This document shows, one piece after another, positions 1 to 64,000 of a stretch of DNA of 64,000 nt. Positions within the stretch are counted from its first letter, which is position 1. Every line of letters starts with the position of its first letter. This DNA comes from an uncultured delta proteobacterium. Lineage in GTDB: Bacteria; Desulfobacterota; RBG-13-43-22. The stretch spans positions 66,482-130,481 of the forward strand of contig CAVQSS010000012.1 of the NCBI GenBank assembly GCA_963716045.1, read 5' to 3'. Position numbers and translations under genes: made by a program. The notes beneath the pieces were generated by a model. It was not told where the DNA came from, did not search any database, and saw only the letters and a program-made list of their open reading frames with translations.

Positions 1-1329
1 GGCTATCCCTGCTTTTATCCTTATACCCGGGGCGTTCAGTTGTCCATGTACCGGGGGCGGCTCTGGACCATGCGCATGTTTGCCGGGCTGGGTTCGGCTG
101 AAGACACCAACCGGCGGTTCCATTACCTGGTGGAACAGGGGCAGACCGGGTTAAGCGTGGCCTTTGACATGCCCACCCTGATGGGCTACGACACCGATTC
201 CCCCAAGGCCCGGGGCGAGATGGGTAAATGCGGGGTGGCCATCGACACGCTGAAGGACATGGAAATCCTATTTGACGGACTGCCCATCGACCGCATCACC
301 ACCTCCATGACCATCAATCCCCCGGCCTCGATCGTCTGGGCCATGTATATCGCCATGGCCGAAAACCGTGGGATCCACCGCAGCAAGATCGGCGGGACCA
401 TTCAGAACGATATGCTCAAGGAGTTTGCGGCGCAAAAGACCTTCATGTGTCCCATTCGCCCTTCCCTGCGGCTGGTGACCGACACGGTGGAATTCGGGAC
501 CAAAGAAGTCCCCCGCTGGAATACCATCAGCATCAGCGGGTACCACATCCGGGAAGCAGGGGCCACGGCGGTTCAGGAGCTGGCCTTTACCCTGGCCGAT
601 GGGCTGGCCTACGTGGAAGACGCCATTAAGCGGGGCTTAAAGGTGGATGATTTCGCCCCCCGGTTGTCTTTCTTCTTTGACGCCCATATCGATTTCTTTG
701 AAGAGATCGCCAAGTTTCGGGCGGCCCGGCGGATGTGGGCCCGTTTCATGAAGGAGCGGTTTAAGGCCCAGAACTGGCGATCCCTGTGGCTCCGCTTTCA
801 CACCCAGACGGCGGGCTGCTCCCTGACCGCCCAGCAGCCCTATAACAACGTGATTCGCACCACCATCGAGGGCCTGTCGGCTGTCTTGGGCGGCACCCAG
901 TCCCTGCACACCAACTCCCTGGATGAAGTGCTGGCCCTGCCCACCGAACAGGCGGCCACCATCGCCCTGCGCACCCAGCAGATCATCGCCGAGGAATCCG
1001 GCGTGATCAACACCATCGACCCCCTGGCCGGCTCCTATTTCATCGAGGCCCTGACCAACGAGATGGAGGAAAAGGCCATGGAGTACATCCATAAGATCGA
1101 CGAGATGGGCGGTATGGTCGAGGCCCTGGACCGGCACTTCCCGCAGATGGAGATCGCCGAGTCGGCCTACCAGTTTCAACGCCAGTTGGACCGGCAGGAA
1201 AAGATCATGGTGGGGGTCAACCAGTATGTGACCCAGGATATCCTCAAGCCGGAAGTGCTGCGGATCGACCCGGCCCTGGAGGAGGCCCAGATCGCCCGGA
1301 CCCAACGAGATCAAAAACAACCGGAATAA
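1..1329 (+). CDS. Acyl-CoA mutase large (catalytic) subunit of the methylmalonyl-CoA mutase family, with an isobutyryl-CoA-mutase-like signature. The 5' end lies outside the window and the frame breaks near nt 1300.
   Basis: Frame 1 is open from nt 1 ([31 protein letters not shown]...), so the start lies upstream. Family motifs [17 protein letters not shown] and [13 protein letters not shown] are present. Phe in WTMRMFAG and Gln in KEFAAQK sit where MCM has Tyr/Arg and ICM has Phe/Gln. The stop at 1327-1329 is premature (see next feature). Confidence 0.9.
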
Positions 1330-1495
1330 CGCCCGGGTCCGGGAATGCCTGGAAAAGCTGGGAGAGGACTGCGTGAACAACCGCAACGTCATGGAAACCT
1401 TGATTGAGGCGGTCAAGGAACACGCCACCCTCCAGGAATGCTGCGACGTTTACCGCAAGGTATTCGGAACGTATCGGGATCCGGGGATATTTTAA
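1301..1495 (+). pseudogene. Displaced C-terminal ~64 codons of the same mutase large subunit, in frame 2
   Basis: Frame 2 reads [64 protein letters not shown]. This is the usual C-terminus of this subunit family (...ATLGE..D.LR.VFGEY). Joining it to frame 1 requires a 1-nt change around ACCC at 1300-1303. Confidence 0.8.
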
Positions 1496-1500
1496 AAAAC

Positions 1501-1592
1501 AAATCCGAAATTCGAAGCATCGAAATCCGAAATCAATCACAACAATGGTCATTTGAATTTGTTTCGGATTTCGGATTTCGAGTTTCGAATTT
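1501..1592. repeat. Inverted-repeat intergenic element, GAAATCCGAAAT / TTTCGGATTTCGGATTTCG family
   Basis: The left arm aaatccgaaattcgaagcatcgaaatccgaaatc is complementary at motif level to the right arm gaatttgtttcggatttcggatttcgagtttcgaattt. The right arm is about 90% identical to 32441-32489. The element lies between the two mutase subunit genes. Confidence 0.85.
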
Positions 1593-1632
1593 AAGCCCAG
1601 ATAGAAGGTTGAGCTTGTTTTAGGGAGGTACT

Positions 1633-2037
1633 ATGGCAGGGGATAGGAAATTACGTGTCTTAGTCGGTAAACCGGGGTTGGACGGCCATGACCGCGGGTC
1701 CCGGATCATCGCCCGGACCTTCCGGGACGCCGGGTTTGAGGTGGTCTACACCGGGCTGCACCAGACCCCCGAGGAGATCGTGCTGGCGGCCATCCAGGAG
1801 GACGTGGATCTGATCGGCCTGTCCAGTCTGGCCGGAGCGCACCTGTACCTCTTTGAGCGGGTCGCCGAACTGCTCAAGGAAAAGGGGGCCGAAGATATCG
1901 CCCTGATCGGGGGAGGGATCTTCCCTGAAGAGGATGTTCCGAAATTGAAGGCCATCGGCTACAAGGAAATTTTTGTTCCCGGCGAGACCCTGGACCATAT
2001 CGTGGATTGGGTCCGCGCCCATGTCAAACCCCGATGA
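1633..2037 (+). CDS. Acyl-CoA mutase small subunit (cobalamin-binding domain)
   Basis: 134 aa. B12-binding DxHxxG motif ([12 protein letters not shown]) and a Rossmann-like layout typical of split MCM/ICM small subunits. An RBS-like GGGAGG precedes the ATG. Confidence 0.9.
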
Positions 2038-2046
2038 GCGGGGAGT

Positions 2047-3006
2047 GTGACGGAAAAAATTTTAGCCGGGGACATGCGCACCGTGGCCCGGCTGATCCGG
2101 GATATCGATGACCATATGCCCCAGGCCCGGGAGATTCTGAAGGAGCTCTATCCCCACACCGGGAAGGCCTATGTCATCGGCATCACCGGATCCCCGGGGG
2201 TGGGCAAGAGCACCCTGGTGGACCGGATGATCCAGCATTTGCGGGGCCGGGGGAAAACCGTGGGCGTCCTGGCGGTGGATCCCACCAGTCCTTTCAGCGG
2301 CGGGGCCATCCTGGGGGACCGGATCCGCATGCAGCGGCACAGCACCGACGAGGGCGTCTTCATCCGCAGCCTGGCCACCCGCGGTCACTTCGGGGGGCTG
2401 ACCCCGTCCACCCGCGGGGCCATCGCGGTCCTGGATGCCATGGGCAAGGATTATGTCCTGGTGGAAACGGTGGGCGTGGGGCAGGACGAGGTGGAGATTG
2501 TCCGGGCCGCCCACACCACCCTGATCGTCCTGATCCCCGGCATGGGCGACGATATCCAGGCCATCAAGGCCGGTATCCTGGAGGCCGGGGACGTATTCGT
2601 CATCAACAAGGCCGATCGGGAAGGAGCCGATAAGACCCGTCAGGAATTGATGATGATGATCGAGATGGACAAGGACCGGAAGGCAAAAGGCGGCTGGACC
2701 CCGACCATTTTCAAGACCGAAGCCGTGAGAAATGAGGGGGTGGCGGAGTTGATGGCCGGGATCGAGGCGCACCGCGACTTCCTCTTTAAAAAGGATCCGG
2801 CCATCCTGACGCAATTCGAGATGGATCGGGCCCGAATGGAACTGTTGGACCTGATCAAGCAGGACGTGATCCGGACGATAATGGACTATCTGGAAAAGAC
2901 CGGCCAGTGGGAACAGTATCTTGAAGGCCTGGTACACAAGAAAACCGATCCGTACTCGATTTCCGAGATGATCGTGGATCGGTACCTCAATCAATGTAAG
3001 ACCTAA
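2047..3006 (+). CDS. meaB: MeaB/ArgK-type G3E GTPase (mutase chaperone)
   Basis: Walker A GITGSPGVGKST, plus ETVGVGQ and NKADR motifs. It directly follows the mutase subunits. GTG start. Confidence 0.9.
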   Translation: MTEKILAGDMRTVARLIRDIDDHMPQAREILKELYPHTGKAYVIGITGSPGVGKSTLVDRMIQHLRGRGKTVGVLAVDPTSPFSGGAILGDRIRMQRHSTDEGVFIRSLATRGHFGGLTPSTRGAIAVLDAMGKDYVLVETVGVGQDEVEIVRAAHTTLIVLIPGMGDDIQAIKAGILEAGDVFVINKADREGADKTRQELMMMIEMDKDRKAKGGWTPTIFKTEAVRNEGVAELMAGIEAHRDFLFKKDPAILTQFEMDRARMELLDLIKQDVIRTIMDYLEKTGQWEQYLEGLVHKKTDPYSISEMIVDRYLNQCKT

Positions 3007-3023
3007 CCCCTAAAAGAAACAAT

Positions 3024-3150
3024 AAATTCGAAATCCGAAGCACGAAATCGACTCGGCTGAGCGGCTCGACCTGATCTCGCCGACAGGTCTCGTCGCAGGC
3101 CGAAACAAGCACGAAGGTCCAAAATCCAAATGATCAAAACAAAAATGTTT
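3024..3150. repeat. Composite copy (reverse orientation) of the GAAATCCGAAAT family with a ~50-nt insertion
   Basis: aaattcgaaatccgaagcacgaaatcg lies at 3024-3050. The reverse complement of 3121-3150 (..tgatcatttggatttt..) matches tggtcatttggattt of the 1541 and 32441 copies. The inserted segment (ctcggctgagcggctcgacc...) resembles another repeat family in the window. Confidence 0.7.
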
Positions 3151-3152
3151 GG

Positions 3153-4367
3153 TTAGGAGCCTCCCATCATCGCCTTGGCTTTTTTTATTTCCGAGAACAG
3201 AGAACTGTCGAGGATCAGGTCCAGCAATTTTCTCTTTGGAAACAGGGTTCGGTAGGAGAGATCCAGGGAGGCCACCGAAGACCCGTTCGGTCCTTTATCG
3301 GCTAACAGCTTGGCGACCTGGTCCGACAGAAACAGGACCAGCAGGTATTTAAGGTCGTCGCTGCCCAGCCCCAGTCGTTCCATGTCCATAAAACCGGGGG
3401 TGTGATGCCACTCCACCGTTTTGATCATCAGATCCGAAAAAGCCCACTCTTCAAAGGCCAGCCTGCCCAGCAGGGCATGGTTGACTCCAAAAAGGGTCTC
3501 TTCTTCCCGGATCGATAATTCCGCAAAGGGAACCCCTTGGAAACTCCCTTCCCCCGGCCTTAAAGGCAACCGTCTTAAAATAAATTTCCCCACATCATGG
3601 AGCAGGCCCAGGGTGAAGATGGTCCCTTTATCCAAGCCGGGAAATAGATTTTGAATGTGGGAGGCGCTGATGGAGGTCAAAAAGGAGTGCTCCCAGAGGG
3701 ATTCGACGAAAGGGTCCTGGGCGTCGTTCTTGAGATTCAGTGTTTTGAGGAGGCCTTCCTGGTAGAGGAGGTTCTTGATGTTGGTCAAACCAATAATCAT
3801 CAAGGCCTGGCCGATGGAATTCACTTTTTGCTGCAGACCGAAATAGGCCGAATTGGCGATCTTCAGGATCTTGCCGGACAGGATCGGGTCGGTCACGATA
3901 ACCTTGGCCAGGTTGGACATGCTGCTGTCCGGGTCGTCCAGGGCCCGGCAAAGATCATAGGTTTTTCGAAAATCCCTCAGGTTACTGATCTGCTCCAGGG
4001 CCAGGCGGCGGACCTCGGGATCAAGGTCAGCCATTTGGAGGGCCTCCGGTCCCGGAGAATTCAAGGATGGTTTTATCGAAAAAATCAACGTCACCCCCTC
4101 GCGGAGGCGTTTCTTTAGTTCTTCGGCCTGATCCGGGACTGCCGGTTCCGTGTTCAGCACCCCCGAGGGACTGGGGAGCCGGTCCGGGACAGAGGGGTGA
4201 GGGCCTTGGCCCGGGCCTGCCCGAAGCTTCTCAGCGGGATGCTTTCCTGAAAAGTCGGCTCTTCCCTTTTCAGGGATTTCGGAATTCGGCTTTTTTCTCC
4301 CTCGCAAAAAGAAGAGAACGAATAGAATGCCGATGATTAGCAGAAGGCCGATCAACAAAGGCCACAT
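3153..4367 (-). CDS. HDOD domain signalling protein with an N-terminal TM helix and a Pro-rich linker
   Basis: HDOD-type sequence (ILKIANSAYFGLQQKVNSIGQALMIIGLTNIKNLL ... LLHDVGKFIL ... HALLG). The N-terminal MWPLLIGLLLIIGILFVLFF is hydrophobic. Confidence 0.75.
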   Translation of the reverse strand: MWPLLIGLLLIIGILFVLFFLRGRKKPNSEIPEKGRADFSGKHPAEKLRAGPGQGPHPSVPDRLPSPSGVLNTEPAVPDQAEELKKRLREGVTLIFSIKPSLNSPGPEALQMADLDPEVRRLALEQISNLRDFRKTYDLCRALDDPDSSMSNLAKVIVTDPILSGKILKIANSAYFGLQQKVNSIGQALMIIGLTNIKNLLYQEGLLKTLNLKNDAQDPFVESLWEHSFLTSISASHIQNLFPGLDKGTIFTLGLLHDVGKFILRRLPLRPGEGSFQGVPFAELSIREEETLFGVNHALLGRLAFEEWAFSDLMIKTVEWHHTPGFMDMERLGLGSDDLKYLLVLFLSDQVAKLLADKGPNGSSVASLDLSYRTLFPKRKLLDLILDSSLFSEIKKAKAMMGGS

Positions 4368-4927
4368 GGAAGAATCCTTGGTTTTGGGTTATGGTGTCCG
4401 TCTCGGGGGCTCCGGTCAAGTAAGACCAGGGGTCTCTATAAATGCCTGACAAAAATAAAGGAGGAGTTGGGCGATAATAAAACAGGATCGGCAAATTATG
4501 TCAGAGATAGTCTGTAATTACCCAATTGGATAGCATAGCCTATACGTTTGTCAAGCAAATTATCAAAAAGAAAGCTAAAGACAAGGTCTTCGAACCTTAA
4601 TCAATAATTGGCACTTGACTTTGGATAAATTAGTTAGGGAATTATTACATTCTACGTGTCCTAAATGCAAAGAAGGGAAAATTGTAGAAATTGAAACTGG
4701 GGTAATATCTTAATTTTCGGGAGGAATAAGGAATTGCCTTTTAATTCTCCTCACCTTACCAGTCCGACAAGGCCCAAGTCGAAAAGCAGCAAGGTGACTA
4801 ATTCGAGAACGGGAGCTTGGCCTAAAACTTTCGCACCCTCGAACAACCCAAACACCTTAAAGACGGGAGCTATGGCGGCCGACCGGCCGAGGGTGCCGAT
4901 CAGGGCAGGGCCTCACTGGCCTGATTA

Positions 4928-6202
4928 TTATTTCGTAGCCTCAAAACTAAAAGTCAAGTCGGACGTAAGTATCTCGTTCATGTGGTAGAATGCCGGGGCG
5001 AAGGTATAGTTGACACCTCCCTCAAAATTAGTTGGTACTATATCTCCTATCCAACCTGAAGGCTGGGAAAGGGAACATTCCCCTAAGTTTGTTGGAACGG
5101 TAACAATCTGGCAATAGACCTTGCTCCCATTGGCATGGTTAATCCCATTAAACCAAATAATAAATTTTTCACTGGGGGGCAGCAGGGCGCCACCCGGACT
5201 TTTTACTGAAACAGTAATTTTGTAAACATGCCCAGTCGGGGGTACTGTTTGGCCCCAGTAAGAAGGCGCATAGTAGTCCTGGGTTTTGTTTTCTTTCAGG
5301 GTGTTATAATCAATTCTTTCAGGCCAGAACTCAAAACCCGAGAGTACTGGCTTAACCCATCCTGTCCAACCATCTGGGACAGAAAGGGAATAATTGCCAT
5401 TCGCATCCGTAACGCTCCTGGAGGAAAGAGAACCGTCTTCCGTCCAGGCTTCCATCGCCACCATGGGTAATGGATTGGATGGAATCGTGGTATTAAAGTG
5501 GTTTTTCCAAATTACGTTACCACTGATGGTAACTATAGCCAGTTTTTCAGCAATAAAATCCTGTTTTTCATGGAGATATTGACTTCCGACAATCGGTATA
5601 TCCGGAGGTTTAAACTCGTAGCCAGACAATTGAGGTGTTAAGGCAAAACTAACTCCGGCATTTTCCTCTGTTTCATAATATCCGTTACTATTGGTTGTCG
5701 CCAATAGCTTCTTAACAAATTGATCCTTAACATATACATCACCATATATCTCAACATTTTCCAACCCTTTTCCGTTGTGTAAAACAGTTCCGCTGATTGT
5801 ATGTTTGTAAGCGGTAAAATCCTGAATTCCATCGTTATGTGAAACCCAAGAACCTGAAGGATCAAATTGGTAGCCATACTTTTCAGGATAAATAAAGTAC
5901 AGATTAGAAGAAAACCCTGCTCTATATTCTCCCTTGCTGTCAGTTACTGCCACAAGGTAAATCTTACCTGGTATTACTTGAGCATCCCAGGCAACTTCAT
6001 TAAAAATCTCGACGGCGGGTAGACCGCTTCCGTTAAAAATAACTCTTCCGCCTATTGCCGGAAAAGAATTATTAAAAATCATTCCAATAAAAATTCTGTG
6101 CATTAAATTGTCGTCCGCATTGGCCCGGGTGCCAAGGCAACAACCCAACCCAAAATTCAAGATACAAAAAAAGAAAACAATACGTTTCAGATGAATAGAC
6201 AT
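4928..6202 (-). CDS. Secreted hypothetical protein with repeated carboxypeptidase-regulatory-like / Ig-like beta-sandwich modules
   Basis: Repeated xTDxxGxY-type segments (VTDSKGEYRAGF, TNSNGYYETEE, VTDANGNYSLSVP). Signal-like N-terminus MSIHLKRIVFFFCILNFGLG. The ATG at 6202 has GGAGGG 8 nt upstream; the ORF is open to 6247. Lower-GC gene. Confidence 0.65.
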   Translation of the reverse strand: MSIHLKRIVFFFCILNFGLGCCLGTRANADDNLMHRIFIGMIFNNSFPAIGGRVIFNGSGLPAVEIFNEVAWDAQVIPGKIYLVAVTDSKGEYRAGFSSNLYFIYPEKYGYQFDPSGSWVSHNDGIQDFTAYKHTISGTVLHNGKGLENVEIYGDVYVKDQFVKKLLATTNSNGYYETEENAGVSFALTPQLSGYEFKPPDIPIVGSQYLHEKQDFIAEKLAIVTISGNVIWKNHFNTTIPSNPLPMVAMEAWTEDGSLSSRSVTDANGNYSLSVPDGWTGWVKPVLSGFEFWPERIDYNTLKENKTQDYYAPSYWGQTVPPTGHVYKITVSVKSPGGALLPPSEKFIIWFNGINHANGSKVYCQIVTVPTNLGECSLSQPSGWIGDIVPTNFEGGVNYTFAPAFYHMNEILTSDLTFSFEATK

Positions 6203-7056
6203 TCTTCTTCCCTCCGGTGGCTTTCCGTTCCTATCTTGGCTAAACATTCGACTTTTTTACCTTTAAGGACTTTTCATATCTACTTGTCGGATGATATAAT
6301 AGATCTTGACCGGATGTCAATTTCCAATATCTCACGAAAAAATCATCCAGGCGTTTAACCCGCAGGGGAGTTATTTGGTCCGGATGGGGGGGGGCGGAGG
6401 AACCCAAAGGGGATTTCGGGAATGTCCTTAGAATAGAAAAAGTGGATCAGCTGCGTTTGATCCACCCTAAATTTGATCACTTTAGACGGTAATCGTCATT
6501 TATCAGAATGCTCTCGATTGAGGAGTAGTAGGTATACAGAGTAAATTGGGGGGGAGGAGGAAGTTTTTCAAGGGATATCAAGACTTTCTTCCTGTACTGT
6601 TGTTTTTGAATTTTGGTCCATCCTGGAGGATTTCCAACGCAAATCATTAACGAAATGGAGCTATTAACCCCAGGGTTTCCTATGATCGGCAGGCTATTTG
6701 AAATAATACCAAACCCGGGTCTGGGTGGAGAGGTTTATCACTAATTTGGGGCCTTGACCATTCTTCCTCCCTTTTGGATTTAAAATACTCAATCCGCCCC
6801 CCCTCTATCCCCCGATTGATCACCCTATAACCACTTAACTTCATCAGCTATCCCCATTTTTTCTTCGTTTTTTCTCCTTAATCACTCTCTCGGCGTATCT
6901 TATACTTCTCATCCAGAAGGAACTTCTCATCAAACAAATCTTTGTTATGCACCCTTCCCTATCTGTAAACTGTCTTATTCACGAGAATTGTGTTAGGATA
7001 ATTGTGTTTGTATCGCAAAAACGCATCAAGCCGTTATCGGCGCAGTCTTCAGTCTT

Positions 7057-10044
7057 ATGGAGAATTGTCCCGTGAAAGGAGCTCTTAGTCTTATGTCACA
7101 ACTGGTCTTTATTGCCGCAATGCTCTTTGGAGCCGCTTTCCTCCCCAGCACTTCCTTGGCTGATGGCCGGGTAATAACGAATATCGACGGGTTGTCTTTG
7201 AATCCAAGCGCGATCGGCGCAAATTTTATTAGTGATACAGGATATAACACATCGGCGACCGATCGATCGAACAACTATGTGTATCAGGCTGCCGGCAAAA
7301 TGGAGTTTGTGCTGCGAGCTGAATTTCATTTCAGTTATGGGGTTCCCGATGGCTGCTTTTTAGCGGGCGAAACCCTCGAAGTGTTGGCTGTGGATTTTGT
7401 CACGGCGGACGCCCAGCATGCTCATGTAAGCACAGTCGATCCATCAACAGTGTCTGTTACGACAAACGGCAACGTGGCCGAGATTCGTTTTCCTTTTGAC
7501 CCGTACGATCCGGCAAATGGCGGCAGTGGTTTACCAAAGAGGTACTATGAAATCGTTCCCAAGGTCACGTTGCGCGGAACAGCGACCTATGGAAACCTTG
7601 CCTGTACGCCATTTTCGCCTCTTCCGTATACCGCGACGCTGGAAACCGGGCTGGTTCTTTTTCCAACCAAATATATGGTGACGGAGATCGACGAACAGGA
7701 CCGGGTGGTGAAGGTAAAACTCTCGTCCTTTAGTCTTGTTGCTGCCAATGTTTACCTTGGTGTTGGCTTTACGGAAAAGCCGGTGATTGGAGAGGTAATC
7801 CGCCCCAGCTCCGCTGGGGGGAAAATGATCTTTAGCCCCAGCCAGGCTGCCACCGAGGAATACTGGGGGGGCGGAAGTCTCGCCTGGTATGGGCAGGCGC
7901 GGTTTAACTACTATACTCCCGAACAATTTGTGCGCGTTCCGGCAGTCGATCCACCCCTTCCCGCTGACCTGGATAATCCCGTCGATCCCTCGGCGAGCAC
8001 TGCGGAGATTAGCGACAACGTGGCTATTGTTGCCGAAGCCGAAGCACAGTTGCGCTATGAAACACTGGTCAAAAATTACTTTGTGAATATCGATACAGTT
8101 GATGGAGATGTTACCGCCAAGATGCCGGGCGAAATATCTTATTCGTTGTTTCCCCGAAACACCAAATTTCCGCCGGGAACGATCCTCAGGCTTCGTTCGT
8201 CATTTGATCCCCTAAACAATCTTGTTTTGCCCTACGTCAAACTTTCCTTCTACGACCGTTCTTCAGGCGAAGCGCAGGGGGTGGGGCTGCCTTACGAGAG
8301 TCAGAACTCCGGGGTTTACCTGCGGCTGGGGGCTAAGGGTATCGAGGAGAACAGGGACTGTAATATTTTTGCCGACTTTTCGAACTTTGTCAAAGAGTCA
8401 ACCGAAAACCCGGCCGAGTTGGCGCGCTTTGCTTTCATTCAAGGCGCCGGTTTTGCGGCCGCTACGGCGTTTGGCCCGATGGGTTTTTTGGCTAAAGCCG
8501 CCGGAGGCACGACGATGAAGTATGTGCTGAACAAAGCGCTGGACTACCCCGCCCCGCTACTCAACCCGTTAAGACTTAAGGTCCCTAATCCCTGGCAAGG
8601 AGGTGTTGATTCTTCCGGGAACCAGAGCAGTTACTTAATTGAAGGATATCTAAGCAGCGATGGTTCCGTAAAAGTCGCTGGCCGGGCGGGTTCGGTTGTT
8701 GCCAAAAGCAGCAGTGCCTCTGCGATCATTCCCTTTGGCACCCAAGTCATTTTTAATTCTTCCACCATGCTTCCGGGTGCTCCCCAGCGGATTCCAAACC
8801 TTCCGAGCGGGAATCTGCTGCCGATCGAGATTAAACCGGCAAGTGGAGAGACGCTCGATTCTACTCTAGGCTGCGTCCGCATTAACTATCCGCTGGCTAG
8901 TACCATTCCGAGTTTTCTTAATTCACTGACGGTCCGCCTCAATCAGGTGCTCATAAGCGATAATCTATACCCGGGGGACTTTGACCGCCAGTTTATCTTC
9001 CAGATTTCGCAGGGAGCTGTTTACTGCCCCCGTGCGGAAACGCCGCTTGCGCTTGGCGCCAACACCGTCAAGGCTTCAATTACTACCATGGGCGGCCGGC
9101 GCAGCACCGCTTTTTCCCAGTTTCAAGTTAGCACCCCAGTGCTGCCACTCCCGCAGAACGTTACGGTTTTTGCGGGAACGAGCCGGGTGGCGCTTACCTG
9201 GCGCGGCGGAAATAATCCGCAGATATTTGGCTATCGGATTTATCGTTCGGCTTCAGCCGCTGATGGTTTTACCTTGCTCGATAATATCAGCGGAAATCCC
9301 GGAGTGTATTTTGATTCATCGCCGCTGGCACAGGGATATTATTATCTAACCGCGGTCGATGCGAAGGACAACGCGAGTGCCGCGTCGGCGACGGTCTCGG
9401 CGCAGCTTGGCGGTACAGGAATTGCGCCCCAGCTCGGCGCTAACACCATTACGGCGCGGGCCGGCGAGGCTAAGGTTGCTTTTTCACAAAGTGATGTTCC
9501 CGTAAAGACGATCGCCTGGCAAATCGAGCGCGGCAGTTCGGCTTCGGGCCCCTTTGCCCTTCTTCCGCAGGGGCTGGTTAAGGCCGGCAGCTATGTTGAT
9601 ACAACGGTTCAAAACGGGACGACCTATTTCTATCGCCTAACTCCGGTCGGAGTTGATGCGCTATCGGGCGCCGCTTCCGTGTTTGGCCCGCTTAATCCGT
9701 TGGATGGAGCCCCGGCACGACCCGTGGGCTTGAGTTTGGAGGTAGCAGCGGGCCAGGCCTTGATCGAGTGGAATCCCCCGCTGGAGCAAGATGTGGTCGG
9801 GTATACTGTTTACCGGCAAGCCTATGGCGAAACCAGCGGTCAGAAGCGAACCTCGGCGTTAATACCCGGGACCTCGTTTTATGATTCGGTGGAACTCAAT
9901 CAAGTTTACACTTGGTGGGTCACAGCGGTTGACGCCGCTGTTCATGAAAGCGCCCCCAGTGAATTTTTGCAGGCGAGCACGTGGGTGTTTCAGTCACCGA
10001 ATTTGCCAAATGTCCTCCTTTTCCTGCCTTTAATTCTAAATTAG
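7057..10044 (+). CDS. Large secreted protein with three C-terminal fibronectin type III domains
   Basis: 995-aa ORF with a signal-like MSQLVFIAAMLFGAAFLPSTSLA (the ATG at 7093 with an AAAGGAG RBS is the likelier start). Three FN3-like repeats are present (..ALTWRGG..GYRIYRS..YYYLTAVD; ..IAWQIERG..YFYRLTPV; ..LIEWNPP..GYTVYRQ..YTWWVTAVD). Confidence 0.75.
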   Translation: MENCPVKGALSLMSQLVFIAAMLFGAAFLPSTSLADGRVITNIDGLSLNPSAIGANFISDTGYNTSATDRSNNYVYQAAGKMEFVLRAEFHFSYGVPDGCFLAGETLEVLAVDFVTADAQHAHVSTVDPSTVSVTTNGNVAEIRFPFDPYDPANGGSGLPKRYYEIVPKVTLRGTATYGNLACTPFSPLPYTATLETGLVLFPTKYMVTEIDEQDRVVKVKLSSFSLVAANVYLGVGFTEKPVIGEVIRPSSAGGKMIFSPSQAATEEYWGGGSLAWYGQARFNYYTPEQFVRVPAVDPPLPADLDNPVDPSASTAEISDNVAIVAEAEAQLRYETLVKNYFVNIDTVDGDVTAKMPGEISYSLFPRNTKFPPGTILRLRSSFDPLNNLVLPYVKLSFYDRSSGEAQGVGLPYESQNSGVYLRLGAKGIEENRDCNIFADFSNFVKESTENPAELARFAFIQGAGFAAATAFGPMGFLAKAAGGTTMKYVLNKALDYPAPLLNPLRLKVPNPWQGGVDSSGNQSSYLIEGYLSSDGSVKVAGRAGSVVAKSSSASAIIPFGTQVIFNSSTMLPGAPQRIPNLPSGNLLPIEIKPASGETLDSTLGCVRINYPLASTIPSFLNSLTVRLNQVLISDNLYPGDFDRQFIFQISQGAVYCPRAETPLALGANTVKASITTMGGRRSTAFSQFQVSTPVLPLPQNVTVFAGTSRVALTWRGGNNPQIFGYRIYRSASAADGFTLLDNISGNPGVYFDSSPLAQGYYYLTAVDAKDNASAASATVSAQLGGTGIAPQLGANTITARAGEAKVAFSQSDVPVKTIAWQIERGSSASGPFALLPQGLVKAGSYVDTTVQNGTTYFYRLTPVGVDALSGAASVFGPLNPLDGAPARPVGLSLEVAAGQALIEWNPPLEQDVVGYTVYRQAYGETSGQKRTSALIPGTSFYDSVELNQVYTWWVTAVDAAVHESAPSEFLQASTWVFQSPNLPNVLLFLPLILN

Positions 10045-10953
10045 GCCGGATCATCATGGCAACCGAGCTCTCTCCGGGTGATCGATAAATTCGCCTAAAG
10101 AAGATGTATTGGACAACAGGAAAAGGAAAAATATAATGGGAGACAAGGGCAGTAAAAAAGATGTGGCCCGAATTTATTTAGGCGGCCGCCTTCAAATGAG
10201 AACCCTTATCTTTTGAAGGATCTCGCGCAACCGTTCAAGGTGCCTAAAACCTTGACCCGTCGCAGGGAGAGTTTTAGCATCATCTCAGAGACGAAACCCC
10301 CTGCCGCTGTTCTTGAGACGCTTAAAGGTCCTTGAGTCCAATGCCGAGGTTCTATTTCAACGGGAGGTATGCCCGTGATGGAATATTCCTAACGATAATT
10401 GTTTATCTCTGGATCTACCTCTTCCGAGGACTTGTAGGGTATGCCGTGTAAAACGTATGACTTGTTGGTTAAAGTCCGACCGTGGGAGTTCGGTAGTTCG
10501 CCCACGTAGCTTGAGGGAGGTGTAAAGGGTAACCTGAAGCACTAAGTTCCTTGACAAAGGCTCCTTTGGGGAGTTGAGCAAACCTGCGGGTTGCAGCGCA
10601 AGCGAACCTGGATGTAGCCTCGAAACACTAGATGGAGTTGTCGACCCTTTCCTACAGTGGGAAAGACCGGTGCATCTATCCTAACCATAACTACCATAAC
10701 CGATAGATGGGCTCCCGGGGTAACAGGGGTGACACGCAGGGGCAGCCATACGACAATAAGCACGGGAGGCCCTGGTCGATGCCTATCAGGCAACGGGTAA
10801 ATATAAGGAGACGAAATTTTACCGGGTCGGCCAGGGAGTCGGAGTTGCCCATAGTACCGCATGGATCTCAAGGACAACATAACCTTGGGAGAGGGAAGGG
10901 GCAATACTTTTATCACGTTTCAGAAGAAGTAAAGGAAAGGGGATTGCACGGAA

Positions 10954-12276
10954 GTGCTGAAAACTCCAGAGAAGATCCGGGAACTTCAGAGGAAACTATA
11001 CCGGAAGGCCAAGCAAGAGAAGGAGTACCGTTTCTATCTTCTCTATGACAAGATTTACAGGCTGGACATCCTGAACCAGGCCTACAGACTTGTCAAAGCG
11101 AACAGGGGAGCACCGGGAATCGACGGTGAAACCTTTGAACGTATCGGGGAGAGAGAAGGAGGAGTCGAGAAGTATCTGGAAGAGATTGCCGGGGAACTGA
11201 AGCGGAAAGACTACAAACCACAGGCTGTCCGTAGGGTCTACATTCCTAAGGCAGCCGGAGGCAAAAGACCGTTGGGAATACCGGTGATTAAAGACAGGGT
11301 AGTACAGATGGCTATGAAGATAGTAATCGAGCCTATCTTCGAAGCTGACTTTCAGGATAACTCGTACGGATTCAGGCCGAAGCGGAGTGCCCATCAGGCG
11401 GTGGATGATGTAAAGAACCATCTCTTTGAAGGCAAGACAGACGTAATCGATGCTGACATCTCCAAGTACTTCGATACCATACCTCATGACAGACTGATGC
11501 AGTTGGTGGCCAAACGCATCGTGGATAAGCAGATATTGAAACTTATCAAGATGTGGCTCAGGGCGCCAATTGTGGAGGAACGTGAAGATGGCAAGAAAGA
11601 GTACAAAGGGAATGACAAAGGGACACCGCAGGGAGGGGTAATATCTCCTCTGCTCGCCAATATCTACCTGAATGTACTTGACACCCTATGGTTGGCCAAG
11701 AAAGTACAGGAGAAACTGGGGGCAAGGCTGGTCAGGTATGCCGATGACTGTGTTATACTGTGCCGAGGCAATACCGACCGAATTCTGAAGTGGGTGAAGA
11801 GGGTTCTTGATGATCTTGGCCTCACGCTGAATGAGGAAAAGACTCGTATTGTGGATGCACGCCAGGAGAGTTTTAAATTTCTTGGATTCACCATAGGAAT
11901 GAAGCGAGGAATAAGAACCGGAAGAAGCTACACCCACATCGAGCCGTCTAAGAAAGCACTGGAACATATACGATCAGAAATTAAGCGCTTGACAACTGAG
12001 CGTTACAGTGCAGTGCCGACGGAAGACGTGATCCGGAAAGTTAATGAAGTCGCCAGAGGATGGGTAGGCTACTTTCGCTATGGCAATTGTACAAAAGCCA
12101 TGTCTTCTTTGAGATATTACCTGGGCTACAGAATGCGGATCTACCTGCGCCGGAAACACCACTACCACAGTCTTGGGTATAAGGCATATCCGGACAGGTA
12201 CTATTACGATACGTTAGGTCTGTACGAGGTTCCAACCAAGGCTCCATGGACTCAATCAGCGAAAGCGTCCGGATGA
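10954..12276 (+). CDS. ltrA: Group II intron reverse transcriptase/maturase (no endonuclease domain)
   Basis: 440 aa. RT motifs RGAPGIDG, RRVYIPKAAGGKRPLGIP, PQGGVISPLLANIYL and YADDCVILC, plus the maturase X-domain GWVGYFRYGN. No C-terminal HNH-type Cys/His cluster. GTG start. Confidence 0.92.
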   Translation: MLKTPEKIRELQRKLYRKAKQEKEYRFYLLYDKIYRLDILNQAYRLVKANRGAPGIDGETFERIGEREGGVEKYLEEIAGELKRKDYKPQAVRRVYIPKAAGGKRPLGIPVIKDRVVQMAMKIVIEPIFEADFQDNSYGFRPKRSAHQAVDDVKNHLFEGKTDVIDADISKYFDTIPHDRLMQLVAKRIVDKQILKLIKMWLRAPIVEEREDGKKEYKGNDKGTPQGGVISPLLANIYLNVLDTLWLAKKVQEKLGARLVRYADDCVILCRGNTDRILKWVKRVLDDLGLTLNEEKTRIVDARQESFKFLGFTIGMKRGIRTGRSYTHIEPSKKALEHIRSEIKRLTTERYSAVPTEDVIRKVNEVARGWVGYFRYGNCTKAMSSLRYYLGYRMRIYLRRKHHYHSLGYKAYPDRYYYDTLGLYEVPTKAPWTQSAKASG

Positions 12277-12287
12277 AGATAATCGGA

Positions 12288-12321
12288 AAGCCGTATTCGG
12301 GAAAACCGAACGTACGGTTTG
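12288..12321 (+). ncRNA. Group II intron domain V
   Basis: AAGCCGTATTCGGGAAAACCGAACGTACGGTTT has an AGC triad, a 9-bp lower helix, a bulge on the 3' strand, a 4-bp upper helix and a GAAA-type loop. Confidence 0.8.
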
Positions 12322-12563
12322 ATGAGGGGGAACTGGAAACCTCTGACCGCTACAGTTTTTAGTAGATGCGTGCATCGAAAAGTTCAAAAGCGGCCCCAGC
12401 CCGGCGCCAGCTCTCTACTCTACTGGAAGCGGTGAGCAGCCACTTGACGGGTTTTTGAATGGGTGCCGAAAACACCAGAACCTTCTGGAAGGGTCGATCG
12501 ATCCATGGGACGAATTTCCACGGCGTTCAGACTTTCAAGCTATCGTAAACATCTTTTCGATGA

Positions 12564-13637
12564 TTATAATGCGGGGGAATAAAATGCCGCCAGGAGATTC
12601 TTGATTATTTGCGCCGCAATGGGGTAGGTTTGGTCCAGACCCGCTTTCCGGGGGTTAAATTCGGTCAGATCCAGCCCGGCCAGCTTCACTCCTCTATCCA
12701 ATATATCCCTCAGGTATCCAATCAATCGAAAAAGCTGCGGTTCGTTGAGGCCCTGGCGGTCCAGGAAGCGGACGCCATCGAGGGCATTGCGGGCCCCGAT
12801 ATCCATATCCACCGAAACGTAGAGGTAGGCCGTCTTGATCCCTTCCAGGATTCGGCGAACCCGAGAGGGCGAACTCAATAGTTCGTCCTTGGTAACCAGG
12901 GTTACCCCGGCATTTTTCAGTTCCCGATAAAAATGGGTGTAATTTTTTATCCGCTCGTCTTTCAGTCGAAAGGCCTGCTGGGGGGGATAGTCGCTGATTC
13001 CCAGGAGGTAAAGGTTCCGGGGAAGGACGACCCTTTCGATCAGAAGGTCATAAAGAAAGGAGCCGGCATTATACGAATCGGGCCGACCGTATAGTAGGGG
13101 GTCTTCGGTATCATGCACCGAATCAGGGTTATTTTCCGCATCGTACTGGATGGCGGGGGCCAGGATGCTCATGGGCACGGCATCGATGTGGGAATCCAGG
13201 ACGACCAGGGCGGTTTCTTCCGGGGCGTGGCTTTCCGCCACCCGGCGATAGACTTCTCCCGTTAAGCAGTGATCCACGGCAATGAGGCAGGGGATATGGG
13301 GGAAAACCTCTTCTTCAACAAACCGGCCTACTTCTTCGGCCGTCTCCCGGCAGCCGTTTCGGTCGATGAAGGCGATGATTTCGGAGGAGGTCAATCGCGG
13401 TTTGCTGGAATCCGGTGGAAGGGGGTGAAGCCAGTCCGGGATTGGGATCAGCCCCTTGGATTCCCAGCGGTTGGGGTTAACCTCAGGGGTGACCAGGGAA
13501 AGAACGGATTGATAAGGGTCGATAAAGGTTTCCCTCCGGTCTATGGAAGCGAGCTTCTCCTGCAGGGCATCGTAGCGTTCGTCGCTGTCCAAGAGACAGC
13601 CGAAAAAAACCACTTTTTTGTCTAGGGGGTGCGTCAC
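12564..13637 (-). CDS. Arginase/agmatinase/formiminoglutamase-family (ureohydrolase) protein
   Basis: Mn-site-like motifs appear in order: AVDHC, LDSHIDAV (DxHxD), VSVDMDIG (SxDxDxxD) and DLTEFNP. Confidence 0.6.
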   Translation of the reverse strand: MTHPLDKKVVFFGCLLDSDERYDALQEKLASIDRRETFIDPYQSVLSLVTPEVNPNRWESKGLIPIPDWLHPLPPDSSKPRLTSSEIIAFIDRNGCRETAEEVGRFVEEEVFPHIPCLIAVDHCLTGEVYRRVAESHAPEETALVVLDSHIDAVPMSILAPAIQYDAENNPDSVHDTEDPLLYGRPDSYNAGSFLYDLLIERVVLPRNLYLLGISDYPPQQAFRLKDERIKNYTHFYRELKNAGVTLVTKDELLSSPSRVRRILEGIKTAYLYVSVDMDIGARNALDGVRFLDRQGLNEPQLFRLIGYLRDILDRGVKLAGLDLTEFNPRKAGLDQTYPIAAQIIKNLLAAFYSPAL

Positions 13638-13693
13638 GGCATCCAGATTCGAAATCCGGGGAAAAAGATTAAGACAATCTCTCGCAGAGCGCG

Positions 13694-13862
13694 CAGAGGA
13701 CGCAGAGAATACTTATTTTTTCATTGCCGGTGAGGGGTCGGCAATGAAAAACAGTCTCGGCGCTGTCGCGCATCCACGGCCGAAGGCCTGAGGAGGTTTT
13801 GGGCTGCCGTCCATCTCAACGGCAGCCCAAAAAAGATCTTTATCTGAGCCCTCTGCGTCCTC
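13694..13862. repeat. Intergenic element bounded by 12-14-nt inverted repeats, with two strong internal hairpins
   Basis: The arms are cagaggacgcagag (13694-13707) and ctctgcgtcctc (13851-13862). The internal hairpins are ttttcattgccg/cggcaatgaaaa and gggctgccgt/acggcagccc. T-runs precede and A-runs follow the hairpins, so these are not canonical terminators on either strand. Confidence 0.7.
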
Positions 13863-13907
13863 AAGCGAGTGAAGCGAGCGGGCGAAAGACAAAGGGATTA
13901 CCGTTAC

Positions 13908-14552
13908 TTATTTTACGGTAATTATATCCTTGATCTTGCCGAACTTGCCTTCTTTGATCCCTTTCACCTTCATCACATCCTCAATCTTGGTGTAGGGCCG
14001 TCCGTCGATGATGGCCTGAGCCAGGGCCGGTCCGATCTCCGGCAGGGCTTCCAGCGTGGCCTTGTCGGCCGAGTTGAGGTTCACTTTTTGACCGGGCGCC
14101 AGTTTGGGTGCCGCGGCTGTTTTTCCCTTTTCGGCAGGTTCCTTGGCTGGTTTTTCCTTGGCCACGGGTTCTTTAGCGGCTTTCTCTTTGGGGGCCGGGG
14201 TTTCTTTAGCCGGGGCAGCGGGAGCGGCGGCCTTGGCGGGGGCCGGGGCGGCCGCTGCCGGGCCCGCCGTCACCAGGGGCTTCAGCGTTTCAACGGCCTT
14301 ATCGTTTAAACCGGCTTTTTTTAACTCATCCGTGGATTTGTAAGGGCGACCGGCCACGATCTTCTTGGCCGTAGCCGGGCCCACGCCCGGGAGCCCTTCG
14401 AGGTCTTTTTCGGAGGCGCTGTTCAGATCGACGAGGGGTTTCTTCACTTGTCCCAGGGCAGGGTTGGAGTTTAGAAGCAAGCCGGTCGCCAGGACCAGGG
14501 TGAGTAAGAAGACCCAATTGAAATGCCGAAAAGCCAGACCATCTTTTTTCAT
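13908..14552 (-). CDS. ComEA-like protein with two helix-hairpin-helix DNA-binding modules and an Ala/Pro/Lys-rich linker
   Basis: Two HhH units are present (DLNSASEKDLEGLPGVGPATAKKIVAGRPYKSTDEL; NLNSADKATLEALPEIGPALAQAIIDGRPYTKIEDV), with a signal-like N-terminus. Confidence 0.75.
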   Translation of the reverse strand: MKKDGLAFRHFNWVFLLTLVLATGLLLNSNPALGQVKKPLVDLNSASEKDLEGLPGVGPATAKKIVAGRPYKSTDELKKAGLNDKAVETLKPLVTAGPAAAAPAPAKAAAPAAPAKETPAPKEKAAKEPVAKEKPAKEPAEKGKTAAAPKLAPGQKVNLNSADKATLEALPEIGPALAQAIIDGRPYTKIEDVMKVKGIKEGKFGKIKDIITVK

Positions 14553-14644
14553 AATTTCCCTCCTGTGTATAATTTTTGATTCGCTATCTTGGCGATGAAG
14601 TGCCTAAATTAATAAAATGGGTAGGGTTTAAAATAAATACCACG

Positions 14645-15058
14645 CTATGCCAGACCGGACTTAAAAACACTCAAAGCTTTTTCCAGCATGCCGGATTCCG
14701 GGACCGATCCGTCCGGGGTGAGCTTGTCGATAATCTGGGGCAGAAGACCGGCCAGGCCTCCAGACACCTCCTCGCTTGAAGTTCCCATCTTTTCGGCCAT
14801 TTGTTGGATCTGACCGTTGCCCAGGACCTCCTGTATCTGCTGGCCGGAGATGGGTAGGTTTTCCCCGGTACCAACCCAGGAAGACACGATATCGCCCAAC
14901 CCTTTACTGTTAAAGCTTTGAATCAATCCGGAAAGCCCCCCGCCCTGAGAACCGGACAGGAGATTGCCGACCATCCCCATAAGCGGATTCGAGCCTTCCC
15001 CGCCTAAAAAATTATTCGTCACTCCTTTTAACAGACCATCCAACAAGCCCATAAGCAC
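14645..15058 (-). CDS. YidB/DUF937 family protein
   Basis: The sequence GGLSGLIQSFNSKGLGDIVSSWVGTGENLPISGQQIQEVLG...LLPQIIDKLTPDG matches the YidB family pattern. Confidence 0.7.
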   Translation of the reverse strand: MLMGLLDGLLKGVTNNFLGGEGSNPLMGMVGNLLSGSQGGGLSGLIQSFNSKGLGDIVSSWVGTGENLPISGQQIQEVLGNGQIQQMAEKMGTSSEEVSGGLAGLLPQIIDKLTPDGSVPESGMLEKALSVFKSGLA

Positions 15059-15226
15059 TCCCAGTTTAAGAAAAGTGAGCCGAAGATGTTATCTTATCCC
15101 ATTTAGAAGCTTGTATACAACATCATAATATGAAAATAAAGTCGCTTCCTCCTGTCCTTGCGACCCCGGACTTGATCCGGGGGAAGCAACCCCCGGTTAG
15201 CTTATAACGATCCTCAAGCTCAATCG

Positions 15227-15262
15227 GGAGATTGCTTCGTCGCTTCGCTCTTCGCAATGACC
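15227..15262. repeat. Half-copy of the CATTGCGAG...GAAGCAATC palindromic repeat family
   Basis: ggagattgcttcgtcgcttcgctcttcgcaatgacc is nearly identical to 29544-29578. Confidence 0.8.
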
Positions 15263-15278
15263 GGTTATCCAATATTGC

Positions 15279-16271
15279 TCAGGGCGCTTCCCCTCCACTT
15301 TCGGTCCTTTCCAGAGATCCCCGACCCAAAGGCCAAAGGGATTTTAATCCCTGTTTCGTTTTCCCGGCCAGGGCGCTGCCCGCGGAGACGATTTTCTTCC
15401 CGGTGGCTTTGGTCAACGCCAGACCGATCTTCTGGGCGCCCTCCACGACGATAGCGCCCAATAATTTGGCTGCCTGGGCCGCGGCCTGCCTCCGGGCTTT
15501 CTTTTTTTCTATCCTCACCAGGGGGGCGCAGTACCAGGAGGTGATAATCCCCACCCTCAGGGTCAGGAAGGCGTTAGCCGTCCCATCCAGCGTGGCCGAT
15601 ACAAAGGGGGTGACCATGGCGCCTACGATGGGAACGGCAGTTATGCCGCTCATGGCCGATTCCACCAGGGGCTCCATCTGCTCGGAGAGGTCAATTTCCT
15701 CCAGGGCATAAGACATAAAAGCGGTAGCGGCCACATTGGAGTAAAGGTAGAGCAGGTCCCGGAGGGTGGGCCTTTGGTAATAGATCCCGGCGATGCGCCG
15801 GACCATGGTGATTTGGGCCGCCAGAACGATCAGCATGTCCAGGACGCCGTTTTGGGAAAGGGCGGTCCCCAGAAAGACCCGCTTGGCCCAATCCACGGAG
15901 ATTTGTTGCGCCTGGGCATGCAGTTTGGCGATGGCGCCCTCCAGTTCGGCAGCAGTACTGAGCGAGGATTCCATTAGAACCGGGTTGTCGGCCAGGCGTT
16001 TGCGGATCCGTTGGAGGTGCCGTTCAAAAGCGGGGCCGCTTTCCTCCTGGGGAGGGATAACCGGCTTGGGCAGCCGCAGGAAGGAGACCGCCGGGATCAG
16101 GACCAGGGCCAGGCCCAGGCCCAGGGCCAGAAAAGCGGCGATTCGCCCCAGGGTTTCGTTCACCCCGTAAAGCAATTGAACCACCCCGGCCAATTGGGCC
16201 GTCAGGAAGATTAAAAAGACGGCCAGAATAACCACCGCGAAGGCGGCCAGTCCGATTTTGGTTTTGTTCAT
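15279..16271 (-). CDS. DUF697/YcjF-like inner-membrane protein
   Basis: 330 aa with several TM segments. The central GTALSQNGVLDMLIVLAAQITMVRRIAGIYYQRP region resembles the DUF697 family. Assigned from memory of the family pattern only. Confidence 0.45.
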   Translation of the reverse strand: MNKTKIGLAAFAVVILAVFLIFLTAQLAGVVQLLYGVNETLGRIAAFLALGLGLALVLIPAVSFLRLPKPVIPPQEESGPAFERHLQRIRKRLADNPVLMESSLSTAAELEGAIAKLHAQAQQISVDWAKRVFLGTALSQNGVLDMLIVLAAQITMVRRIAGIYYQRPTLRDLLYLYSNVAATAFMSYALEEIDLSEQMEPLVESAMSGITAVPIVGAMVTPFVSATLDGTANAFLTLRVGIITSWYCAPLVRIEKKKARRQAAAQAAKLLGAIVVEGAQKIGLALTKATGKKIVSAGSALAGKTKQGLKSLWPLGRGSLERTESGGEAP

Positions 16272-16317
16272 AGCGATAAAGTATCTTCGGATAAAAATAA
16301 GGGTCTTTGAAATTTAC

Positions 16318-16346
16318 TTGACGGTCGGTAATCTCATCCTTACTAT
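16318..16346 (+). promoter_or_regulatory. Candidate sigma70-type promoter for the PPIase gene
   Basis: TTGACG (16318-16323), a 17-nt spacer and TACTAT (16341-16346). An AAGGAG RBS lies at 16368-16373. Confidence 0.3.
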
Positions 16347-16379
16347 AGCCATACAAAAATCTTCGTTAAGGAGTATCAC

Positions 16380-16985
16380 ATGAAAAGCCTATTGAAAAGA
16401 CTTCTTTGTATCCCCTTATGCCTGATTCCGTTTCTGGTTATGGCCGAAACCCGATTTAAAAATTATTCCAAGGAGGAAATTAAAAAGATGACGGATACCA
16501 CGGCAGTTATTGAGACCAAATTTGGTAAGATCGAAATCAAGTTTTTCCCGGAAGTTGCGCCGAATCATGTGAATAATTTCATTGAACTGGCCAAAAAAGG
16601 ATTCTATGACGGGACCACCTTCCACCGGGTCATTCCGGGGTTCATGATCCAGGGAGGCGATCCTAATTCCAAAGATCCCGACCGTAAGAAACACGGGATG
16701 GGTGGGCCGGGGTATGCCGTGAAAGCCGAATTCAACCAGACGCCTCACAAACGGGGCATACTTTCCATGGCCCGGTCATCCGATCCCGACAGCGCTGGGT
16801 CCCAGTTTTTCATCTGCGTGGCCGACGCCCCTTTTCTCGACCGGCAATACACGGCCTTCGGGCAGGTGACCTCCGGAATGGAGGCGGTGGATAAGGTTGT
16901 CGGGCAACCCCGGGACAAGCAGGACAATCCGCTGGAGCGGGTGGAAATTAAAGTCCTCCTGATCGAAAAGCCGGCACAAAAATAG
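16380..16985 (+). CDS. Cyclophilin-type peptidyl-prolyl cis-trans isomerase, exported
   Basis: FHRVIPGFMIQGGDP, GILSMARS and SQFFI motifs, with an N-terminal signal-like segment. Confidence 0.9.
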   Translation: MKSLLKRLLCIPLCLIPFLVMAETRFKNYSKEEIKKMTDTTAVIETKFGKIEIKFFPEVAPNHVNNFIELAKKGFYDGTTFHRVIPGFMIQGGDPNSKDPDRKKHGMGGPGYAVKAEFNQTPHKRGILSMARSSDPDSAGSQFFICVADAPFLDRQYTAFGQVTSGMEAVDKVVGQPRDKQDNPLERVEIKVLLIEKPAQK

Positions 16986-16992
16986 TCAGGTT

Positions 16993-17022
16993 GGGCCGGG
17001 AGACGAGATCCCGGCCCTTTTT
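16993..17022 (+). terminator. Rho-independent terminator after the PPIase gene
   Basis: 9-bp GC-rich stem GGGCCGGGA/TCCCGGCCC, a 7-nt loop, then TTTTT (17018-17022). Confidence 0.65.
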
Positions 17023-17040
17023 ATGGGGGAGGGGAAAAGG

Positions 17041-18060
17041 CTACCCGACTTTGAAGTAGTCGTCCCGGGCCTTTTTGAGCTGGAGAATATTTTCCAAAGG
17101 CGAGCGAGGGGCGATGCCGCAGCCTGGGCAGAGGAAGTCGGCGCCGTTTTCCAGAGCGGCGATGGCCTCTTGGTAGACTTCTGCCGGCGTCCCGCTGAAG
17201 AGGGTCGTGGCCGTGGCCACGTTGCCGAAGACCCGAACTCCTTTTTGATGGGCAATTTCTGCGGCTCGTTTCATGTCGGCTTTCTCTTCGATGCTGAGAC
17301 CGACGGCCCCGGTCTGGCACATCAGCTCAATAATCAAATCCGTATTGGCGCAGACGTGCAGGACCACCGGGCCCTTGATTTGGGTTATGATCTCCTTTTC
17401 CAGGGGTAGGACGAGTTTTTCATAAAGACGGGGGCTCAGCAGGGCCGGACCGGAGGTCGGTTCGGCGAAGACGTAGAAATCCGCCCCGTTGTCAAAGGCA
17501 AAATTGGCGGCGGCTACGGCGGCCCGGCTGGTCACCTCGAAGACCCGGGCCACCAGCTCCTGTTTTTTGAAACACCATTTCATAAATTGGTCAGTGCCTA
17601 CCAGGTTGGCCGCGGCGGTGAAGGGCCCTTCCGACTCCCCGAAGATGGCCAACTCATCGCCCACCTTGTCCTTGAGCAACCGGAACTGCTCCTGATAGAC
17701 AGGGAATCGGCCGCGATTTAAAAAGTCAGCCGGGAATTCCAGGTTATCCAGGCTGTCGGCGTAGGGATGGGCCTTGATATAGTACTGGCGGTCGATCAGC
17801 GGTTCCCCCAACACGCACCCCAGGGCATCGCTTAAGGGAGTGATGTCCCAGCCCATGGCCTTGACCCATTCGAAGCCGCCGTGTTGATGGCCGGCATAGG
17901 CCAGTTCGGCCATGGCCTGCGGATCGGTATCGGCCAGCGGCCGGGCGTAGCCGCATTTTTCCATAAAATCCACCACCCCGTAGGTGGTGGTGCAACCCAC
18001 CGGGGTCATATCCACTTCCTTCCCCAGAAGTCGGTTCATCACGCGTTCTTTTAAGGTCAT
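17041..18060 (-). CDS. Uroporphyrinogen-decarboxylase-family methyltransferase (MtaA/MtbA/CmuA-like methylcobamide methyltransferase)
   Basis: 339 aa. The URO-D fold pattern and length are typical of MT2 enzymes, and it lies next to a corrinoid protein gene. Confidence 0.7.
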   Translation of the reverse strand: MTLKERVMNRLLGKEVDMTPVGCTTTYGVVDFMEKCGYARPLADTDPQAMAELAYAGHQHGGFEWVKAMGWDITPLSDALGCVLGEPLIDRQYYIKAHPYADSLDNLEFPADFLNRGRFPVYQEQFRLLKDKVGDELAIFGESEGPFTAAANLVGTDQFMKWCFKKQELVARVFEVTSRAAVAAANFAFDNGADFYVFAEPTSGPALLSPRLYEKLVLPLEKEIITQIKGPVVLHVCANTDLIIELMCQTGAVGLSIEEKADMKRAAEIAHQKGVRVFGNVATATTLFSGTPAEVYQEAIAALENGADFLCPGCGIAPRSPLENILQLKKARDDYFKVG

Positions 18061-18156
18061 TGCAGTAACTCCTTCCTATCTGAGATTCCCGGTTATTGTT
18101 CCCTGCTTACTGCCTGCCGGGGTAGGTTCCGCCGGAGCGAGGACTTTCAGTATATC

Positions 18157-18312
18157 TGTCATTCTGAGCGAATGCGAAGAATCTCGTGCTTTCAACCGGG
18201 CATGAGATCCTTCGCGGAGTTTACCCTGAGCCGAAAATCGAGATCCTTCGCTCCGGTCAGGATGACAGTAGGCGAAGGGCTCAGGATGACAAGCAAAGGG
18301 CTCAAAATGACC
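18157..18312. repeat. Composite palindromic repeats (GTCATTCTGAGCGA...GAATCTC type) between the corrinoid and MtaA-like genes
   Basis: gtcattctgagcgaatgcgaagaatctc, gagatccttcgctccggtcaggatgac and ctcaggatgacaagcaaagggctcaaaatgacc are related to the CATTGCGAG family. They are followed by the palindrome agggactttttt/aaaaaagtccct at 18316-18342. Confidence 0.7.
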
Positions 18313-18341
18313 GGCAGGGACTTTTTTGAAAAAAAAGTCCC

Positions 18342-19022
18342 TTAGGCCTGTCCCTGCAGTTTGCGCAGGTTGGCGATCATCCGGATGGCCTCCTGAACGG
18401 CATTTCCCGCGGAATCGGCGTACCCGTCGGCGCCGAAGAGCGTCGCCGTATTCTGGGTGACCGGGGCGCCGCCCAACATGATCATCACGCCGGGATTTTT
18501 TTCCTTGATCAGTTCGATGGCTTTCCGCATACCCATCATGGTGGTGGTCATCATGGCGGACAAGGCCACGATCTCGGAATCGGTCCGCACCTGCTCCTGG
18601 ACGAACTTATCCAGCGGCACGTCGCGCCCCAGGTCATGAACGGTGAACCCGGCCACTTCGAACATCATTTTGATGATGTTTTTGCCGATGTCATGGACGT
18701 CGCCCTCCACGGTCCCGATAACCACCTGACCCTTGACCTTGTCGCTCAGGTCCTCCATACGGATGTGGGGTTTCAAGACATCCAGTCCGGCGTAAAGGGC
18801 GTCGGCGGCCAGCAGGAGTTCCGGAACAAAATATTCCTGACTGTCATAGAGGGCGCCCACACGTTCCATGCCGGCGGCCACCCCGTTCATGACCATGTCA
18901 TAGGCGTTGAACCCCTCTTCCAGCGCCTTCTGAGCGGCTTCCACCACCTTTTCTTCGTCCAGTTCCACCACGCCGTCATGCAGTTGCTTTAATAATTCTT
19001 TTCTCCGTTCTTCTCGATCCAT
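18342..19022 (-). CDS. Cobalamin-binding corrinoid protein (MtaC/MtbC/MttC-like)
   Basis: B12-binding cap helix bundle plus DxHxxG (EGDVHDIGKNI) and MLGGAP. The ATG at 19022 has GGAGG about 10 nt upstream. The longer ORF to 19112 would overlap the upstream gene. Confidence 0.85.
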   Translation of the reverse strand: MDREERRKELLKQLHDGVVELDEEKVVEAAQKALEEGFNAYDMVMNGVAAGMERVGALYDSQEYFVPELLLAADALYAGLDVLKPHIRMEDLSDKVKGQVVIGTVEGDVHDIGKNIIKMMFEVAGFTVHDLGRDVPLDKFVQEQVRTDSEIVALSAMMTTTMMGMRKAIELIKEKNPGVMIMLGGAPVTQNTATLFGADGYADSAGNAVQEAIRMIANLRKLQGQA

Positions 19023-19047
19023 AGGAACCATCCTCCAATAGTTATTT

Positions 19048-19842
19048 CTACTTTCCAATCTGAGATTTATAAAACGTTTCGGATTTGAGGGGAGGGCCTT
19101 TTTCAGGCACACAACAGCCCAGTGGTTTTAAAAGGGATTGCCGGTCCACGATCTTCCCCGTCTGCGTGTCCACAAAAATGGCCCAGCCCGCTTCGGGGGA
19201 GGCCGGGTGCAAGGCCTCCCGGGGAGGAAAGAAGTTGAAGACATAAACCAGGTAATACCGCGGCGGGGCGGCCTTTCGATCCGGATAAATAATAAGATTT
19301 TCGGTCAGGAGTTTATAGCGTTGCTTTTGAAAATCCTTAATGGACCGGATCGAGGTTTGGAGGGCCAGGTCCCGGTCGATCTTCAGGGAGGCCGGGACTT
19401 GGATATCCGGATAGATGACCGACCCGGTGGTGAAAATGCGTCCCCGGCGGTCCGGACAAAAACCCAGGGAAGAGCCGTAAACGATGAAGTCGTCGGCGGT
19501 CTGCCAGTAGCTGATATACCAGAGGCCGCCAACTTTTTCGGCCGATTTCAATCTGATTTGCTCAGGAGTAAGGGGAAGCAGCGGATTTAAACGAGTAATG
19601 ACCATGGGCCCGCTTTGGATGACCCGGGATCGGGTTTGCATCCCCTTCAAAATGACGATCGGGCGGCCTATCCCTCGGATAATTACCGGGCTTCGGGTCA
19701 GGGGATCCCGTTTGACCTGAAAATCCTGGCCCTTAAACCGGATGATTTCAAAATCCTCCGCTCCCAGGCGGCTTGCCAGAAAGAAGGTCAGACCGACGGC
19801 AACCCAATAAGATCCTTTTTTGATAAAAGCCTTTCCCTTCAA
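19048..19842 (-). CDS. Exported hypothetical protein
   Basis: 264-aa ORF with protein-like composition. TTG start with an AAGGGA RBS, and a signal-like KKGSYWVAVGLTFFLASRLGA. I recognise no family. Confidence 0.5.
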   Translation of the reverse strand: MKGKAFIKKGSYWVAVGLTFFLASRLGAEDFEIIRFKGQDFQVKRDPLTRSPVIIRGIGRPIVILKGMQTRSRVIQSGPMVITRLNPLLPLTPEQIRLKSAEKVGGLWYISYWQTADDFIVYGSSLGFCPDRRGRIFTTGSVIYPDIQVPASLKIDRDLALQTSIRSIKDFQKQRYKLLTENLIIYPDRKAAPPRYYLVYVFNFFPPREALHPASPEAGWAIFVDTQTGKIVDRQSLLKPLGCCVPEKGPPLKSETFYKSQIGK

Positions 19843-19868
19843 ACCCGGGTTCCCTTTGTCAGTCCGTC

Positions 19869-19950
19869 AGATTCTTACCTCCATTGTTCTGCGAATTTGT
19901 CTCTAACAATGGAGGTAAAAATCTAAATAAAATATTTCAAATATTTTTGG
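19869..19950 (-). repeat. Structured intercistronic hairpin element, copy 1 (20-bp stem, 16-nt loop, AT-rich palindromic tail)
   Basis: The stem agattcttacctccattgtt / aacaatggaggtaaaaatct pairs at 19 of 20 positions and the loop is ctgcgaatttgtctct. The tail aaaatatttcaaatattttt abuts the livF stop. A homologous element lies at 27822-27900. Confidence 0.85.
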
Positions 19951-20652
19951 CTAGACCTTGACGCTTAAATAACGGTCCTGGATTTCCGGGGCGGCCTCTA
20001 ATTCGGCCGGTGTCCCCCGATAAACCACGGAACCTTTTTCCATGATATAAATGCGATGACAGATGTCTTTTAGGGTTCTGAGGTTCTGTTCCACCAGAAG
20101 GATGGTGGTTCCTTTGGCGTTGATGGCTTTTACGGTCTGGCTGATGGCCTGAACCAGCAGGGGCATCAGTCCTTCCGTGGGCTCATCCAGGAGGATCAAT
20201 CGGGGCTTGATGATCAGTGCCCGACCCACGGCCAACATCTGCTGTTCGCCTCCGGAAAGGGTGCCGGCCTTCTGCTTGAGCCTTTCTTTCAATCGGGGAA
20301 AGTAGTCAAATATTTCCTCCAGTGTTTCCGGATCGATTTGGCCCTGGACGACGGGGATGCGGAGATTCTCCATAACCGTCAGCTTGGGGAAAAGGTGCCG
20401 GCCCTGGGGGACATAGGCAATGCCCCGTCGAGGGATCTGATACGCCGGCAGCCTGGACAGTATCTCCTGATCAAAGCGGATTTCTCCGCTCTTGGGCGGG
20501 ACCAGACCCATAATCGATTTCAGGGTGGTAGTTTTACCGACCCCGTTGCGGCCGGCCAGTCCCACCAGTTCATTCTCCCGAATCTCCAGGGAGGTGTCGT
20601 TGAGGACATGGCTCTTGCCGTAATAACAATTCACTTCTTTCATGGTCAACAT
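19951..20652 (-). CDS. livF: Branched-chain amino acid ABC transporter ATP-binding protein LivF
   Basis: Walker A GRNGVGKTT, signature LSGGEQQ, Walker B LILLDEP. Length and N-terminus are typical of LivF. Confidence 0.9.
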   Translation of the reverse strand: MLTMKEVNCYYGKSHVLNDTSLEIRENELVGLAGRNGVGKTTTLKSIMGLVPPKSGEIRFDQEILSRLPAYQIPRRGIAYVPQGRHLFPKLTVMENLRIPVVQGQIDPETLEEIFDYFPRLKERLKQKAGTLSGGEQQMLAVGRALIIKPRLILLDEPTEGLMPLLVQAISQTVKAINAKGTTILLVEQNLRTLKDICHRIYIMEKGSVVYRGTPAELEAAPEIQDRYLSVKV

Positions 20653-20715
20653 ACTAACCCTCAGCCCGCCTTGGGCGCCCGCGGAGCATGAAAATATTCT
20701 AAATATTTTTTTTTC

Positions 20716-20888
20716 GTAGGGGAGGGGACTTCGGCGAGCCCTTCGACAAACTCAGGGCCTTGAGTTTACCGAAAGGCTCAGTCGAGCCGTTAACCCCCTC
20801 CCGAGCTTGGGAACCAAGGGGCCTAAATTTTTCCAGGTGTGTGAACTATGCCAGGCTGAGTGCGGGAGGGGATGAACCCCTCCCCTAC
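20716..20888. repeat. Repeat element bounded by a 12-bp inverted repeat, inside the livG-livF spacer
   Basis: The ends are gtaggggagggg (20716-20727) and cccctcccctac (20877-20888). The internal ggacttcggcgagcccttcgac...ctcagtcgagccg is related to the copies at 37043-37156 and 46160-46250. Confidence 0.75.
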
Positions 20889-20925
20889 GCTTGACCCCTT
20901 GACCCTATTATTAATTATTTTCGCC

Positions 20926-21678
20926 TCAGTGGCCCAAATAGACCTTCTTAACCTCTTCGTTATCTTTGATTTCTTCCGGGGAACCTTCGGCCAGGATTTC
21001 GCCGTAGTGGAGAACGGAGATTCGGTCGGCCAGTTCCATCACCACCCCCATATCATGTTCTACTAAAATAATGGTCTGACCGGACAACATGGCCCTCATC
21101 TTTTTAACCAGGGCCATGGATTCCTGGGTGTTGAGGCCGGCCGTCGGCTCATCAAGGAGGAGGAGGTCCGGATCGGTGCTTAGCGCAATGCCCATTTCCA
21201 GGATGCGCTGCTCTCCGTAGGCCAGTTCGGAGCAAATCAATTCGGCTTTGTCCTGAAGTCCGGTAAGCTCCAGCATTTGATTGGTCTTATCCCGAACGTC
21301 CTGCCATTTAAGCGCCCGTATGAAAGGATTGAAAAATTTCTTCCGGGACTGCACGGCCGCCCAGATATTTTCGAAAACCGTCAAACCGGAGAACAAACTG
21401 GTAATCTGCATGGTCCTGGAAATCCCCCGGTGAGAAATCCGGTCCGGGCTCAAACGAGTAATCTCCCGGTTATTGAAATGGATCTGTCCCCGGGAGACCG
21501 GGTAAATGCCGGTGATCAGATTGAGCAACGTGGTTTTCCCGGCCCCGTTCGGCCCGATCAAGGCCCGTAGTTCCCCTTTCTTTACCGATAGATTGGCATT
21601 GTTTACCGCCAGGAGTCCGCCGAAAGACTTGCTGACCTCCCGGAGATTCAAAATAGTTTCCGGAGATGCTGGGTTCAC
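20926..21678 (-). CDS. livG: Branched-chain amino acid ABC transporter ATP-binding protein LivG
   Basis: FGGLLAVNNANLSV..GPNGAGKTT, YGEQRILE and LLLLDEP motifs. It has the LivG-type insertion before the signature motif. Confidence 0.9.
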   Translation of the reverse strand: MNPASPETILNLREVSKSFGGLLAVNNANLSVKKGELRALIGPNGAGKTTLLNLITGIYPVSRGQIHFNNREITRLSPDRISHRGISRTMQITSLFSGLTVFENIWAAVQSRKKFFNPFIRALKWQDVRDKTNQMLELTGLQDKAELICSELAYGEQRILEMGIALSTDPDLLLLDEPTAGLNTQESMALVKKMRAMLSGQTIILVEHDMGVVMELADRISVLHYGEILAEGSPEEIKDNEEVKKVYLGH

Positions 21679-22629
21679 TTAGTTCCCTTTTCTTTGCAGG
21701 AGGCCTACCAGACCTTTGGGCGCCACTAAAACCATAAAGACCAGGACAATCCCGATCACCAGATCCGTGCCTTCCAGGTAGTTTACCAAATAATGTTCCA
21801 ACGACAAGATGATACCCGTTCCCAAAACCGGGCCGAAAAGGGTCCCCATGCCCCCGACGATGGTGTAAACCACCGCATGGCCCGAGATCCCCCAGTGCAG
21901 GAAGTTGGCTGAAGAATATTTCAGGGTTATGGCGTACAACCCCCCCGCTATGCCGCTCAGGCCGCCGGCAATCACAAAGGCCAGCAGCTTGTAGCGCTGG
22001 ATGTTGTAGCCGATCAATCGGGCTCGATCCTCGTTTTCCCGGATGGCGATAAAGACTTTTCCCAGAGGCGATTGCACCATCCGTCTCAGTAGAAGGAAAC
22101 AGAGGGCCACCACGATCAGGACCAGGAAGTAATTGGTCTTGATATTCAGGAAATCGATTTTTAGCGGACCTATTTCCAGCGGGGTGAAAGGGATGGTCAA
22201 TCCGTCGGCGCCCCCGGTAACGGAAGTCCAGGTTTCCCCTATGGTGCTGCCGATCAGGGCAAAGATCAGGGTAATAATTACGAAATGAATCCCCGACAGT
22301 TTTACCGAAAAATAGCCCACAAACCAGGCAAAGAGCATGGGAACAATGATGGCCAGGATAAAGGCCGACCCGGGTCCCCAGCCCAGTTTTGAAACGGGGA
22401 TGGCCACGCAATAGGCCCCCAGGCCGAAGAAAAGGGCTTGCCCGAAACTGAGCAGACCCGTATAGCCGAAAATGAGGTCAAAGGAAACGGCAAAGAGGAC
22501 CCACACCAGCACTTCGGTCAGAAAGGTCTGGTAGAAGAGATCCACGAAAAAAGGCACAGCGATAAGGACCGCGATGACCAATGAGAAGCCCAGGATAAAT
22601 CCTGTCGATTTTGGTTGAGGACTGGACAC
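21679..22629 (-). CDS. livM: Branched-chain amino acid ABC transporter permease LivM
   Basis: 316-aa polytopic membrane protein of LivM type, abutting livG. Confidence 0.85.
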   Translation of the reverse strand: MSSPQPKSTGFILGFSLVIAVLIAVPFFVDLFYQTFLTEVLVWVLFAVSFDLIFGYTGLLSFGQALFFGLGAYCVAIPVSKLGWGPGSAFILAIIVPMLFAWFVGYFSVKLSGIHFVIITLIFALIGSTIGETWTSVTGGADGLTIPFTPLEIGPLKIDFLNIKTNYFLVLIVVALCFLLLRRMVQSPLGKVFIAIRENEDRARLIGYNIQRYKLLAFVIAGGLSGIAGGLYAITLKYSSANFLHWGISGHAVVYTIVGGMGTLFGPVLGTGIILSLEHYLVNYLEGTDLVIGIVLVFMVLVAPKGLVGLLQRKGN

Positions 22630-22638
22630 GATCGACCT

Positions 22639-23505
22639 CTATTCTCCGAAAAGCCCCTGAGGGCGAAACAACAAGACGATGATCATGAAGGCCAGCGAAA
22701 AGACGGTGGCCATGGCCGGGGGAACAAATATGGAGCCCACCCCTTGAATCAGGGAGATAATAATCGCCGCCAGGACCGACCCCTCCAGGTTGCCCATGCC
22801 CCCCACGATGACGATGATGAAGGCCATGATAAGGATCTCCCGACCCATCATAAAATCCACATAAACAATCGGGGCCGCCAGAACTCCGGAGAAGGCCGCA
22901 AGGGCTGAACCCAGCACGAAGGTCCACATATAGACCTGATTAACCGGGATACCCAGGGCCACGGCCATCTCCCGATCCTGGACCACCGCCCGCATCCAGA
23001 GTCCGTACTTGGTCTTATTTAGGAAAAACCAGAGGGCGATCATAACGGCAACCGAGATCAAGGCAATGACGATCCGCATCAAGGGATACTGCAATTCAAA
23101 AAGCTGAAAGCGGGTCTCAATCGGAACGTTGATCCGCCGGGGGGTGCCCCCAAAGATCATGAACACTAAATGCTGAACGGCCAGCATGATGCCGAAGGTG
23201 CAGATGATGGTGGTGATGGGCTTATCCTCAATGGTCCGGAGAAGCCCGCGTTCCATGGCCATGCCGATCGCACCCACCACCATCGGGGCCAGGATCAGGG
23301 CGATCCAGAAGCTGCCGGTCAGGTCAATGAAATACCAGGCCACCACGGCCCCCAGCATGTAAAGGACCCCGTGGGCCATGTTGATGATATGCAGGAGGCC
23401 AAATATCATATTCAAGCCCAGGGCGATCAGGGCCATGATCATTCCCCAAATCACCCCATTTAAGACGGCTACGGCCAGATTGGAAATCACGATTTTGTAC
23501 TCCAA
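22639..23505 (-). CDS. livH: Branched-chain amino acid ABC transporter permease LivH
   Basis: 288-aa polytopic membrane protein of LivH type (NMAHGVLYMLGA..). Confidence 0.85.
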   Translation of the reverse strand: MEYKIVISNLAVAVLNGVIWGMIMALIALGLNMIFGLLHIINMAHGVLYMLGAVVAWYFIDLTGSFWIALILAPMVVGAIGMAMERGLLRTIEDKPITTIICTFGIMLAVQHLVFMIFGGTPRRINVPIETRFQLFELQYPLMRIVIALISVAVMIALWFFLNKTKYGLWMRAVVQDREMAVALGIPVNQVYMWTFVLGSALAAFSGVLAAPIVYVDFMMGREILIMAFIIVIVGGMGNLEGSVLAAIIISLIQGVGSIFVPPAMATVFSLAFMIIVLLFRPQGLFGE

Positions 23506-23526
23506 CTATTCAATAGTGATCCTAAA

Positions 23527-23572
23527 AATCCCCCCCACCTCCCATTGACCAAAGAGGGAAGAAGGGGGGATT
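23527..23572 (-). terminator. Intercistronic hairpin between livK and livH (possible attenuator or mRNA-stability element)
   Basis: AATCCCCCC (23527-23535) pairs with GGGGGGATT (23564-23572). On the minus strand the hairpin is followed by TTTT. The loop is long and partly self-pairing. Confidence 0.3.
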
Positions 23573-23603
23573 CAGTTTTGATTTAAATTTCAACTATTCT
23601 TGG

Positions 23604-24920
23604 CTATAGCTTTCCCTTCAGATCAACCGTCGGCTCGTACATCAGTTTTTCCTTGGGGATTCGGGCGATTACCTTTAGTTTGAGGTCCGGTGTGACCTCG
23701 GAGATATAATGGTCATGGAAGCCTTGGTGGTCCTCTTCCCGCATGACCAGATCACCCTGGGGCGCCCAGGGACCGGCCTTGACCTTCATCTTGACCACGG
23801 CCTTGATGAAATCGCTATTCTTGGAGTTGTCCTTCCAACCCGTCTGTTCCACACCCTGTTTGATCATGTAGGCCGCGGTCCACATGCTCCACATGTGGGA
23901 GTGGGCCGAGGTGATCTTGGGGTCTTTGGTGTCTTTCCCATCATCGGTGACTCCAATGGCGTTACGATAGGCCCTTTCAAAAGTCTGGAGTTCCTTCGGG
24001 ACTTGATCGAAATGTCGCGGCTGATATTCGATATAATGGGCGCCGGCGGATTCTTTACCCACTACATCCTGGCCGATACCCTCGGTGCAACAGATCACCG
24101 TATAGCGTTTCATTTTTTTGTGGAGACCCAGTTCAACGGACTGCCGCATCACCCCCAGGGCAGCGGGATTGAGGAAGGCCGTGAACAGGACATCGATATC
24201 GGGATCGATTTTCTGCAGAAAGGGGACGAAGTCTTTGGTGGTCTGGGGCGCGCGGATCCCCTGGATCTTGCCGCCGGCCGCCTTGACCCGTTTTCCGAAT
24301 TCTTCTTCCAGGGAGTGCCCCCAGGCATAGTCGGCCACCACAAAGGCCCAGTTCTTTCCTAAATTCTTGAAACCCCATTCCCACCCGGCCATGGCCTGCA
24401 TCAGGGCATGCGTGTGTATGCGTATATAATAGGGGACGGCGGCCTTCCCGGTCAGAGCCGAGGCCATTGCCCCTCCTCCGAAATATGGGATCTTGTACTG
24501 CTCGGCAATGGGGAAGCAGGCCAGTTGGATCCCGGAATGGATGGAACCCATGATGAAATCGACCTTGTCTTCCAGGACCAGTTTTTTGAACATCTGGGCC
24601 CCGTGGGCGGGGTTGAATTTGGTGTCATAGTCGAGGATTTCCACTTTACGGCCGGCAATCCCACCCTCGGCATTCAGTTTCGCCACGGCGGCCTTGCCCA
24701 CTTTGTCCATCCAGTAACCGTATTCGGTGGCCCCTACTGTCAGTTCCTGAATCATGCCGATCTTAATCGGTTTCTCCGCTCCATAGGTGAACGGCGTAAA
24801 CACCCAGGAACTAAGGCCCAATCCGGCCACCCCGGCCGCTGTGGTTTTTAAAAAATCCCGACGGCTGACCCCCTCTTTGTTCGTAACGCTTTTGGCTGGT
24901 GCTACTTGTTTGGTTCCCAT
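23604..24920 (-). CDS. livK: LivK-type periplasmic substrate-binding protein with a twin-arginine-like signal
   Basis: SRRDFLKTTAAGVAGLG at the N-terminus. Type I periplasmic-binding-fold length (438 aa) and position at the head of livHMGF. Confidence 0.8.
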   Translation of the reverse strand: MGTKQVAPAKSVTNKEGVSRRDFLKTTAAGVAGLGLSSWVFTPFTYGAEKPIKIGMIQELTVGATEYGYWMDKVGKAAVAKLNAEGGIAGRKVEILDYDTKFNPAHGAQMFKKLVLEDKVDFIMGSIHSGIQLACFPIAEQYKIPYFGGGAMASALTGKAAVPYYIRIHTHALMQAMAGWEWGFKNLGKNWAFVVADYAWGHSLEEEFGKRVKAAGGKIQGIRAPQTTKDFVPFLQKIDPDIDVLFTAFLNPAALGVMRQSVELGLHKKMKRYTVICCTEGIGQDVVGKESAGAHYIEYQPRHFDQVPKELQTFERAYRNAIGVTDDGKDTKDPKITSAHSHMWSMWTAAYMIKQGVEQTGWKDNSKNSDFIKAVVKMKVKAGPWAPQGDLVMREEDHQGFHDHYISEVTPDLKLKVIARIPKEKLMYEPTVDLKGKL

Positions 24921-25037
24921 ATCCCCTCCTCAAAACCATCAAAAAAGTTATGGTGAATGAATTAATAGACCCTTTTATTTCAAAATACGGTTAAATGGAA
25001 AAATCACCCCCCCCTCGATCTTCCGGTTAGGTCCGAT

Positions 25038-26360
25038 TTATGACTTTTCGGGAAGCGCCCGATCAATCAACTCAATCAGGTCGTAGAGTTTCATGGCGCT
25101 GCCTATGCCCTGGGCGCCCTGGTTCAGATTATAATGGCAGAAGGGGCAGATGGAGACCATGTGCTCGGCGCCGGTTTCCAGCCCTTCCTGGACGCGGAGG
25201 GCGGCATTGCGCTGGGCCCAGTCCGGGAAACCGGTCATGACCCCGCCGCCGCCGCCGCAGCAGAAGGAATTGGCCCGGGTTCGTTCCATCTCCACCAGCT
25301 CAATGCCGGGGATGGCCTTAAGGAGGTCCCGAGGGATATCATAGAGGCAGTCCTCTTCGTTCAGACTGATATAGGCCCCGGGCCAGAGCTGGGACCCGTC
25401 TTCGTCCACCAGGTATTTGGTCAAATGCCGGCCCGCGTGGCAGGGATCATGGTAGGTGACCTTCATCGGGACCGGCTGGGAAAAAGTCAATTTGCCGGCC
25501 TGGTGCAGTTCGCTCAGAAACTGCGTCACATGGATGACCCGAATCCCCTTCATCAGGTCCTCGAATTCCCCGGCCAGGGAGTAATCCTTAAGGATGGCCC
25601 GGTAGCAGCCGGCACAGGCGGTGACGATCGTCTGCACCCCCCGGGTTTCGTGCAGATTTTTAAAGGTCTGCAGATTGGCCTCGGCCATCCGTTTAAAGGC
25701 CTCGGCATCGCCCAAACGCATGGCCGTGGAGCCGCAGCAAAGTTCGTTTTCGCCCAGGATGCCGAAATCCACTCCCAGCTTCTGAAAGACCGAGGCCGTG
25801 GCCTGAGGCAGGACCCGGGCCGGGAGGTTGTAGGCGCCGGTGCAGCCCACGAAGTATAAAACCGGGGCCGGTTCCTTATTGATGTCCTTGATGGGTCGTT
25901 TTTCTTTCTTAAAGGGCCGGGTCCAGTCCCAGCGGACCCGTCTCGGGCCCTGGTAGGGATTGTCGTAACTCTTGAGCGATTGGGCGATGACTTTTTGCTG
26001 AGGCAGGGGGCCGGCGCCGGCCTCCACGGCTTTCCGCCGCAGGGCTTCAAAAATTTCCGGGATATGGGGTTTGTGGTCAAGCTGGCACTGGGTCTGGCAG
26101 CCGGCGCAGAGGGTGCAGCGGTAAACGGCCTCGGCCAGTTCATCGTCCCAGTCCAGTTCGCCGCTGAGGATTCCCCGGGCAAAGGCGATTTTCCCCTTGG
26201 AGGCCATAAACCCCTCAAAGCCAAATTCCGTACCCGAGGGGCAGATTTCCCGGCAGCGGGAGGGGGGGCCGTATTCGTAAGTTACTTTACAGGTCCCGCA
26301 GGCCGTGCAGCGCCAGATGGCGTCTTCCAGTTCTTCCAGCGAAGGAATATTCCAATGCAT
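25038..26360 (-). CDS. (Fe-S)-binding CCG-domain oxidoreductase subunit (GlcF/HdrD-like)
   Basis: Two 4Fe-4S motifs (CTACGTCK...CPS; CTLCAGCQTQC) and two CCG motifs (ELCCGS; FCCGGGGG). The ATG at 26360 is preceded by GGAGG; the ORF is open to 26372. Confidence 0.85.
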   Translation of the reverse strand: MHWNIPSLEELEDAIWRCTACGTCKVTYEYGPPSRCREICPSGTEFGFEGFMASKGKIAFARGILSGELDWDDELAEAVYRCTLCAGCQTQCQLDHKPHIPEIFEALRRKAVEAGAGPLPQQKVIAQSLKSYDNPYQGPRRVRWDWTRPFKKEKRPIKDINKEPAPVLYFVGCTGAYNLPARVLPQATASVFQKLGVDFGILGENELCCGSTAMRLGDAEAFKRMAEANLQTFKNLHETRGVQTIVTACAGCYRAILKDYSLAGEFEDLMKGIRVIHVTQFLSELHQAGKLTFSQPVPMKVTYHDPCHAGRHLTKYLVDEDGSQLWPGAYISLNEEDCLYDIPRDLLKAIPGIELVEMERTRANSFCCGGGGGVMTGFPDWAQRNAALRVQEGLETGAEHMVSICPFCHYNLNQGAQGIGSAMKLYDLIELIDRALPEKS

Positions 26361-26375
26361 ACCAACCTCCAATAC

Positions 26376-27806
26376 CTATATCCCCAGTTTCCCGGGATTC
26401 ATAATATCATTGGGGTCCAGGAGTTTTTTCACTTGTTTAAGCAGGGAAAGGTACCCTGGGTGGGCCCGCTGGTTGATCTCCCGGGCAAAGTCCACCGGGG
26501 GCTTGTAGGGCATGCCGCCGTGATCCAGATCAACCTTAAGACACTCCACAATGGCCAGTCGGGCGTTTTCCGTTTCCTGGGGGCTTTTTTTGTTGAAGGG
26601 GATCATGGCCCGGAGCATGCCGTAGTGGACCCCCCGGTACATGCTCATGCGAACCGAAGGAGAGAGGTTGTGCTCGATCAGGATTTTTTTCCAGTCGTTA
26701 TATACCGGGGCCCATTTGTTGGCCGGTGTAAAAGTGCCCGGCCAGGAAATGCCTGCCCCTCCCTGTTTACAGTAGTTTTTGGTGGAGCCCACGATCTGGC
26801 TGGGGAGCTGGGTTCGGGCCCGCAAGGCCTCTTCCGGGTATTGGGTTACCTGGAGGGAGGTCCCTTTCTTTTTCTCTTCTTCGACCACCGTTTCCCAGAT
26901 TTCTTCCCGGGCTTCCTTTTCCTTCTGGGTGAAGGAGTTGGTATTGGCAAAACTGAACCATTCCGGGGCGGAATCGGGTTTGGATTTGAAGGGATAGGGG
27001 ATGGGCACCTGGGCCAGCCACCAGGAAACGGCCGTCAGGTCGTCACAGATTTCATAGTTGCTCAGATTCATCATGTAGGAGACCATGTCTTCCACGTTCT
27101 CGCAGGAGACGGTAAAGACCTTCAAGACCGGCGGAATAGGATGAACGGTGATGCCCAGTTTGGTCACCACTCCGGTGGTGCCCAGCCAGCCTTTGAACAG
27201 GCCGTCCAGTTGGGGCAGGGGCAACACACTATGCCAGGCCTCGGGATTGACGGCGGAAGACCCGACGCGAACCAGCTCTCCGGAGGGCAGGACCACTTCC
27301 ATGCTGGTTATTTCCTGGCTGTTCAGGCCATAGCGGGCATTTAAGCCGCCAATACCATGGTTTATAGCGCAGGAAGAAACCGAAGCCGAGGGGGGGCCCA
27401 CCGGCCAACCGAAGCGCAGATTGTGTTTATAAAGGGCGCTGGCCAACTGGCCATGGGAGACCCCGGGTTCAATAACGGCATAGTGGGATTCGGTGTCTAT
27501 CTTGAGGATCTTATTCATCCGTTTCAGATCCAGAATGATTCCACCCCGTTCCGGTATGGTCAGGCCCCCGATATTGGTACCGGCCGTGTAGGGCACCACC
27601 GGGATCTTCTCCCGGTTGGCCAGTTCCAGGACCGCCTGGATCTGCTCCACGGTGGTGGCCATGACCACATAGTCCGGAAGCTTGGGTTGCACGAAGGACA
27701 TGTCATAGGAGTAGGCATAACGTATATGTTTGGAGGCGGTGGCATTCTTGGGGCCCACGATAGAGACCAACTCATTTAAAACGGCATCTTTGCTGGTGAC
27801 ATGCAT
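26376..27806 (-). CDS. FAD-binding oxidoreductase (PCMH-type, GlcD / D-2-hydroxyacid dehydrogenase family)
   Basis: FAD-binding domain pattern (IPVVPYTAGTNIGGLTIPERGGIILDL..IEPGVSHGQL). 476 aa. Paired with the CCG Fe-S subunit downstream. Confidence 0.8.
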   Translation of the reverse strand: MHVTSKDAVLNELVSIVGPKNATASKHIRYAYSYDMSFVQPKLPDYVVMATTVEQIQAVLELANREKIPVVPYTAGTNIGGLTIPERGGIILDLKRMNKILKIDTESHYAVIEPGVSHGQLASALYKHNLRFGWPVGPPSASVSSCAINHGIGGLNARYGLNSQEITSMEVVLPSGELVRVGSSAVNPEAWHSVLPLPQLDGLFKGWLGTTGVVTKLGITVHPIPPVLKVFTVSCENVEDMVSYMMNLSNYEICDDLTAVSWWLAQVPIPYPFKSKPDSAPEWFSFANTNSFTQKEKEAREEIWETVVEEEKKKGTSLQVTQYPEEALRARTQLPSQIVGSTKNYCKQGGAGISWPGTFTPANKWAPVYNDWKKILIEHNLSPSVRMSMYRGVHYGMLRAMIPFNKKSPQETENARLAIVECLKVDLDHGGMPYKPPVDFAREINQRAHPGYLSLLKQVKKLLDPNDIMNPGKLGI

Positions 27807-27821
27807 AAAATCCTCCTTTGC

Positions 27822-27900
27822 TTAGATTCTAACAGCCATTGTTCTGAGAATTTGTCTCTAACAATGGCTGTTAGAATCTAATTTCAAATTTTTTTGGTTA
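27822..27900 (-). repeat. Structured intercistronic hairpin element, copy 2 (perfect 22-bp stem)
   Basis: The stem ttagattctaacagccattgtt / aacaatggctgttagaatctaa is perfect and the loop is ctgagaatttgtctct. The AT-rich tail abuts the mmsA stop. On the minus strand the hairpin ends about 20 nt before the AAGGAGG RBS of the FAD oxidoreductase. Confidence 0.85.
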
Positions 27901-27904
27901 GGGA

Positions 27905-29422
27905 CTATTTTCGGGCGATGGTCCCTTCCCAGGTGCTGACCTTGGTCTCTTTTTTCTCCTCTTCGCCGAACCAGCGGGAGGTGACACATTTGGATTCCGT
28001 GTAGAAGGCCACCCCGTCTCGGCCCATAACATGGAGGTCGCCGAAAAAGGACTGCTTGTGACCGGAAAAGGGGAAGTAAGAGATGGGCACGGGAATGCCC
28101 ACGTTAACGCCGACCATGCCCGCATGGGTCCGCCGGGAGAATTCCCGGGCGTAATGGCCGCTCTGGGTAAAGATGGCCGACCCATTGGCGAAGGGACTGG
28201 CGTTCATGATGGCCATTCCTTCTTCAAAGTCCTTCACCCGTTTGATGGAGGTCACGGGACCGAAAATCTCGGAGTCACCCACGCTCATCCCGGGCAGGAC
28301 GTGATCAAAAATAGTGGGGCCGATGAAATGACCGTTTTCAAATCCGGGAACGACGATGTCCCGTCCGTCAAGGACCAGTTTCGCGCCCTCGGCGATACCC
28401 TTGTCAATCCATTCGAGGACGGATTTTTTGTGTTCAGCCGATACCAACGGTCCCAGTTCCGTATCGGGATGGTAGGCGCAGCCGATCTTGCGCTCTTTGG
28501 CGAACTTGACCAGGTAACCCATAAACTCATCGGCACAGGCCTCTTCCACACAGAGGGAGGGCAAGGCCATACAGCGCATCCCGGCACATCCAAAGGTCGA
28601 GTTGATAATCCCCAGGGCAGAGCGCTCCAGCGCGGCATCCCGCATAACCAGGGCATGGTTTTTGGCCTCGCAAAGGGCCTGCACTCTTTTTCCGTGGGCC
28701 GCCGCTGTGGAATAAATATGTAAGCCCACTGCCGTGGACCCCACATAAGAAATCCCCTTGATGTCGGGGTGCTTCAGAAGTAATCCGGCTTCATCACGGC
28801 TGCAGGTCACCATATTCACTACTCCCGGCGGCATACCGGCTTCGATGAGCAGCTCCAGAACCCGTGCTGCCGTCTGGGGCGTCAAACTGGCCGCCTTGAG
28901 TACAAAGGTATTACCCATGGTGATGCACAGAGGAATCATCCAGCCGAAGGGGATCATGGCCGGGAAATTGAAGGGTACGATCCCGGCAAAAACACCGATC
29001 GGTTCACGGTACAAGACGGTATCGTGACCGGTGGATACATTCATCAGAGCGTCTCCCTGCATGAGCACCGGAGCGGCACAGGCCAACTCCACAACCTCGA
29101 TACTCTTGAAGATATCCCCTCGAGCTTCATCCAGATTTTTGCCCAGTTCCATGGAAACCGAAAGGGTCAATTCCTCAAGATGCGCTTCGAGCAGTTCCCT
29201 GAAACGGAACATCAAGGCGGTTCTCTGCTGTATAGGCTTGCTCGACCATGCCGGATAGGCCGCTTTAGCCGCCGCCACAGCGCTTTCCACTTCATTATCA
29301 GTGCAACAGGGGGCTGTCGCCATTATCTCACCCGTGCTGGAATTCGTCACCGGCATACATTTGCCTGTGCTGGATTCCCGCCACTCGTTGTTGACACAAT
29401 ACTTCAAATTTTTGAGTGCCAT
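27905..29422 (-). CDS. mmsA: CoA-acylating methylmalonate-semialdehyde / malonate-semialdehyde dehydrogenase
   Basis: 505-aa ALDH-superfamily protein. The C-terminus GVNVGIPVPISYFPFSGHKQSFFGDLHVMGRDGVAFYTESKCVTSRW is characteristic of MmsA. Confidence 0.85.
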   Translation of the reverse strand: MALKNLKYCVNNEWRESSTGKCMPVTNSSTGEIMATAPCCTDNEVESAVAAAKAAYPAWSSKPIQQRTALMFRFRELLEAHLEELTLSVSMELGKNLDEARGDIFKSIEVVELACAAPVLMQGDALMNVSTGHDTVLYREPIGVFAGIVPFNFPAMIPFGWMIPLCITMGNTFVLKAASLTPQTAARVLELLIEAGMPPGVVNMVTCSRDEAGLLLKHPDIKGISYVGSTAVGLHIYSTAAAHGKRVQALCEAKNHALVMRDAALERSALGIINSTFGCAGMRCMALPSLCVEEACADEFMGYLVKFAKERKIGCAYHPDTELGPLVSAEHKKSVLEWIDKGIAEGAKLVLDGRDIVVPGFENGHFIGPTIFDHVLPGMSVGDSEIFGPVTSIKRVKDFEEGMAIMNASPFANGSAIFTQSGHYAREFSRRTHAGMVGVNVGIPVPISYFPFSGHKQSFFGDLHVMGRDGVAFYTESKCVTSRWFGEEEKKETKVSTWEGTIARK

Positions 29423-29493
29423 ATCCTATCCTCCCCGTATGTGGTCTTTGTTTTTTTTAGTATTATTAATGAATGATGGTCTCGCTAAAAGTC

Positions 29494-29578
29494 GTCATTG
29501 CGAGCGAAGCGAAGCAATCCCCCGGTGCAAGTAGCTGATTCCTGGAGATTGCTTCGTCGCTTCACTCCTCGCAATGAC
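29494..29578. repeat. Full palindromic copy of the CATTGCGAG...GAAGCAATC repeat
   Basis: gtcattgcgagcgaagcgaagcaatcc (29494-29520) faces ggagattgcttcgtcgcttcactcctcgcaatgac (29544-29578). Confidence 0.85.
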
Positions 29579-29615
29579 TGCTTATAAAACTTTTTGCGAA
29601 TTCATCAATGAATAA

Positions 29616-30506
29616 CTATAACGAACGTTTGGTTATGCCGGTCGGGGGTTGGGAAGCCAGATACAGCGGGCTGGTCCCCACCCGCTTCAAAATTACCCCC
29701 CGGTTTTTCATCAGCGGATCTCCCTCGGCTACCACCCGGGCCCCCGGGTTCAGGAGCAGGTGCCAATGATTGCCGTTCCAGGTCTGGGGAAATTCCAACG
29801 GATCAAAGGGGTCTGTTTTGGTAGCCAGAGCCATGTATTTGCCCACCGCGATGATGTCGTTGGCCATGGCCACCTGGGAGGCTACCGGGTCTTTCTGGAT
29901 CAGGCATTCCAGAATGAGCCGATGGGACTTACGCACCTCCCGGTAAAAATCCTGCCCCAGGTTCAATTCCGCCTTGAGCCCTTTCAAGAGGTCGTCCACA
30001 AAATCAACCAAAACGGCCAACAGGGTGTTGCCCGCCATCCGGGCCAAATACCGGTGGAACCCGATTTCCTTGGTAACTTCATGCGTCCCGGAGGTGATCG
30101 TCCGGCCGATGATTTTTTTCAGATTAAGAATATCTTTTTCGGTGATTCTAGTGGCGGCGATCTGGGCCACGGTCGGTTCGATCAGGTAGCGCAACATGGT
30201 GATCTCTTTGACCGAGACTTTCTGGAGGTGAAGGAAGGTAATCAGGTTGTGGATAGTGGTGCGCATATCCACTTCTGCCACAAAAGCACCGCCGGAAGTC
30301 CCTTTGCGCATTTCGATCAGGCCCATGACTTCCAGGACCCTAAGGGCCTCCCGCAGGGTGCCTTTGCTTACCCCGAACTGGGTCAGGAGCTCCCTTTCGG
30401 AGGCTAGTTTGTCGCCCGGTTTCAACTGGCCGGAAAGAATAACATCCCGAATTTGATCGATAATTTTATCGGAAACCTTATCCGTTTTGTTGGCCGTCTG
30501 GAACAA
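29616..30506 (-). CDS. GntR-family (FadR/FCD-type) transcriptional regulator with a C-terminal extension
   Basis: wHTH LKPGDKLASERELLTQFGVSKGTLREALRVLEVMGLIEMRKGTSGG followed by an FCD-like helical domain. TTG start. Confidence 0.8.
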   Translation of the reverse strand: MFQTANKTDKVSDKIIDQIRDVILSGQLKPGDKLASERELLTQFGVSKGTLREALRVLEVMGLIEMRKGTSGGAFVAEVDMRTTIHNLITFLHLQKVSVKEITMLRYLIEPTVAQIAATRITEKDILNLKKIIGRTITSGTHEVTKEIGFHRYLARMAGNTLLAVLVDFVDDLLKGLKAELNLGQDFYREVRKSHRLILECLIQKDPVASQVAMANDIIAVGKYMALATKTDPFDPLEFPQTWNGNHWHLLLNPGARVVAEGDPLMKNRGVILKRVGTSPLYLASQPPTGITKRSL

Positions 30507-30616
30507 GAAAACCCTTTCTTGGGAAAGAAGGTGAGTTTGGGGGTTATCCTATACGGGGACAAATATCTCTGTCAAGGGAAATATTATAATAATTATATTT
30601 TTTATGCTATTTTTAT

Positions 30617-30646
30617 TTGACTTTTAATCCGGTCCTTTACTATGAT
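30617..30646 (+). promoter_or_regulatory. Candidate sigma70-type promoter for the ferredoxin/AOR-like/cytochrome cluster
   Basis: TTGACT (30617-30622), an 18-nt spacer and TATGAT (30641-30646), in the AT-rich region divergent from the GntR gene. Confidence 0.25.
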
Positions 30647-30719
30647 GATTTTGCCAAAAACGGCACTCCGGGAAACCCGGGGCCGGACGAGGGTTTAGTA
30701 CGAAAAAAGGAGATTCGCC

Positions 30720-31070
30720 ATGGGAGTCAAAATCGATCCGTTGAAATGCACGGCCTGCATGGCCTGCGAAATGGCCTGCGGGTATCATCGGGACGACGCT
30801 TTCGCGCTGCTCTCGGCCTGCATCGTTACCTACCGGACTAAAGAGAAAAAAGATTATTTCGGAGTGATATTGAAAGAGGAGGACAGCCTGGTCATCGCCC
30901 GGCCGGAAGGGCTGGAGGTAAAAAAGATCGGTGAGGTCGATGAAAAGTCCAAGGGCGATGCCTCGGCCAAACCCATGTTGCTCCGTGAACCCTGCGACCT
31001 CTGCCAGGACCGGGAGAGCGGCCCCCTGTGTTTGCAGTTCTGTCCGGTGGATGCCATCTACTTAGATTAA
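30720..31070 (+). CDS. Small 2x[4Fe-4S]-type ferredoxin-like protein
   Basis: CTACMACEMAC and CDLC...CLQFCP motifs. 116 aa. Confidence 0.8.
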   Translation: MGVKIDPLKCTACMACEMACGYHRDDAFALLSACIVTYRTKEKKDYFGVILKEEDSLVIARPEGLEVKKIGEVDEKSKGDASAKPMLLREPCDLCQDRESGPLCLQFCPVDAIYLD

Positions 31071-31081
31071 AGGAGATCTCC

Positions 31082-32389
31082 GTGGAATATCTTTCGTCCA
31101 ATAAAATAGCCATTGTGGATTTAGGGAAGGTCGAGGTCGGGGAAGAAGAACTGGAAGACTCCCTGGTTCAGGAAAAGATCGGCGGAGCCGGAATCACTAC
31201 CGCCTTATACCGGCGTTTCGAAGCCGAGGATCCCATCGTGATCGGAACCGGGCTGCTGACCGGCACCCTGGTCCCCGGGTCGGCCCTGGGTCTGGTGACG
31301 GCCAAAAGCCCTCTATCCGGTAAAGCGGCTCACGCCCCCTTGACCTTAACCCTAGGGATGGAGCTGAAGTTTTCCGGGTTTGATTATATCGTTATTAAGG
31401 GAGCTTCGGCCAAGCCGGTGTACCTGTGGCTCCATGACGGGATTCTGGATATTCAACCTGCGGATGAAATCTGGGGCCAGGATACTTTGGCCTCTACGGA
31501 TGCCATCCGCCTGACCCTGGGCGATGACCTGATCCAGGTTCTGACCATCGGCCCGTCCGGCGAAGCGGGGTCTTCCCTGTCCCAACTTATTGTCAATTAC
31601 TGGGGCAGCGGCGACCGCTGGGGTTTCGGCGGGCTGTTCGGTTCAAAAAAGCTGAAAGGGATTGCCGTCAGGGGCCTGGGGCTCCTGGAAATTTCCGACC
31701 CGGAGGGATTTATAGCCCGGTGTCAGTCCCTGCTTTCCGAAATCAAGCAAGGCTCCTGGGCCGGGAAAAAAGGCCTTCCGGATATGGCGGCCGCCCTGGG
31801 GGAGAATGACGTGGCCGGTTGGTTGGGGCCCATTATCCATCGCCACAAATCCTGCTTTAACACCCCTTTTGCCACCAATACCTTTGTTTACCTGGATGAA
31901 GACCCCAGGCTTTATAAGGAGCCCGATGGGGCCGATCCCGGCTTTCTAATTAACGACATCTACGGGCTCCTGGCCTTTAAAAAGATCGGACTTTCCGCCG
32001 TCGATGCCTGCCGTCTGCTGAAACATTGTGCCCGATTGGGCCTGGATCCGGCCGCCGTGGCCGAATTGAGCCTGAAAGCCGGGTACCGGGACGCCGAAAG
32101 CATCAGACAATCCTTAGCCAGACTGCAGGGAACCCTGGAATGTGTAGGGCAATCGCCTTTCAGTCCCTGGACCCCGATGAAACCGATCTTTGCCGATTTC
32201 GGGGTGGCAGCCGACGAGGCCTGGTGGAGACGCCGGCAGGCCCTGGCCTACATTTTTGGTATTCACCCCTTGTTCGCGCTCATGGCCCCGGAACTGACGG
32301 AGGATGTCCTGTCCGAACTGGCGGGCCTGGGAACGGGGATGGAGTTTACATCGGAAACGTTGGAAAAAGTGATGAACGACATTGGTTAA
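31082..32389 (+). CDS. Aldehyde:ferredoxin oxidoreductase (AOR)-family paralog, short and lacking the cluster-binding Cys motif
   Basis: AOR N-domain pattern (KIAIVDLGKVEVGEEEL..EKIGGAGITTALY ... GFDYIVIKGASAKPVYLWL..IWG) and LGLD-type segment (CARLGLDPAAV). The GTG at 31082 has AAGGAG 7 nt upstream. About 435 aa against about 600 for canonical AORs. Confidence 0.6.
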   Translation: MEYLSSNKIAIVDLGKVEVGEEELEDSLVQEKIGGAGITTALYRRFEAEDPIVIGTGLLTGTLVPGSALGLVTAKSPLSGKAAHAPLTLTLGMELKFSGFDYIVIKGASAKPVYLWLHDGILDIQPADEIWGQDTLASTDAIRLTLGDDLIQVLTIGPSGEAGSSLSQLIVNYWGSGDRWGFGGLFGSKKLKGIAVRGLGLLEISDPEGFIARCQSLLSEIKQGSWAGKKGLPDMAAALGENDVAGWLGPIIHRHKSCFNTPFATNTFVYLDEDPRLYKEPDGADPGFLINDIYGLLAFKKIGLSAVDACRLLKHCARLGLDPAAVAELSLKAGYRDAESIRQSLARLQGTLECVGQSPFSPWTPMKPIFADFGVAADEAWWRRRQALAYIFGIHPLFALMAPELTEDVLSELAGLGTGMEFTSETLEKVMNDIG

Positions 32390-32440
32390 CCGGCCATCAC
32401 TAAGCCTTTAGGGGGGAGAAGCGGTTTTGAATTTTGAAAA

Positions 32441-32489
32441 TTTGGTCATTTGGATTTGTTTCGGATTTCGGATTTCGGGTTTCGAATTT
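32441..32489. repeat. GAAATCCGAAAT-family repeat copy
   Basis: tttggtcatttggatttgtttcggatttcggatttcgggtttcgaattt is about 90% identical to 1545-1592. Confidence 0.85.
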
Positions 32490-32527
32490 CTTCATGTCTC
32501 TCTGGGTGATTAGGCCGGACTACCATC

Positions 32528-33727
32528 GTGGGGCCTCATTTGGAAAACCCTCCCATCGCCATCTACACCGGCCGCGGTAGTTCCCATTCCTGGCTTTGGT
32601 TCGTCGATATCTTCGAACGGGCCAACCTGACGGACTTGGCCTTTTTCGATCAGGACGACCTCAAGGCCGGGTGTCTGGAACAGAGCCGGGTCCTGGCCGT
32701 CTCGGGAGGGGATACCTTCGCCTTGGCGGAAGGTCTGGGCCAGGAAGGAGCCGCGGCTTTGGAGTCCTGGGTCCGAAACGGGGGCCTTTACCTGGGCTCC
32801 TGCGCCGGCGCCTACCTCCCCTTGTGTTCTTCGAAAGACCCGCTGGACCTTTTTAATTTTGTGGAAGCAAGAATCAGCAATCTGACTTCCATACTGCCGG
32901 AACCCAGGAAATTCAAAGAGAAGTTCAGCCAGCCATACGGCTGCTCCTTTATCTACCACCCGGTTCGAGAAGCGGTCCGAATTTCCGCCAACGGCCACGA
33001 GCCTTTTTCCGGGATAGGCGATTTCCCGGCCCCGCTTTACGGAGGCCCGGCCCTGATCCCGCAGAACACCATTGAAACCCTAGCCTGGTACAGCGGCTTC
33101 ACCGAAAAGACAGCCTTTCTGGTGGATCAGGAATTGGCCCGGGAAACCTTGATCGGGAAGGCGGCCGTAATTCGAAAAAGGATGGGTTCCGGCGCCTTCT
33201 ATTTGTTCGGCCCCCATCTGGAACATCCCCATTTCCTGAAAGCCAATCAATTGGTTATTGATACGATCCGGTTTGAACAGAAATCCGAACCAGGGGTTTC
33301 GGATTCCAAGCCCGAAGCGGAGTTGATTCGCGATCAGCGCCTGGTCAGGGATTGGGTCCGGGCGTTCAAACGGGAGTTGAGCAACGCCCGAATTGTGGTT
33401 TCCGGAATCGAAAACGATCCGATCTTCTGGCAGATCGGCCGCAAGATCTACGAACCGCTCAAGATGCGGGTCTTTCTGGAGGCCCTCTGGAAACGGATAC
33501 CAACGCTGGAAAAAGCAGGGTGGCTGGTGGTCCCGGGCCGGTGCCAGGGTTTGATTGAAAACGCCAGGGCCCTAACCGAAAAGGTGCGGCGCCTGAAATA
33601 TCGTTTGGATCAGAAACAGGAATCCACCCCGCTGGCGGAAGAGATTTTCAATCTCTTAAAACGTTTGGCTCCGGATTTCCTTTTACTTTACTTTGCCACT
33701 AAAAAGGTCGCCTTTCATGTGGCTTAA
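32528..33727 (+). CDS. Hypothetical protein with an N-terminal class-I glutamine-amidotransferase-like (BPL_N-like) domain
   Basis: IAIYTGRGSSHSWLWFVDIFE...VLAVSGGDTFALAEGLG...NGGLYLGSCAGAYL resembles the BPL_N/GATase1-like fold. The rest is unrecognised. GTG start. Confidence 0.4.
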   Translation: MGPHLENPPIAIYTGRGSSHSWLWFVDIFERANLTDLAFFDQDDLKAGCLEQSRVLAVSGGDTFALAEGLGQEGAAALESWVRNGGLYLGSCAGAYLPLCSSKDPLDLFNFVEARISNLTSILPEPRKFKEKFSQPYGCSFIYHPVREAVRISANGHEPFSGIGDFPAPLYGGPALIPQNTIETLAWYSGFTEKTAFLVDQELARETLIGKAAVIRKRMGSGAFYLFGPHLEHPHFLKANQLVIDTIRFEQKSEPGVSDSKPEAELIRDQRLVRDWVRAFKRELSNARIVVSGIENDPIFWQIGRKIYEPLKMRVFLEALWKRIPTLEKAGWLVVPGRCQGLIENARALTEKVRRLKYRLDQKQESTPLAEEIFNLLKRLAPDFLLLYFATKKVAFHVA

Positions 33728-34589
33728 TAAAAAAATGCCGCTGTTGTTTTTGGTTCACTCGCTGCTGGTGTGCGGAGTTCTGCTATTTGCCGGCCCGATC
33801 GGGGCCCGGGAGATCCCTCCCGACTCTACCTGGTTTATCGACTTGAGCCGCTTTTCCCGGTCCGCCCATGGGACCCTGAACTGTGAAGCCTGTCACGGGA
33901 CTATGAAAATACCGGGAAAGATCCATCCGGAGGCCAACGATCCTCAATTCCTTCGAAGGGAAGCCACCCGGATCTATGACTACGACCGCTGCCGATCCTG
34001 TCACCGCCCGGCTTATGAGCGCACTCGGTCAGGGGCCCATGCCCAGGCCCTGCAGAAGGAAAAGGAGGGGGCCGGTTCGGGAAGAACGGCGGATTCCCAA
34101 AAACATCCGGCCCCCGCCTGTGGGAACTGCCATTCCTCCCATTACGTTAAGGCCCATCGGTCTCGACTCGATCTCGGGCGCGAGATGACCGGAACCTGCG
34201 GCGCCTGTCACCCGGCCCAGGCCGCCTCTTACCTGGAAAATTCCCACGGCAAAAAGGCCGTCTATCTGGGAAAGATCAACTCCGCCTTCTGTACCGACTG
34301 CCACGGGGCGCACCAGTGCCGATCCCTGAAAGACCGGAAAGATGCCCTGGAGGCCTGTCAACGCTGCCACCCTCAGGCCCGGGAGCAGTTGGCCGGCTTC
34401 GTCATCCACGCCACCGATCGGGGCTTGACGGAAAAAGACCGGGATAAGAAGTACCGCATCGATGTGATCCGGACGGTCACCCTGGGGATGCTGGTGCTGG
34501 TCGTCGGTCTGGTGGCCTTTTTCTACGGGCACAGTTTTATCTGGCTCCTGCGGGAACTCCACGAAAAACTGAAAAGGCGCAGGCCATGA
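33717..34589 (+). CDS. Hexaheme c-type cytochrome with a C-terminal membrane anchor
   Basis: Six CxxCH motifs (CEACH, CRSCH, CGNCH, CGACH, CTDCH, CQRCH). Signal-like MWLNKKMPLLFLVHSLLVCGVLLFA and a C-terminal TM helix. The ORF is open from 33693. Confidence 0.85.
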   Translation: MWLNKKMPLLFLVHSLLVCGVLLFAGPIGAREIPPDSTWFIDLSRFSRSAHGTLNCEACHGTMKIPGKIHPEANDPQFLRREATRIYDYDRCRSCHRPAYERTRSGAHAQALQKEKEGAGSGRTADSQKHPAPACGNCHSSHYVKAHRSRLDLGREMTGTCGACHPAQAASYLENSHGKKAVYLGKINSAFCTDCHGAHQCRSLKDRKDALEACQRCHPQAREQLAGFVIHATDRGLTEKDRDKKYRIDVIRTVTLGMLVLVVGLVAFFYGHSFIWLLRELHEKLKRRRP

Positions 34590-35290
34590 GCGCCGACCGT
34601 CAGGAACATAATTCCATGATCCGGTTTCCGGTCATCCACCGGCTGCTGCACTGGGTCATCATGGTGGGCTTTATCAGCCTGGCGCTGACCGGCTTTTCCC
34701 TGAAGTTCAGTTCCCAGGCCTGGGCCCAGTGGATCGTTTCCCTGCTGGGGGGGGCCGGCTGGACCGGGTACTGGCACCGCTTCTGGGCGGTTATCACTTA
34801 CTGCGGCGTGGTGGCGCACCTGGGCTGGCTGTTCTATTTCAAAGCCGTTCTGAAGGGTCGCCTTACCGGACCGCAATCGGCTTTCCCCGGCGGCAAGGAT
34901 GTAAAGGACCTGACTGCGCATATCAAGTATTTCCTGGGGAGAGGACGTCCGCCTCAATTCAATCGATTTACCTACTGGGAAAAACTGGACTATTGGGCCA
35001 TGCTGGCAGGGATGAACACCATGGGTCTGACCGGATTGGTCTTGTGGTACCCCTTGTTTTTCAGCGGCTGGCTGCCCGGGTATTTTATCAACCTGGCCCG
35101 GATACTGCATTTGTACGAAGCCCTGCTGGCCGTGGCTTTGAAGTTTGTGGTCCACCTGGTCACCGCCCATCTGCGCCCGGAGGTCTACCCTTTGGACAAA
35201 TCCATTTTTGACGGAAAGACCACTCCGGAAAGGATGAAACAAGAACATCCCGGGGAGTGGGAGGAATGGGTGCGGAGGAAGAACGGTTAG
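34586..35290 (+). CDS. Membrane di-heme cytochrome b-like subunit (FdnI / Ni-Fe hydrogenase cytochrome b family)
   Basis: Four to five TM helices with conserved His (VIHRLLHWVIM.., WHRFW.., ILHLYEALL..VVHLVTAHL). The start overlaps the upstream stop (ATGA). Confidence 0.6.
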   Translation: MSADRQEHNSMIRFPVIHRLLHWVIMVGFISLALTGFSLKFSSQAWAQWIVSLLGGAGWTGYWHRFWAVITYCGVVAHLGWLFYFKAVLKGRLTGPQSAFPGGKDVKDLTAHIKYFLGRGRPPQFNRFTYWEKLDYWAMLAGMNTMGLTGLVLWYPLFFSGWLPGYFINLARILHLYEALLAVALKFVVHLVTAHLRPEVYPLDKSIFDGKTTPERMKQEHPGEWEEWVRRKNG

Positions 35291-35302
35291 TACGGGAATA
35301 AA

Positions 35303-35339
35303 GACGAACATCGAACATTGAACGTCCAACATCGAATTT
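35303..35339. repeat. GAACATCGAACATTGAACG-type repeat
   Basis: gacgaacatcgaacattgaacgtccaacatcgaattt matches the reverse complement of 46274-46306 (aaacgaacattgaacatcgaacgcccaacctcg). Confidence 0.75.
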
Positions 35340-35366
35340 AGAAACGTAGGGCAAGCGTCTCGCTGT

Positions 35367-36824
35367 ATGCAAAATAAAAGAATAAAAATCCTGCTGCTGT
35401 TTCTAATTCTGGCGGCCCTGCTGGCCGGCGGCCCGAATGTCGATTTCGCCTTTGCGGCGGAACCGGCCACCATGCCCCTCATGGTTGACGGGAAGGAGCG
35501 GGTTTGTCTCGATTGTCACCGCCGGCCGAACATTCAGAGCAACGAAGGGGCCTTTGCCTCTCAAACCCTGTGTTTCGAGTGCCACGGCCGGGTGGGCATT
35601 AAGCGGAAGTGGGGCGAAGCCGATATATCCCTGAAGGTAACCCCTGAATCCTTCGCCGGCAGCCGTCACCGGGCGGTGGCCTGCATCGCTTGTCATCTAG
35701 ATGTGGCCCGATCTCCCCATCGAACCCGGGTCGGGGCCCAATGCCTTTCCTGCCACACCGTTCACGGAGAAGGGACCGTTCATGACCCGCATCTCCGGGT
35801 AAGCTGTCAGGCCTGCCACCGGCAGTCTTCGGAAGTGACCTTGAACAAGACCACCGACCGGGTGGTCCTGTCCCGACTGAACGACCGGGGCGTTCCCCTT
35901 GTCTTGACCGATCACCGCCTGCCGGATACCCGAGACCAGGCCTTCTGTCAGCGCTGTCACCGGCCGGGGAATACCGTCGGGGCGGCCGCGGCGGTGCTGC
36001 CCGCCAAGAGCATTCTTTGCCTGCCCTGCCACTATGCCCCCATCGCCATCGGGCATTCCCTGTTCTGGTCGGCTCTGGTTGTTTTTGGCCTGGGTCTCCT
36101 GCTGACCGGTATGTTCTGGCTCGGCGGCAGCGTGCAGGGAGAGGAGAAATCGGTCCACCGAAAAATCGCCCTCGGTTCGGAAGCGGCCTGGTCGGCCCTT
36201 TTCTCCAGGCAAATCTGGGCGATCTTGAAAACCTTTTTCTTTGATGTGCTGCTCCAGCGGAGGATCCTGCAGGAGAGCGTCCAGCGCTGGTCCATCCATT
36301 CCCTGATCTACTACGCCATACTGCTCCGGTTCGGGTTGGCCCTGTTTACTCATTTTTCTTATTTTTTCAAGCCCGGCGGCGCCCTGGCCTACGCCCTGAT
36401 CGATAAAAATCATCCTTTTGTGGCTTTGACGAACGACCTCCTGGGCCTGTTCATCGTTTTGGGCCTGGCCGCCGCGATCATCCAGCGATTCGTGGTGAAA
36501 CCGCCCCACGTGGTCAGCGAGTGGAAAGACAACTGGGCTTTAACCATCATCGGGGCTCTGGTTCTCGTGGGTTTCATGCTGGAGGGGGTCCGCATCCTGG
36601 TTACCCAGGTCCCGGCTGAAAAGGCGGCCTATTCGTTCGTGGGCTATCTTCTTTCATTGCTCTTCGCCGTTTTCCCGTCGGACTGGTCGATCATCTATGT
36701 CTATCTCTGGTATGCCCATGCCGTCTTGGGAGCCCTGCTGGTGGCCTACCTGCCCTTCGGGAAATTGAAGCATATTTTCGTGACGCCGCTGAGCCTGGTG
36801 TCGCAGTATAAAAAGAAGGATTAA
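35367..36824 (+). CDS. Fusion protein: periplasmic heptaheme cytochrome c plus a NarI/DsrM/HdrE-like integral membrane domain
   Basis: Seven CxxCH motifs in the first ~215 aa (CLDCH, CFECH, CIACH, CLSCH, CQACH, CQRCH, CLPCH), then 5-6 TM helices resembling the nitrate-reductase-gamma-like family. Confidence 0.75.
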   Translation: MQNKRIKILLLFLILAALLAGGPNVDFAFAAEPATMPLMVDGKERVCLDCHRRPNIQSNEGAFASQTLCFECHGRVGIKRKWGEADISLKVTPESFAGSRHRAVACIACHLDVARSPHRTRVGAQCLSCHTVHGEGTVHDPHLRVSCQACHRQSSEVTLNKTTDRVVLSRLNDRGVPLVLTDHRLPDTRDQAFCQRCHRPGNTVGAAAAVLPAKSILCLPCHYAPIAIGHSLFWSALVVFGLGLLLTGMFWLGGSVQGEEKSVHRKIALGSEAAWSALFSRQIWAILKTFFFDVLLQRRILQESVQRWSIHSLIYYAILLRFGLALFTHFSYFFKPGGALAYALIDKNHPFVALTNDLLGLFIVLGLAAAIIQRFVVKPPHVVSEWKDNWALTIIGALVLVGFMLEGVRILVTQVPAEKAAYSFVGYLLSLLFAVFPSDWSIIYVYLWYAHAVLGALLVAYLPFGKLKHIFVTPLSLVSQYKKKD

Positions 36825-37042
36825 TTTTTTTGCCGCAGACTCACACGGACAAAGGCGGGCAAAAATGGTCCCACAGGATTTACAGGATAGAAAGAAACTT
36901 TTTGCTTTTTCGGTAAAGACGCCCAAAAAAGCAAGAGACTCCATCACTTCGCAAACGTTTGATTTTGCGTGCCTGAAGCTTGAGAGGTAAGCCAGAGGAA
37001 AGGTGACAGATGCTTTATAGTTCCCTCCCCCTTAACGGGGGA

Positions 37043-37156
37043 GGGGCTTCGACGTGAGCTCAGCCGAACGTTAGGGCGGGGGTGAAACCTTTTGGAGTGA
37101 AGATTCCGGAAGTCACCCACCCCCCAAACGTTCGGCTGAGCTCACGTCGAAGCCCC
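37043..37156. repeat. Perfect 30-bp inverted repeat separated by 54 nt (GGGGCTTCGACGTGAGCTCAGCCGAACGTT family)
   Basis: 37043-37072 is the exact reverse complement of 37127-37156. It is flanked by CCCTCCCC/GGGGAGGG mini-hairpins. Related copies lie at 20716-20888 and 46160-46250. Confidence 0.9.
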
Positions 37157-37234
37157 CTCCCGTCGAGGGAGGGGGAGCACCTATACCATTTATTACCATA
37201 TTTTTTTCAATGCTTATTTTTACAGGGAAATATA

Positions 37235-38669
37235 ATGACAGAAGAAGTTTCGGTTGAAACCAGCGTTCCGGTTAGTCCGGCGGAGCCCCAACCCCCTGGG
37301 CCTGTTGAACCCGAGCTGGAAGCCAAGCCCGAGCCGGCCCGCGAGATCCCGCTTTCCAATTTATCCGCTTCCCGATTGATTCAGCTCGAGGCCTGTACCC
37401 GCTGCGGTGAATGCCTGAACTGGTGCCCGGTCCACGATCAGGACGCCCGGGAACCGGTCATCCCGCGGAAGAAAATCGCCGATTTCCTGCACATCGTGAA
37501 GAACCAGCAGTCCCTGCTGACCCGGATCATGAAACAGGAAAAAATCGAGCGATCCGATCAAAAAACTGCTGGCCGCAGTCTTCCGCTATAAAGAGGTCGG
37601 TCAAGTCGAAGTCGATGAATTTGTCCGCAACCTGTATGAATGTTCCACCTGCGGGCAGTGCCAAGTGGTCTGCCCGGCCAACATCGATACGGTCAACCTC
37701 TGGGAGGATATCCGCCGTCTGATCGTGACCGCCGGTTACGGCCCGCTGGAGTCCGCAGAAGGTCCTGGTAAAAAGCGTCAAGGCCTACGACAATCCCTGG
37801 CAGCAGCCGCGGGCCGCCCGCACCAAGTGGGCGCGCCGGGCGCAAAAAGACGTCCTGATTGCGCCCCGCCGCGGGAGATCAAGAAGAACGGGGCCAAGGT
37901 CCTGCTCTGGCTGGGGTGTACGGCGGTCTATGACGTCAACGTGAAACAGATCGCCATCAGCACCATCAATATCCTGGAAAGCCTGGGGATCGACTACGGC
38001 TGCCTGGGCGGCGACGAAAAATGCTGCGGCAGCGTGCTCCTGCGCATGGGAGACGCGGAATTCGGACGGATCGCCGGCGACAACATCAAACAGCTCAACG
38101 CCCTGGGCATCCAGACCCTGGTCAGTTCCTGCTCCGGTTGTTTCAAGACCATCAAGGAGGACTACCCCAAGGTGGGAAAGCTGAATTTCGAGGTGCTTCA
38201 TACCGTAGAATACCTGCGGCGGTTGCTGGAAGATAAGAAACTGCCTTCCTTCGAACCCCTGGAAAAAAAGATCACCTACCATGATCCCTGCCATCTGGGC
38301 CGGGCCAGCGGCGTCTTTGATGATCCCCGCATTATCCTGGGCGCCATCCCGGGTCTGGAGCTGATCGAAATGCCCCGTAGCCGGGAATATTCCCGGTGCT
38401 GCGGCGCCGGCGGGGGGCTCAAGGCCGGCTACCCGGATATCCAGAACAAGATGGCCCAGGAACGGGTGAAGGAGGCTCAGGCCACCGGGGCCCAGGAATT
38501 GATCTCGGCCTGCCCCTTCTGCTACGCCGGTCTTCAGGTGGGGATTAAAGCCATGGATTCCCCCCTGGTCATGAAGGACGTGACCGGCCCTGGTGGAAGA
38601 ATCGCTTATAAAGAAGGCCGGCTGATAACCGGCGCTGGACCCGTAAAAAGTCCCTTCGTACCATTCTGA
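37235..38669 (+). pseudogene. HdrD/DsrK/GlcF-like CCG-domain Fe-S oxidoreductase, disrupted by frame changes
   Basis: The N-terminal part is in frame 2 (37235-37591; CTRCGECLNWCP). The remainder is in frame 0 (homology from about 37545; track ORF 37665-38669; CSTCGQCQVVCP, EKCCGS, RCCGAGGG). An internal ~110-nt stretch has its homologous reading in frame 1. A paralog lies at 25038-26360. Confidence 0.8.
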
Positions 38670-38686
38670 ATCCTTTTATAGAATAC

Positions 38687-38714
38687 TTGACATGGCTATA
38701 ATTATAGCTATAAT
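38687..38714 (+). promoter_or_regulatory. Consensus sigma70 promoter with an embedded 14-bp perfect palindrome
   Basis: TTGACA (38687-38692), a 16-nt spacer and TATAAT (38709-38714). The spacer contains GCTATAATTATAGC (38695-38708). Confidence 0.45.
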
Positions 38715-38959
38715 ATTTTCTAATTAACCCCCCCCATGCCCCAGGGGGCAACCGCGAAGCATGAGAATCGCGGGCGTGGGAGCCCGCTCTGCTTGGGTTA
38801 GCCGGGCCTTCCATCTTCCCAGCGGAGGCGGCTCCCACGCCGCCGAAACCAGGAGCTAAGGTAGAGACCGGCTCAGTCTTGGAGATCGAGTCGGTCTGAG
38901 CGCTTATGGGCTCGGAATTCTATTTTCGTGTCAAGGAAATTGAAAAGAGGTTTTAAGAG

Positions 38960-39241
38960 ATGAACCGCAGGGTATCGGTGGCTGAGGCCAAAAATAAGCT
39001 CCCAGCCATTATCCATGAAGTGGAAAAAGGTTCGGTGGTGGAGATCACCCGGTATGGCCGATCCGTGGCCTTTGTAGTCCCCCAAAAGGATTTTGAGCGG
39101 CTGCAGGAGAAAGGCGGGGGATTTTGGGAGGCCCTGATCAAGGTTAGAAATATCATGAAGGCCGAGGGGATAGTTATGGAGGACCGTGATTTTTTCGACC
39201 TTCGGGATGCTTCGCCGGGACGCCCAGTCGATCTGGATTGA
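38960..39241 (+). CDS. Phd/YefM-family antitoxin
   Basis: The N-terminus VSVAEAKNKLPAIIHEVEKGSVVEITRYGRSVAFVVP is typical of Phd/YefM. The gene abuts the PIN toxin gene. Confidence 0.8.
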   Translation: MNRRVSVAEAKNKLPAIIHEVEKGSVVEITRYGRSVAFVVPQKDFERLQEKGGGFWEALIKVRNIMKAEGIVMEDRDFFDLRDASPGRPVDLD

Positions 39242-39658
39242 ATGAAATATCTTTTAGACACCAGCCTGATCTCCGAACTGAGTAAACCCAAACCTGATCG
39301 GAGGGTGGAAAAAAGATGCAGCCAGTACCGGCAGGAGCTGGCTACCGCCGCTCCGGTCTGGCATGAATTGCAATACGGATGCCAGAGATTGCCTCAATCC
39401 CGTAAAAGGGAACTATTGGAATTATTCCTGGAAGAGGTCGTTTCGAAAAAATTGCCGATACTCCCTTACGATGAACAGGCCGCCAGATGGCATGCTCTCG
39501 AAAGGGCGCGCTTATCCTTGACGGGTCGGACACCATCCTTTGCAGACGGACAAATTGCTGCCATCGCACTTACCAATGGGCTGACGCTGGTAACCAGGAA
39601 TCTGAACGATTTTCGTTTTTTCTCCGGACTGCTTTTGGAAAACTGGCATACCGCTTAA
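39242..39658 (+). CDS. vapC: PIN-domain toxin VapC
   Basis: Acidic PIN residues are in the expected places (LLDTS, WHELQYG, FADGQIAA, TRNLNDF). 138 aa. Confidence 0.85.
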   Translation: MKYLLDTSLISELSKPKPDRRVEKRCSQYRQELATAAPVWHELQYGCQRLPQSRKRELLELFLEEVVSKKLPILPYDEQAARWHALERARLSLTGRTPSFADGQIAAIALTNGLTLVTRNLNDFRFFSGLLLENWHTA

Positions 39659-39713
39659 GATATTTTTTCCCTGGCTGAAGAGGGAAGGGGCTATCAAACC
39701 TTTTTGTAAATAT

Positions 39714-40400
39714 GTGTATTGGGTCCCCAAGGAGGATGCCAACAGGCTGAGGCAGGCCCTGGCCCGAAGGGAAGTGGATGTCACCGAGATAAGAAAAGCG
39801 GTCTGCCTGCCCCTGTCCCGGCGGGTGGAAGTCGGCCTGGTGGCCCCGGAGGTCTGGGAAGATTATGCCTTGTGCCGGAGGCAGTTTTCCTGGTACCGCC
39901 ATTCCCCCCGGCAGGGCCAGACCCTGGTGGTCAGCTCCGATCCCTTACCCGGGGTCGCAGGTGGCCCCGCCGTCATTATTCAAGATTCCTCTTTTCGTCC
40001 TCCCGCGCTGCCCGACCGGGAGGCTCAGACAGCCTTGATTCAACGGGAAAGCTACCGGAGTTCCCGGCCGGAGGAATGGGAGAACATCGGGGCCGAAGAC
40101 CGGGAGGCGCAACAGAAATGGTTGAAGGTCATGGGCCTCCAGGGCCTGACCTTCGAGGAATTATTTATCAGCCATTGTGCTAACCACGCCAATTTCATCG
40201 AACCGGCCTATCAGGTCCTGGAAGACCACCATCCCGTTCCCTACTCCCTGGGCAAGACCCGCACGGTCTGCTCGGCCTGCCTGGAATTCTATAATATCAT
40301 CGGATCGCCTTTTAAAAGAAAATATGTGGTCCCCTGCCCAGGGGCGGTACTGTTTGCCGGGATGGTCCCCAATCACTATTATGAGGTGATCAGTCCCTGA
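39714..40400 (+). CDS. Hypothetical protein with a C-terminal Cys/His-rich region
   Basis: 228-aa ORF with protein-like composition, unlike the Arg/Gly/Pro-rich alternative frame at 39719-40183. The C-terminus is ISHCANHANFIEP...TVCSACLEF...VVPCPG. No family recognised. Confidence 0.5.
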   Translation: MYWVPKEDANRLRQALARREVDVTEIRKAVCLPLSRRVEVGLVAPEVWEDYALCRRQFSWYRHSPRQGQTLVVSSDPLPGVAGGPAVIIQDSSFRPPALPDREAQTALIQRESYRSSRPEEWENIGAEDREAQQKWLKVMGLQGLTFEELFISHCANHANFIEPAYQVLEDHHPVPYSLGKTRTVCSACLEFYNIIGSPFKRKYVVPCPGAVLFAGMVPNHYYEVISP

Positions 40401-40560
40401 GGAGGGACCGGTTCACCCGGTCTATTACCGAAAAGCGGATAAAAATCGATAGACAAAAATTCCATATTTAATAATAATGGCAGATAATTCAGAAAAATTA
40501 AGTGCGATACGATGAGTTAGGTGATCCCGGGTTCTATAAGGGTGGGGGGGAGTTAAAAAC

Positions 40561-40758
40561 GTGCCTCCGAAGGTAAGAGAATTGATAGCCAAGTTGGAGC
40601 GCGCAGGGTTTGCCGACCGAGGAGGGAAGGGAAACCACCGGAACTTCGTCCATCCCCAAGTGGCCAAACCGGTCACAATATCGGGTTCCTTGGGCGATGA
40701 TGCCAAGCAATATCAGGTTCGCACAGTGAAGCTCGTCATTGAGGAGTCGAAGAAATGA
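40561..40758 (+). CDS. hicA: HicA-family mRNA interferase toxin
   Basis: VRELIAKLERAGFADRGGKGNHRNFVHPQVAKPVTISGSLGDD fits the HicA/YcfA pattern. GTG start with a G-rich RBS. It overlaps hicB by 4 nt. Confidence 0.8.
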   Translation: MPPKVRELIAKLERAGFADRGGKGNHRNFVHPQVAKPVTISGSLGDDAKQYQVRTVKLVIEESKK

Positions 40759-40994
40759 AAGACAGTGCCAGATACGCCAAAATCGTCGAATGGTCGGAAG
40801 AGGATCAGTGCTATGTCGGGAGTTCCCCCGGATTGGTGTTCGGAGGATGCCACGGCCCCGAGGAGAAAGCGGTGTTCGACGAGCTCTGTGAGATCGTCGA
40901 GGAAGCTGTTTCTCTGTACCGCAAGGACGGGAAACCCCTTCCACCGCCTACTTCGGGACGAGACTTTGTCAACAAAATGCAAAACGCCGCATAG
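40755..40994 (+). CDS. hicB: HicB-family antitoxin
   Basis: YAKIVEWSEEDQCYVGSSPGLVFGGCHGPEEKAVFDELCEIVEEAVSLY fits the HicB N-domain pattern. Confidence 0.75.
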   Translation: MKDSARYAKIVEWSEEDQCYVGSSPGLVFGGCHGPEEKAVFDELCEIVEEAVSLYRKDGKPLPPPTSGRDFVNKMQNAA

Positions 40995-41004
40995 CTTTTC
41001 GTGC

Positions 41005-41163
41005 CGGAGGATTCCCACCAAGCTGGAGTTGCATCCCTTGGGCGGCAAACTTGCCGGTTGCCAGGCCGTAAACCTCACCCACAGCTATCGCATCACTCTG
41101 ACTCTTTTAATAAACGACCGGGAAATCATTCTACTTGATAAAGGAAATGCAGGCCTTCCGTAA
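41005..41163 (+). pseudogene. Remnant of a RelE/YafQ-type toxin gene (C-terminal part only)
   Basis: Frame 1 reads ..PTKLELHPLGGKLAGCQAVNLTHSYRITLTLLINDREIILLDKGNAG.., resembling the ..HPLxGxxxGxxxxHxxxDxxLIY..... tail of RelE/YafQ toxins. No plausible start codon or N-terminal half is present. Confidence 0.35.
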
Positions 41164-41387
41164 CCGGTGGGCCCATGCGGGCTGCAGAAATAACTAAACT
41201 GGTTTATGGAAGATAGGATGCTGACCGGAAATGGTGTATTTGTCTGATTTTCAGTATTATTTAGAAAAAAACTATTCTCTGGGACATTTCGGGAAAACCA
41301 CTTAATTACATTGTTGGCGCCGCCTGCGGCGCCAACAACCAGGCCATTGGACACCGATGTCACTTGCTTGCATGGGCCATCGGCCCC

Positions 41388-41402
41388 GCAAGCTTCGTGC
41401 CA
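41388..41402 (-). promoter_or_regulatory. Sigma54-type -24/-12 promoter match on the minus strand
   Basis: The minus strand reads TGGCACGAAGCTTGCG, an exact fit to TGGCACG-N4-TTGC. It points leftwards towards the GTTGGCGCC/GGCGCCAAC hairpin at 41313-41337. Confidence 0.35.
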
Positions 41403-41446
41403 CGGGTCAACGCCGCATTAGCTGAAACTTTAGGAGATCACGACAG

Positions 41447-42475
41447 ATGAACGGTATTCCAGAATACTTAGTCTTACCAGACAAGGTCTATGCCCTGACC
41501 GCTAAAAGGACAGATGGGGGGCGGGCTTTTGACAGGATGATAGTTGATTACCTTGTCGAAGGCATAAACCCAATGTCTGACGCGGACACGTGGAGAACTC
41601 GTCTAGGGATGAGCAGGGAGCTTTCGGATGATTATCCGAGCTTCAAAGAAGCGATTCCTATTGACTGGGTGCTCTTCAGGTTTCTATGTCACTTTGTACG
41701 CACAAACTCCATTCACGTTCTCTCCGGGAATAACGGCCAGGTCTTAACCTCGCCAAGTTACAAAGACTACTTGGGTCATGAGCCAGCAGAGGAATATGCC
41801 GATCTAATGCTACGAACGGTATTCGTGGCCTGGGTACGAGTTCTTCCCGGGAGAGCAATATCCCTCGCAGACGTCTATGCCTCTACTGACCTAACCATCA
41901 ACCAGTTGAAATGCAGCATCAATGCTCTCATATTTCAGGGCCATGTTCAAGAAACCGAGGAATACAAATACATGATACGGCCCAGTATTTTCGACAACCG
42001 TGTCTTTATAAAGAACTCGCCCTCTTTAGACAGGATGTCAAACCGTTACTATCAAGAAATCACGATAGAGGCTAACGACCCGTTTTGTTTTGTCATTATG
42101 CCATTCAAAGAAGAAGAGTTTTCGCAAAGGATATACGGCAATGTAATCAAACCCTTTGTTGAAGACCAATTCAAAATTGGCTGCTACAGAGTGGATGAGG
42201 ACAATCTGCCTGATCGCATAGACAACAAGATATACAGCTACCTCCTTCGGTCAGCATTTGTAATCGCGGAAGTCACAACTCTAAACCCAAACGTATTCTA
42301 TGAGCTGGGGCTAGCCCATATGCTGGAAAAGGACTGCATTATTGTCACAAACACACTCATATCAAAGATACCATTCGATATCAATAGAATCAGGGCCGAG
42401 CACTATGATAGCGATCAGCAATTGACTCAGATTCTTGAGAGGGCGATATCGGCGCTTGCTTTCAAATCCAAATAG
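41447..42475 (+). CDS. Hypothetical protein: unknown N-terminal domain plus a C-terminal nucleoside-2-deoxyribosyltransferase-like / TIR-like Rossmannoid domain
   Basis: The C-terminal ~130 aa reads CFVIMPF...IDNKIYSYLLRSAFVIAEVTTLNPNVFYELGLAHMLEKDCIIVTN...IPFDI. Lower-GC ORF with an AGGAG RBS. Confidence 0.6.
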   Translation: MNGIPEYLVLPDKVYALTAKRTDGGRAFDRMIVDYLVEGINPMSDADTWRTRLGMSRELSDDYPSFKEAIPIDWVLFRFLCHFVRTNSIHVLSGNNGQVLTSPSYKDYLGHEPAEEYADLMLRTVFVAWVRVLPGRAISLADVYASTDLTINQLKCSINALIFQGHVQETEEYKYMIRPSIFDNRVFIKNSPSLDRMSNRYYQEITIEANDPFCFVIMPFKEEEFSQRIYGNVIKPFVEDQFKIGCYRVDEDNLPDRIDNKIYSYLLRSAFVIAEVTTLNPNVFYELGLAHMLEKDCIIVTNTLISKIPFDINRIRAEHYDSDQQLTQILERAISALAFKSK

Positions 42476-42544
42476 GGGCTGGGGATATTAGTGAATCAAG
42501 AAAACGGCTACCGAGTAAGTGCACTTGACGCGGAAGGATGTCGG

Positions 42545-42610
42545 GCTCAATACGATGAGGCTTTACGTGCCTTCTGTTCGTCCCCCGCGAAGGGGAACAT
42601 CGTGTTAGGC
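42545..42610 (+). mobile_element. attC-like recombination site (66 nt)
   Basis: R''-like GCTCAAT (42545-42551) and R' GTTAGGC (42604-42610, fits GTTRRRY). Nt 42545-42557 pair with 42598-42610 (10 WC, 2 G-T, 1 mismatch). Internal hairpins are present. The site lies immediately 3' of an ORF. Confidence 0.4.
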
Positions 42611-42638
42611 AGGGACATAGAATGAAATTCAGGAAGGA

Positions 42639-43304
42639 ATGATTATGGCCATTTTGGATAAGATACTTGGCAAGGAGGTTGCGACTTTTTCATTTGAATT
42701 TGATCCTGACTTCGAGTCCAATTCAACCATGGCCGTAAGAGAAAGTGGTCTTCTTGATCAAGCCTACTATAATTGGGTTTGGAGTCTCTATTACGCCAAG
42801 ACCCTGTACACTCTCGGCAACAGCACGATCTCGGTGGGGCTCAAAGATTGTTTAGATCAATGGGCCGAACGCTTGGCCCCGGGAATGGGCTTTCCCTTAC
42901 AGGTTTCAGAGGAAATGGGTTTATGCACTCTCGACAAGGAGTTGCGCTTAGTCAACGAGCTGCGGAATCCTGATAAGGACGTCTATTTGCTAGGAGTTCT
43001 TCAGAGGCAAAACAAATGGCCTTACATTAAAACATCACAGTCTGGCAAGGCTTATCAAAATAGGTTCGCTTGCTCGGTCATTGGCTTAGGGCAGTATTTC
43101 ATAAATAAGAATACTGACTTCACGAGAGAATTACCATTGCATATCCTCTCGGCAAGGAAGTACTATCGAGAAAACAGACCATTTACCGACATAAAAAGCA
43201 CAACCGAGGCTCCGGCATTTGGCATCAGAGAGTCAATGAAAATCTGGGACCACCTTGGTAAGGAACTGGACGCAATCGAGAAAGAACTGGACGAGAATCG
43301 CTGA
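42639..43304 (+). CDS. Hypothetical protein (cassette-like ORF)
   Basis: 221-aa ORF, lower GC, with no recognisable motif. The second ATG at 42645 is better spaced from the AGGAAGG RBS. Confidence 0.55.
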   Translation: MIMAILDKILGKEVATFSFEFDPDFESNSTMAVRESGLLDQAYYNWVWSLYYAKTLYTLGNSTISVGLKDCLDQWAERLAPGMGFPLQVSEEMGLCTLDKELRLVNELRNPDKDVYLLGVLQRQNKWPYIKTSQSGKAYQNRFACSVIGLGQYFINKNTDFTRELPLHILSARKYYRENRPFTDIKSTTEAPAFGIRESMKIWDHLGKELDAIEKELDENR

Positions 43305-43329
43305 ACGTCGTAGACATACTCAGTATGAT

Positions 43330-43393
43330 GCCTAACGAGACGCCGCACTGGATCGGCAGGAAACGGGGCCTCCCGGTGAACTTTTTGTTGGGT
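43330..43393 (+). mobile_element. attC-like recombination site (64 nt)
   Basis: R'' GCCTAAC (43330-43336, fits RYYYAAC) and R' GTTGGGT (43387-43393, fits GTTRRRY). The terminal 13 nt pair with 8 WC, 4 G-T and 1 mismatch. An inner CACTGG/CCGGTG stem is present. Confidence 0.35.
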
Positions 43394-43461
43394 AACTGCG
43401 ACTTTTCTCCACACTGCCTTTGAGGTTCAGATTATGAAAGATTTTTATTCCGACATATCGA

Positions 43462-43869
43462 ATGTTTAGTAGAAATGCGTTTTCTGAAATGCGAAGAGCG
43501 GGCCTGGGTGTAAGCATATCCTCGGCCAAGCTATCCGCAGCCATGCTCGACGTTCTTCTCCAGCTTCCCGTCGGTTCGATGAACCTGAAGGAGACTGTCG
43601 TCCGGCACCTGGGATTGCTGGGTCAGATGACCCCGGTCAGGGATATCAACCAGGCCTGGAACCAAACAAAGAAAAAGGCCGCTCAACTATATCCGGAAAA
43701 GTTCATTCTTGAGGGCAGAAACACCTTGGCCTGGAACAACGGTACTAAGAGGGTATTAGACAAAGACATCTCGTCGGCCAATCTAAAAAAGCTCAATGAC
43801 TTAGCCGATATAGAAAAGTGTACGGTTAACGCTATGGTAACAAAACTCATAAAGGCCTATAAAGGGTAA
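43462..43869 (+). CDS. Hypothetical protein
   Basis: 135-aa ORF, lower GC. The C-terminal ANLKKLNDLADIEKCTVNAMVTKLIKAYK is vaguely like a ribbon-helix-helix or helical DNA-binding tail. No family recognised. Confidence 0.45.
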   Translation: MFSRNAFSEMRRAGLGVSISSAKLSAAMLDVLLQLPVGSMNLKETVVRHLGLLGQMTPVRDINQAWNQTKKKAAQLYPEKFILEGRNTLAWNNGTKRVLDKDISSANLKKLNDLADIEKCTVNAMVTKLIKAYKG

Positions 43870-43921
43870 AAGAAATGGATCCCAGGGATCATGAAGTACT
43901 CCGGCGTCTCAAGCATTCCAT

Positions 43922-45076
43922 ATGAGCGAGTATCAGTACTACGAATTCCAGGCCGTGGATCGGCCGTTAACGCTGGAGCAGATATCCGTGCTGAGGGCCT
44001 ACTCCTCCCGCGCCCAGATCACGGCGAGCAGCTTCATTGTGGATTACAGCTATGGCGACTTCAATGGCAATCCGGAAAAGTGGCTGGAGCAATATTTTGA
44101 TGCGTTCCTTTACCTCGCCAATTGGGGGACTCACCAGTTTTTGTTGGGATTGCCCCAAAAGCTGATCGACCAGGACACCATAGGGCCCTACTGCGCCGGC
44201 GAAAGCCTTTCCTGTCGTTCGAAAGGGGATAAAGTCATTCTGACTTTTCAGTCCGAGGATGAGGATGGTGAGTGGGCCGAGGGGGAGGGCTGGCTGGCGT
44301 CGCTTTTGCCGATTCGCGCTGATTTGATATCTGGCGATTACAGAGCCCTGTACCTCGGCTGGCTGGGGTCGATTGAATCCGGGGAGATTGATGACGATGG
44401 GTTGGAGCCGCCTGTGCCGGCTGGACTCAGAACCCTTAACGCTTCCCTGGATCGGCTCGCCGATTTCCTGGGTCTCTCCAGGGACCTGATTGCGGCGGCA
44501 ACGGAAGCCAGTCCCGGCGAGCAGGCTTCCGGCTTATCGCAAGAAGAGTTTGGAAATTGGGTTCTAAGCCTACCGAGTCAAGAAAAAGATATGCTCCTCT
44601 TACGTCTGGTCGAGGGGGGCGACCCGCACCTCATGGCTGAGCTTCGGCAGCGAGCCTGGCGCGAGATCCGCGGCGGGGCAAAGCCGGTCAAAGGTCCTCG
44701 CCGGACCGCCGGCCAGATCAGGGCTCGTGCCGATAGTTTGGCCGAGGCGCGCAGAAGATACGAGGCTGAACAGCGCGCCCGGGACAAGGCCAGGCGCGAG
44801 CAAGAGGAGACCGAAAAACGGCAAAAGCACCTTAAGTCCCTCGCCGGCAAGGAGGAAATTCTTTGGGCCAAAGTCGAGGAACTCATTGCCACCAAACAAC
44901 CGAAACGGTACGATGAGGCGGTTTCTCTTCTCCGAGACCTGCGGGATCTCGCCGACCTGCGGGGCCGGAACTCCGATTTTTCATCGTCCCTGAATACAGT
45001 CCTCACTCAACACTTGCGTAAGGGCACCCTGGTGGACAAGGTTCGAAGAGCCAAACTCCTGCCGCAGGATACTTAG
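43922..45076 (+). CDS. Conserved hypothetical protein (MSEYQYYEF...DRPL N-terminus, acidic middle, Arg/Glu-rich coiled-coil tail)
   Basis: 384-aa ORF with core-like GC and protein-like composition. I recall this N-terminal signature from uncharacterised proteins in diverse bacteria but cannot name a family. Confidence 0.6.
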   Translation: MSEYQYYEFQAVDRPLTLEQISVLRAYSSRAQITASSFIVDYSYGDFNGNPEKWLEQYFDAFLYLANWGTHQFLLGLPQKLIDQDTIGPYCAGESLSCRSKGDKVILTFQSEDEDGEWAEGEGWLASLLPIRADLISGDYRALYLGWLGSIESGEIDDDGLEPPVPAGLRTLNASLDRLADFLGLSRDLIAAATEASPGEQASGLSQEEFGNWVLSLPSQEKDMLLLRLVEGGDPHLMAELRQRAWREIRGGAKPVKGPRRTAGQIRARADSLAEARRRYEAEQRARDKARREQEETEKRQKHLKSLAGKEEILWAKVEELIATKQPKRYDEAVSLLRDLRDLADLRGRNSDFSSSLNTVLTQHLRKGTLVDKVRRAKLLPQDT

Positions 45077-45102
45077 ATTAGTTTTAGTTACAGAGGACGA
45101 TC

Positions 45103-46074
45103 ATGAAACTTAAACTATCAGCCATCGGTCTCGGGGCCTTGCTTTTCATCTTGCTGGTTCAGGGATTACCCGAAAGCGCCAATAATAAACCAATGCGCAT
45201 CGCCTATCTGCAGAACGACATCCATCACCTGCCCTGCTGGGTGGCCCTGGAAAAAGGGTTGTACGCCCGGGAAGGGCTGGAGGTGCAGGTGGCCGGGGTC
45301 TTCAAGGCGGGGCCGGAACTCATGAGCGCCTTTGCCGCCGGGGCCCTGGATGCGGGCTACGTTGGGGAAGCCCCGGCTACTACGGCGGTGGCCAACAAAA
45401 CCGCCAAAGTGGTGGTCCTGGCCCAGGTCAACGTCGAGGGCTCGGCCCTGGTGGTAAAAAAGGATTCTCCGATCCAAAAGGTGACAGACCTGGCGGGGAA
45501 AAGCGTGGCCATTCCCGGACACGCTACGGTCCAGGATTTTCTATTTAAAAAAGCATTAATAAATAACAAAATAGATCCAAAGTCGGTCAAGACCCTGGTG
45601 ATCAAGCCCCCGGAAATGATCGGGGCCTTGCGAACCGACCAGGTGGAGGCCTTTATCGCCTGGGAACCCTTCCCGGCCAAAGCCCAGACTATGGAAGTGG
45701 GCCGGGTGCTGGCATATTCCCGGGACATCTGGAAGGACCATCCCTGCTGCGTGCTGGCGGTGGAGGCCAAGTTCCTGGAGGCCCAGCCCGACTCGGCCAA
45801 AAAACTGGTCCGGGCCCATGTGAAGGCCACGGATTTTATTCGACAGAACCCGGAGGAAGCCGTCAAAGTCGGGGTCAAGTACACCGGTCTGGATGAGAAA
45901 ACCGTGGCCTTGGCTTTGAAAAATGTCCGCTACACCTATCATCTTAGTGTGGAAGGGGAAAAAGAATACGTGGAGTTCCTCTCGCAGATGAAATACATCA
46001 AGGTGGAGAACCCCCAGGCCTTCATCCGGGAATTTTTAAACCTGGAGATCCTGGCTGAAGTTTTGAAGAGGTAG
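45103..46074 (+). CDS. ABC transporter substrate-binding protein (NitT/TauT, NMT1/SsuA-like)
   Basis: Signal peptide plus an SsuA/NMT1-like pattern (IAYLQNDIHHLPCWVALEKGLY...GALDAGYVGEAP...FIAWEPF). Confidence 0.75.
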   Translation: MKLKLSAIGLGALLFILLVQGLPESANNKPMRIAYLQNDIHHLPCWVALEKGLYAREGLEVQVAGVFKAGPELMSAFAAGALDAGYVGEAPATTAVANKTAKVVVLAQVNVEGSALVVKKDSPIQKVTDLAGKSVAIPGHATVQDFLFKKALINNKIDPKSVKTLVIKPPEMIGALRTDQVEAFIAWEPFPAKAQTMEVGRVLAYSRDIWKDHPCCVLAVEAKFLEAQPDSAKKLVRAHVKATDFIRQNPEEAVKVGVKYTGLDEKTVALALKNVRYTYHLSVEGEKEYVEFLSQMKYIKVENPQAFIREFLNLEILAEVLKR

Positions 46075-46099
46075 CCTATTGAAAAGGGCATAGGCCCCC

Positions 46100-46306
46100 T
46101 CACCTCAGCCCTCTCCCCCGGGGGGGAGAGGGAGCCCAAGGGAACGGCCCAAGCCCTTTGACTTCCCCTCCCCGTGGGAGGGGACTTCGACGTGAGCCCT
46201 TCGGCTGTGAGCTCAGGGCCGAACCGCTCAGTCGAACGTTTGAGGGGTGGGGGAACTCGTGATTTTCATCCTTCGAGGTTGGGCGTTCGATGTTCAATGT
46301 TCGTTT
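46100..46306. repeat. Cluster of repeat units inside the SBP-permease spacer
   Basis: The cluster contains the CCCTCTCCCC-N4-GGGGAGAGGG hairpin (46109-46133), the ggggacttcgacgtgagccc..gagctcagggccgaaccgctcagtcgaacgtt family (46180-46240) and a cgttcgatgttcaatgttcg unit (46274-46306). A further CCCTCCCC/GGGGAGAGGG hairpin lies at 46466-46490. Confidence 0.8.
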
Positions 46307-46539
46307 AGCTTCCGTAGGTCAGGGTGGCCGACGTAGGAGGTCTCCCTGACAACTTGGATTCCACAATTAAAGCTTTGTCAGGTAGCTCCCGTTGGTCGCA
46401 ACCTGACCTACGTGGATTTATATATTCATCCTTCGAAATGGGGGCTTTTTCATCTCGTACTCCGCCCTCCCCCCAAGGGGAGAGGGAGTTTCCCCCATTC
46501 GGATTCAAAGATGGGTTGGCTATTACGAGTTTCGACGTT

Positions 46540-47295
46540 ATGAAATATGAAAAATTTCTATTACCCCTGGGGTTGGTCGTTCTCTGGCAATTGGTCTCAA
46601 TGCTGGAGATCGTCCCCCGGTTCAAGCTCCCCGCTCCCCTGGAAATTCTGGCCGGTTTAAAGGAACTCATCCAGGAGGGCATGCCTCCCGGTTACTTGCT
46701 GCATAAACACCTGTTTTATAGTCTATACCGTGTCGGTCTGGGTTACCTGGCCGCCGTGGTACTCGCCGTTCCTCTGGGACTGGTCATGGGCTGGTCCGAA
46801 AAGGTCAGGGGACTGGTCAGGCCGGTTATCGAAATAATTCGGCCCATCCCCCCTTTGGCCTGGATTCCCATTGCCATTCTCTGGTTTGGCATCGGCATCC
46901 AGGCCGCGGCCTTTATCATTTTCTTAGGCGCCTTTTTCCCCATTCTCTTGAATACCATTTCCGGGGTGTTGTCCATCAATCCTACCTTGGTGGAGGCCGC
47001 CCGGACCTTGCAGGCCAGGGAGCGGAATATCTTTCTCCAGGTGCTCCTGCCCGGCTCCGTCCCCTCTATCTTTGTGGGGTTGCGGATCGGCATCGGGATC
47101 GGCTGGATGACTTTGGTGGCCGCGGAGTTTGCCGGTGTCCGGGAGGGCTACGGGTTGGGGTACATGATCATGACCGCCCGGGACATCCAGCGGCCGGATG
47201 AGATTCTGGCCGGCATGCTGGTGATCGGGGTGATCGGGCTGCTGATTGATGTGGGCCTCCGGCAGCTTGAGAAAAAAATGATTCCCTGGAAGTGA
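46540..47295 (+). CDS. ABC transporter permease (NitT/TauT family)
   Basis: Six-TM BPD-transporter pattern with an EAA loop (VEAARTLQARERNIFLQVLLPGSVPSIFVGLRIGIG). The likely start is MKYEKFLLPLG at 46540. The track ORF from 46324 runs through repeat sequence. Confidence 0.85.
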   Translation: MKYEKFLLPLGLVVLWQLVSMLEIVPRFKLPAPLEILAGLKELIQEGMPPGYLLHKHLFYSLYRVGLGYLAAVVLAVPLGLVMGWSEKVRGLVRPVIEIIRPIPPLAWIPIAILWFGIGIQAAAFIIFLGAFFPILLNTISGVLSINPTLVEAARTLQARERNIFLQVLLPGSVPSIFVGLRIGIGIGWMTLVAAEFAGVREGYGLGYMIMTARDIQRPDEILAGMLVIGVIGLLIDVGLRQLEKKMIPWK

Positions 47296-48062
47296 GGGAT
47301 CTATCGTTGTCCTTAGAGCTGATTAAACTCACCAAAACGTATCCTGGGAAGAACCCGGGGGAAACCATCCCGGTATTCCAGGACCTCACCTGCTGTTTTG
47401 AGTCCGGCCAGTTTATTTCTTTTATTGGTTCCAGCGGCTGCGGGAAGACGACCCTGTTGAAGATATTGTCCGGCCTGGAAAAAGCCACTTCGGGAAAGGT
47501 CGTGCTCAATGATCGGGAACTTCTTCCCGGAACAGAGGGCATCGGTTTGGTCTTTCAGGAATACGCCCTTTTCCCCTGGAGAACCACGATAGAGAATATC
47601 CAATTCGGTTTGGAGATGCAGGGTATCGGGAGAGCGGACCGGGAAAGAATGGCCGGGAAGTACCTGTCCATCTTCGGTCTTTCCGGTTTTGAACACCATT
47701 ATCCGCGGGAGTTGTCCGGCGGCATGCAGCAGCGGGTGGCCATTGCCCGGACCCTGATTATGAATCCGCGGGTGGTCCTTATGGACGAACCCTTCGCTTC
47801 CCTGGACAGCCAGACTCGGAACGACCTGCAGGAATTCCTCCTGTCTATCTGGCAAAAAAGGGGGGAGACGATCCTTTTTGTCACCCACAACGTGGATGAG
47901 GCGGTTTTTTTAAGCGATCAGATCGTGGTACTGTCTCCCCGTCCGGCCCGGATTGAGGCCATTCTAAAGGTGGAATCCCGGAGGCCGAGGGATCGAACCG
48001 ATCCGGAATTCAACACCCTGCGCCGGACCATCCTTAAACTGCTCAAAGACCAAAGAAAATAG
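47292..48062 (+). CDS. ABC transporter ATP-binding protein (SsuB/TauB-like)
   Basis: Walker A GSSGCGKTT, signature LSGGMQQR, Walker B VVLMDEP. The GTG start overlaps the permease stop. Confidence 0.9.
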   Translation: MRDLSLSLELIKLTKTYPGKNPGETIPVFQDLTCCFESGQFISFIGSSGCGKTTLLKILSGLEKATSGKVVLNDRELLPGTEGIGLVFQEYALFPWRTTIENIQFGLEMQGIGRADRERMAGKYLSIFGLSGFEHHYPRELSGGMQQRVAIARTLIMNPRVVLMDEPFASLDSQTRNDLQEFLLSIWQKRGETILFVTHNVDEAVFLSDQIVVLSPRPARIEAILKVESRRPRDRTDPEFNTLRRTILKLLKDQRK

Positions 48063-48066
48063 TACC

Positions 48067-49584
48067 ATGGCCACCAAGCATCTGGTTACCGAACTGCAAA
48101 GTCTGGGGCTGCGGATCCAGGAGGGGCTCCTCCAGCGAAATGGTGGGGCCGGTCCCGCTGAAGGGGGGATCCTCGTTATCCACGGGCAGGCGGTTTCGAT
48201 TCCGGTCAGCGGACATTACGTCCCTCATTCTCCGTATACCTTGAAGCGCACTAAAAATCGATACCGGATCTACAAAAATGGAGAATGCAGGAGTACGGTA
48301 GAACTGGTCCCTCGCCCGGCATTTTATGAGCTCCAAACTTCGGAAGGGGTCTCCTATAAGAAAATCGCTTTGCTCCACGGCCGGGATTGCCTGGCCACGA
48401 CGGTGTTGCAGACCTGCAACCACTGGCAATCCCACCGGCAGTGCCGTTTTTGTGGAATAGAGGTTTCTCTTCGGAACCAATCCACACTCCCGGTAAAAAC
48501 TCCGGAGCAGTTGGCCGCAGTGGCCTGGAAGGCGAAAGAATTGGATGGGATCCGGCAGGTGGTCCTTACCACCGGAGCGGATGCTTCCCCGGGAAATGAG
48601 ATCCAATACCTTGCCCGCTGCGCCGCCACCATCAAGCAGGCCACCGGCTTGCCCATCCACGCGCAATGCCTGCCCCCGGCATCCTCCATCGGGTTGGCTC
48701 CTTTACAGGAGGCGGGAGTGAATACGATCGGTCTCCATATTGAAAGTTTTGACCGGGAGATCCTGGCACGGATGGCCCCGGCCAAAGCGGCTATCGGTCT
48801 GCCGAAGTATGAACAATCCTGGAAGGAGGCGGTGGAGCTCTTCGGCGCTAACCAGGTCAGCAGTTTTCTGATCGTCGGTCTGGGTGAGAAGCAGGATTCG
48901 ATCATCCAGGGCAGTAAACGGTTGGCCGATCTGGGGGTTTTTCCTTTTGTGGTTCCTCTCCGTCCAATCCCCGGATCAGCAATGGAAAAAGCTACGCCTC
49001 CGGATCACGGGATCATGTCGGAAATCTACGAAAAGGTGGCCGAGATTTTAAGCAGAAAAGGGCTCTCCTCCGGGCGGAGTCTGGCCGGATGTGTCCGTTG
49101 CGGGGCCTGTTCGGCATTGTCTTTTTACGAACAGCCGGTCGAACGGATTATTTGCCATTCGTCCCGTACTCAGCAGGAGTTGAACCGGGCAGCGGAAATC
49201 CGACATCAGGTGTTTGTGAACGAGCAAGGTCTGTTCCAGGGGACGGATACCGATGAGAACGACCGGAAAAGCACCCATCTGGTCGCAGAGCTGGACGGGC
49301 AAATCATTGGTACGGTGCGGGTCTTCCCAATGAATGACAATGGCCATTGGATCGGTGGGAGGTTGGCCATTCAAAAGGAATGCCGGGGTTCGGGGGCCGG
49401 CGAACTTTTGGTGAAAGAAGCCATGCGCTTTGTGAAAAAAAAAGGCTGCGCTACCTTTACCGCCCGGATCCAGGAAGAAAACATCCCCTTCTTTGTCCAG
49501 TTCGGCTGGAGGCCCTTAGGCGGTCTTCATGAATACCGCGGGCGGATTCATCAGCAGATGAAGGCGGATTTGTCGGCTGTTTGA
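48067..49584 (+). CDS. Radical-SAM domain fused to a C-terminal GNAT N-acetyltransferase domain (MSMEG_0568/0567, sll0787-like architecture)
   Basis: A Cys cluster CNHWQSHRQCRFC lies upstream of a TIM-barrel-like rSAM core (VVLTTGAD.., GLHIESFD..). The GNAT motif A is RLAIQKECRGSGAGELLVKEA. 505 aa. Confidence 0.7.
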   Translation: MATKHLVTELQSLGLRIQEGLLQRNGGAGPAEGGILVIHGQAVSIPVSGHYVPHSPYTLKRTKNRYRIYKNGECRSTVELVPRPAFYELQTSEGVSYKKIALLHGRDCLATTVLQTCNHWQSHRQCRFCGIEVSLRNQSTLPVKTPEQLAAVAWKAKELDGIRQVVLTTGADASPGNEIQYLARCAATIKQATGLPIHAQCLPPASSIGLAPLQEAGVNTIGLHIESFDREILARMAPAKAAIGLPKYEQSWKEAVELFGANQVSSFLIVGLGEKQDSIIQGSKRLADLGVFPFVVPLRPIPGSAMEKATPPDHGIMSEIYEKVAEILSRKGLSSGRSLAGCVRCGACSALSFYEQPVERIICHSSRTQQELNRAAEIRHQVFVNEQGLFQGTDTDENDRKSTHLVAELDGQIIGTVRVFPMNDNGHWIGGRLAIQKECRGSGAGELLVKEAMRFVKKKGCATFTARIQEENIPFFVQFGWRPLGGLHEYRGRIHQQMKADLSAV

Positions 49585-49599
49585 CTGAGCCGAGGTAAC

Positions 49600-50010
49600 T
49601 TAAGGATTGTCCAGATCAAAATAAGCGCTTTGTTCCTTCGACAATTGGGTTTTATCCACCTGAAAAAGTTCGATGAGCACGTTGTCGGGCCCCAGGACCG
49701 TGGTATATTTCCAAAATCCAAAATCCGTTATACCCTTTTTCAAAAGCACCCCTCCGGCAGTGAGTTTTCTGACCATCTCCTCCAGGTTATCGGTTTGAAT
49801 ACCTATGTGGTGGATATTCCCCCGGACCGGATTCTTAGGGGCCTGGTCATAGAAGTGAAGCCGCCCCCGACCGATGCTCAGGAAAACATTCCGGGAACCG
49901 GCCATTCCCAGGTCCATCACCACCCGGCCGTCAAAATGTTCCATATAAAATTGGATGCTTTTGTTTATGTCCGAAGCAAATAAATGGGTGTGGTGTAGAT
50001 GACAAGTCAT
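49600..50010 (-). CDS. VOC/glyoxalase-family protein
   Basis: HHTHLFASDINKSIQFY...HHIGIQTDNLEEMV...LIELFQ pattern. The ATG at 50010 has a GAGGAGG RBS. The longer track ORF to 50163 is unlikely. Confidence 0.75.
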   Translation of the reverse strand: MTCHLHHTHLFASDINKSIQFYMEHFDGRVVMDLGMAGSRNVFLSIGRGRLHFYDQAPKNPVRGNIHHIGIQTDNLEEMVRKLTAGGVLLKKGITDFGFWKYTTVLGPDNVLIELFQVDKTQLSKEQSAYFDLDNP

Positions 50011-50241
50011 TCGATACCTCCTCTGCCCAATATAAGTACCGCCTATTGATTGAATGTACCAAGCCGACCGGATCCCTGTCAAAGGGTTTATTCTTACCCA
50101 GGAGGAAGGGAAGCAGTGGCTTGCAGTCTGGCTGCTCAAACAAGTCGGCAAAAGGGGTCGCAAAAAATAATTTGATAAATAATCAATCCAATGATAATAA
50201 TTCTCAAACTAGTAAAGGCTGATTAGTAGAAGGGCATTCAT

Positions 50242-51228
50242 TTGAAAAAAGTGTGCATTCAGGGAACAGGATCCTTCATTCCGGAACGGATAGTCCCCAA
50301 TTCCTATTTTGAAAGCCTGGTAAATACCTCCAACGAATGGATTGTCAGTCGCACTGGAATTAAAGAACGAAGGATGGTTCTGCCGGGGCAGGCCCTGAGC
50401 GATCTCGTGGTCCCGGCGGCGGAAAAGGCCCTGGAAATGGCGGACCTGTCCCCGGGGGACCTGGATCTGATCATCGTCGGGACCTCCACGGCCGATATGC
50501 CGACCCCTTCCGAAGGGTGCATGATTCAGCACCGCATCGGGGCTAAAAACGCGGTGGCTTTCGATGTCAATGCCGCCTGCCCAGGGTTTATTTATGGCCT
50601 GGCGGTGGCCCAAAAATTCATGCAGGACGACTCTCATCGGCATGTCTTACTGGTGGGGGGGGAGATCGTAACGCACCGGACCGATTTTCAGGATCGAAAT
50701 ACCTGCGTGCTTTTCGGGGACGGGGCCGGGGCGGTCGTTCTGGGCCAGCAAACCCGAAAAGGGGAGGGGGAAATCCTTTCCACCCGGATCTATTCCGATG
50801 GCGACCTTTGGGGACTCCTGAATGTCCCCGGCGGTGGCTCCCTTAACCCCCCCACCCATGAGATGATCGACCAACGCCTTCAATACATTAAGATGAAGGG
50901 CAATGAGGTTTTCAAACATGCCGTCCGTTCCATGGTGGAGGCCTCAATAGCCGTCCTGGAAGAAGGTGGAATCTCCGATCGGCAGATCGATTGGTTCATC
51001 CCCCACCAGGCCAATATCCGGATCATCGAGTCTGTGGCCAAGCTGATGGAGGTCCCCATGGAAAAAGTGATCCTGACCGTTCACAAGTACGGCAACACCT
51101 CGGCGGCTACCATTCCCACGGCCCTGGATGAAGCCGTCCGTTCCGGACAAATCAAACGCGGCGACCTGGTCCTGACCGCCTCTTTCGGGGCCGGCTTTAC
51201 CTGGGGGGCCTCCCTTTTTCGTTTTTAA
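50242..51228 (+). CDS. fabH: 3-oxoacyl-ACP synthase III
   Basis: Active-site context NAACPGFIYGL, plus HQANIRI and GNTSAATIP motifs. 328 aa. TTG start. Confidence 0.9.
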   Translation: MKKVCIQGTGSFIPERIVPNSYFESLVNTSNEWIVSRTGIKERRMVLPGQALSDLVVPAAEKALEMADLSPGDLDLIIVGTSTADMPTPSEGCMIQHRIGAKNAVAFDVNAACPGFIYGLAVAQKFMQDDSHRHVLLVGGEIVTHRTDFQDRNTCVLFGDGAGAVVLGQQTRKGEGEILSTRIYSDGDLWGLLNVPGGGSLNPPTHEMIDQRLQYIKMKGNEVFKHAVRSMVEASIAVLEEGGISDRQIDWFIPHQANIRIIESVAKLMEVPMEKVILTVHKYGNTSAATIPTALDEAVRSGQIKRGDLVLTASFGAGFTWGASLFRF

Positions 51229-51264
51229 CGGAATCTTCTTTCACCCATAAAGAAAGGGGAAAAC

Positions 51265-52032
51265 ATGGATATTAAAGGTGGAGTAGCCGTGGTTACCGGC
51301 GGCGCTTCCGGTTTAGGGGAGGCCACGGTCCGCTATTTACTGGAGAAGGGGGCCAAGGCGTCGATCCTGGATTTTGCCCGAGACCGGGGTGAACAAGTGG
51401 CGGCCGAGTTTAGCGGGGAGGTGCTGTTCTGCAAGACCGATGTGACGGATGAAGCCAGTGTTAAAGAGGCCATATTGAAAACCATGGAAGTTTTCGGGGC
51501 CATTCATTTCGTGGTAAATTGTGCCGGTGTGGCCACACCCGGCAGGGTGCTGGGAAAAGAAGGTCCGATGGATATTGCCCGGTTCAATCAGGTAATCCAG
51601 ATCAATCTGGTCGGCACCATGAACGTGATCCGTCTGGCTGCCGAACAGATTACTAAAAATAAACCCAACGAGGACGGGGAAAAGGGTGTGATGGTAAATA
51701 CCGCGTCGGTCGCGGCCTTTGAAGGCCAGTTTGGTCAGGCGGCCTACGCAGCCTCCAAGGCCGGGGTGGCCGGCATGACCCTGCCCATCGCCCGGGAGTT
51801 CGCCAACTACGGGATTCGCATCGTGACGATCGCCCCGGGATTGTTTGAAACCCCCATGATGGCCGGCATGTCGCCCAAGGTCTATGAGTCTCTGGTCAAC
51901 ATGACCCTCTTCCCAAAACGCCTGGGACGACCGGTAGAATTCGCCATGTTGACGGCGCAGATCATTGAAAACCCCCTCTTAAATGGGGAAGTGATCCGGT
52001 TGGACGGCGGACTGAGGATGGGAGCAAAGTAG
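51265..52032 (+). CDS. Short-chain dehydrogenase, 3-hydroxyacyl-CoA / 3-hydroxy-2-methylbutyryl-CoA dehydrogenase (HSD10-like)
   Basis: [17 protein letters not shown] and [12 protein letters not shown] motifs, with a tail typical of type-2 HADH enzymes. Confidence 0.8.
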
Positions 52033-53583
52033 AGATAGTTGCAGGTTGCTTGGAATCCTTTTCTCCTGCGAGACTTTTTGGCTTTTTCCCACTGTCTTGA
52101 TGCGAATCGTCGGTCTGTTTTGTGTGAGCTGTAGGGTCGACGAACGGCCTTCCGATTCAGCCGGAATTTCCCTCGGCCCCCGCTCGTTTTCCTGATCAAG
52201 GCCTTCCACCAGGGCTACCAGGTCTTCCACCAGGGATCTCATTTGCTCTGCCTGGGTATTCAATTCCTCGGAAGCCGCGGCCGACTCTTCCGCGGCCGCC
52301 GCGTTCTGTTGAACAATCCGGTCCATTTCGGCCACCGCCTGGCTGACCTGGGTGATCCCCTGGGCTTGTTCCCCGGAGGCCGCGGCAATTTCATCAATCA
52401 AATTTGAGATTTTCCCGGCGACGGCGGTATTCTCCCGGAAGGCCTCCCGGGTGGCAACCGTCAATTCGTTTCCTTTCTTGATAGCCGTTATCGTATTCTC
52501 AATCAGGCTGCTGGTATTCTTGGCCGCTTCAGCGGCCCGCATGGCCAGGTTCCGTACTTCATCCGCCACGACGGCAAAACCAGCCCCCGCCTCCCCGGCC
52601 CTGGCCGCTTCCACCGCGGCATTCAAGGCCAACAGGTTAGTTTGAAAGGCTATTTCATCAATGGTTTTAATGATCTTTTCCGTTTCCTCACTGGTCCGGG
52701 TAATCTCGGTGATCGCCTGCCCCATCTGGTCCATGTGGGCATTCACTTTTTTGACAATTTCCTGAACTTCCCCCATCATGGTTTTGGCCTGTCGGGCATG
52801 GTCGGCATTTTGTCTGGTCATGGACCCCATCTCCTCCATGGAAGCCGAAGTTTCCTCCAGTCCGGCCGCCTGCTCGTAAGCCCCCTCCGCCAGAGATTGG
52901 CTGGCGGAAGAGACCTGAATAGAGGATGCGGCCACCTGTTCAGAACCCTCGGACAGCCCTTCGATCACCTTTTTGATAGGTCGGGTGATGGAGCGGGTGA
53001 TAAAAAAGGCAGCTACTAAGCCCAGGATAACCGCAGCCAAGGCGCCGGTAATCATCAGGGCGGTGGCTTGGGCCATCCGGGCTTCCATTTTCTGCTTTTG
53101 ATTTAAACGGGCCTCTTCCGCCTTGCCCTCCACGGTCCTGCCGGTCTGGATCAGGACTTCATCGATCTCCCGAAAGCCTTTCTCCAGGTCCAGGCGCTGC
53201 TCCGTTTTCTTGGCATTCAGTTCCACGACGCGGTTGAAGGCCTGCTCATAGCGATCCGCGGCCGCCAGGACTTCATCCATTTGACTTTGATTGAGGGGGT
53301 CTTTGAATTTCTTTCGAGTATTCGAAGCCAGATCTTTTAATCCGGCGATTTCCTTTTTAACCTCTTGAGCATATTTAGCATCTCCACGGATGATAAAGTT
53401 TTTTTCATGGCGGCGGGCCTGTAAAATCTTTTTTATCATCAAATTGGTATCGTCAGCCTTTTCCACTCGATCCACGATCTTGCCCATCCCGTCCCAACCC
53501 ACATAGGAAACAAGGCAGGTTAAAACCAGGGTGAAAATAAAACCACCCGCAATTTTGGTCTTTAATTTGTAACGGTTGAACAT
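51979..53583 (-). CDS. Methyl-accepting chemotaxis protein
   Basis: Two TM helices flank a periplasmic helical sensor. A HAMP domain is followed by the conserved MCP signalling hairpin ([37 protein letters not shown]). Confidence 0.9.
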
Positions 53584-54105
53584 TCTCGTATCCTCCTGTG
53601 ACGGTCGATGAATGGTTGTGCTTGAGATTTATTTCACTAAATACCATCGGTAAATGACACTCTTCACTTTAAGTAAATTGTTTATTCAAGATTCGTTCCA
53701 TTTATTACGACATAGGATCTCGTTAATGTTTAACGCTAAGAGAAGTTAACCTTAACAGGAGTGAATAACCCCCTTCGTGGGATAATGGTATTTTATTGTT
53801 TAATTTAAAGTAGATATAAAAAAATAGTTTGGCACAGAGATTGCTTTTGTATGAATAGATAACTTTTGGCAGGTTGATAGCAGAGGGCTGGTTCAAAAAG
53901 CTTCAGACAGCTTATTGAGTCAAGAACTTGACGGGCTGGACGCTTATTGGACCATTGGCGGACTTTCAAACCCGATGACGGATCAGGATATCCCCCAAGG
54001 ATCCATCGAGGCAAGTCCGCTGGGTTCTTTATTCCTCCGTTTCCAAAGCAGACGAAATACTTTTAAAGGTTGCTTGGGAAATGCCGATAAGTATGAAGAA
54101 TAATC

Positions 54106-56253
54106 ATGAAGAATCAATATTTCTTCCAGAAAAAATTTATGCTTATTAAGGCGTTATTGGGCGTAGGGGTATTTTTCTTTTCTTTGATCGCCTGCGGGCC
54201 GGGGCGGTGTTTTGGTGAATTGATCCTATCCGGAAACCAAGATTGGAAAGCGGATGTTGCCATAACTTTCAGCCCGGAATTGATCGCGCAGGAATCGGGG
54301 ATAGTTCATAAGATTCAGAAAGCCCTCCAGGAACAGGTTCAACCTCACCGGGTGGCCTATCATCTATCCAGGCGCCCGGAAAGAAATGCCGCCTTCACCT
54401 ATATGATCACCCTTCAGGGCAACGAGGGGCTGGAGCAGTTTAAAAAGGTGGTTTTTGTCGCCGCCGACCCGACCATCCCGCTGACCGAAGGCCCGGTGGC
54501 CTTGGAGCTGGTCGGAAGGGTCAAAAAGGGGGAATCCATCCCGGTGATTTTGGAAAGCAATCCGACAACCGGGTTTATCTGGGAACTCACGCACGCGGAT
54601 GCCCAAAAGGTCCTTCAGCAGGGGGAAGCCGTTTTTGAGCCCAAGAGTGATCTTTTAGGGGCATCCATGAACCAGATCATCTATCTGGAAGGACAGGAGG
54701 AGGGTGAAACCTCGGTACACTTTACTTATCGCCGGCCCTGGCTGGGCGATCAAGTTCCCAAAAGAAAGACTACCATCCAGGTCCCCGAGATCGCCCTGGC
54801 GGCCGACCTTAGCAATCCGAACCCACCGCTGACGCGCCCGTCAGCCCTGTTTACAACAACCCCGAAAGAGGAAATCGCCTCCGGGACGCTGCAATTGGAG
54901 GCTTCCTTTGATTGGCGTAACGCGAATGGGCAGAATTATGTTTCACCCGTCAAAAACCAGGGGTCCTGCGGGAGTTGCTGGGCCTTCGGCACCGTTGCAC
55001 CCTTGGAAGCCAAACTGCTGATCAGCGGCGGGGGATTAGCCGATCTCTCGGAGCAATATCTGGTTTCCTGCAACAACAGCGGCTGGGGCTGCAGCGGCGG
55101 CTGGTGGGCCCACGATTATCATTACAACAAAAAAGTATCCGGTGAACTCGAAGCGGGTTCGGTTTTGGAATCCATTTTTCCCTATACCGCCAGCAGCAAC
55201 GCCTGCAACCCCCCGCATGCCCATTTTCAAAAGATCGAAAGCTGGAAGTATGTGGGCGGTTCTTCCGGGGTGCCCTCGGTGGAAGCCATAAAATACGCCA
55301 TCGCTACCTACGGACCGGTTGCGGCCGCTGTTTGCGTCGGTCCGGCTTTTTCCGGTTACCACTCGGGGATTTTTTTCACCGACGAAAAAAACATTTGCAA
55401 GACCGGGCAGGTCAACCATGCTGTGGTTCTGGTTGGTTGGGACGACGCGGCCGATACCTGGATCATGAAGAATTCCTGGGGAACCGGCTGGGGTGAGTCC
55501 GGTTATATGCGGATAAAAAGAAACGTCTCCAATATCGGCTACGCGGCCAATTACGTGGTCTATACGTCCACCAGTCCTCCTCCATTGCCTCCAACCCCTC
55601 AGCCCTCTCCCTCGCAAGTCACAACCACCCATTGGGTTTATTTGCCGGTGGTTTTGAGAGATAAAGGCCCCTGCCAGCAGACCGTTTGTAACGGGAATTT
55701 TGAAAATGGGCCGGATGGTACCTGGTTAGTCAATTCGAGCAATTCCTTGGGGGACTTTGTAATCGTGAACTTATCCGATTATCAAACGACTAACCATGGC
55801 GGTAATTATGCCGCCTGGTTGGGGGGAGATCCTGCTGAAGTCACCACGATCTCCCAAAACATCACTATCCCCGGGGATGCCACTCAACTCGATTATTGGT
55901 ATTGGATCGACTCCAACGACAGTCTTGGAAAGAGCAAGGGGACTGTTTATTTAGACACTACTCTTTTAAAGACCTACGATTTATCTCAGGTGACTTCGAC
56001 CTGGACGAATGAAAAGATAGATATTCCGGCTAATTTTCGGGGAAAATCAGTGGATTTAATTTTTAAGGCGGAGACCGCCCCCGATCCTACCTCGGTATTT
56101 GTCAGCAGCTTTCTGTTGGATGATGTGTCCGTTCTGAGAACCCAGTCGCCGTTGTCGTTGAAAAGCCCGGGACAGACCCCTAAAACCAGAATAATGCCTT
56201 TTGCACCCGGGTTAAGAAAGTCCGCCGGGCCTGCGACGGAAAAAGGCCAATAA
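54106..56253 (+). CDS. Secreted multidomain papain-like (C1) cysteine protease with an N-terminal chagasin-type (I42) inhibitor domain and a C-terminal beta-sandwich (CBM-like) domain
   Basis: I42 motifs ESNPTTGFIW, LLGAS and YRRPW. C1 catalytic motifs NQGSCGSCWAFG, VNHAVVLVGW and KNSWGTGWGESGY. The C-terminal NGNFENGPDGTW.. domain is CBM-like. Signal or anchor at the N-terminus. Confidence 0.85.
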   Translation: MKNQYFFQKKFMLIKALLGVGVFFFSLIACGPGRCFGELILSGNQDWKADVAITFSPELIAQESGIVHKIQKALQEQVQPHRVAYHLSRRPERNAAFTYMITLQGNEGLEQFKKVVFVAADPTIPLTEGPVALELVGRVKKGESIPVILESNPTTGFIWELTHADAQKVLQQGEAVFEPKSDLLGASMNQIIYLEGQEEGETSVHFTYRRPWLGDQVPKRKTTIQVPEIALAADLSNPNPPLTRPSALFTTTPKEEIASGTLQLEASFDWRNANGQNYVSPVKNQGSCGSCWAFGTVAPLEAKLLISGGGLADLSEQYLVSCNNSGWGCSGGWWAHDYHYNKKVSGELEAGSVLESIFPYTASSNACNPPHAHFQKIESWKYVGGSSGVPSVEAIKYAIATYGPVAAAVCVGPAFSGYHSGIFFTDEKNICKTGQVNHAVVLVGWDDAADTWIMKNSWGTGWGESGYMRIKRNVSNIGYAANYVVYTSTSPPPLPPTPQPSPSQVTTTHWVYLPVVLRDKGPCQQTVCNGNFENGPDGTWLVNSSNSLGDFVIVNLSDYQTTNHGGNYAAWLGGDPAEVTTISQNITIPGDATQLDYWYWIDSNDSLGKSKGTVYLDTTLLKTYDLSQVTSTWTNEKIDIPANFRGKSVDLIFKAETAPDPTSVFVSSFLLDDVSVLRTQSPLSLKSPGQTPKTRIMPFAPGLRKSAGPATEKGQ

Positions 56254-56491
56254 GGCCTTCAGACCATAACATTTATCACCTGCCCACCCCCTGCCTGCAG
56301 GGCTATCCGACGGAAAGCCGGATTTCCTGCAGGTCCTTCATCAAATATTCTTGGATTGCCCTTAGGGTTTCTCGTTGTCTCCTCGGGGGGCGCCAAGTTA
56401 CTTCCCTCTTGACGGTGTGGATCGGGATTATTAAACTATATTAACTAATGAAAGTATTCTCGGGTCATGATAAAGGAAGGAGTGTTTCAGC

Positions 56492-58537
56492 GTGTCCTTG
56501 TTAAACCCCATGTCCGTCCCCATATTAATAAGGAACACTGTGCTGATTTTTGCTTTTTTATTGATGGTTTCCGGTGGTCCGGCTTTAGGCCAGGCCGGCG
56601 CCCGATTTATATCGAATCAACAATGGGAAGCGGAGGTCCAAATCGCTTTCAGCCCGGGAGTGAGGGATCGGGAGCCTAAGATCGATCGGCTCTTGACCGA
56701 TCAACTCTTGGAGAAACTCAAGGCCCAGAGGGTCACTTATGACCTCCGGAAACAGGTCGGTCGGGAAGGCCGCCTGACCTACGGGCTCCGTTTTCAGGGA
56801 ACCGAAGGTTGGGGGCAGTTTCGAAAGGCCTTATTCGCGGCGACTGATCCAACCCTGCCCTTTACCGATGGACCGGCCCTGCTGGAACTGATTGGAAGCG
56901 TCAAGTCGGGTGAACCTCTGGCGCTGATCCTGGAATCGAATCTGGCCAGCGGCTATGCCTGGGAAATTCAAAACCTGGGGGCGTTGAAATTGAAATCGGC
57001 GGAAGCTGTGCAGTTTCAATCCTCAGGGAATAGGTTGGGGGGTTCCACCCGGCAAATTATTTCTCTGGAAGGGGTGACAGGGGGAGAAACCGCCGTTCGG
57101 CTTCTCTACCGGCGCCCCTGGATCGAATCCCAGGCCTCCCAGATGGAAATCACCCTCCGGGCGGCAGAAATCTCCCTGATCTCCGATTTGAGCAATCCCG
57201 ATCCGCTGCTGGATCAGCCCCGTTATTCCGGCGACCGGAAAGCCTCTCTACCCGACTCGCCGGTATTAGGACTCCCCACCTCCTTTGACTGGAGGGATTC
57301 CGGGATACTCACCCCGGTCCGGGACCAGGGGAATTGCGGGAGTTGCTGGGCCTTCGGTACGGTCGGCCCCTTTGAGGCCAATTTAAAATGGAAAAGCAGC
57401 CTGACCACGGATCTCTCGGAGGAGTTCCTGCTTTCCTGTAACACCGACGGGTATAGCTGCAACGGAGGTTGGTGGGCCCACGAATACCATTATAACCAAA
57501 CCGCCATCAACCAGACCCAGCCCGGGGCCGTTCTGGAAACGGACTTTCCCTACGTGGGCGCCTCCCAATCCTGTAACCGGTTGTTCAGTCACCCTTATCG
57601 GCTGGTAAACTGGGGTTATGTGGGTAATGATTCCAGCATCCCGGCCGCGGAGGCGATCAAAAACGCCCTTTACAGTTATGGACCGGTGGGCGTGGCGGTC
57701 TGTGCCGGCCCAAAGATGCAGGGCTATCGGGGGGGTGTTTTCAGCCTTGACGAAAAGAATTACTGCGGCGGAGGGGTCAATCATGCCGTGGTCCTGGTCG
57801 GGTGGAACGATGCTGAAAACACCTGGATTATGAGGAACTCCTGGGGGGCCTCCTGGGGTGAAAGCGGCTATATGCGGATCACCCGGGGAACTTCCAATAT
57901 CGGTTATTCGGCTAATTATGTGATTTACTCCGCGCCCTTCACGGCCTCTCATTGGACCTATTTCCCCTTTGTTTTTCATAATCAGGGGGAACCGACGCCT
58001 TCCGCCACCCTTCGAAACGGCGATTTTGAGTCCGGGCGTGACGGTACTTGGAAGGAGTCCTCCAGCAACGGGTATTCCCTGGTTATGACCCCGGTCGAGG
58101 GCTTGTCGATCACACCTCACAGCGGGAGTTGGGCGGCCTGGCTGGGAGGGGCCGATTTCGAGATTTCCGTTTTATCCCAACAGATCAAAGTCCCCGAAAC
58201 GGCGCAGACCCTGAGCTTCTGGCACTGGATCGGTTCGGATGATCTCTGCGGCTATGATACCGCCGGGGTTTTCCTGGGGACTCAGAATCTTAAAGGGTAT
58301 GATTTATGCACCAGTCACAATACCAATGGGTGGATGCAGGATACGGTCAATATCTCGGGGTACCGGGGACAGACCTTGGATCTCATCTTCAAGGTGGTGA
58401 CCGATGAGGGATATACCAGTAATTTTTATGTGGATGACGTGGTTATTACGACTGCCGCCGGGGATCCAATGGTCATTAACTATTCGCCAGCGGCAAAGGC
58501 GTCCATCAATCTGCCGACATCTCGGAAGAGTCGATAA
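56492..58537 (+). CDS. Paralogous secreted I42-like / papain-like (C1) protease / beta-sandwich protein
   Basis: Same architecture as the first paralog. The first inhibitor loop is degenerate (ESNLASGYAW), while LGGS and YRRPW are kept. C1 motifs are DQGNCGSCWAFG, VNHAVVLVGW and RNSWGASWGESGY. The C-terminal domain starts NGDFESGRDGTW. GTG start. Confidence 0.85.
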   Translation: MSLLNPMSVPILIRNTVLIFAFLLMVSGGPALGQAGARFISNQQWEAEVQIAFSPGVRDREPKIDRLLTDQLLEKLKAQRVTYDLRKQVGREGRLTYGLRFQGTEGWGQFRKALFAATDPTLPFTDGPALLELIGSVKSGEPLALILESNLASGYAWEIQNLGALKLKSAEAVQFQSSGNRLGGSTRQIISLEGVTGGETAVRLLYRRPWIESQASQMEITLRAAEISLISDLSNPDPLLDQPRYSGDRKASLPDSPVLGLPTSFDWRDSGILTPVRDQGNCGSCWAFGTVGPFEANLKWKSSLTTDLSEEFLLSCNTDGYSCNGGWWAHEYHYNQTAINQTQPGAVLETDFPYVGASQSCNRLFSHPYRLVNWGYVGNDSSIPAAEAIKNALYSYGPVGVAVCAGPKMQGYRGGVFSLDEKNYCGGGVNHAVVLVGWNDAENTWIMRNSWGASWGESGYMRITRGTSNIGYSANYVIYSAPFTASHWTYFPFVFHNQGEPTPSATLRNGDFESGRDGTWKESSSNGYSLVMTPVEGLSITPHSGSWAAWLGGADFEISVLSQQIKVPETAQTLSFWHWIGSDDLCGYDTAGVFLGTQNLKGYDLCTSHNTNGWMQDTVNISGYRGQTLDLIFKVVTDEGYTSNFYVDDVVITTAAGDPMVINYSPAAKASINLPTSRKSR

Positions 58538-58549
58538 GGGAAGAATAAG

Positions 58550-59446
58550 TTACTGAGTACCTCCATCCCAGCCGGCCAGGCGGGCCAGCAGCCACCAGAA
58601 GGCGACCCCCTTGCGGTAGCAGTTGAACGGATGGGAATGGGCGCAGGACCCGGGGGCGGGCAGGTTCGTGCAGTCAGCCGGATGGGAGCTGCACCAGTTG
58701 GAACACCAGTTGCAGGCGTCGGACTCGTTGGGATAATAGGTCCCGTCAGGGGCGAAACTTTCGATGTCGGCAAAGTCAAACAGGGTTTTGTTGTTGGCCC
58801 GGACATAATCCCGAATCTGGTTATTGCGCTGGTAAAGATTGCCGTTCGTTCCCGAACCCTCCAGGTGGCCGGTCATGTAAACAAATCGGACCTGGGGGAA
58901 TTCGTTCTCCAGTTGGTTCATCAAACTCAAGTAGGTATTCATCTCCGTTACCGAGGCCGAACCCGCTTGACCGCACCAGGACCAGACCACTAAATTCCGA
59001 TCAGCCCCGGTTCCTTTCAAATAGGTGCGCGTTTGAGCAGCCCAGGTCACCCGATCTGGGTTTCCGAGATCTCCTGAAGGGTTACCGTCTTTAATTGAAA
59101 GAATTCCCGACTGGATTGCCCCGTTGGTGTTGAAATCAAACAGATGGTTTATATTTAAGGAGGAGTTATTCTCGATGGCCTGCATTCCAGTGATGAGCTG
59201 GCTGCCATGGGAAGTGTGCCCATAAGTGGCCTTCAGGATGGACTTGGCCTGGTCAAGCCATTGGGCCGGGATTTTACTGATGTCGGTACTGGTGTGATCC
59301 ACGACAATGGCCGTAGTCGGCTGGGGATTGGTTGATTTAATAATCAATGGTAAAAACAGATTTTTAGTCGCCCAGGCCGGGTGATTCATCCCCAAGAGAA
59401 GAAAAAAAATAATGGTTACCCAACCGAAGACCATTCGATTTTTCAT
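58550..59446 (-). CDS. Secreted hypothetical protein with a Cys-rich C-terminus
   Basis: The likely start MKNRMVFGWVTIIFFLLLGMNHPAWA at 59446 has GGAGG 8 nt upstream. Conserved-looking WSWCGQ...FVYMTGH...FDFADIE segments are present. The C-terminal CNWCSNWCSSHPADC..C cluster is Cys-rich. No family named. Confidence 0.55.
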   Translation of the reverse strand: MKNRMVFGWVTIIFFLLLGMNHPAWATKNLFLPLIIKSTNPQPTTAIVVDHTSTDISKIPAQWLDQAKSILKATYGHTSHGSQLITGMQAIENNSSLNINHLFDFNTNGAIQSGILSIKDGNPSGDLGNPDRVTWAAQTRTYLKGTGADRNLVVWSWCGQAGSASVTEMNTYLSLMNQLENEFPQVRFVYMTGHLEGSGTNGNLYQRNNQIRDYVRANNKTLFDFADIESFAPDGTYYPNESDACNWCSNWCSSHPADCTNLPAPGSCAHSHPFNCYRKGVAFWWLLARLAGWDGGTQ

Positions 59447-59802
59447 TCTTGACACCTCCGCCCCAACCCTCCAGAGGGTATGGGTTCTGCTAAAAGAATA
59501 AGGATTGTAAGGTTGCATATTGCAGACAAAGGAATACAACGTTTATCGGCAAAATAGCGGATTTTCTTAAATTAATAATACACTTCCGGCGATAGTTTTT
59601 GGAGTGCGGCCGCACGAGGCCGTTTTTCGAGACGGTGGCAGGGTACCGCGGGCGTCGTAGGGGAAGCCGTGACGCGTCACGGCTGTTTAAAGCGCGGTCG
59701 TGCCCGCCCACTCCAAATAGAACGAAAGGGCCAGGGGGGGTGTCCCGCCTGACCCTTGTTGGGTTCTGATTTGTATAGTCTCCGGAAGGGCTCGAATTTT
59801 TC

Positions 59803-61578
59803 TTAACCTTCCTTCTTCGGGCGCTCCAAGCCCTTGACGACCTGGGCCCGGATCAATCGGGGCAGCATCAGGTGGTGCTGGGGGCAGATGGATTTGGGGT
59901 TCTGGTAGGCGGAGTCGGTGAAGGCCACCAGGTATTTCCGTAAGTCTTCGTAGCGGACGATCTCATCCACGAAGCCCCGTTTGGCGCAGTACACCGGACG
60001 GGAGTTGTTGTAGTACTGCTGGGCTAGTTCGTTCATCTTGTCGATGGTCGGCTGAAGAGGGCGGCCGGCGTCTTGTTCTTTGACCAGCCGGCGGGCGAAT
60101 GAGGCCACGGAGGCGGTTTCCCCGTGCATGACGTAGATTTCGGTGGTGGCGGTGCCCAGGGTGAAGGCGTTGTGGTTGTTGGCCGTAGGCCCGCCCATGA
60201 CATAATGGGCCGCGGCCGTGCCCTTGCGCAGGGCCACCATCATCATGGGTACGTCCGTCTGCTCGATGGAGTAGATCAGCGACTGGCCCAACCCCAGGAG
60301 TTCGGCCTTTTCGGCGATGTCCCCCACATCGATCCCCGAGGTATCCTGAAACCAGATGACCGGCACCCGGTCCCGGCCGCACTGGGTGACGAATTCGTTC
60401 ATCTTGATTAAACCCTGGCGGTAGAGCTTGCCGCCGACCCCCACGTATTCATTGGTGTATTCCGGATATTGGGGGCCGAGAAATCCCTGCCGGTTGCCGA
60501 TCACGCCCATCAGGAAGCCGTCGATCTTCACCAAGCCGGTATAGACCTCCGGGCCGAAGCCGGGGCGGAATTCCAGGTGCTCGCTGTTGTCCACCAGCCG
60601 GGCCAGGAAGTTATCGAAATCGTAAACCGCCTTCTGGTTGAAGGCAATCAGGGAAGGCAGGTCGGACAAGGGGAATTTCGGGTCGGCCGGTTCGGCCACC
60701 CGAAAGAACCGGGGATTGTAGGCCGGCATCTCGGCCATGTATCCCTTGAGGGCATCCAGGACTTCGGTTTCATTTTCATAGACCTCCCGGAAAAAGCCGG
60801 TCTGGTCGAAGTGGATCCCCACACTGCCCGGCGGGACCTGTTTGAAGTGGCGGGTGGCCTCAATGATCTGTTCGGCCCCGGCTTCGTCGAAAGAACCTTT
60901 AGGGGTCATGCCGCTGACGATCCCGCCGCCGCCCACGGCGATGTTGCAGTTCTTGTGGGCCAGCAGAATAGTCGGGCTGATTCCCTGATAGCCGCCGCCG
61001 GCCGGATTGGTGCCGTAGATCCCGGCCAGGATGGGGATGCCCAACTGTTCCAGTTCGGCATGTCGGAAGAAAGTGGTCCCATTGCCGCGCCGGTCGGCGT
61101 AGACTTCCTGCTGCTCGGGGAGCTTGACCCCGGAACAGTTGACCAGCCAGACCAAAGGCACCCGAAGCCGTTTGGCCAGATCGGTCACCCGGAGCTGGTT
61201 TTCCGCCTGCCCGGCGATCCAGGCCCCGGCCATCACCTTGTTGTCGAATCCGATCAGGACGCACCATTTGCCTCTGATCCGGGCCAGACCGTCGATCACA
61301 CCGGTCATCCCTTCTTCATTGTCCCGGGGATTATAGAGGGTGTGCAGCGGGCAGAACGTCCCCGGATCGATCAGGTACTCGATCCGGTCCCAGACGGTCA
61401 TCTCCCCCCGTTTATGGATTTTCTCCGCCGGGAGTCCGGCGTTCTTGACCCGTTCGACCTCGGCCGCCACTTCCTTCATTACGGCTTCGATCTGGGCTCG
61501 GTTATCGGCCATCTTCTCGATCTGGGCGGGCTTTAAAGGCTTGCCCAAATCGTCCATTTTCTTAAAGTAAGGATGCAT
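59803..61578 (-). CDS. gcdA: Glutaconyl-CoA decarboxylase alpha subunit / acyl-CoA carboxyltransferase
   Basis: 591-aa two-domain carboxyltransferase. The N-terminal region (..KRGEMTVWDRIEYLIDPGTF.., ..VMAGAWI.., ..GGGYQG..) matches the GcdA-type pattern and length. It is adjacent to a glutaryl-CoA dehydrogenase-like gene. Confidence 0.8.
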   Translation of the reverse strand: MHPYFKKMDDLGKPLKPAQIEKMADNRAQIEAVMKEVAAEVERVKNAGLPAEKIHKRGEMTVWDRIEYLIDPGTFCPLHTLYNPRDNEEGMTGVIDGLARIRGKWCVLIGFDNKVMAGAWIAGQAENQLRVTDLAKRLRVPLVWLVNCSGVKLPEQQEVYADRRGNGTTFFRHAELEQLGIPILAGIYGTNPAGGGYQGISPTILLAHKNCNIAVGGGGIVSGMTPKGSFDEAGAEQIIEATRHFKQVPPGSVGIHFDQTGFFREVYENETEVLDALKGYMAEMPAYNPRFFRVAEPADPKFPLSDLPSLIAFNQKAVYDFDNFLARLVDNSEHLEFRPGFGPEVYTGLVKIDGFLMGVIGNRQGFLGPQYPEYTNEYVGVGGKLYRQGLIKMNEFVTQCGRDRVPVIWFQDTSGIDVGDIAEKAELLGLGQSLIYSIEQTDVPMMMVALRKGTAAAHYVMGGPTANNHNAFTLGTATTEIYVMHGETASVASFARRLVKEQDAGRPLQPTIDKMNELAQQYYNNSRPVYCAKRGFVDEIVRYEDLRKYLVAFTDSAYQNPKSICPQHHLMLPRLIRAQVVKGLERPKKEG

Positions 61579-61617
61579 CGTTGAAAAACCTCCTCAGGTG
61601 TAAAATACGTTCGGGAA

Positions 61618-61715
61618 ATAATGGAGTGTTGGAGTAATGGAGTATTGGATTGTTGGGACAGGGAAAAGCGGCTCTCAACCCGCCACCATTCCATCATTCC
61701 TCTATTCCATTACTC
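61618..61715. repeat. Inverted repeat element (AATGGAGTATTGGA / TCCATTACTCC family)
   Basis: aataatggagtgttggagtaatggagtattgg faces ccattccatcattcctctattccattactcc. Confidence 0.75.
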
Positions 61716-61731
61716 CCCAACCCGGTTTAGC

Positions 61732-62895
61732 TTACTTATTCGCTTTCCGGATGCCCAACTGATCCAGGGCCACAATCCATTTGCAGATATTGGCCGAGCC
61801 TTCCACCATGAAGTAGGTGGGGGCATCCCGGTAATAGCGGGCCACCGGGTATTCGGTGGAATAGCCGTAGGCCCCTAAAATCCTCAGGGCGAAATTGGAG
61901 GCCTTGTTGACCACCTCGCCGGCGAAGTATTTGGCCATGGCCACTTCCAGGTTGTTGTTCAGGTTCCCTTGATCCTTCTGCCAGGCGGCCTTGTAAACCA
62001 GCAACCGGGCGGCTTCAATCTCCACGGCCATCTGGGCCACCATATCCTGGTTCATCTGAAACTGACCGATGGGCTTTCCAAACTGTTCCCGCTCGTTGCA
62101 ATACTTGGTCACGCTGTCCAGGCAGGCCTGGGCCAGCCCCACGCCGCCGGCGGCGGCCGAGAGCCGAGTCTGATTCAGGGAACCAAAGACGATCTTGGCC
62201 CCGTCCCCGGGCTTGCCAAGGATGTTTTCCTTGGGAACCCGGGTGTCTTCCAGGTAAAGCTCACCGGTAGGCGAAGAGCGGGAACCCAGCTTGTCCAGAT
62301 CGGTGGTGGAAATCCCGTTAAAATTTCTCGGTTCGATGACAAAGGCCGAAAGTCCCCGGCCTCCCGCCGAACGGTCGGTGTAAGCATAGTAAATCAGCAC
62401 ATCGGCGATGCTGGCGTTGGAGATCCAGGTCTTGGACCCGTTGATCAGCCAGTGATCCCCTTTGTCCTCGGCCGTGGATTTCATGGACATGACGTCTGAT
62501 CCGGCGTTGGGCTCGGTGATTCCGAACCCGCCCAGGGTTTCGGCGTTGACCAGTTTGGCGATGTATTTTTGTTTGAGTTCCTCGCTCCCGTAACGAAAGA
62601 TAGTAAAGGCGCAGCCCAGGGCCAGCATATTGATCTGGACCCGCAGGGAACTGGAGGCCCGGGCGATCTCCTCGGTCAAGATCATGGCCGCCAGCCAGCC
62701 CATGTTGTTTCCGCCATATTCCTCAGGGATCACCGTCCCGAAAAATCCCAGTTCGCCCATGGGCTTGATGACTTCCTGATAGGGAAAATAATGGTCCATA
62801 TCCCACTTGTCGGCAAAGGGGGCAATCTTTTCGGCCCCAAAATCGCGGGCCATTTCCCGTACCGCTTGCAATTCTTCCGATAATTCAAAATCCAT
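61732..62895 (-). CDS. Acyl-CoA dehydrogenase resembling the non-decarboxylating glutaryl-CoA dehydrogenase of anaerobic Desulfobacterota
   Basis: 387 aa from the ATG at 62895 (AAGGAG RBS). The track ORF to 63090 is an artefactual extension. The sequence is an ACAD fold throughout and closely resembles my recollection of the Desulfococcus-type GDH (MDF.LS.EL..., GFGITEP.AGSDV..., YGYSTEYPVAR.YRDAPTY.MVEGSANICK). Confidence 0.8.
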   Translation of the reverse strand: MDFELSEELQAVREMARDFGAEKIAPFADKWDMDHYFPYQEVIKPMGELGFFGTVIPEEYGGNNMGWLAAMILTEEIARASSSLRVQINMLALGCAFTIFRYGSEELKQKYIAKLVNAETLGGFGITEPNAGSDVMSMKSTAEDKGDHWLINGSKTWISNASIADVLIYYAYTDRSAGGRGLSAFVIEPRNFNGISTTDLDKLGSRSSPTGELYLEDTRVPKENILGKPGDGAKIVFGSLNQTRLSAAAGGVGLAQACLDSVTKYCNEREQFGKPIGQFQMNQDMVAQMAVEIEAARLLVYKAAWQKDQGNLNNNLEVAMAKYFAGEVVNKASNFALRILGAYGYSTEYPVARYYRDAPTYFMVEGSANICKWIVALDQLGIRKANK

Positions 62896-62906
62896 GATAA
62901 TTCTCC

Positions 62907-63695
62907 TTAATCTAAAATGATATTCTTCGAAACAATCATACGCTGGATCTGGTTGCTGCCGTCGAAGATCTGGATCGCTTTGGCGTCGCGCATCAGGCGT
63001 TCCACCGGGCAGCCCTTGAGAACCCCGGCCCCGCCGAAGATTTGAACGGCATCGATGGTCACCTTCATGGCCATGTCGGAGGCATAGCACTTGGACATGG
63101 AAACCAGGGTTTCAATATCCCGGAAGGTGCCCTCCCCGGCATCGATCAAACCGGCAGTCCGGTAAATCATTGACTTGGTGGCCTCGATAGCCATCTTCAT
63201 GTCGGCCAGCATGAACCGGAGACTTTGGAAAGAAGCGATTTTTCGTTTAAATTGAGTCCTTTTTTTTGCAAATTCCAGGGCGGCCTCGTAAGCCCCTTCG
63301 GCAATTCCCAAAGCCATGGAAGCGGCTCCCCAGACCCTCATGGGGTTGGAGTGCCGGGAAAGGATAGTCCACCCCTGCCCCTCGGAAAGGAGCAGATTCT
63401 CCTTGGGTACCCGGGCATCCGTCAAGATCATCTCCGAAGTGACCGATCCCCCCAGTCCCATTTTGCGTTCATTCTTCCCGAAAGATAATCCCGGCGTATC
63501 GCGCGGGATAATGAGGGCACTGATGCCGGCTGTCCGTTTCCCGGGTCCGGTCCGGACAAAGACCAGGTAAAAATGGGCGTGAGGGCCTTGGGTAATGTAG
63601 ATCTTGGATCCGTTAACCACATAGGTACCATCTTCCAGTTCGCCCGGGTCTGCAGGGACCCGGCATCGGAGCCGAAGTTGGGCTCGGTCAGACAA
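62907..63695 (-). CDS. Acyl-CoA dehydrogenase, C-terminal two-thirds (frame disrupted near 63640)
   Basis: ELEDGTYVVNGSKIYITQG...GLGGSVTSEMIL...FQSLRFMLADM...IQIFGGAGVLKGCPVERLMRDAKAIQIFDGSNQIQ is a typical ACAD middle and C-terminal domain. Confidence 0.85.
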   Translation of the reverse strand: MSDRAQLRLRCRVPADPGELEDGTYVVNGSKIYITQGPHAHFYLVFVRTGPGKRTAGISALIIPRDTPGLSFGKNERKMGLGGSVTSEMILTDARVPKENLLLSEGQGWTILSRHSNPMRVWGAASMALGIAEGAYEAALEFAKKRTQFKRKIASFQSLRFMLADMKMAIEATKSMIYRTAGLIDAGEGTFRDIETLVSMSKCYASDMAMKVTIDAVQIFGGAGVLKGCPVERLMRDAKAIQIFDGSNQIQRMIVSKNIILD

Positions 63696-64000
63696 AAGGC
63701 GGCCAGTTTGTCTCCAGCCGACATATCAGAAAAAAAGCGTTGTTTTTGCTCTTCCGTGCCCACTTCCCGGATGGTCCGGATCACGGCCTGGGTCGGAAAA
63801 ACCAGAAGGGCCGAAGCCGGGGAGGACTTGGAGATCTCCTCAATAACCAGACAGAGGGTAGTGGCATCCGCTCGTATCCCGCCGTATTCCCTGGGAAGGG
63901 ACAGCTTGAGCAGACCGGTCTCCTTAAAGGCCTGGTAGCTTTCCTGGGGAAATTCGTCCCGGGCGTCGATTTCCGCCGCCCGGGGGGCGATCCGCTCCGC
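63640..64000 (-). pseudogene. N-terminal part of the same acyl-CoA dehydrogenase in a different frame, continuing beyond the window
   Basis: The minus frame is open from nt 64000: AERIAPRAAEIDARDEFPQESYQAFKETGLLKLSLPREYGG...VIRTIREVGTEEQKQRFFSDMSAGDKLAAFCLTEPNFGSDAGSLQTRA. Homology then jumps frame. Confidence 0.8.

Follow-up and report, generated by a model that had tools for sequence, protein, structure and literature searches.

Gene content and conservation of the cluster

A cluster of co-directional genes beginning at position 30720 of the window (the whole 64,000 nt stretch of DNA analysed) lies divergent from a gene for a GntR/FCD-family regulator (29616–30506, minus strand), which matched Pfam GntR and FCD as originally predicted. 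Between the regulator gene and gene 1 (30546–30646), a consensus scan detected two promoter-like sites (30617–30646, plus strand; 30575–30546, minus strand) with 10 of 12 matches each, both being consensus matches only. The original prediction of seven genes was confirmed in part: six are intact open reading frames at the positions claimed, and the seventh is frameshifted and lies 408 nt beyond gene 6. The interpretation placed on these genes was likewise partly supported.

When species-level Desulfobacterota MAGs with at least 7 kb of DNA downstream of the AOR-like gene were searched for the seven-gene order, it was found in 40 of the 47. The arrangement is therefore real and far beyond chance, and the genes form a single conserved co-directional module as had been proposed. 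The proposed unit was too small, as in about half of the loci it includes an eighth gene, and a divergent flavoprotein operon is tied to it. A named complex matching the cluster was not found in the literature searched, in agreement with the claim that the arrangement differs from known versions.

Genes 1–3 and 8

Gene 1 (30720–31070, plus strand) encodes a 116-aa ferredoxin (Pfam Fer4) with two [4Fe-4S] motifs, CxxCxxCxxxC and CxxCx8Cx3CP, separated by an insert of about 65 aa. Its eight cysteines are each at least 95% conserved in 80 orthologs, and in the loci compared the gene was invariably directly upstream of gene 2 (31082–32389, plus strand), for which 31082 is the true start. The 435-aa product of gene 2 was correctly placed in the AOR family (Pfam AFOR_N, 1e-44) and keeps the AOR fold (AF2 pLDDT 94; Foldseek to 1aor, TMq 0.82), but much of the cofactor-binding apparatus is lost and we refer to it as a mini-AOR. 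Alignment with canonical AORs (including hhalign) revealed that three of the four [4Fe-4S] cysteines are gone in this clade, and that a block of about 120 aa of domains 2/3 and the last 75 aa or so are missing, with about 170 residues of the pterin-binding domains absent. No AFOR_C match was found, even by a six-frame search, though seven canonical AORs in the same genome do match this model. No cysteine reaches 95% conservation among the gene 2 orthologs, and in the alignment Leu and Gly occupy the positions of Arg76 and Arg182 of the Pyrococcus furiosus AOR, residues with reported roles in that enzyme (Chan et al. 1995).

All of these losses argue against a respiratory W/Mo aldehyde oxidoreductase resembling Class V WOR (YdhV type), in which the AOR-like protein would oxidize an aldehyde and the ferredoxin would pass electrons to the membrane cytochromes. 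We consider this highly improbable despite the AOR fold, the ferredoxin partner (compare BamBC and AorAB), the YdhV-type model being the best NCBIfam match of the N-terminal domain, and the aldehyde dehydrogenase gene close by. Class V enzymes do combine an AOR-family protein and a ferredoxin-like partner in operons with membrane and cytochrome subunits (PMC13328260), whereas in the present protein the C-terminal Pfam domain and the Fe-S ligands are missing, and probably the pterin as well. As that classification took only proteins with both AOR domains (PMC13328260), the mini-AOR family falls outside it. Because the gene 2 protein is a cofactor-depleted miniature, it is doubtful that the 'AOR' represents the substrate side.

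The assignment of gene 3 (32528–33727, plus strand) as GATase1/BPL_N-like was upheld (Pfam BPL_N, 42.6 bits, over the cut-off). In this 399-aa class-I glutamine-amidotransferase-like protein the triad Cys92-His230-Glu232 is intact and at least 95% conserved in 70 orthologs, Cys92 falls on the nucleophile position in an alignment with PepE, and the C-terminus carries a helical extension of about 165 aa. Gene 8 (39714–40400, plus strand) encodes a conserved 228-aa protein whose orthologs directly follow the CCG gene in at least 25 loci. It gave no match in Pfam, NCBIfam or PDB searches, and its invariant residues are Cys31, Cys54, His158, CSAC (186–189) and PCPG (207–210). Genes 1–3, often with gene 8, thus specify a cytoplasmic set made up of a ferredoxin, a mini-AOR without Fe-S ligands, an amidotransferase-fold enzyme with a Cys-His-Glu triad and a Cys-rich protein.

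Membrane cytochromes

Gene 4 (33693–34589, plus strand; start codon uncertain by about 40 nt) encodes a CbcA-like hexaheme cytochrome c whose N-terminus is a signal/anchor and whose C-terminal transmembrane helix bears His280 (conserved in 93%). Gene 5 (34586–35290, plus strand), the start of which overlaps the gene 4 stop, encodes a PF01292-family di-heme cytochrome b (HydC/FdnI/CbcB type; Pfam score 52 bits, above the cut-off) in which His22, His64, His175 and His190 are 100% conserved. Both proteins of the predicted 'cytochrome plus FdnI-like' pair are present, but they are better read as a CbcA/CbcB-type bc module with six c-hemes that is predicted to interact with quinone. In architecture, which is all that was compared, the pair resembles Geobacter CbcBA/CbcL, with a PF01292-type di-heme b of four transmembrane helices beside a periplasmic multiheme c that, as in CbcBA, is anchored by a C-terminal transmembrane helix with a conserved His (10.1101/2021.04.15.440034). 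It differs from CbcBA in having six hemes rather than seven and in lying inside an operon with Hdr-like and cytoplasmic proteins.

Gene 6 (35367–36824, plus strand) encodes a signal peptide followed by seven CXXCH motifs and a NarI-type membrane domain (Nitrate_red_gam, 31 bits, over the cut-off) with four conserved His (His264, His311, His451 and His469, in 94–100%). The predicted total of 13 c-heme sites was right, with six CXXCH in 56/56 orthologs of gene 4 and seven in 50/50 orthologs of gene 6, and so was the count of two b-type membrane subunits (genes 5 and 6). Predicted signal peptides and transmembrane helices of the gene products fit the expected topology, and the general scheme of periplasmic c-hemes, membrane b-hemes and a cytoplasmic CCG protein was borne out.

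The multiheme and FdnI-like parts are exchangeable, and in variant loci they are replaced by a Rieske/cytochrome b complex or are simply missing. Variant B has a Rieske protein and a split cytochrome b, together with a fusion of a cytochrome c domain, one transmembrane helix and the CCG protein, while the minimal variant C has just NarI and CCG alongside genes 1–3 and 8. Retention of genes 1–3, NarI and CCG where multiheme proteins are swapped or dropped does not favour a module for extracellular or interspecies electron export, in which electrons from quinol or the cytoplasm would be discharged by the CbcBA-like pair and the heptaheme fusion to periplasmic and outer-surface cytochromes. Such a role is suggested by the 13 c-hemes, by the resemblance of genes 4 and 5 to Geobacter CbcBA, which is required for low-potential extracellular respiration (10.1101/2021.04.15.440034), and by published discussion of conductive minerals in relation to Desulfatiglandales MAGs that carry C7/C554-type cytochromes (PMC13343851). 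Genes for an outer-membrane conduit or porin were absent from all loci examined, and the locus reads as co-regulated with a catabolic operon, making export improbable.

The HdrD-type CCG protein

Gene 7 (37232–38669, plus strand; Pfam CCG, 7e-33) encodes an HdrD-type protein with two [4Fe-4S] motifs and two complete CCG motifs, and is broken in this genome. A three-frame translation, together with DNA and protein alignments with the intact 468-aa ortholog of a congeneric genome (G003), located four 1 nt indels, at about 37546, 37752, 37861 and 38588, which leave two open reading frames (37082–37591 and 37665–38669). Judged from these frameshifts, gene 7 is probably an inactive pseudogene here, in which case only the paralogous CCG' described below could serve. 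The 408 nt spacer between genes 6 and 7 (36825–37231) contains a dispersed, inverted repeat element of about 155 nt that recurs on other contigs (blastn against the genome); in relatives it measures from 3 to about 100 nt. On the other side, gene 7 is separated from gene 8 by an insertion foreign to the system (38687–39658, plus strand), comprising a sigma-70 promoter (12/12 in the promoter scan) and a phd/vapC-like pair (38960–39241 and 39242–39658). It is not at that place in loci L022 and L030.

DsrK, TmcB and HmcF have one CCG motif and a T/GECGH cysteine (10.1101/2023.08.03.551783). The gene 7 product has two full CCG motifs and scored 67–89 bits against curated cut-offs of 400–750 for these families, so it was rejected as a member of any of them; of the predicted HdrD/DsrK-like identity, the HdrD part stands and the DsrK part does not. 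A true DsrK is encoded elsewhere in the same genome. The products of genes 6 and 7 make up an HdrE/HdrD-like pair, the b subunit having a NarI-type di-heme domain and seven periplasmic c-hemes, and its cytoplasmic partner two ferredoxin clusters and two CCG (non-cubane cluster) motifs. The combination of periplasmic multiheme cytochrome c, membrane cytochrome b and cytoplasmic CCG Fe-S protein is shared with TmcABCD, HmcABCDEF and DsrMKJOP, but here cytochromes c and b are a single polypeptide, the CCG protein has two CCG motifs rather than one, and there is no NrfCD-type module (DsrOP/HmcBC) as in Hmc and Dsr.

The divergent operon

Beyond the regulator gene, which is present in 47/55 loci, the left operon encodes on the minus strand a CoA-acylating aldehyde dehydrogenase of the (methyl)malonate-semialdehyde type (27905–29422; TIGR01722, 545 bits against a cut-off of 448) and a PCMH/VAO-family flavoprotein (26376–27806; full-length match to 1dii/1wve, 2e-36). 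The flavoprotein is 72–96% identical across orders and conserves the covalent-FAD tyrosine; of the three residues that bind phenolate in PCMH, one (Tyr95) is lacking, and Arg is replaced by Lys. Next to it, in a position conserved across loci, is an intact second HdrD-like protein, CCG' (25038–26372; Pfam CCG and Fer4_8; NCBIfam TfrB-like, 7e-51), which is 37–40% identical to gene 7. The operon continues with a Urt/Liv-type ABC transporter (19951–24920; NCBIfam and Pfam), comprising a binding protein with a TAT-type signal, two permeases and two ATPases, that is conserved in many loci or has a 460-aa permease in its place. The neighbouring genes point several ways, including the MMSDH-type aldehyde dehydrogenase, a URO-D/MtaA-like protein, a corrinoid protein and an arginase-family protein.

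The flavoprotein/GntR arm was adjacent to the cluster in 46/55 loci. The flavoprotein, mini-AOR and heme-NarI fusion were found in the same 12 of 41 related genomes, a perfect co-occurrence among MAGs that are not phylogenetically independent, and within one genus all three co-occur in 5/14 genomes. In five of the six genomes whose operon variant has no nearby copy, the flavoprotein is encoded elsewhere. The ferredoxin and mini-AOR also adjoin FAD_binding_4 flavoproteins and a CCG protein, without cytochromes, at L096 and L108, and these independent recurrences support the flavoprotein link. Both physical position and phylogenetic distribution tie the divergent PCMH-like flavoprotein/HdrD-like operon to the cluster, making it a candidate for the substrate side that the original prediction had called unclear.

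Role of the system

The Tmc/Hmc/Dsr-like architecture is consistent with an inward conduit, in which quinol or periplasmic electrons would pass via genes 4–6 to the HdrD-type protein for reduction of a cytoplasmic disulfide or persulfide. Proteins of genes 1–3 or 8, such as the Cys92 enzyme or the Cys-rich gene 8 product, would make or carry this compound. The arrangement with which HdrD/HdrB reduce heterodisulfides has two CCG motifs (10.1101/2023.08.03.551783), several cysteines of the gene 8 protein are invariant, and minimal variant C holds only NarI and CCG with genes 1–3 and 8. Dithiol chemistry is suggested by an unrelated genome in which a GcvH-like lipoyl carrier and a lipoate ligase are flanked by a homologous heme-NarI fusion and CCG protein. 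However, the CCG protein lies outside the TmcB, HmcF and DsrK families, the genome already has its own DsrK, and DsrC-like or other known thiol carriers are absent from the locus. The tight association with genes for a transporter, an aldehyde dehydrogenase and a catabolic flavoprotein also fits an electron-donating role better, and we regard the inward conduit as rather unlikely.

The reading we prefer, with a probability of about 0.45 and hence still tentative, is a flavoprotein dehydrogenase wired via the HdrD-like proteins, the heptaheme-NarI b subunit and the CbcBA-like bc module to menaquinone. Conservation of every heme and Fe-S ligand among the orthologs counts in its favour. Against it, genes 1–3 have no role that the model explains, a single pathway needs no two HdrD-like paralogs per locus, variant B and C operons are not flavoprotein-adjacent, and the neighbours point in several directions.

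Besides the CbcBA architecture described above, known systems offer further precedents for such a dehydrogenase. Methanosarcina HdrDE and the ETF:methylmenaquinone oxidoreductase EMO of Syntrophus aciditrophicus also pair a NarI/HdrE-type b with a cytoplasmic subunit containing two ferredoxin-type clusters and two CCG motifs, and in EMO electrons pass directly from the flavoprotein ETF to non-cubane clusters and on to b-hemes for pmf-driven quinone reduction (10.64898/2026.08.18.745454). Here the b subunit is instead fused to a periplasmic heptaheme domain, the operon adds a separate bc module and four extra cytoplasmic proteins, and in place of a CoM/CoB or ETF partner the candidate flavoprotein is of the PCMH/VAO type. 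In Geobacter metallireducens, according to PMC4122944 (citing Peters 2007 and Johannes 2008), PCMH is clustered with a bc1 complex with split cytochrome b, and a reversed Q cycle feeding menaquinone was proposed. A PCMH-family flavoprotein genetically tied to a membrane cytochrome complex is thus common to both, and the Rieske protein and split cytochrome b of variant B are as in that bc1-like complex. Relative to the enzyme as described there, our flavoprotein is predicted to be cytoplasmic, with an HdrD-like partner instead of a c-type cytochrome subunit.

For the menaquinone-linked dehydrogenase, the cluster would be one arm of a two-armed locus regulated from the shared GntR/FCD intergenic region. 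The covalent-flavin dehydrogenase would oxidize an imported organic substrate and pass electrons into the non-cubane clusters of the HdrD-like protein or proteins, as in the route from ETF to EMO. The NarI b-hemes would carry them across the membrane to the periplasmic hemes, from which the CbcBA-like module, or the Rieske/cytochrome b complex in variant loci, would hand them to menaquinone. The ferredoxin/mini-AOR/amidotransferase set may be a second cytoplasmic partner of the HdrD-like subunit that could process the substrate or accept electrons. Because electrons would exit on the positive side, the loop could draw on the proton-motive force. The system, kept in more than 100 uncultured species of sulfate-reducer type, may therefore be a pmf-assisted redox loop that would drive electrons from a donor of rather high potential into a sulfate reducer's low-potential quinone pool.

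Gene content and layout of the operon

An ORF listing and three-frame translation of the window recovered the co-directional genes of the original prediction at the same positions, and gene families were assigned using Pfam and NCBIfam. Gene 1 (30720–31070) encodes a two-cluster ferredoxin with eight conserved Cys. Gene 2, whose start at 31082 was set by comparison with orthologs, encodes a 435 aa protein with the N-terminal domain only of aldehyde ferredoxin oxidoreductase (AOR; AFOR_N, 1e-44), here called mini-AOR. It is followed by genes for a BPL_N/peptidase-S51-like protein (gene 3, 32528–33727), a cytochrome c with six CXXCH motifs (gene 4, 33693–34589), a PF01292 cytochrome b (gene 5, 34586–35290) and a protein with seven CXXCH motifs followed by a Nitrate_red_gam domain (gene 6, 35367–36824). 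Gene 7, encoding a CCG protein, has a broken frame in the window, and gene 8 (39714–40400) encodes a 228 aa protein belonging to no known family. The predicted heme counts of six and seven were correct and were constant in every ortholog.

In a simple hydropathy scan, the gene 4 product had a TM helix at both the N- and C-terminus and the gene 6 product a signal peptide followed by about five TM helices, while no TM helix was detected in the products of genes 1, 2, 3, 7 and 8. The scan supports a periplasmic location for the heme domains of genes 4 and 6. Short palindromic repeat elements (REP/MITE-like), found in dozens of copies in the genome, are present in the spacers within and behind the operon (32390–32527, 36825–37231 and 38670–38959), and a 65-nt repeat unit in the gene 2/3 spacer had more than 40 blastn matches.

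Distribution and variants of the operon

More than 120 close homologs of mini-AOR were found in public data, all in uncultured Desulfobacterota, and their constant length (428–441 aa) led us to reject the possibility that gene 2 is a truncated pseudogene. An exhaustive search of 50%-identity representatives returned 89 clusters at E < 1e-30, about 60 of them full-length matches of 400–500 aa with identities down to 27%. In a scan using one genome per species, at least 105 genomes carried the operon, and the 80 that were kept are all MAGs. The carriers include Desulfobacterales, Desulfatiglandales, Desulfarculaceae, Desulfomonilaceae, Syntrophaceae and relatives.

The loci of the kept genomes were surveyed for variants by tblastn with the proteins of the window. 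The synteny search for the order ferredoxin, mini-AOR, amidotransferase-like protein, hexaheme cytochrome, cytochrome b, heptaheme-NarI fusion and CCG protein found it complete in 40 of the 47 Desulfobacterota loci with at least 7 kb of downstream sequence. This conservation bears out the claim of a single co-directional module, and chance adjacency of the genes was rejected on the same grounds. Three loci (variant B) contained a NarI protein with one c-heme, a Rieske protein, a split cytochrome b and a cytochrome c-TM-CCG fusion, and a different family of the phylum supplied one more variant B, with a mini-AOR of 37% identity. In a further four loci (variant C) only the NarI and CCG proteins were present. 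Extracellular electron export would be one role for a cluster rich in c-hemes, but it fits worse than the route proposed below as some variants have no multiheme proteins. In two more lineages, where cytochrome genes are absent from the locus, the ferredoxin/mini-AOR pair adjoins genes for FAD_binding_4 flavoproteins and a CCG protein. The recurrent core thus unites the ferredoxin and mini-AOR with an HdrD-like protein and a flavoprotein of the VAO/GlcD type, and it is the membrane module that varies.

In one other genome of the family (G019:C5:186349–195625), stops or frame changes were seen in mini-AOR, the flavoprotein and the heme-NarI fusion, and in another (G012:C111:5195–6564) the heme-NarI fusion contained one TGA. 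Decay of the locus may be recurrent, or these may be assembly errors.

The membrane-bound heme proteins

The predicted NarI/DsrM-like membrane domain fused to the heptaheme cytochrome was confirmed in gene 6, where Nitrate_red_gam scored 31 bits against a Pfam cut-off of 22.9. This five-TM domain contains four His (His264, His311, His451 and His469) that are 94–100% conserved and are putative heme ligands, as in a NarI/HdrE/DsrM-type cytochrome b. Gene 5, tested by the Pfam gathering score and by conserved His in TM helices 1, 2 and 4, scored 52.3 bits against the PF01292 cut-off of 30.1, with His22, His64, His175 and His190 100% conserved. It can be placed with the HydC/FdnI/CbcB-type cytochromes b, so that the predicted FdnI-like protein stands at the level of the PF01292 family but falls short of an FdnI equivalog (48.5 bits; NCBIfam cut-off 115.9). 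The C-terminal TM helix of gene 4 also contains a conserved His, and genes 4 and 5 repeat the architecture described for CbcA and CbcB of Geobacter, including the C-terminal anchor with its His (10.1101/2021.04.15.440034).

The CCG protein and its interrupted gene

Gene 7 was compared with an intact 468 aa ortholog from a genome of the same genus (locus L011). The CCG protein contains two CX(n)CCGX(n)CXXC motifs and two ferredoxin-type cluster motifs, and Pfam CCG is matched in two stretches together with Fer4_8. All 18 Cys are 98–100% conserved among 47 orthologs. Two complete CCG motifs are characteristic of HdrD and HdrB, whereas DsrK, TmcB and HmcF have a single CCG motif and a T/GECGH cysteine (10.1101/2023.08.03.551783); ECGH is absent from the CCG protein. 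The intact ortholog scored 75 bits against the NCBIfam model for DsrK (cut-off 400), 89 against TmcB (735) and 68 against HmcF (750), and its best family match, TfrB, was below threshold. The true DsrK of the same genome, which scored 724 bits, is encoded on a different contig. The HdrD half of the predicted HdrD/DsrK-like assignment is therefore retained and the DsrK half is not, and membership of the Tmc, Hmc or Dsr complexes was rejected from the HMM scores and the number of CCG motifs. Judged from their conservation, all heme and Fe-S sites of the operon are under selection.

In the window, gene 7 is probably a pseudogene and differs from the intact ortholog by four 1-base indels (at approximately 37546, 37752, 37861 and 38588), the majority at short homopolymers. 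The first breaks the protein between the two ferredoxin motifs, the second and third offset each other, leaving about 36 residues scrambled, and the fourth alters the C-terminus. The spacer between genes 6 and 7 is 408 nt, compared with 3 nt to about 100 nt in relatives, and includes an inverted-repeat element of about 155 nt that is also found on other contigs. The eleven genes neighbouring gene 7 are all uninterrupted, as are seven long canonical AOR genes elsewhere in the genome, which makes a generally error-ridden assembly unlikely. This indirect evidence points to real decay, or at least to a local problem, and the system appears to be partly decayed in this particular genome.

An AOR fold with lost Fe-S ligands

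An alignment-based AF2 model of mini-AOR (pLDDT 94.3, pTM 0.93) predicts the three-domain AOR fold. Foldseek matched the model to 1aor (E 4e-27, TMq 0.82) and to eight further AOR-family chains, and hhalign aligned mini-AOR with canonical AORs at 100% probability over 427 columns. However, of the four Cys ligands of the AOR [4Fe-4S] cluster, located in CxxCxxxC and in the second GxC motif (the distal Cys), three are missing. In the clade that includes the window, SCFNTPFAT replaces the former and FGIHP (GIHP) the latter, and no Cys reaches 95% conservation among 83 orthologs. More distant short members retain C[FY]xCPxxC and GICP, so the loss of the Fe-S motif is specific to the operon-bearing clade. 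Pterin domains 2 and 3 are also incomplete; Pfam AFOR_C was not matched, and in the hhalign alignment mini-AOR lacks about 120 residues internally and 75 at the C-terminus. Arg76 and Arg182 of 1aor, which we take to be the phosphate-binding arginines, align with Leu69 and Gly175, and one GLD motif is retained. The short AOR-family protein that had been predicted is thus an AOR in fold but lacks the Fe-S ligands and complete pterin domains. A functional tungsten AOR, although compatible with the fold, was rejected because these ligands are lost, and a working tungsten enzyme fits the operon less well than the route proposed below.

A distant short AOR, 29% identical and with the Fe-S motif intact, was found at the end of a different cluster (bases 1–11311 of compared loci L025/L026) that encodes a full-length AOR, a ferredoxin, two HdrA-like flavoproteins, MvhD/FlpD, a split molybdopterin (formate-dehydrogenase-like) enzyme and a polyferredoxin. 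This is a bifurcation-type context, quite unlike the present operon, for a member of the same protein family.

Genes 3 and 8

The predicted GATase1/BPL_N-like protein was confirmed by a Pfam BPL_N match to gene 3 (42.6 bits, cut-off 24.2) that covers residues 52–97 only. As in class I glutamine amidotransferase-like proteins, there is an elbow of the form G-x-C/S-x-G and a His-x-Glu pair; Cys92 aligns with the nucleophile Ser of PepE, and conservation across 70 orthologs is at least 95% for GSCAG and for residues H230 and E232 of GPHLEHP. Because the nucleophile-elbow Cys and the His-x-Glu pair are conserved, gene 3 looks catalytically competent, as an amidotransferase, an amidase or an acyl-enzyme type.

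In at least 25 loci, a homolog of gene 8 comes directly after the gene for the CCG protein. Searches of Pfam, NCBIfam and PDB, including with a profile, returned no match. The protein has invariant Cys31, Cys54 and His158 (in HCANHANFIEP) and CSAC and PCPG motifs, and may serve the system as a partner that binds metal or is redox-active. A deaminase-like H..E / CxxC pattern was seen by eye only and was not adopted. In the window, gene 8 has been pushed downstream by an insertion (38687–39658) between it and the CCG gene, made up of a perfect TTGACA-16-TATAAT promoter and a phd/vapC-like toxin-antitoxin pair, which marks the edge of a variable region.

The divergent flavoprotein arm

The predicted divergent GntR regulator is present on the opposite strand as a GntR/FCD protein. 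Also on that strand are genes for an MMSDH-type aldehyde dehydrogenase (545 bits, above the cut-off), a flavoprotein (26376–27806), a second HdrD-like protein (CCG', 25038–26372) and a Urt/Liv-type ABC transporter, in that order, and the arm includes a corrinoid protein and a URO-D/MtaA-like protein. The only full-length structural relative of the flavoprotein detected by sequence was p-cresol methylhydroxylase (PCMH; 1dii, 2e-36). The Tyr that aligns with the covalent-FAD Tyr of that enzyme is retained, but of the Tyr-Tyr-Arg phenolate triad, Tyr95 is missing and Tyr473-Arg474 has become Tyr-Lys.

Of 55 loci with sufficient upstream DNA, 46 have the flavoprotein arm next to the operon, and the flavoprotein, 72–96% identical across orders, is the best conserved protein of the locus. 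Among 41 related genomes, the flavoprotein, mini-AOR and the heme-NarI fusion were found in the same 12, and the remaining 29 lacked all three, apart from two distant mini-AOR homologs. One genus included five genomes with all three and nine without. In five of six variant B or C genomes, a flavoprotein of 80–83% identity was found elsewhere in the genome. The two arms are genetically coupled.

In several orders, genes for arginase-family and URO-D/MtaA-like proteins are repeatedly found next to the flavoprotein arm (12564–13637 and 17041–19112 in the window; 977–3392 in compared locus L074), and the corrinoid protein is also near it in the window. In the window, the arginase-family gene is separated from the remainder of this arm by a group II intron reverse transcriptase/maturase ORF (RVT_1 and GIIM; 10954–12276). 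The neighbours of the arm hint that the substrate may be an aryl methyl ether, or a compound that is methylated or of the guanidino type. Two specific candidates, methoxylated or 4-substituted phenols (from the PCMH/VAO type and URO-D/corrinoid proteins) and a guanidino or beta-alanine-type compound (from the arginase-family protein, Urt-like transporter and MMSDH), had support too weak to be adopted.

Possible routes of electron flow

The results establish the cofactor-binding anatomy of the system, and two directions of electron flow were considered. The main alternative to the route we prefer is a Tmc/Hmc-like inward flow of electrons to a cytoplasmic disulfide. The two CCG motifs and the Cys-rich gene 8 are consistent with it, as is a GcvH-associated homolog in another genome, and we regard it as a credible but rather unlikely explanation. 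That homolog, a multiheme-NarI fusion of 576 aa, is found in a high-GC genome of another family (locus L021, G037:C1:3282000–3300000, at approximately 6500–12500). It is followed by genes for a GcvH-like protein, an HdrD-like CCG protein (402 aa) and a lipoate-protein-ligase-like ORF, and directly upstream are a LipB-LipA fusion and a 2-oxoacid dehydrogenase E1/E2/E3 set. The arrangement points to a membrane complex whose target is a lipoyl carrier protein.

In the preferred flavoprotein-to-menaquinone route, which we infer, the flavoprotein would oxidise an imported substrate and pass electrons to the non-cubane clusters of an HdrD-like subunit docked on the NarI domain. The electrons would cross the membrane through the b-hemes of NarI to the periplasmic hemes and reach menaquinone via the CbcBA-like module, or the bc1-like module in variant B. 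Such a loop could spend proton-motive force on raising electrons from a covalent flavin of high potential to menaquinone. A precedent is EMO of Syntrophus, in which electrons pass from the flavin of ETF to non-cubane clusters and then to b-hemes, driven by proton-motive force (10.64898/2026.08.18.745454). A second precedent is the reversed Q cycle proposed for the bc1 complex that is clustered with PCMH in Geobacter metallireducens (PMC4122944). The full reading, to which we give a probability of roughly one in five, is of a novel type of 'reverse redox loop' dehydrogenase system assisted by proton-motive force, in which a high-potential substrate would be oxidised via a covalent-flavin PCMH-like enzyme, with an HdrD-type non-cubane adaptor and a cytochrome b fused to a heptaheme domain as transmembrane wire, and in which a cofactor-stripped AOR, a Cys-His-Glu enzyme and the ferredoxin would have a new, non-tungsten role in the same complex.

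Significance of the operon

A match to an already named complex was looked for. None of the literature searched names or describes this cluster, and the locus is absent from the named Dsr, Tmc, Hmc, Qrc and Cbc sets. What is already known is the membrane logic, but not the combination or the cytoplasmic proteins. The operon joins modules that have been studied apart, namely HdrDE/EMO-like, CbcBA-like and bc1-like modules, a PCMH-like flavoprotein and a relative of AOR. It also defines an AOR-fold family of about 430 residues and about 90 clusters at 50% identity, which is outside the 2026 classification of tungsten oxidoreductases because only proteins with both AOR domains were included there (PMC13328260). 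With the flavoprotein arm, an electron-transfer operon that had been an orphan gains a concrete, testable partner. For sulfate reducers and syntrophs, which grow close to the thermodynamic limit, the range of usable substrates is set by the redox complexes of the membrane. If the reverse-loop reading is correct, low-potential anaerobes could oxidise a relatively high-potential substrate.

Follow-up and report, generated by a model that had tools for sequence, protein, structure and literature searches.

Genes of the island and its chromosomal setting

The region of interest in the 64,000-nt stretch of DNA analysed here (hereafter the window) is a variable spot in a chromosome of a sulfate-reducer-type Thermodesulfobacteriota, and lies between a core gene at 39714-40400 and sbp, an ABC-transporter substrate-binding gene at 45103. 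Through comparison with 80 related genome loci, 1.24 Mb in total, the core gene order around this island was found conserved in >40 genomes with the island inserted between, and the upstream adjoining genes, namely the 39714 core gene and an hdrD-like gene, kept their synteny in >40 genomes. Three ORFs of the same direction (forward strand) occupy the island at 41447-42475 (ORF1), 42639-43304 (ORF2, with a more likely start at 42645) and 43462-43869 (ORF3). As an earlier reading of the sequence only had stated, they have a lower GC content (0.453, 0.453 and 0.480, respectively) than the window mean of 0.54, and the flanking core genes reach 0.56-0.60. They are followed on the same strand by ORF4 (43922-45076, 384 aa), which has a host-like GC of 0.58 and which relatives carry together with ORF3 and the ABC transporter.

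ORF1 codes for 342 aa and consists of an unassigned N-terminal domain and a predicted C-terminal TIR-like or nucleoside 2-deoxyribosyltransferase (DNPH1)-like domain; residues 217-327 matched a PADLOC TIR effector (E=1e-12), and its AlphaFold model (pLDDT 76.6) gave Foldseek matches to DNPH1, NDT and TIR proteins with TMt of 0.6-0.74. Homologues of ORF1 fell into >1000 clusters across phyla. A PDB sequence search with ORF1 was uninformative, and Pfam and NCBIfam searches returned nothing for ORF1, ORF2 or ORF3. The 219-aa product of ORF2 (coding 42645-43304) has no assigned function and no Pfam, PDB or Foldseek match, and its homologues formed 15 clusters, all of them metagenomic. ORF3 encodes 135 aa of a widely dispersed family. 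Exact-protein look-ups gave no record of the full ORF2, ORF3 or ORF4 products.

To the left of ORF1, a C-terminal remnant of a RelE/ParE-type toxin gene is found at 41023-41163 (forward strand), with a reading frame that contains LELHPLGGKLAGCQAV; its positions 41023-41070 match 13648-13695 of the nearest relative (L025), which still has the antitoxin gene and, of the toxin, the N-terminal part. Further downstream lies a perfect 12-bp GC-rich palindrome, TTGTTGGCGCCG/CGGCGCCAACAA (41311-41338), which has no assigned role but a pronounced DNA fold (−16 kcal/mol, z=−5.3, equalled by none of 200 shuffles). Promoter and terminator scanning of 40.9-45.2 kb gave counts at chance level.

Recombination sites in the spacers

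The sequence-only reading had placed an attC-like site in each of the spacers between the three ORFs, and its box coordinates (GCTCAAT 42545-42551 and GTTAGGC 42604-42610 for site 1; GCCTAAC 43330-43336 and GTTGGGT 43387-43393 for site 2) and pairing counts (10 Watson-Crick, 2 G-T and 1 mismatch for site 1; 8, 4 and 1 for site 2) were reproduced exactly. The 13-nt palindromes, nevertheless, had to be discarded as evidence of attC, being at chance level in shuffle tests: that of site 2 was equalled by 236 of 500 shuffles, and that of site 1 by 21 of 500 dinucleotide shuffles (p about 0.04) and by 52 of 392 equal-sized tiles of the window. Moreover, G-T pairs of the top strand turn into A-C mismatches on the bottom strand, which is the recombinogenic one. 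A strict RYYYAAC...GTTRRRY scan was likewise rejected as a detector, which missed most real attC sites and matched a pair present by chance at 9635-9705.

We relied on a covariance model. For it, attC sites were harvested from other arrays by AAC...GTT plus fold energy, complementary outer R boxes having proved too strict a requirement. A seed model (R1) was made from 12 homogeneous sites whose structure was written by hand, and a single cycle of realignment to the model led to R2, built from 52 attC sites of which 45 were unique; MAFFT combined with RNAalifold on mixed attC classes had given no structure. Genuine array attC sites scored 27-73 bits under R1. As positive control, R2 matched all three class 1 integron attC sites (those after aac(6')-Ib4, arr-3 and dfrA14, all outside the training set) with 36-48 bits, and as negative control, its best score in the 1.24 Mb of the 80 related loci was 14 bits.

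Site 2 (43330-43393, forward strand), the attC of the ORF2 cassette, gave a full-length match and the best score of the window under R2 (26.9 bits, E=2e-4), a home-made model whose E-values are only roughly calibrated and whose training arrays were found via ORF1 and ORF2 homologues and include an attC sub-class resembling site 2 (L012, L005, L021). The next window match had E=0.91, and site 2 was also the window's best under R1 (16.3 bits). It is composed of R'' GCCTAAC, an L-box core CACTGG-A-TCGGC...GCC-TC-CCGGTG and R' GTTGGGT, with two mispairs each in stems 1 and 3, that is, four broken pairs. Site 2 is a real attC whose ends agree exactly with those first proposed, and it stands above chance by its covariance-model score and by the cassette homology described below, and not by its palindrome or boxes alone. 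In the suggested check of bottom-strand folding, both unpaired positions of the model are retained in site 2, but its R box is left unpaired in the predicted fold and the folds are weak, with −7.6 kcal/mol for site 2 (z=+0.2, no better than shuffled) and −9.9 kcal/mol for site 1 (z=−1.6). Per nucleotide, site 2 folds at −0.12 kcal/mol versus a median of −0.26 for the 45 genuine attC sites, five of which fold weakly too (−0.10 to −0.15).

Site 1 (42545-42610, forward strand) is an inverted repeat and not an attC as delimited, since neither R1 nor R2 matched it at E<=10 in the 64-kb and 6.6-kb searches with filters off. Only its GTTAGGC box survives, as a true cassette junction cut at G|TT (42604|42605); GCTCAAT, which had been taken for R'', lies inside a decayed 3′ arm, and comparison within the ORF1 family places R'' at 42506-42512. 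Beyond site 2, no further attC was detected on either strand of the 64 kb. Rfam searches, with gathering thresholds on the window and at E<=10 over 41.0-44.5 kb, gave no attC; their only matches were to a group II intron and, spuriously, to a P27 fragment.

The toxin-antitoxin modules, which had been thought to fit a cassette array, carry no attC under R2, and Phd/PIN, with a core gene on either side, has the same position in three relatives (L023, L025, L026). Similarly, ORF3 is better described as right flank than as a demonstrable cassette: no attC follows it under R2, it is linked to ORF4 and the ABC transporter in L122 and L025, and homology to L122 begins exactly at the ORF3 ATG and continues into ORF4 and sbp.

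Cassette boundaries recovered by homology

The bottom strand of attC is folded and cut by the integron integrase between G and TT, by which a cassette circle is excised or inserted. For ORF2, this G|TT rule delimits a complete single-ORF cassette at 42605-43387 (forward strand), which confirms the proposed element: the upstream R' GTTAGGC is an exact 7/7 complement of the cassette's own R'' GCCTAAC, and homologous cassettes break at G|TT. Members of the ORF2 family occur in cassettes of L006-L012, L019 and L021, with different neighbours at each locus; they carry R' 30-60 nt upstream of the ATG, complementary to their own R'' (compared in L006, L007, L009, L010, L012, L019 and the window), and in all, seven other cassettes of the family share the complementarity seen in the window.

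ORF1 homologues were likewise found in arrays with differing neighbours and with breaks exactly at G|TT. Protein P0023, having 88% identity to ORF1, recurs identically in about 10 different arrays and is always bounded by G|TTGGCC and its own attC, GGCCAAC...G|TT. At locus L108 it occupies the first cassette position, next to a divergent integron integrase, which was identified from a Pfam context listing and verified by TIGR02249 (429.5 bits, cutoff 265) and 48% identity to IntI1; an IntI search over all collected loci at E<=1e-3 had found nothing. By these comparisons, ORF1 and ORF2 are both assigned to cassette families.

In alignments to L103-L112 and L119-L121, the window retains the homologous 5′ and 3′ UTRs of the ORF1 cassette, which begin and end at P0023-type boundaries and outline a cassette relic at 41418-42604 (forward strand) with an uncertain 3′ end (candidate R' boxes at 42567, 42576 and 42604). 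Its 5′ end, TTAGCTGAAAC, is homologous to the cassette starts TTGGCCGAAAC and TTAGCCGAAAC. Towards the 3′ end, a conserved UTR motif, ATTAGTGAATCAAGAAA (42487-42503), precedes the R'' relic GGCTACC (42506-42512, forward strand), which derives from GGCTAAC/GGCCAAC. The complementarity of the cassette ends has decayed, with only 4/7 matches between ATTAGCT and GGCTACC. Immediately upstream, a long imperfect hairpin (site 0, 41342-41423, forward strand) ends in cATTAGCT and gives the ORF1 cassette a 5′ junction of ATT instead of GTT. It is possibly a decayed attC; its bottom strand folds at −20.8 to −23.3 kcal/mol (z=−2.9) and its end coincides exactly with the start of homology to ORF1-family cassettes, with a non-significant R2 score of 5.0 bits.

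Comparison with relatives had been proposed as a check for breakpoints at G|TT. The block is also present in L025, where window positions 41814-41996, 42061-43153 and 43303-43785 are deleted, none of the three at G|TT, and an empty site having both flanks and no cassettes was absent from all 80 related loci. The L025 remnants share 92-95% nucleotide identity with the window and the flanking core genes only 80-86%, which suggests recombinational exchange of the block rather than simple vertical descent. Insertions at this hotspot in four other relatives (L029, L034, L037, L097) contained no attC by covariance-model scanning.

Origin, class and relatives of the element

Consistent with the sequence-only reading, no tyrosine recombinase was detected when IntI1, XerC and the L108 environmental IntI were searched by tblastn against the whole window (best E=1.9), and no intI pseudogene was found within the 64 kb. 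The locus has no intI and attI adjoining an array within the window, as a complete or sedentary integron would have. By the default of IntegronFinder 2, a CALIN comprises at least two attC sites on the same strand, each with E<=1, within 4 kb (PMC9024848, PMC4889954). A SALIN has one attC only, accompanied by a CDS, with neither a further att site nor an integrase in the vicinity (bioRxiv 10.1101/2022.09.11.507474). The suggested CALIN is thus right as to integron cassettes without an integrase in the window and falls short in the number of sites, only one of which passes the home-made surrogate model R2 by which we judged. With a single attC, a CDS and no other att site or integrase in the window, the element is a SALIN by strict attC count, and a degenerate two-cassette CALIN if the decayed ORF1 site is counted.

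We consider it very probable that the locus holds two tandem integron cassettes in a variable chromosomal spot without a local integrase, most likely as frozen remnants; the latter reading is drawn from the lack of an integrase within 64 kb, the decaying sites and the ordinary deletions in the sister lineage. Cassette identity, the junctions, a single attC and the lack of intI in the window are established, and the way of arrival and the immobility at present are inferred. The two cassettes would have landed in tandem between the 39714-40400 core gene and sbp, either by integrase-mediated insertion at a non-attI genomic site or with loss of a former integron platform, and would since have been inherited without a local integrase. 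In cassette 1 (about 41418 to 42576-42604), the junction has changed from GTT to ATT and R'' from AAC to ACC, with the stems broken; cassette 2 (42605-43387) has kept a recognisable attC with a weak hairpin, and the sister lineage is losing the block by ordinary deletions.

An active CALIN, whose two cassettes could still be moved in trans by an integron integrase that is encoded at another place in the genome or comes in on a mobile element, is improbable, though the best placed of the alternatives. It accords with the canonical R''/R' boxes, L-box core and unpaired positions kept by site 2, with the weak folds of five genuine training sites, and with the ability of integrases to act on attC in trans (bioRxiv 10.1101/2022.09.11.507474). 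Against it, the ORF1 cassette has lost GTT and AAC at its ends, site 2 has four broken pairs and scores under all validated sites, the sister-lineage deletions are not at G|TT, and intI is missing from the 64 kb. It is very unlikely that the locus is the far end of a large sedentary chromosomal integron, as was also proposed originally, with the integrase and the rest of the array outside the window. The small co-directional ORFs with toxin-antitoxin modules nearby would suit this reading, as would the sharing of ORF3-ORF4 with L122 beneath differing upstream cassettes, a pattern expected if distal cassettes are oldest; however, both flanks are core genes in conserved synteny, those upstream directly adjoining, no intI or attC array is contiguous across 41 kb upstream and 20 kb downstream, site 2 has no companion attC, and the toxin-antitoxin modules have no attC, with Phd/PIN between two core genes. 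Least credible of all and already contradicted, chance palindromes among orphan genes of a defence/toxin-antitoxin island, with no integron origin, would explain the chance-level palindromes and boxes, the weak folds and the absence of an Rfam match, but not the covariance score of site 2 far over all controls, the coincidence of the junctions with the start and stop of homology to bona fide cassettes, or the ORF1 homologue adjoining IntI.

Besides the frozen-remnant reading, the comparison with L122 raises a further idea. The right flank is common to L122 and the window (90% nucleotide identity), and where the window carries the ORF1 and ORF2 cassettes, L122 has another attC (42 bits) and, after it, an ORF of 143 aa; 43394-43461 was rejected as a remnant of that ORF, as the alignment was equalled by 42 of 500 shuffles. 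It is conceivable, if rather doubtful, that the gap upstream of the ORF3-ORF4-ABC transporter block is a recurrent cassette docking site without an integrase of its own and that, separately, ORF1 is an anti-phage cassette. If the insertions in L122 and the window were independent, uncultured Thermodesulfobacteriota would have in this gap a natural hotspot of the attG type or else a cryptic site resembling attI. The TIR/DNPH1-like domain of ORF1, its >1000 homologue clusters across phyla and the position of its homologue as first cassette beside IntI make it a candidate single-gene anti-phage cassette, and flag this very widespread cassette-borne protein as a testable defence-gene candidate.

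The element belongs to a known kind, of which it is an ordinary and eroding case, and leaves the current understanding of integrons unchanged. Its worth is that of a clean natural case of cassette fate in a chromosome without integrase, with attC erosion and ordinary deletions. It also indicates that model-based attC counts can under-call eroding elements, as the second cassette here was revealed by homology, and extends the range of hosts with stray cassettes to MAGs of Thermodesulfobacteriota.

Among known systems, class 1 integrons are related through their attC sites, for those of the aac(6')-Ib, arr-3 and dfrA14 cassettes are recognised by the environmental-trained model and are thus the same kind of site, but the window is without intI1, Pc promoter, 3′ conserved segment, resistance genes or mobile-element context. 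The environmental chromosomal integron arrays (L108, L106, L109-L112) share with the window the ORF1 cassette family, the G|TT junction rule and the attC architecture, consisting of an R box, an unpaired spacer, a stem, an extrahelical base, a 6-bp stem, an extrahelical A and a terminal stem-loop; unlike in the window, each of their ORFs is followed by an attC that folds strongly (28-73 bits, −0.2 to −0.4 kcal/mol per nt), and L108 has an integrase. As in attG insertion (Loot et al., bioRxiv 10.1101/2022.09.11.507474), the cassettes are embedded between ordinary chromosomal genes far from attI/intI, with junctions compatible with a G|WT target, whereas two tandem cassettes would need two events or a two-cassette circle and the left junction now reads A|TT. 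With CALINs and SALINs (Cury et al. 2016, PMC4889954; Neron et al. 2022, PMC9024848; Loot et al., bioRxiv 10.1101/2022.09.11.507474) the element shares small size, promoterless cassettes, an attC and no intI or intI pseudogene nearby; 1362 of 2961 CALINs have only two cassettes, and 95% have no intI pseudogene nearby. It departs from them in that only one site passes the attC model and the second cassette is recognisable by homology only, and in that it is visibly decaying, with a sister lineage that carries the same element cut by deletions.

ORFs, palindromes and attC calls

The three co-directional ORFs described in the sequence-only reading, ORF1 (41447-42475), ORF2 (42639-43304, with the start more likely at 42645, as used by the Logan gene call) and ORF3 (43462-43869), were all present, and their GC contents (0.453, 0.453 and 0.480, respectively) were lower, as claimed, than the window mean of 0.54 and the 0.56-0.60 of the flanking core genes. 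That reading had placed two attC-like palindromes in the spacers, site 1 (42545-42610) and site 2 (43330-43393); all four outer boxes were found and the arm pairing counts were reproduced exactly. Taken alone, these palindromes were unremarkable: the best 13-nt inverted repeat of spacer 1 was equalled in 21 of 500 dinucleotide shuffles and 52 of 392 same-size window tiles, the terminal repeat of site 2 was equalled in 236 of 500 shuffles, and chance alone also gave a strict RYYYAAC...GTTRRRY pair elsewhere in the window (9635-9705). The attC strand that recombines is the bottom strand, on which top-strand G-T pairs become A-C mismatches. The bottom-strand folding check proposed from the sequence was run and gave weak DNA folds for both sites (site 1, -9.9 kcal/mol, z=-1.6; site 2, -7.6 kcal/mol, z=+0.2), site 2 having -0.12 kcal/mol per nt vs a median of -0.26 for 45 genuine attC sites. 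An Rfam search found no relevant match in the cassette region. Elsewhere it marked a group II intron at 10462-12423 (RF02003 at 10462-10601, 87 bits; RF00029 at 12286-12423, 46 bits), and a 440-aa ORF between these matches (10954-12276) is presumably the reverse-transcriptase/maturase of the intron.

A surrogate attC covariance model was built in two rounds. The first-round model (R1) was seeded with 12 sites from L005, L010, L012, L019, L106, L109 and L110 (loci from other genomes or metagenomes), with a hand-written structure of R box, spacer, 3-bp stem, unpaired base, 6-bp stem, unpaired A and 5-bp stem-loop, and picked up 52 sites across 22 array loci (E<=0.001), every one on the strand of the genes; the second (R2) was built from the model-based alignment of those 52 sites, with the window sequence excluded. 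On two class 1 integron plasmids, R2 recovered the attC sites directly 3' of aac(6')-Ib4 (47.6 bits), arr-3 (39.0 bits) and dfrA14 (35.7 bits) and nothing else above 11.3 bits, and its best score in a negative control of 1.24 Mb (80 related genome loci) was 14 bits. The training loci were reached via ORF1/ORF2 homologues and include an attC sub-class resembling site 2; the independent controls, both positive and negative, speak against circularity. The top R2 match in the window was site 2 (+ strand, 26.9 bits, E=2e-4 with filters off, E-values being rough for this surrogate of the IntegronFinder model), aligned full-length with ends identical to those first drawn, which bears out its assignment as an attC. 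The runner-up had E=0.91 and partial model coverage. Site 2 was also the top R1 match (16.3 bits); its stems 1 and 3 contain two mispairs each.

Other palindromes also drew the attC models. A low-GC (0.31) palindrome at 27856-27903, CTCTAACAA...GTTAGGG, was matched on both strands at the end boxes alone (10-11 bits, E about 3) and is probably an unrelated hairpin. An intergenic palindromic element repeated at ~37030-37160 and ~46160-46290 (inverted), and also present in locus L026, reads ...CCCCACCCC.CAAACGTTCGACTGAGC...GCTCACGTCGAAG.CCCCTCCC..., lies 5' of the hdrD-like operon and of the ABC permease, and yields spurious ORFs with the motif PNVRLSSRRSP; at 9 bits it was ruled out as an attC. 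In the marine contig L002, a 13-kb co-directional array (3600-16900) beside uvrB has about 310-nt repeats ending TTGTTAG and only a few attC sites that the models could detect, and between uvrB and the array lies a 30-aa fragment resembling IntI (3293-3382, - strand, E=0.008); this may represent an integron that has lost its integrase and whose repeats are atypical and very long.

The ORF2 and ORF1 cassettes

ORF2 homologues formed only 15 clusters, every one metagenomic, with different neighbourhoods at each locus. In L006, L007, L008, L009, L010, L012, L019 and L021, the ORF2-family gene sits in a textbook cassette, with a GTTRRRY box 30-60 nt 5' of the ATG, a hairpin site starting xxxxAAC 20-70 nt past the stop, 5' sequences that part exactly at the recombination point G|TT, and an upstream R' box complementary to its own R'' box (GTTGTAA/TTACAAC in L006, GTTATCC/GGATAAC in L007 and GTTGGGC/GCCCAAC in L010). 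The window follows this rule exactly, with GTTAGGC at 42604-42610 and GCCTAAC at 43330-43336, and the complete single-ORF cassette proposed at 42605-43387 is therefore confirmed. The structure predicted for ORF2 was confident (pLDDT 78.7), and no structural match to the model was found.

ORF1 homologues formed >1000 clusters; among the named members are MAGs labelled as Deltaproteobacteria and as Nitrospirota. The homologue P0023 (88% identity to ORF1; identical protein on 24 contigs) is always limited in arrays L103-L112 by G|TTGGCC and its own attC, GGCCAAC...G|TT, and the flanks part exactly at these boundaries. In L108 its gene is the first cassette, beside a divergently transcribed recombinase that, scoring 429.5 bits on TIGR02249 integrase_gron (cutoff 265) and being 48% identical to IntI1 over 322 aa, is an integron integrase. 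The closest ORF1-type cassette, that of P0016 (91% identity; L119-L121), starts with TTAGCCGAAAC and has the R'' GGCTAAC. In the window, the ORF1 5' UTR is homologous to the cassettes, beginning A|TTAGCTGAAAC (41417|41418), and the 3' UTR reads ATTAGTGAATCAAGAAA (42487-42503), then GGCTACC (42506-42512), then GTGCAC.... Since these homologous UTRs are kept, the R'' of the ORF1 attC is GGCTACC, a decayed GGCTAAC, and not GCTCAAT, which had been taken as the R'' of site 1 and lies within the eroded 3' arm of the ORF1 attC. Site 1 as delimited gave no attC-model match, even with the cutoff relaxed to E<=10 over 6.6 kb, and with the R'' placed at GGCTACC by homology it was dropped as an attC. The 3' end of the ORF1 cassette relic is ambiguous, with GTGCCTT (42567), GTTCGTC (42576) and GTTAGGC (42604) as candidate R' boxes.

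Upstream of ORF1, an attC-model alignment of 5 bits, which is not significant, covers 41342-41423 and has its end at the ORF1 cassette junction, cATTAGCT. It coincides with a strong, long and imperfect hairpin (41342-41415; -20.8 to -23.3 kcal/mol for the bottom strand, z=-2.9) that stops 2 nt before the junction A|TTAGCT and may be a third, decayed attC. Directly before it lies a perfect 12-bp GC-rich palindrome (41311-41338, z=-5.3).

In L113-L118 a further ORF1 homologue, P0038 (84% identity), has a fixed chromosomal place, flanked by pyrG and a gene for an M16 peptidase, with TIR_2 and TrkA_N/RyR proteins encoded alongside and no attC; members of the ORF1 family are therefore not confined to cassettes and are also met in settings that resemble defence islands.

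Chromosomal setting

A context search with the hdrD-like protein (37665-38669) against one genome per species gave 80 loci, nearly all from Thermodesulfobacteriota or 'delta proteobacterium' MAGs, with the conserved core order g35367, hdrD-like gene, x39714 (228 aa, adjoining the hdrD-like gene in >40 of the 80), the substrate-binding protein gene sbp (45103), permease, ATPase and g48067. Relative to this order, the window carries additional DNA in two places: Phd/PIN separates the hdrD-like gene from x39714, and HicAB, a RelE/ParE remnant and ORF1 to ORF4 separate x39714 from sbp, the point at which L029, L034, L037 and L097 carry unrelated insertions.

ORF3 and the toxin-antitoxin (TA) modules near the two cassettes were not borne out as cassettes. 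Homology between the window and L122 starts exactly at the ORF3 ATG and runs through ORF4 into the ABC transporter, an MNT/HEPN module lies between ORF3 and ORF4 in L122 and L025, and the attC-model search found no attC after ORF3 or ORF4. Nor was any attC found by this search beside Phd/PIN or HicAB, and Phd/PIN lies between the same core genes in L023, L025 and L026. Directly upstream of ORF3, L122 has a different attC (42.4 bits) and a 143-aa ORF (L122 5479-5533 and 5551-6408), which suggests that cassettes have turned over in the two lineages at one and the same position in the chromosome.

The closest relative, L025 (CAVUPH010000012.1), has the same ORF1-ORF2-ORF3 block broken by deletions (window 41814-41996, 42061-43153 and 43303-43785) that removed both sites; none of the three has a G|TT breakpoint. 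Of a RelE/ParE-type toxin gene, just the C-terminal portion remains in the window (41023-41163); L025 (13330-13700) keeps the antitoxin and N-terminal toxin part and lacks window 41071-41446, the two losses being reciprocal deletions of an ancestral TA module. Identity between the two loci over 37-50 kb is mosaic: 92-97% at the protein level for Phd, PIN, HicA, HicB, permease and ATPase, 70-77% for the hdrD-like protein, x39714 and sbp, and 92-95% at the nucleotide level for the cassette remnants, which hints that lineages have exchanged the island by recombination.

Origin of the cassettes and comparison with known elements

Most probably, a chromosomal hotspot took up two integron cassettes, which are now decaying without a local integrase; as stated from the sequence, no tyrosine recombinase was detectable within the 64 kb, and no pseudogene of one either. 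An integrase may have inserted them at a genomic (attG-type) site, or they may be the leftover of a lost platform; none of the related loci offered an empty target site that would tell these two routes apart. That the locus is the distal end of a sedentary chromosomal integron, as also suggested earlier, is unlikely because its flanks are core genes. For the two decaying cassettes, the reading as a CALIN-type cluster held as to cassettes without an integrase and needs qualifying as to class: by strict attC count under published definitions the element is a SALIN; counting the ORF1 cassette, which is defined by homology, makes it a degenerate two-cassette CALIN.

ORF1 is predicted to combine an unknown N-terminal domain with a C-terminal TIR-like or nucleoside 2-deoxyribosyltransferase (DNPH1)-like domain, as indicated by the PADLOC TIR effector model (E=1e-12) and by Foldseek matches of its AlphaFold model (pLDDT 76.6) to DNPH1, NDT and TIR structures at TMt 0.6-0.74. 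Such a predicted domain would fit recent reports of frequent anti-phage functions among integron cassettes (bioRxiv 10.1101/2024.07.02.601686).
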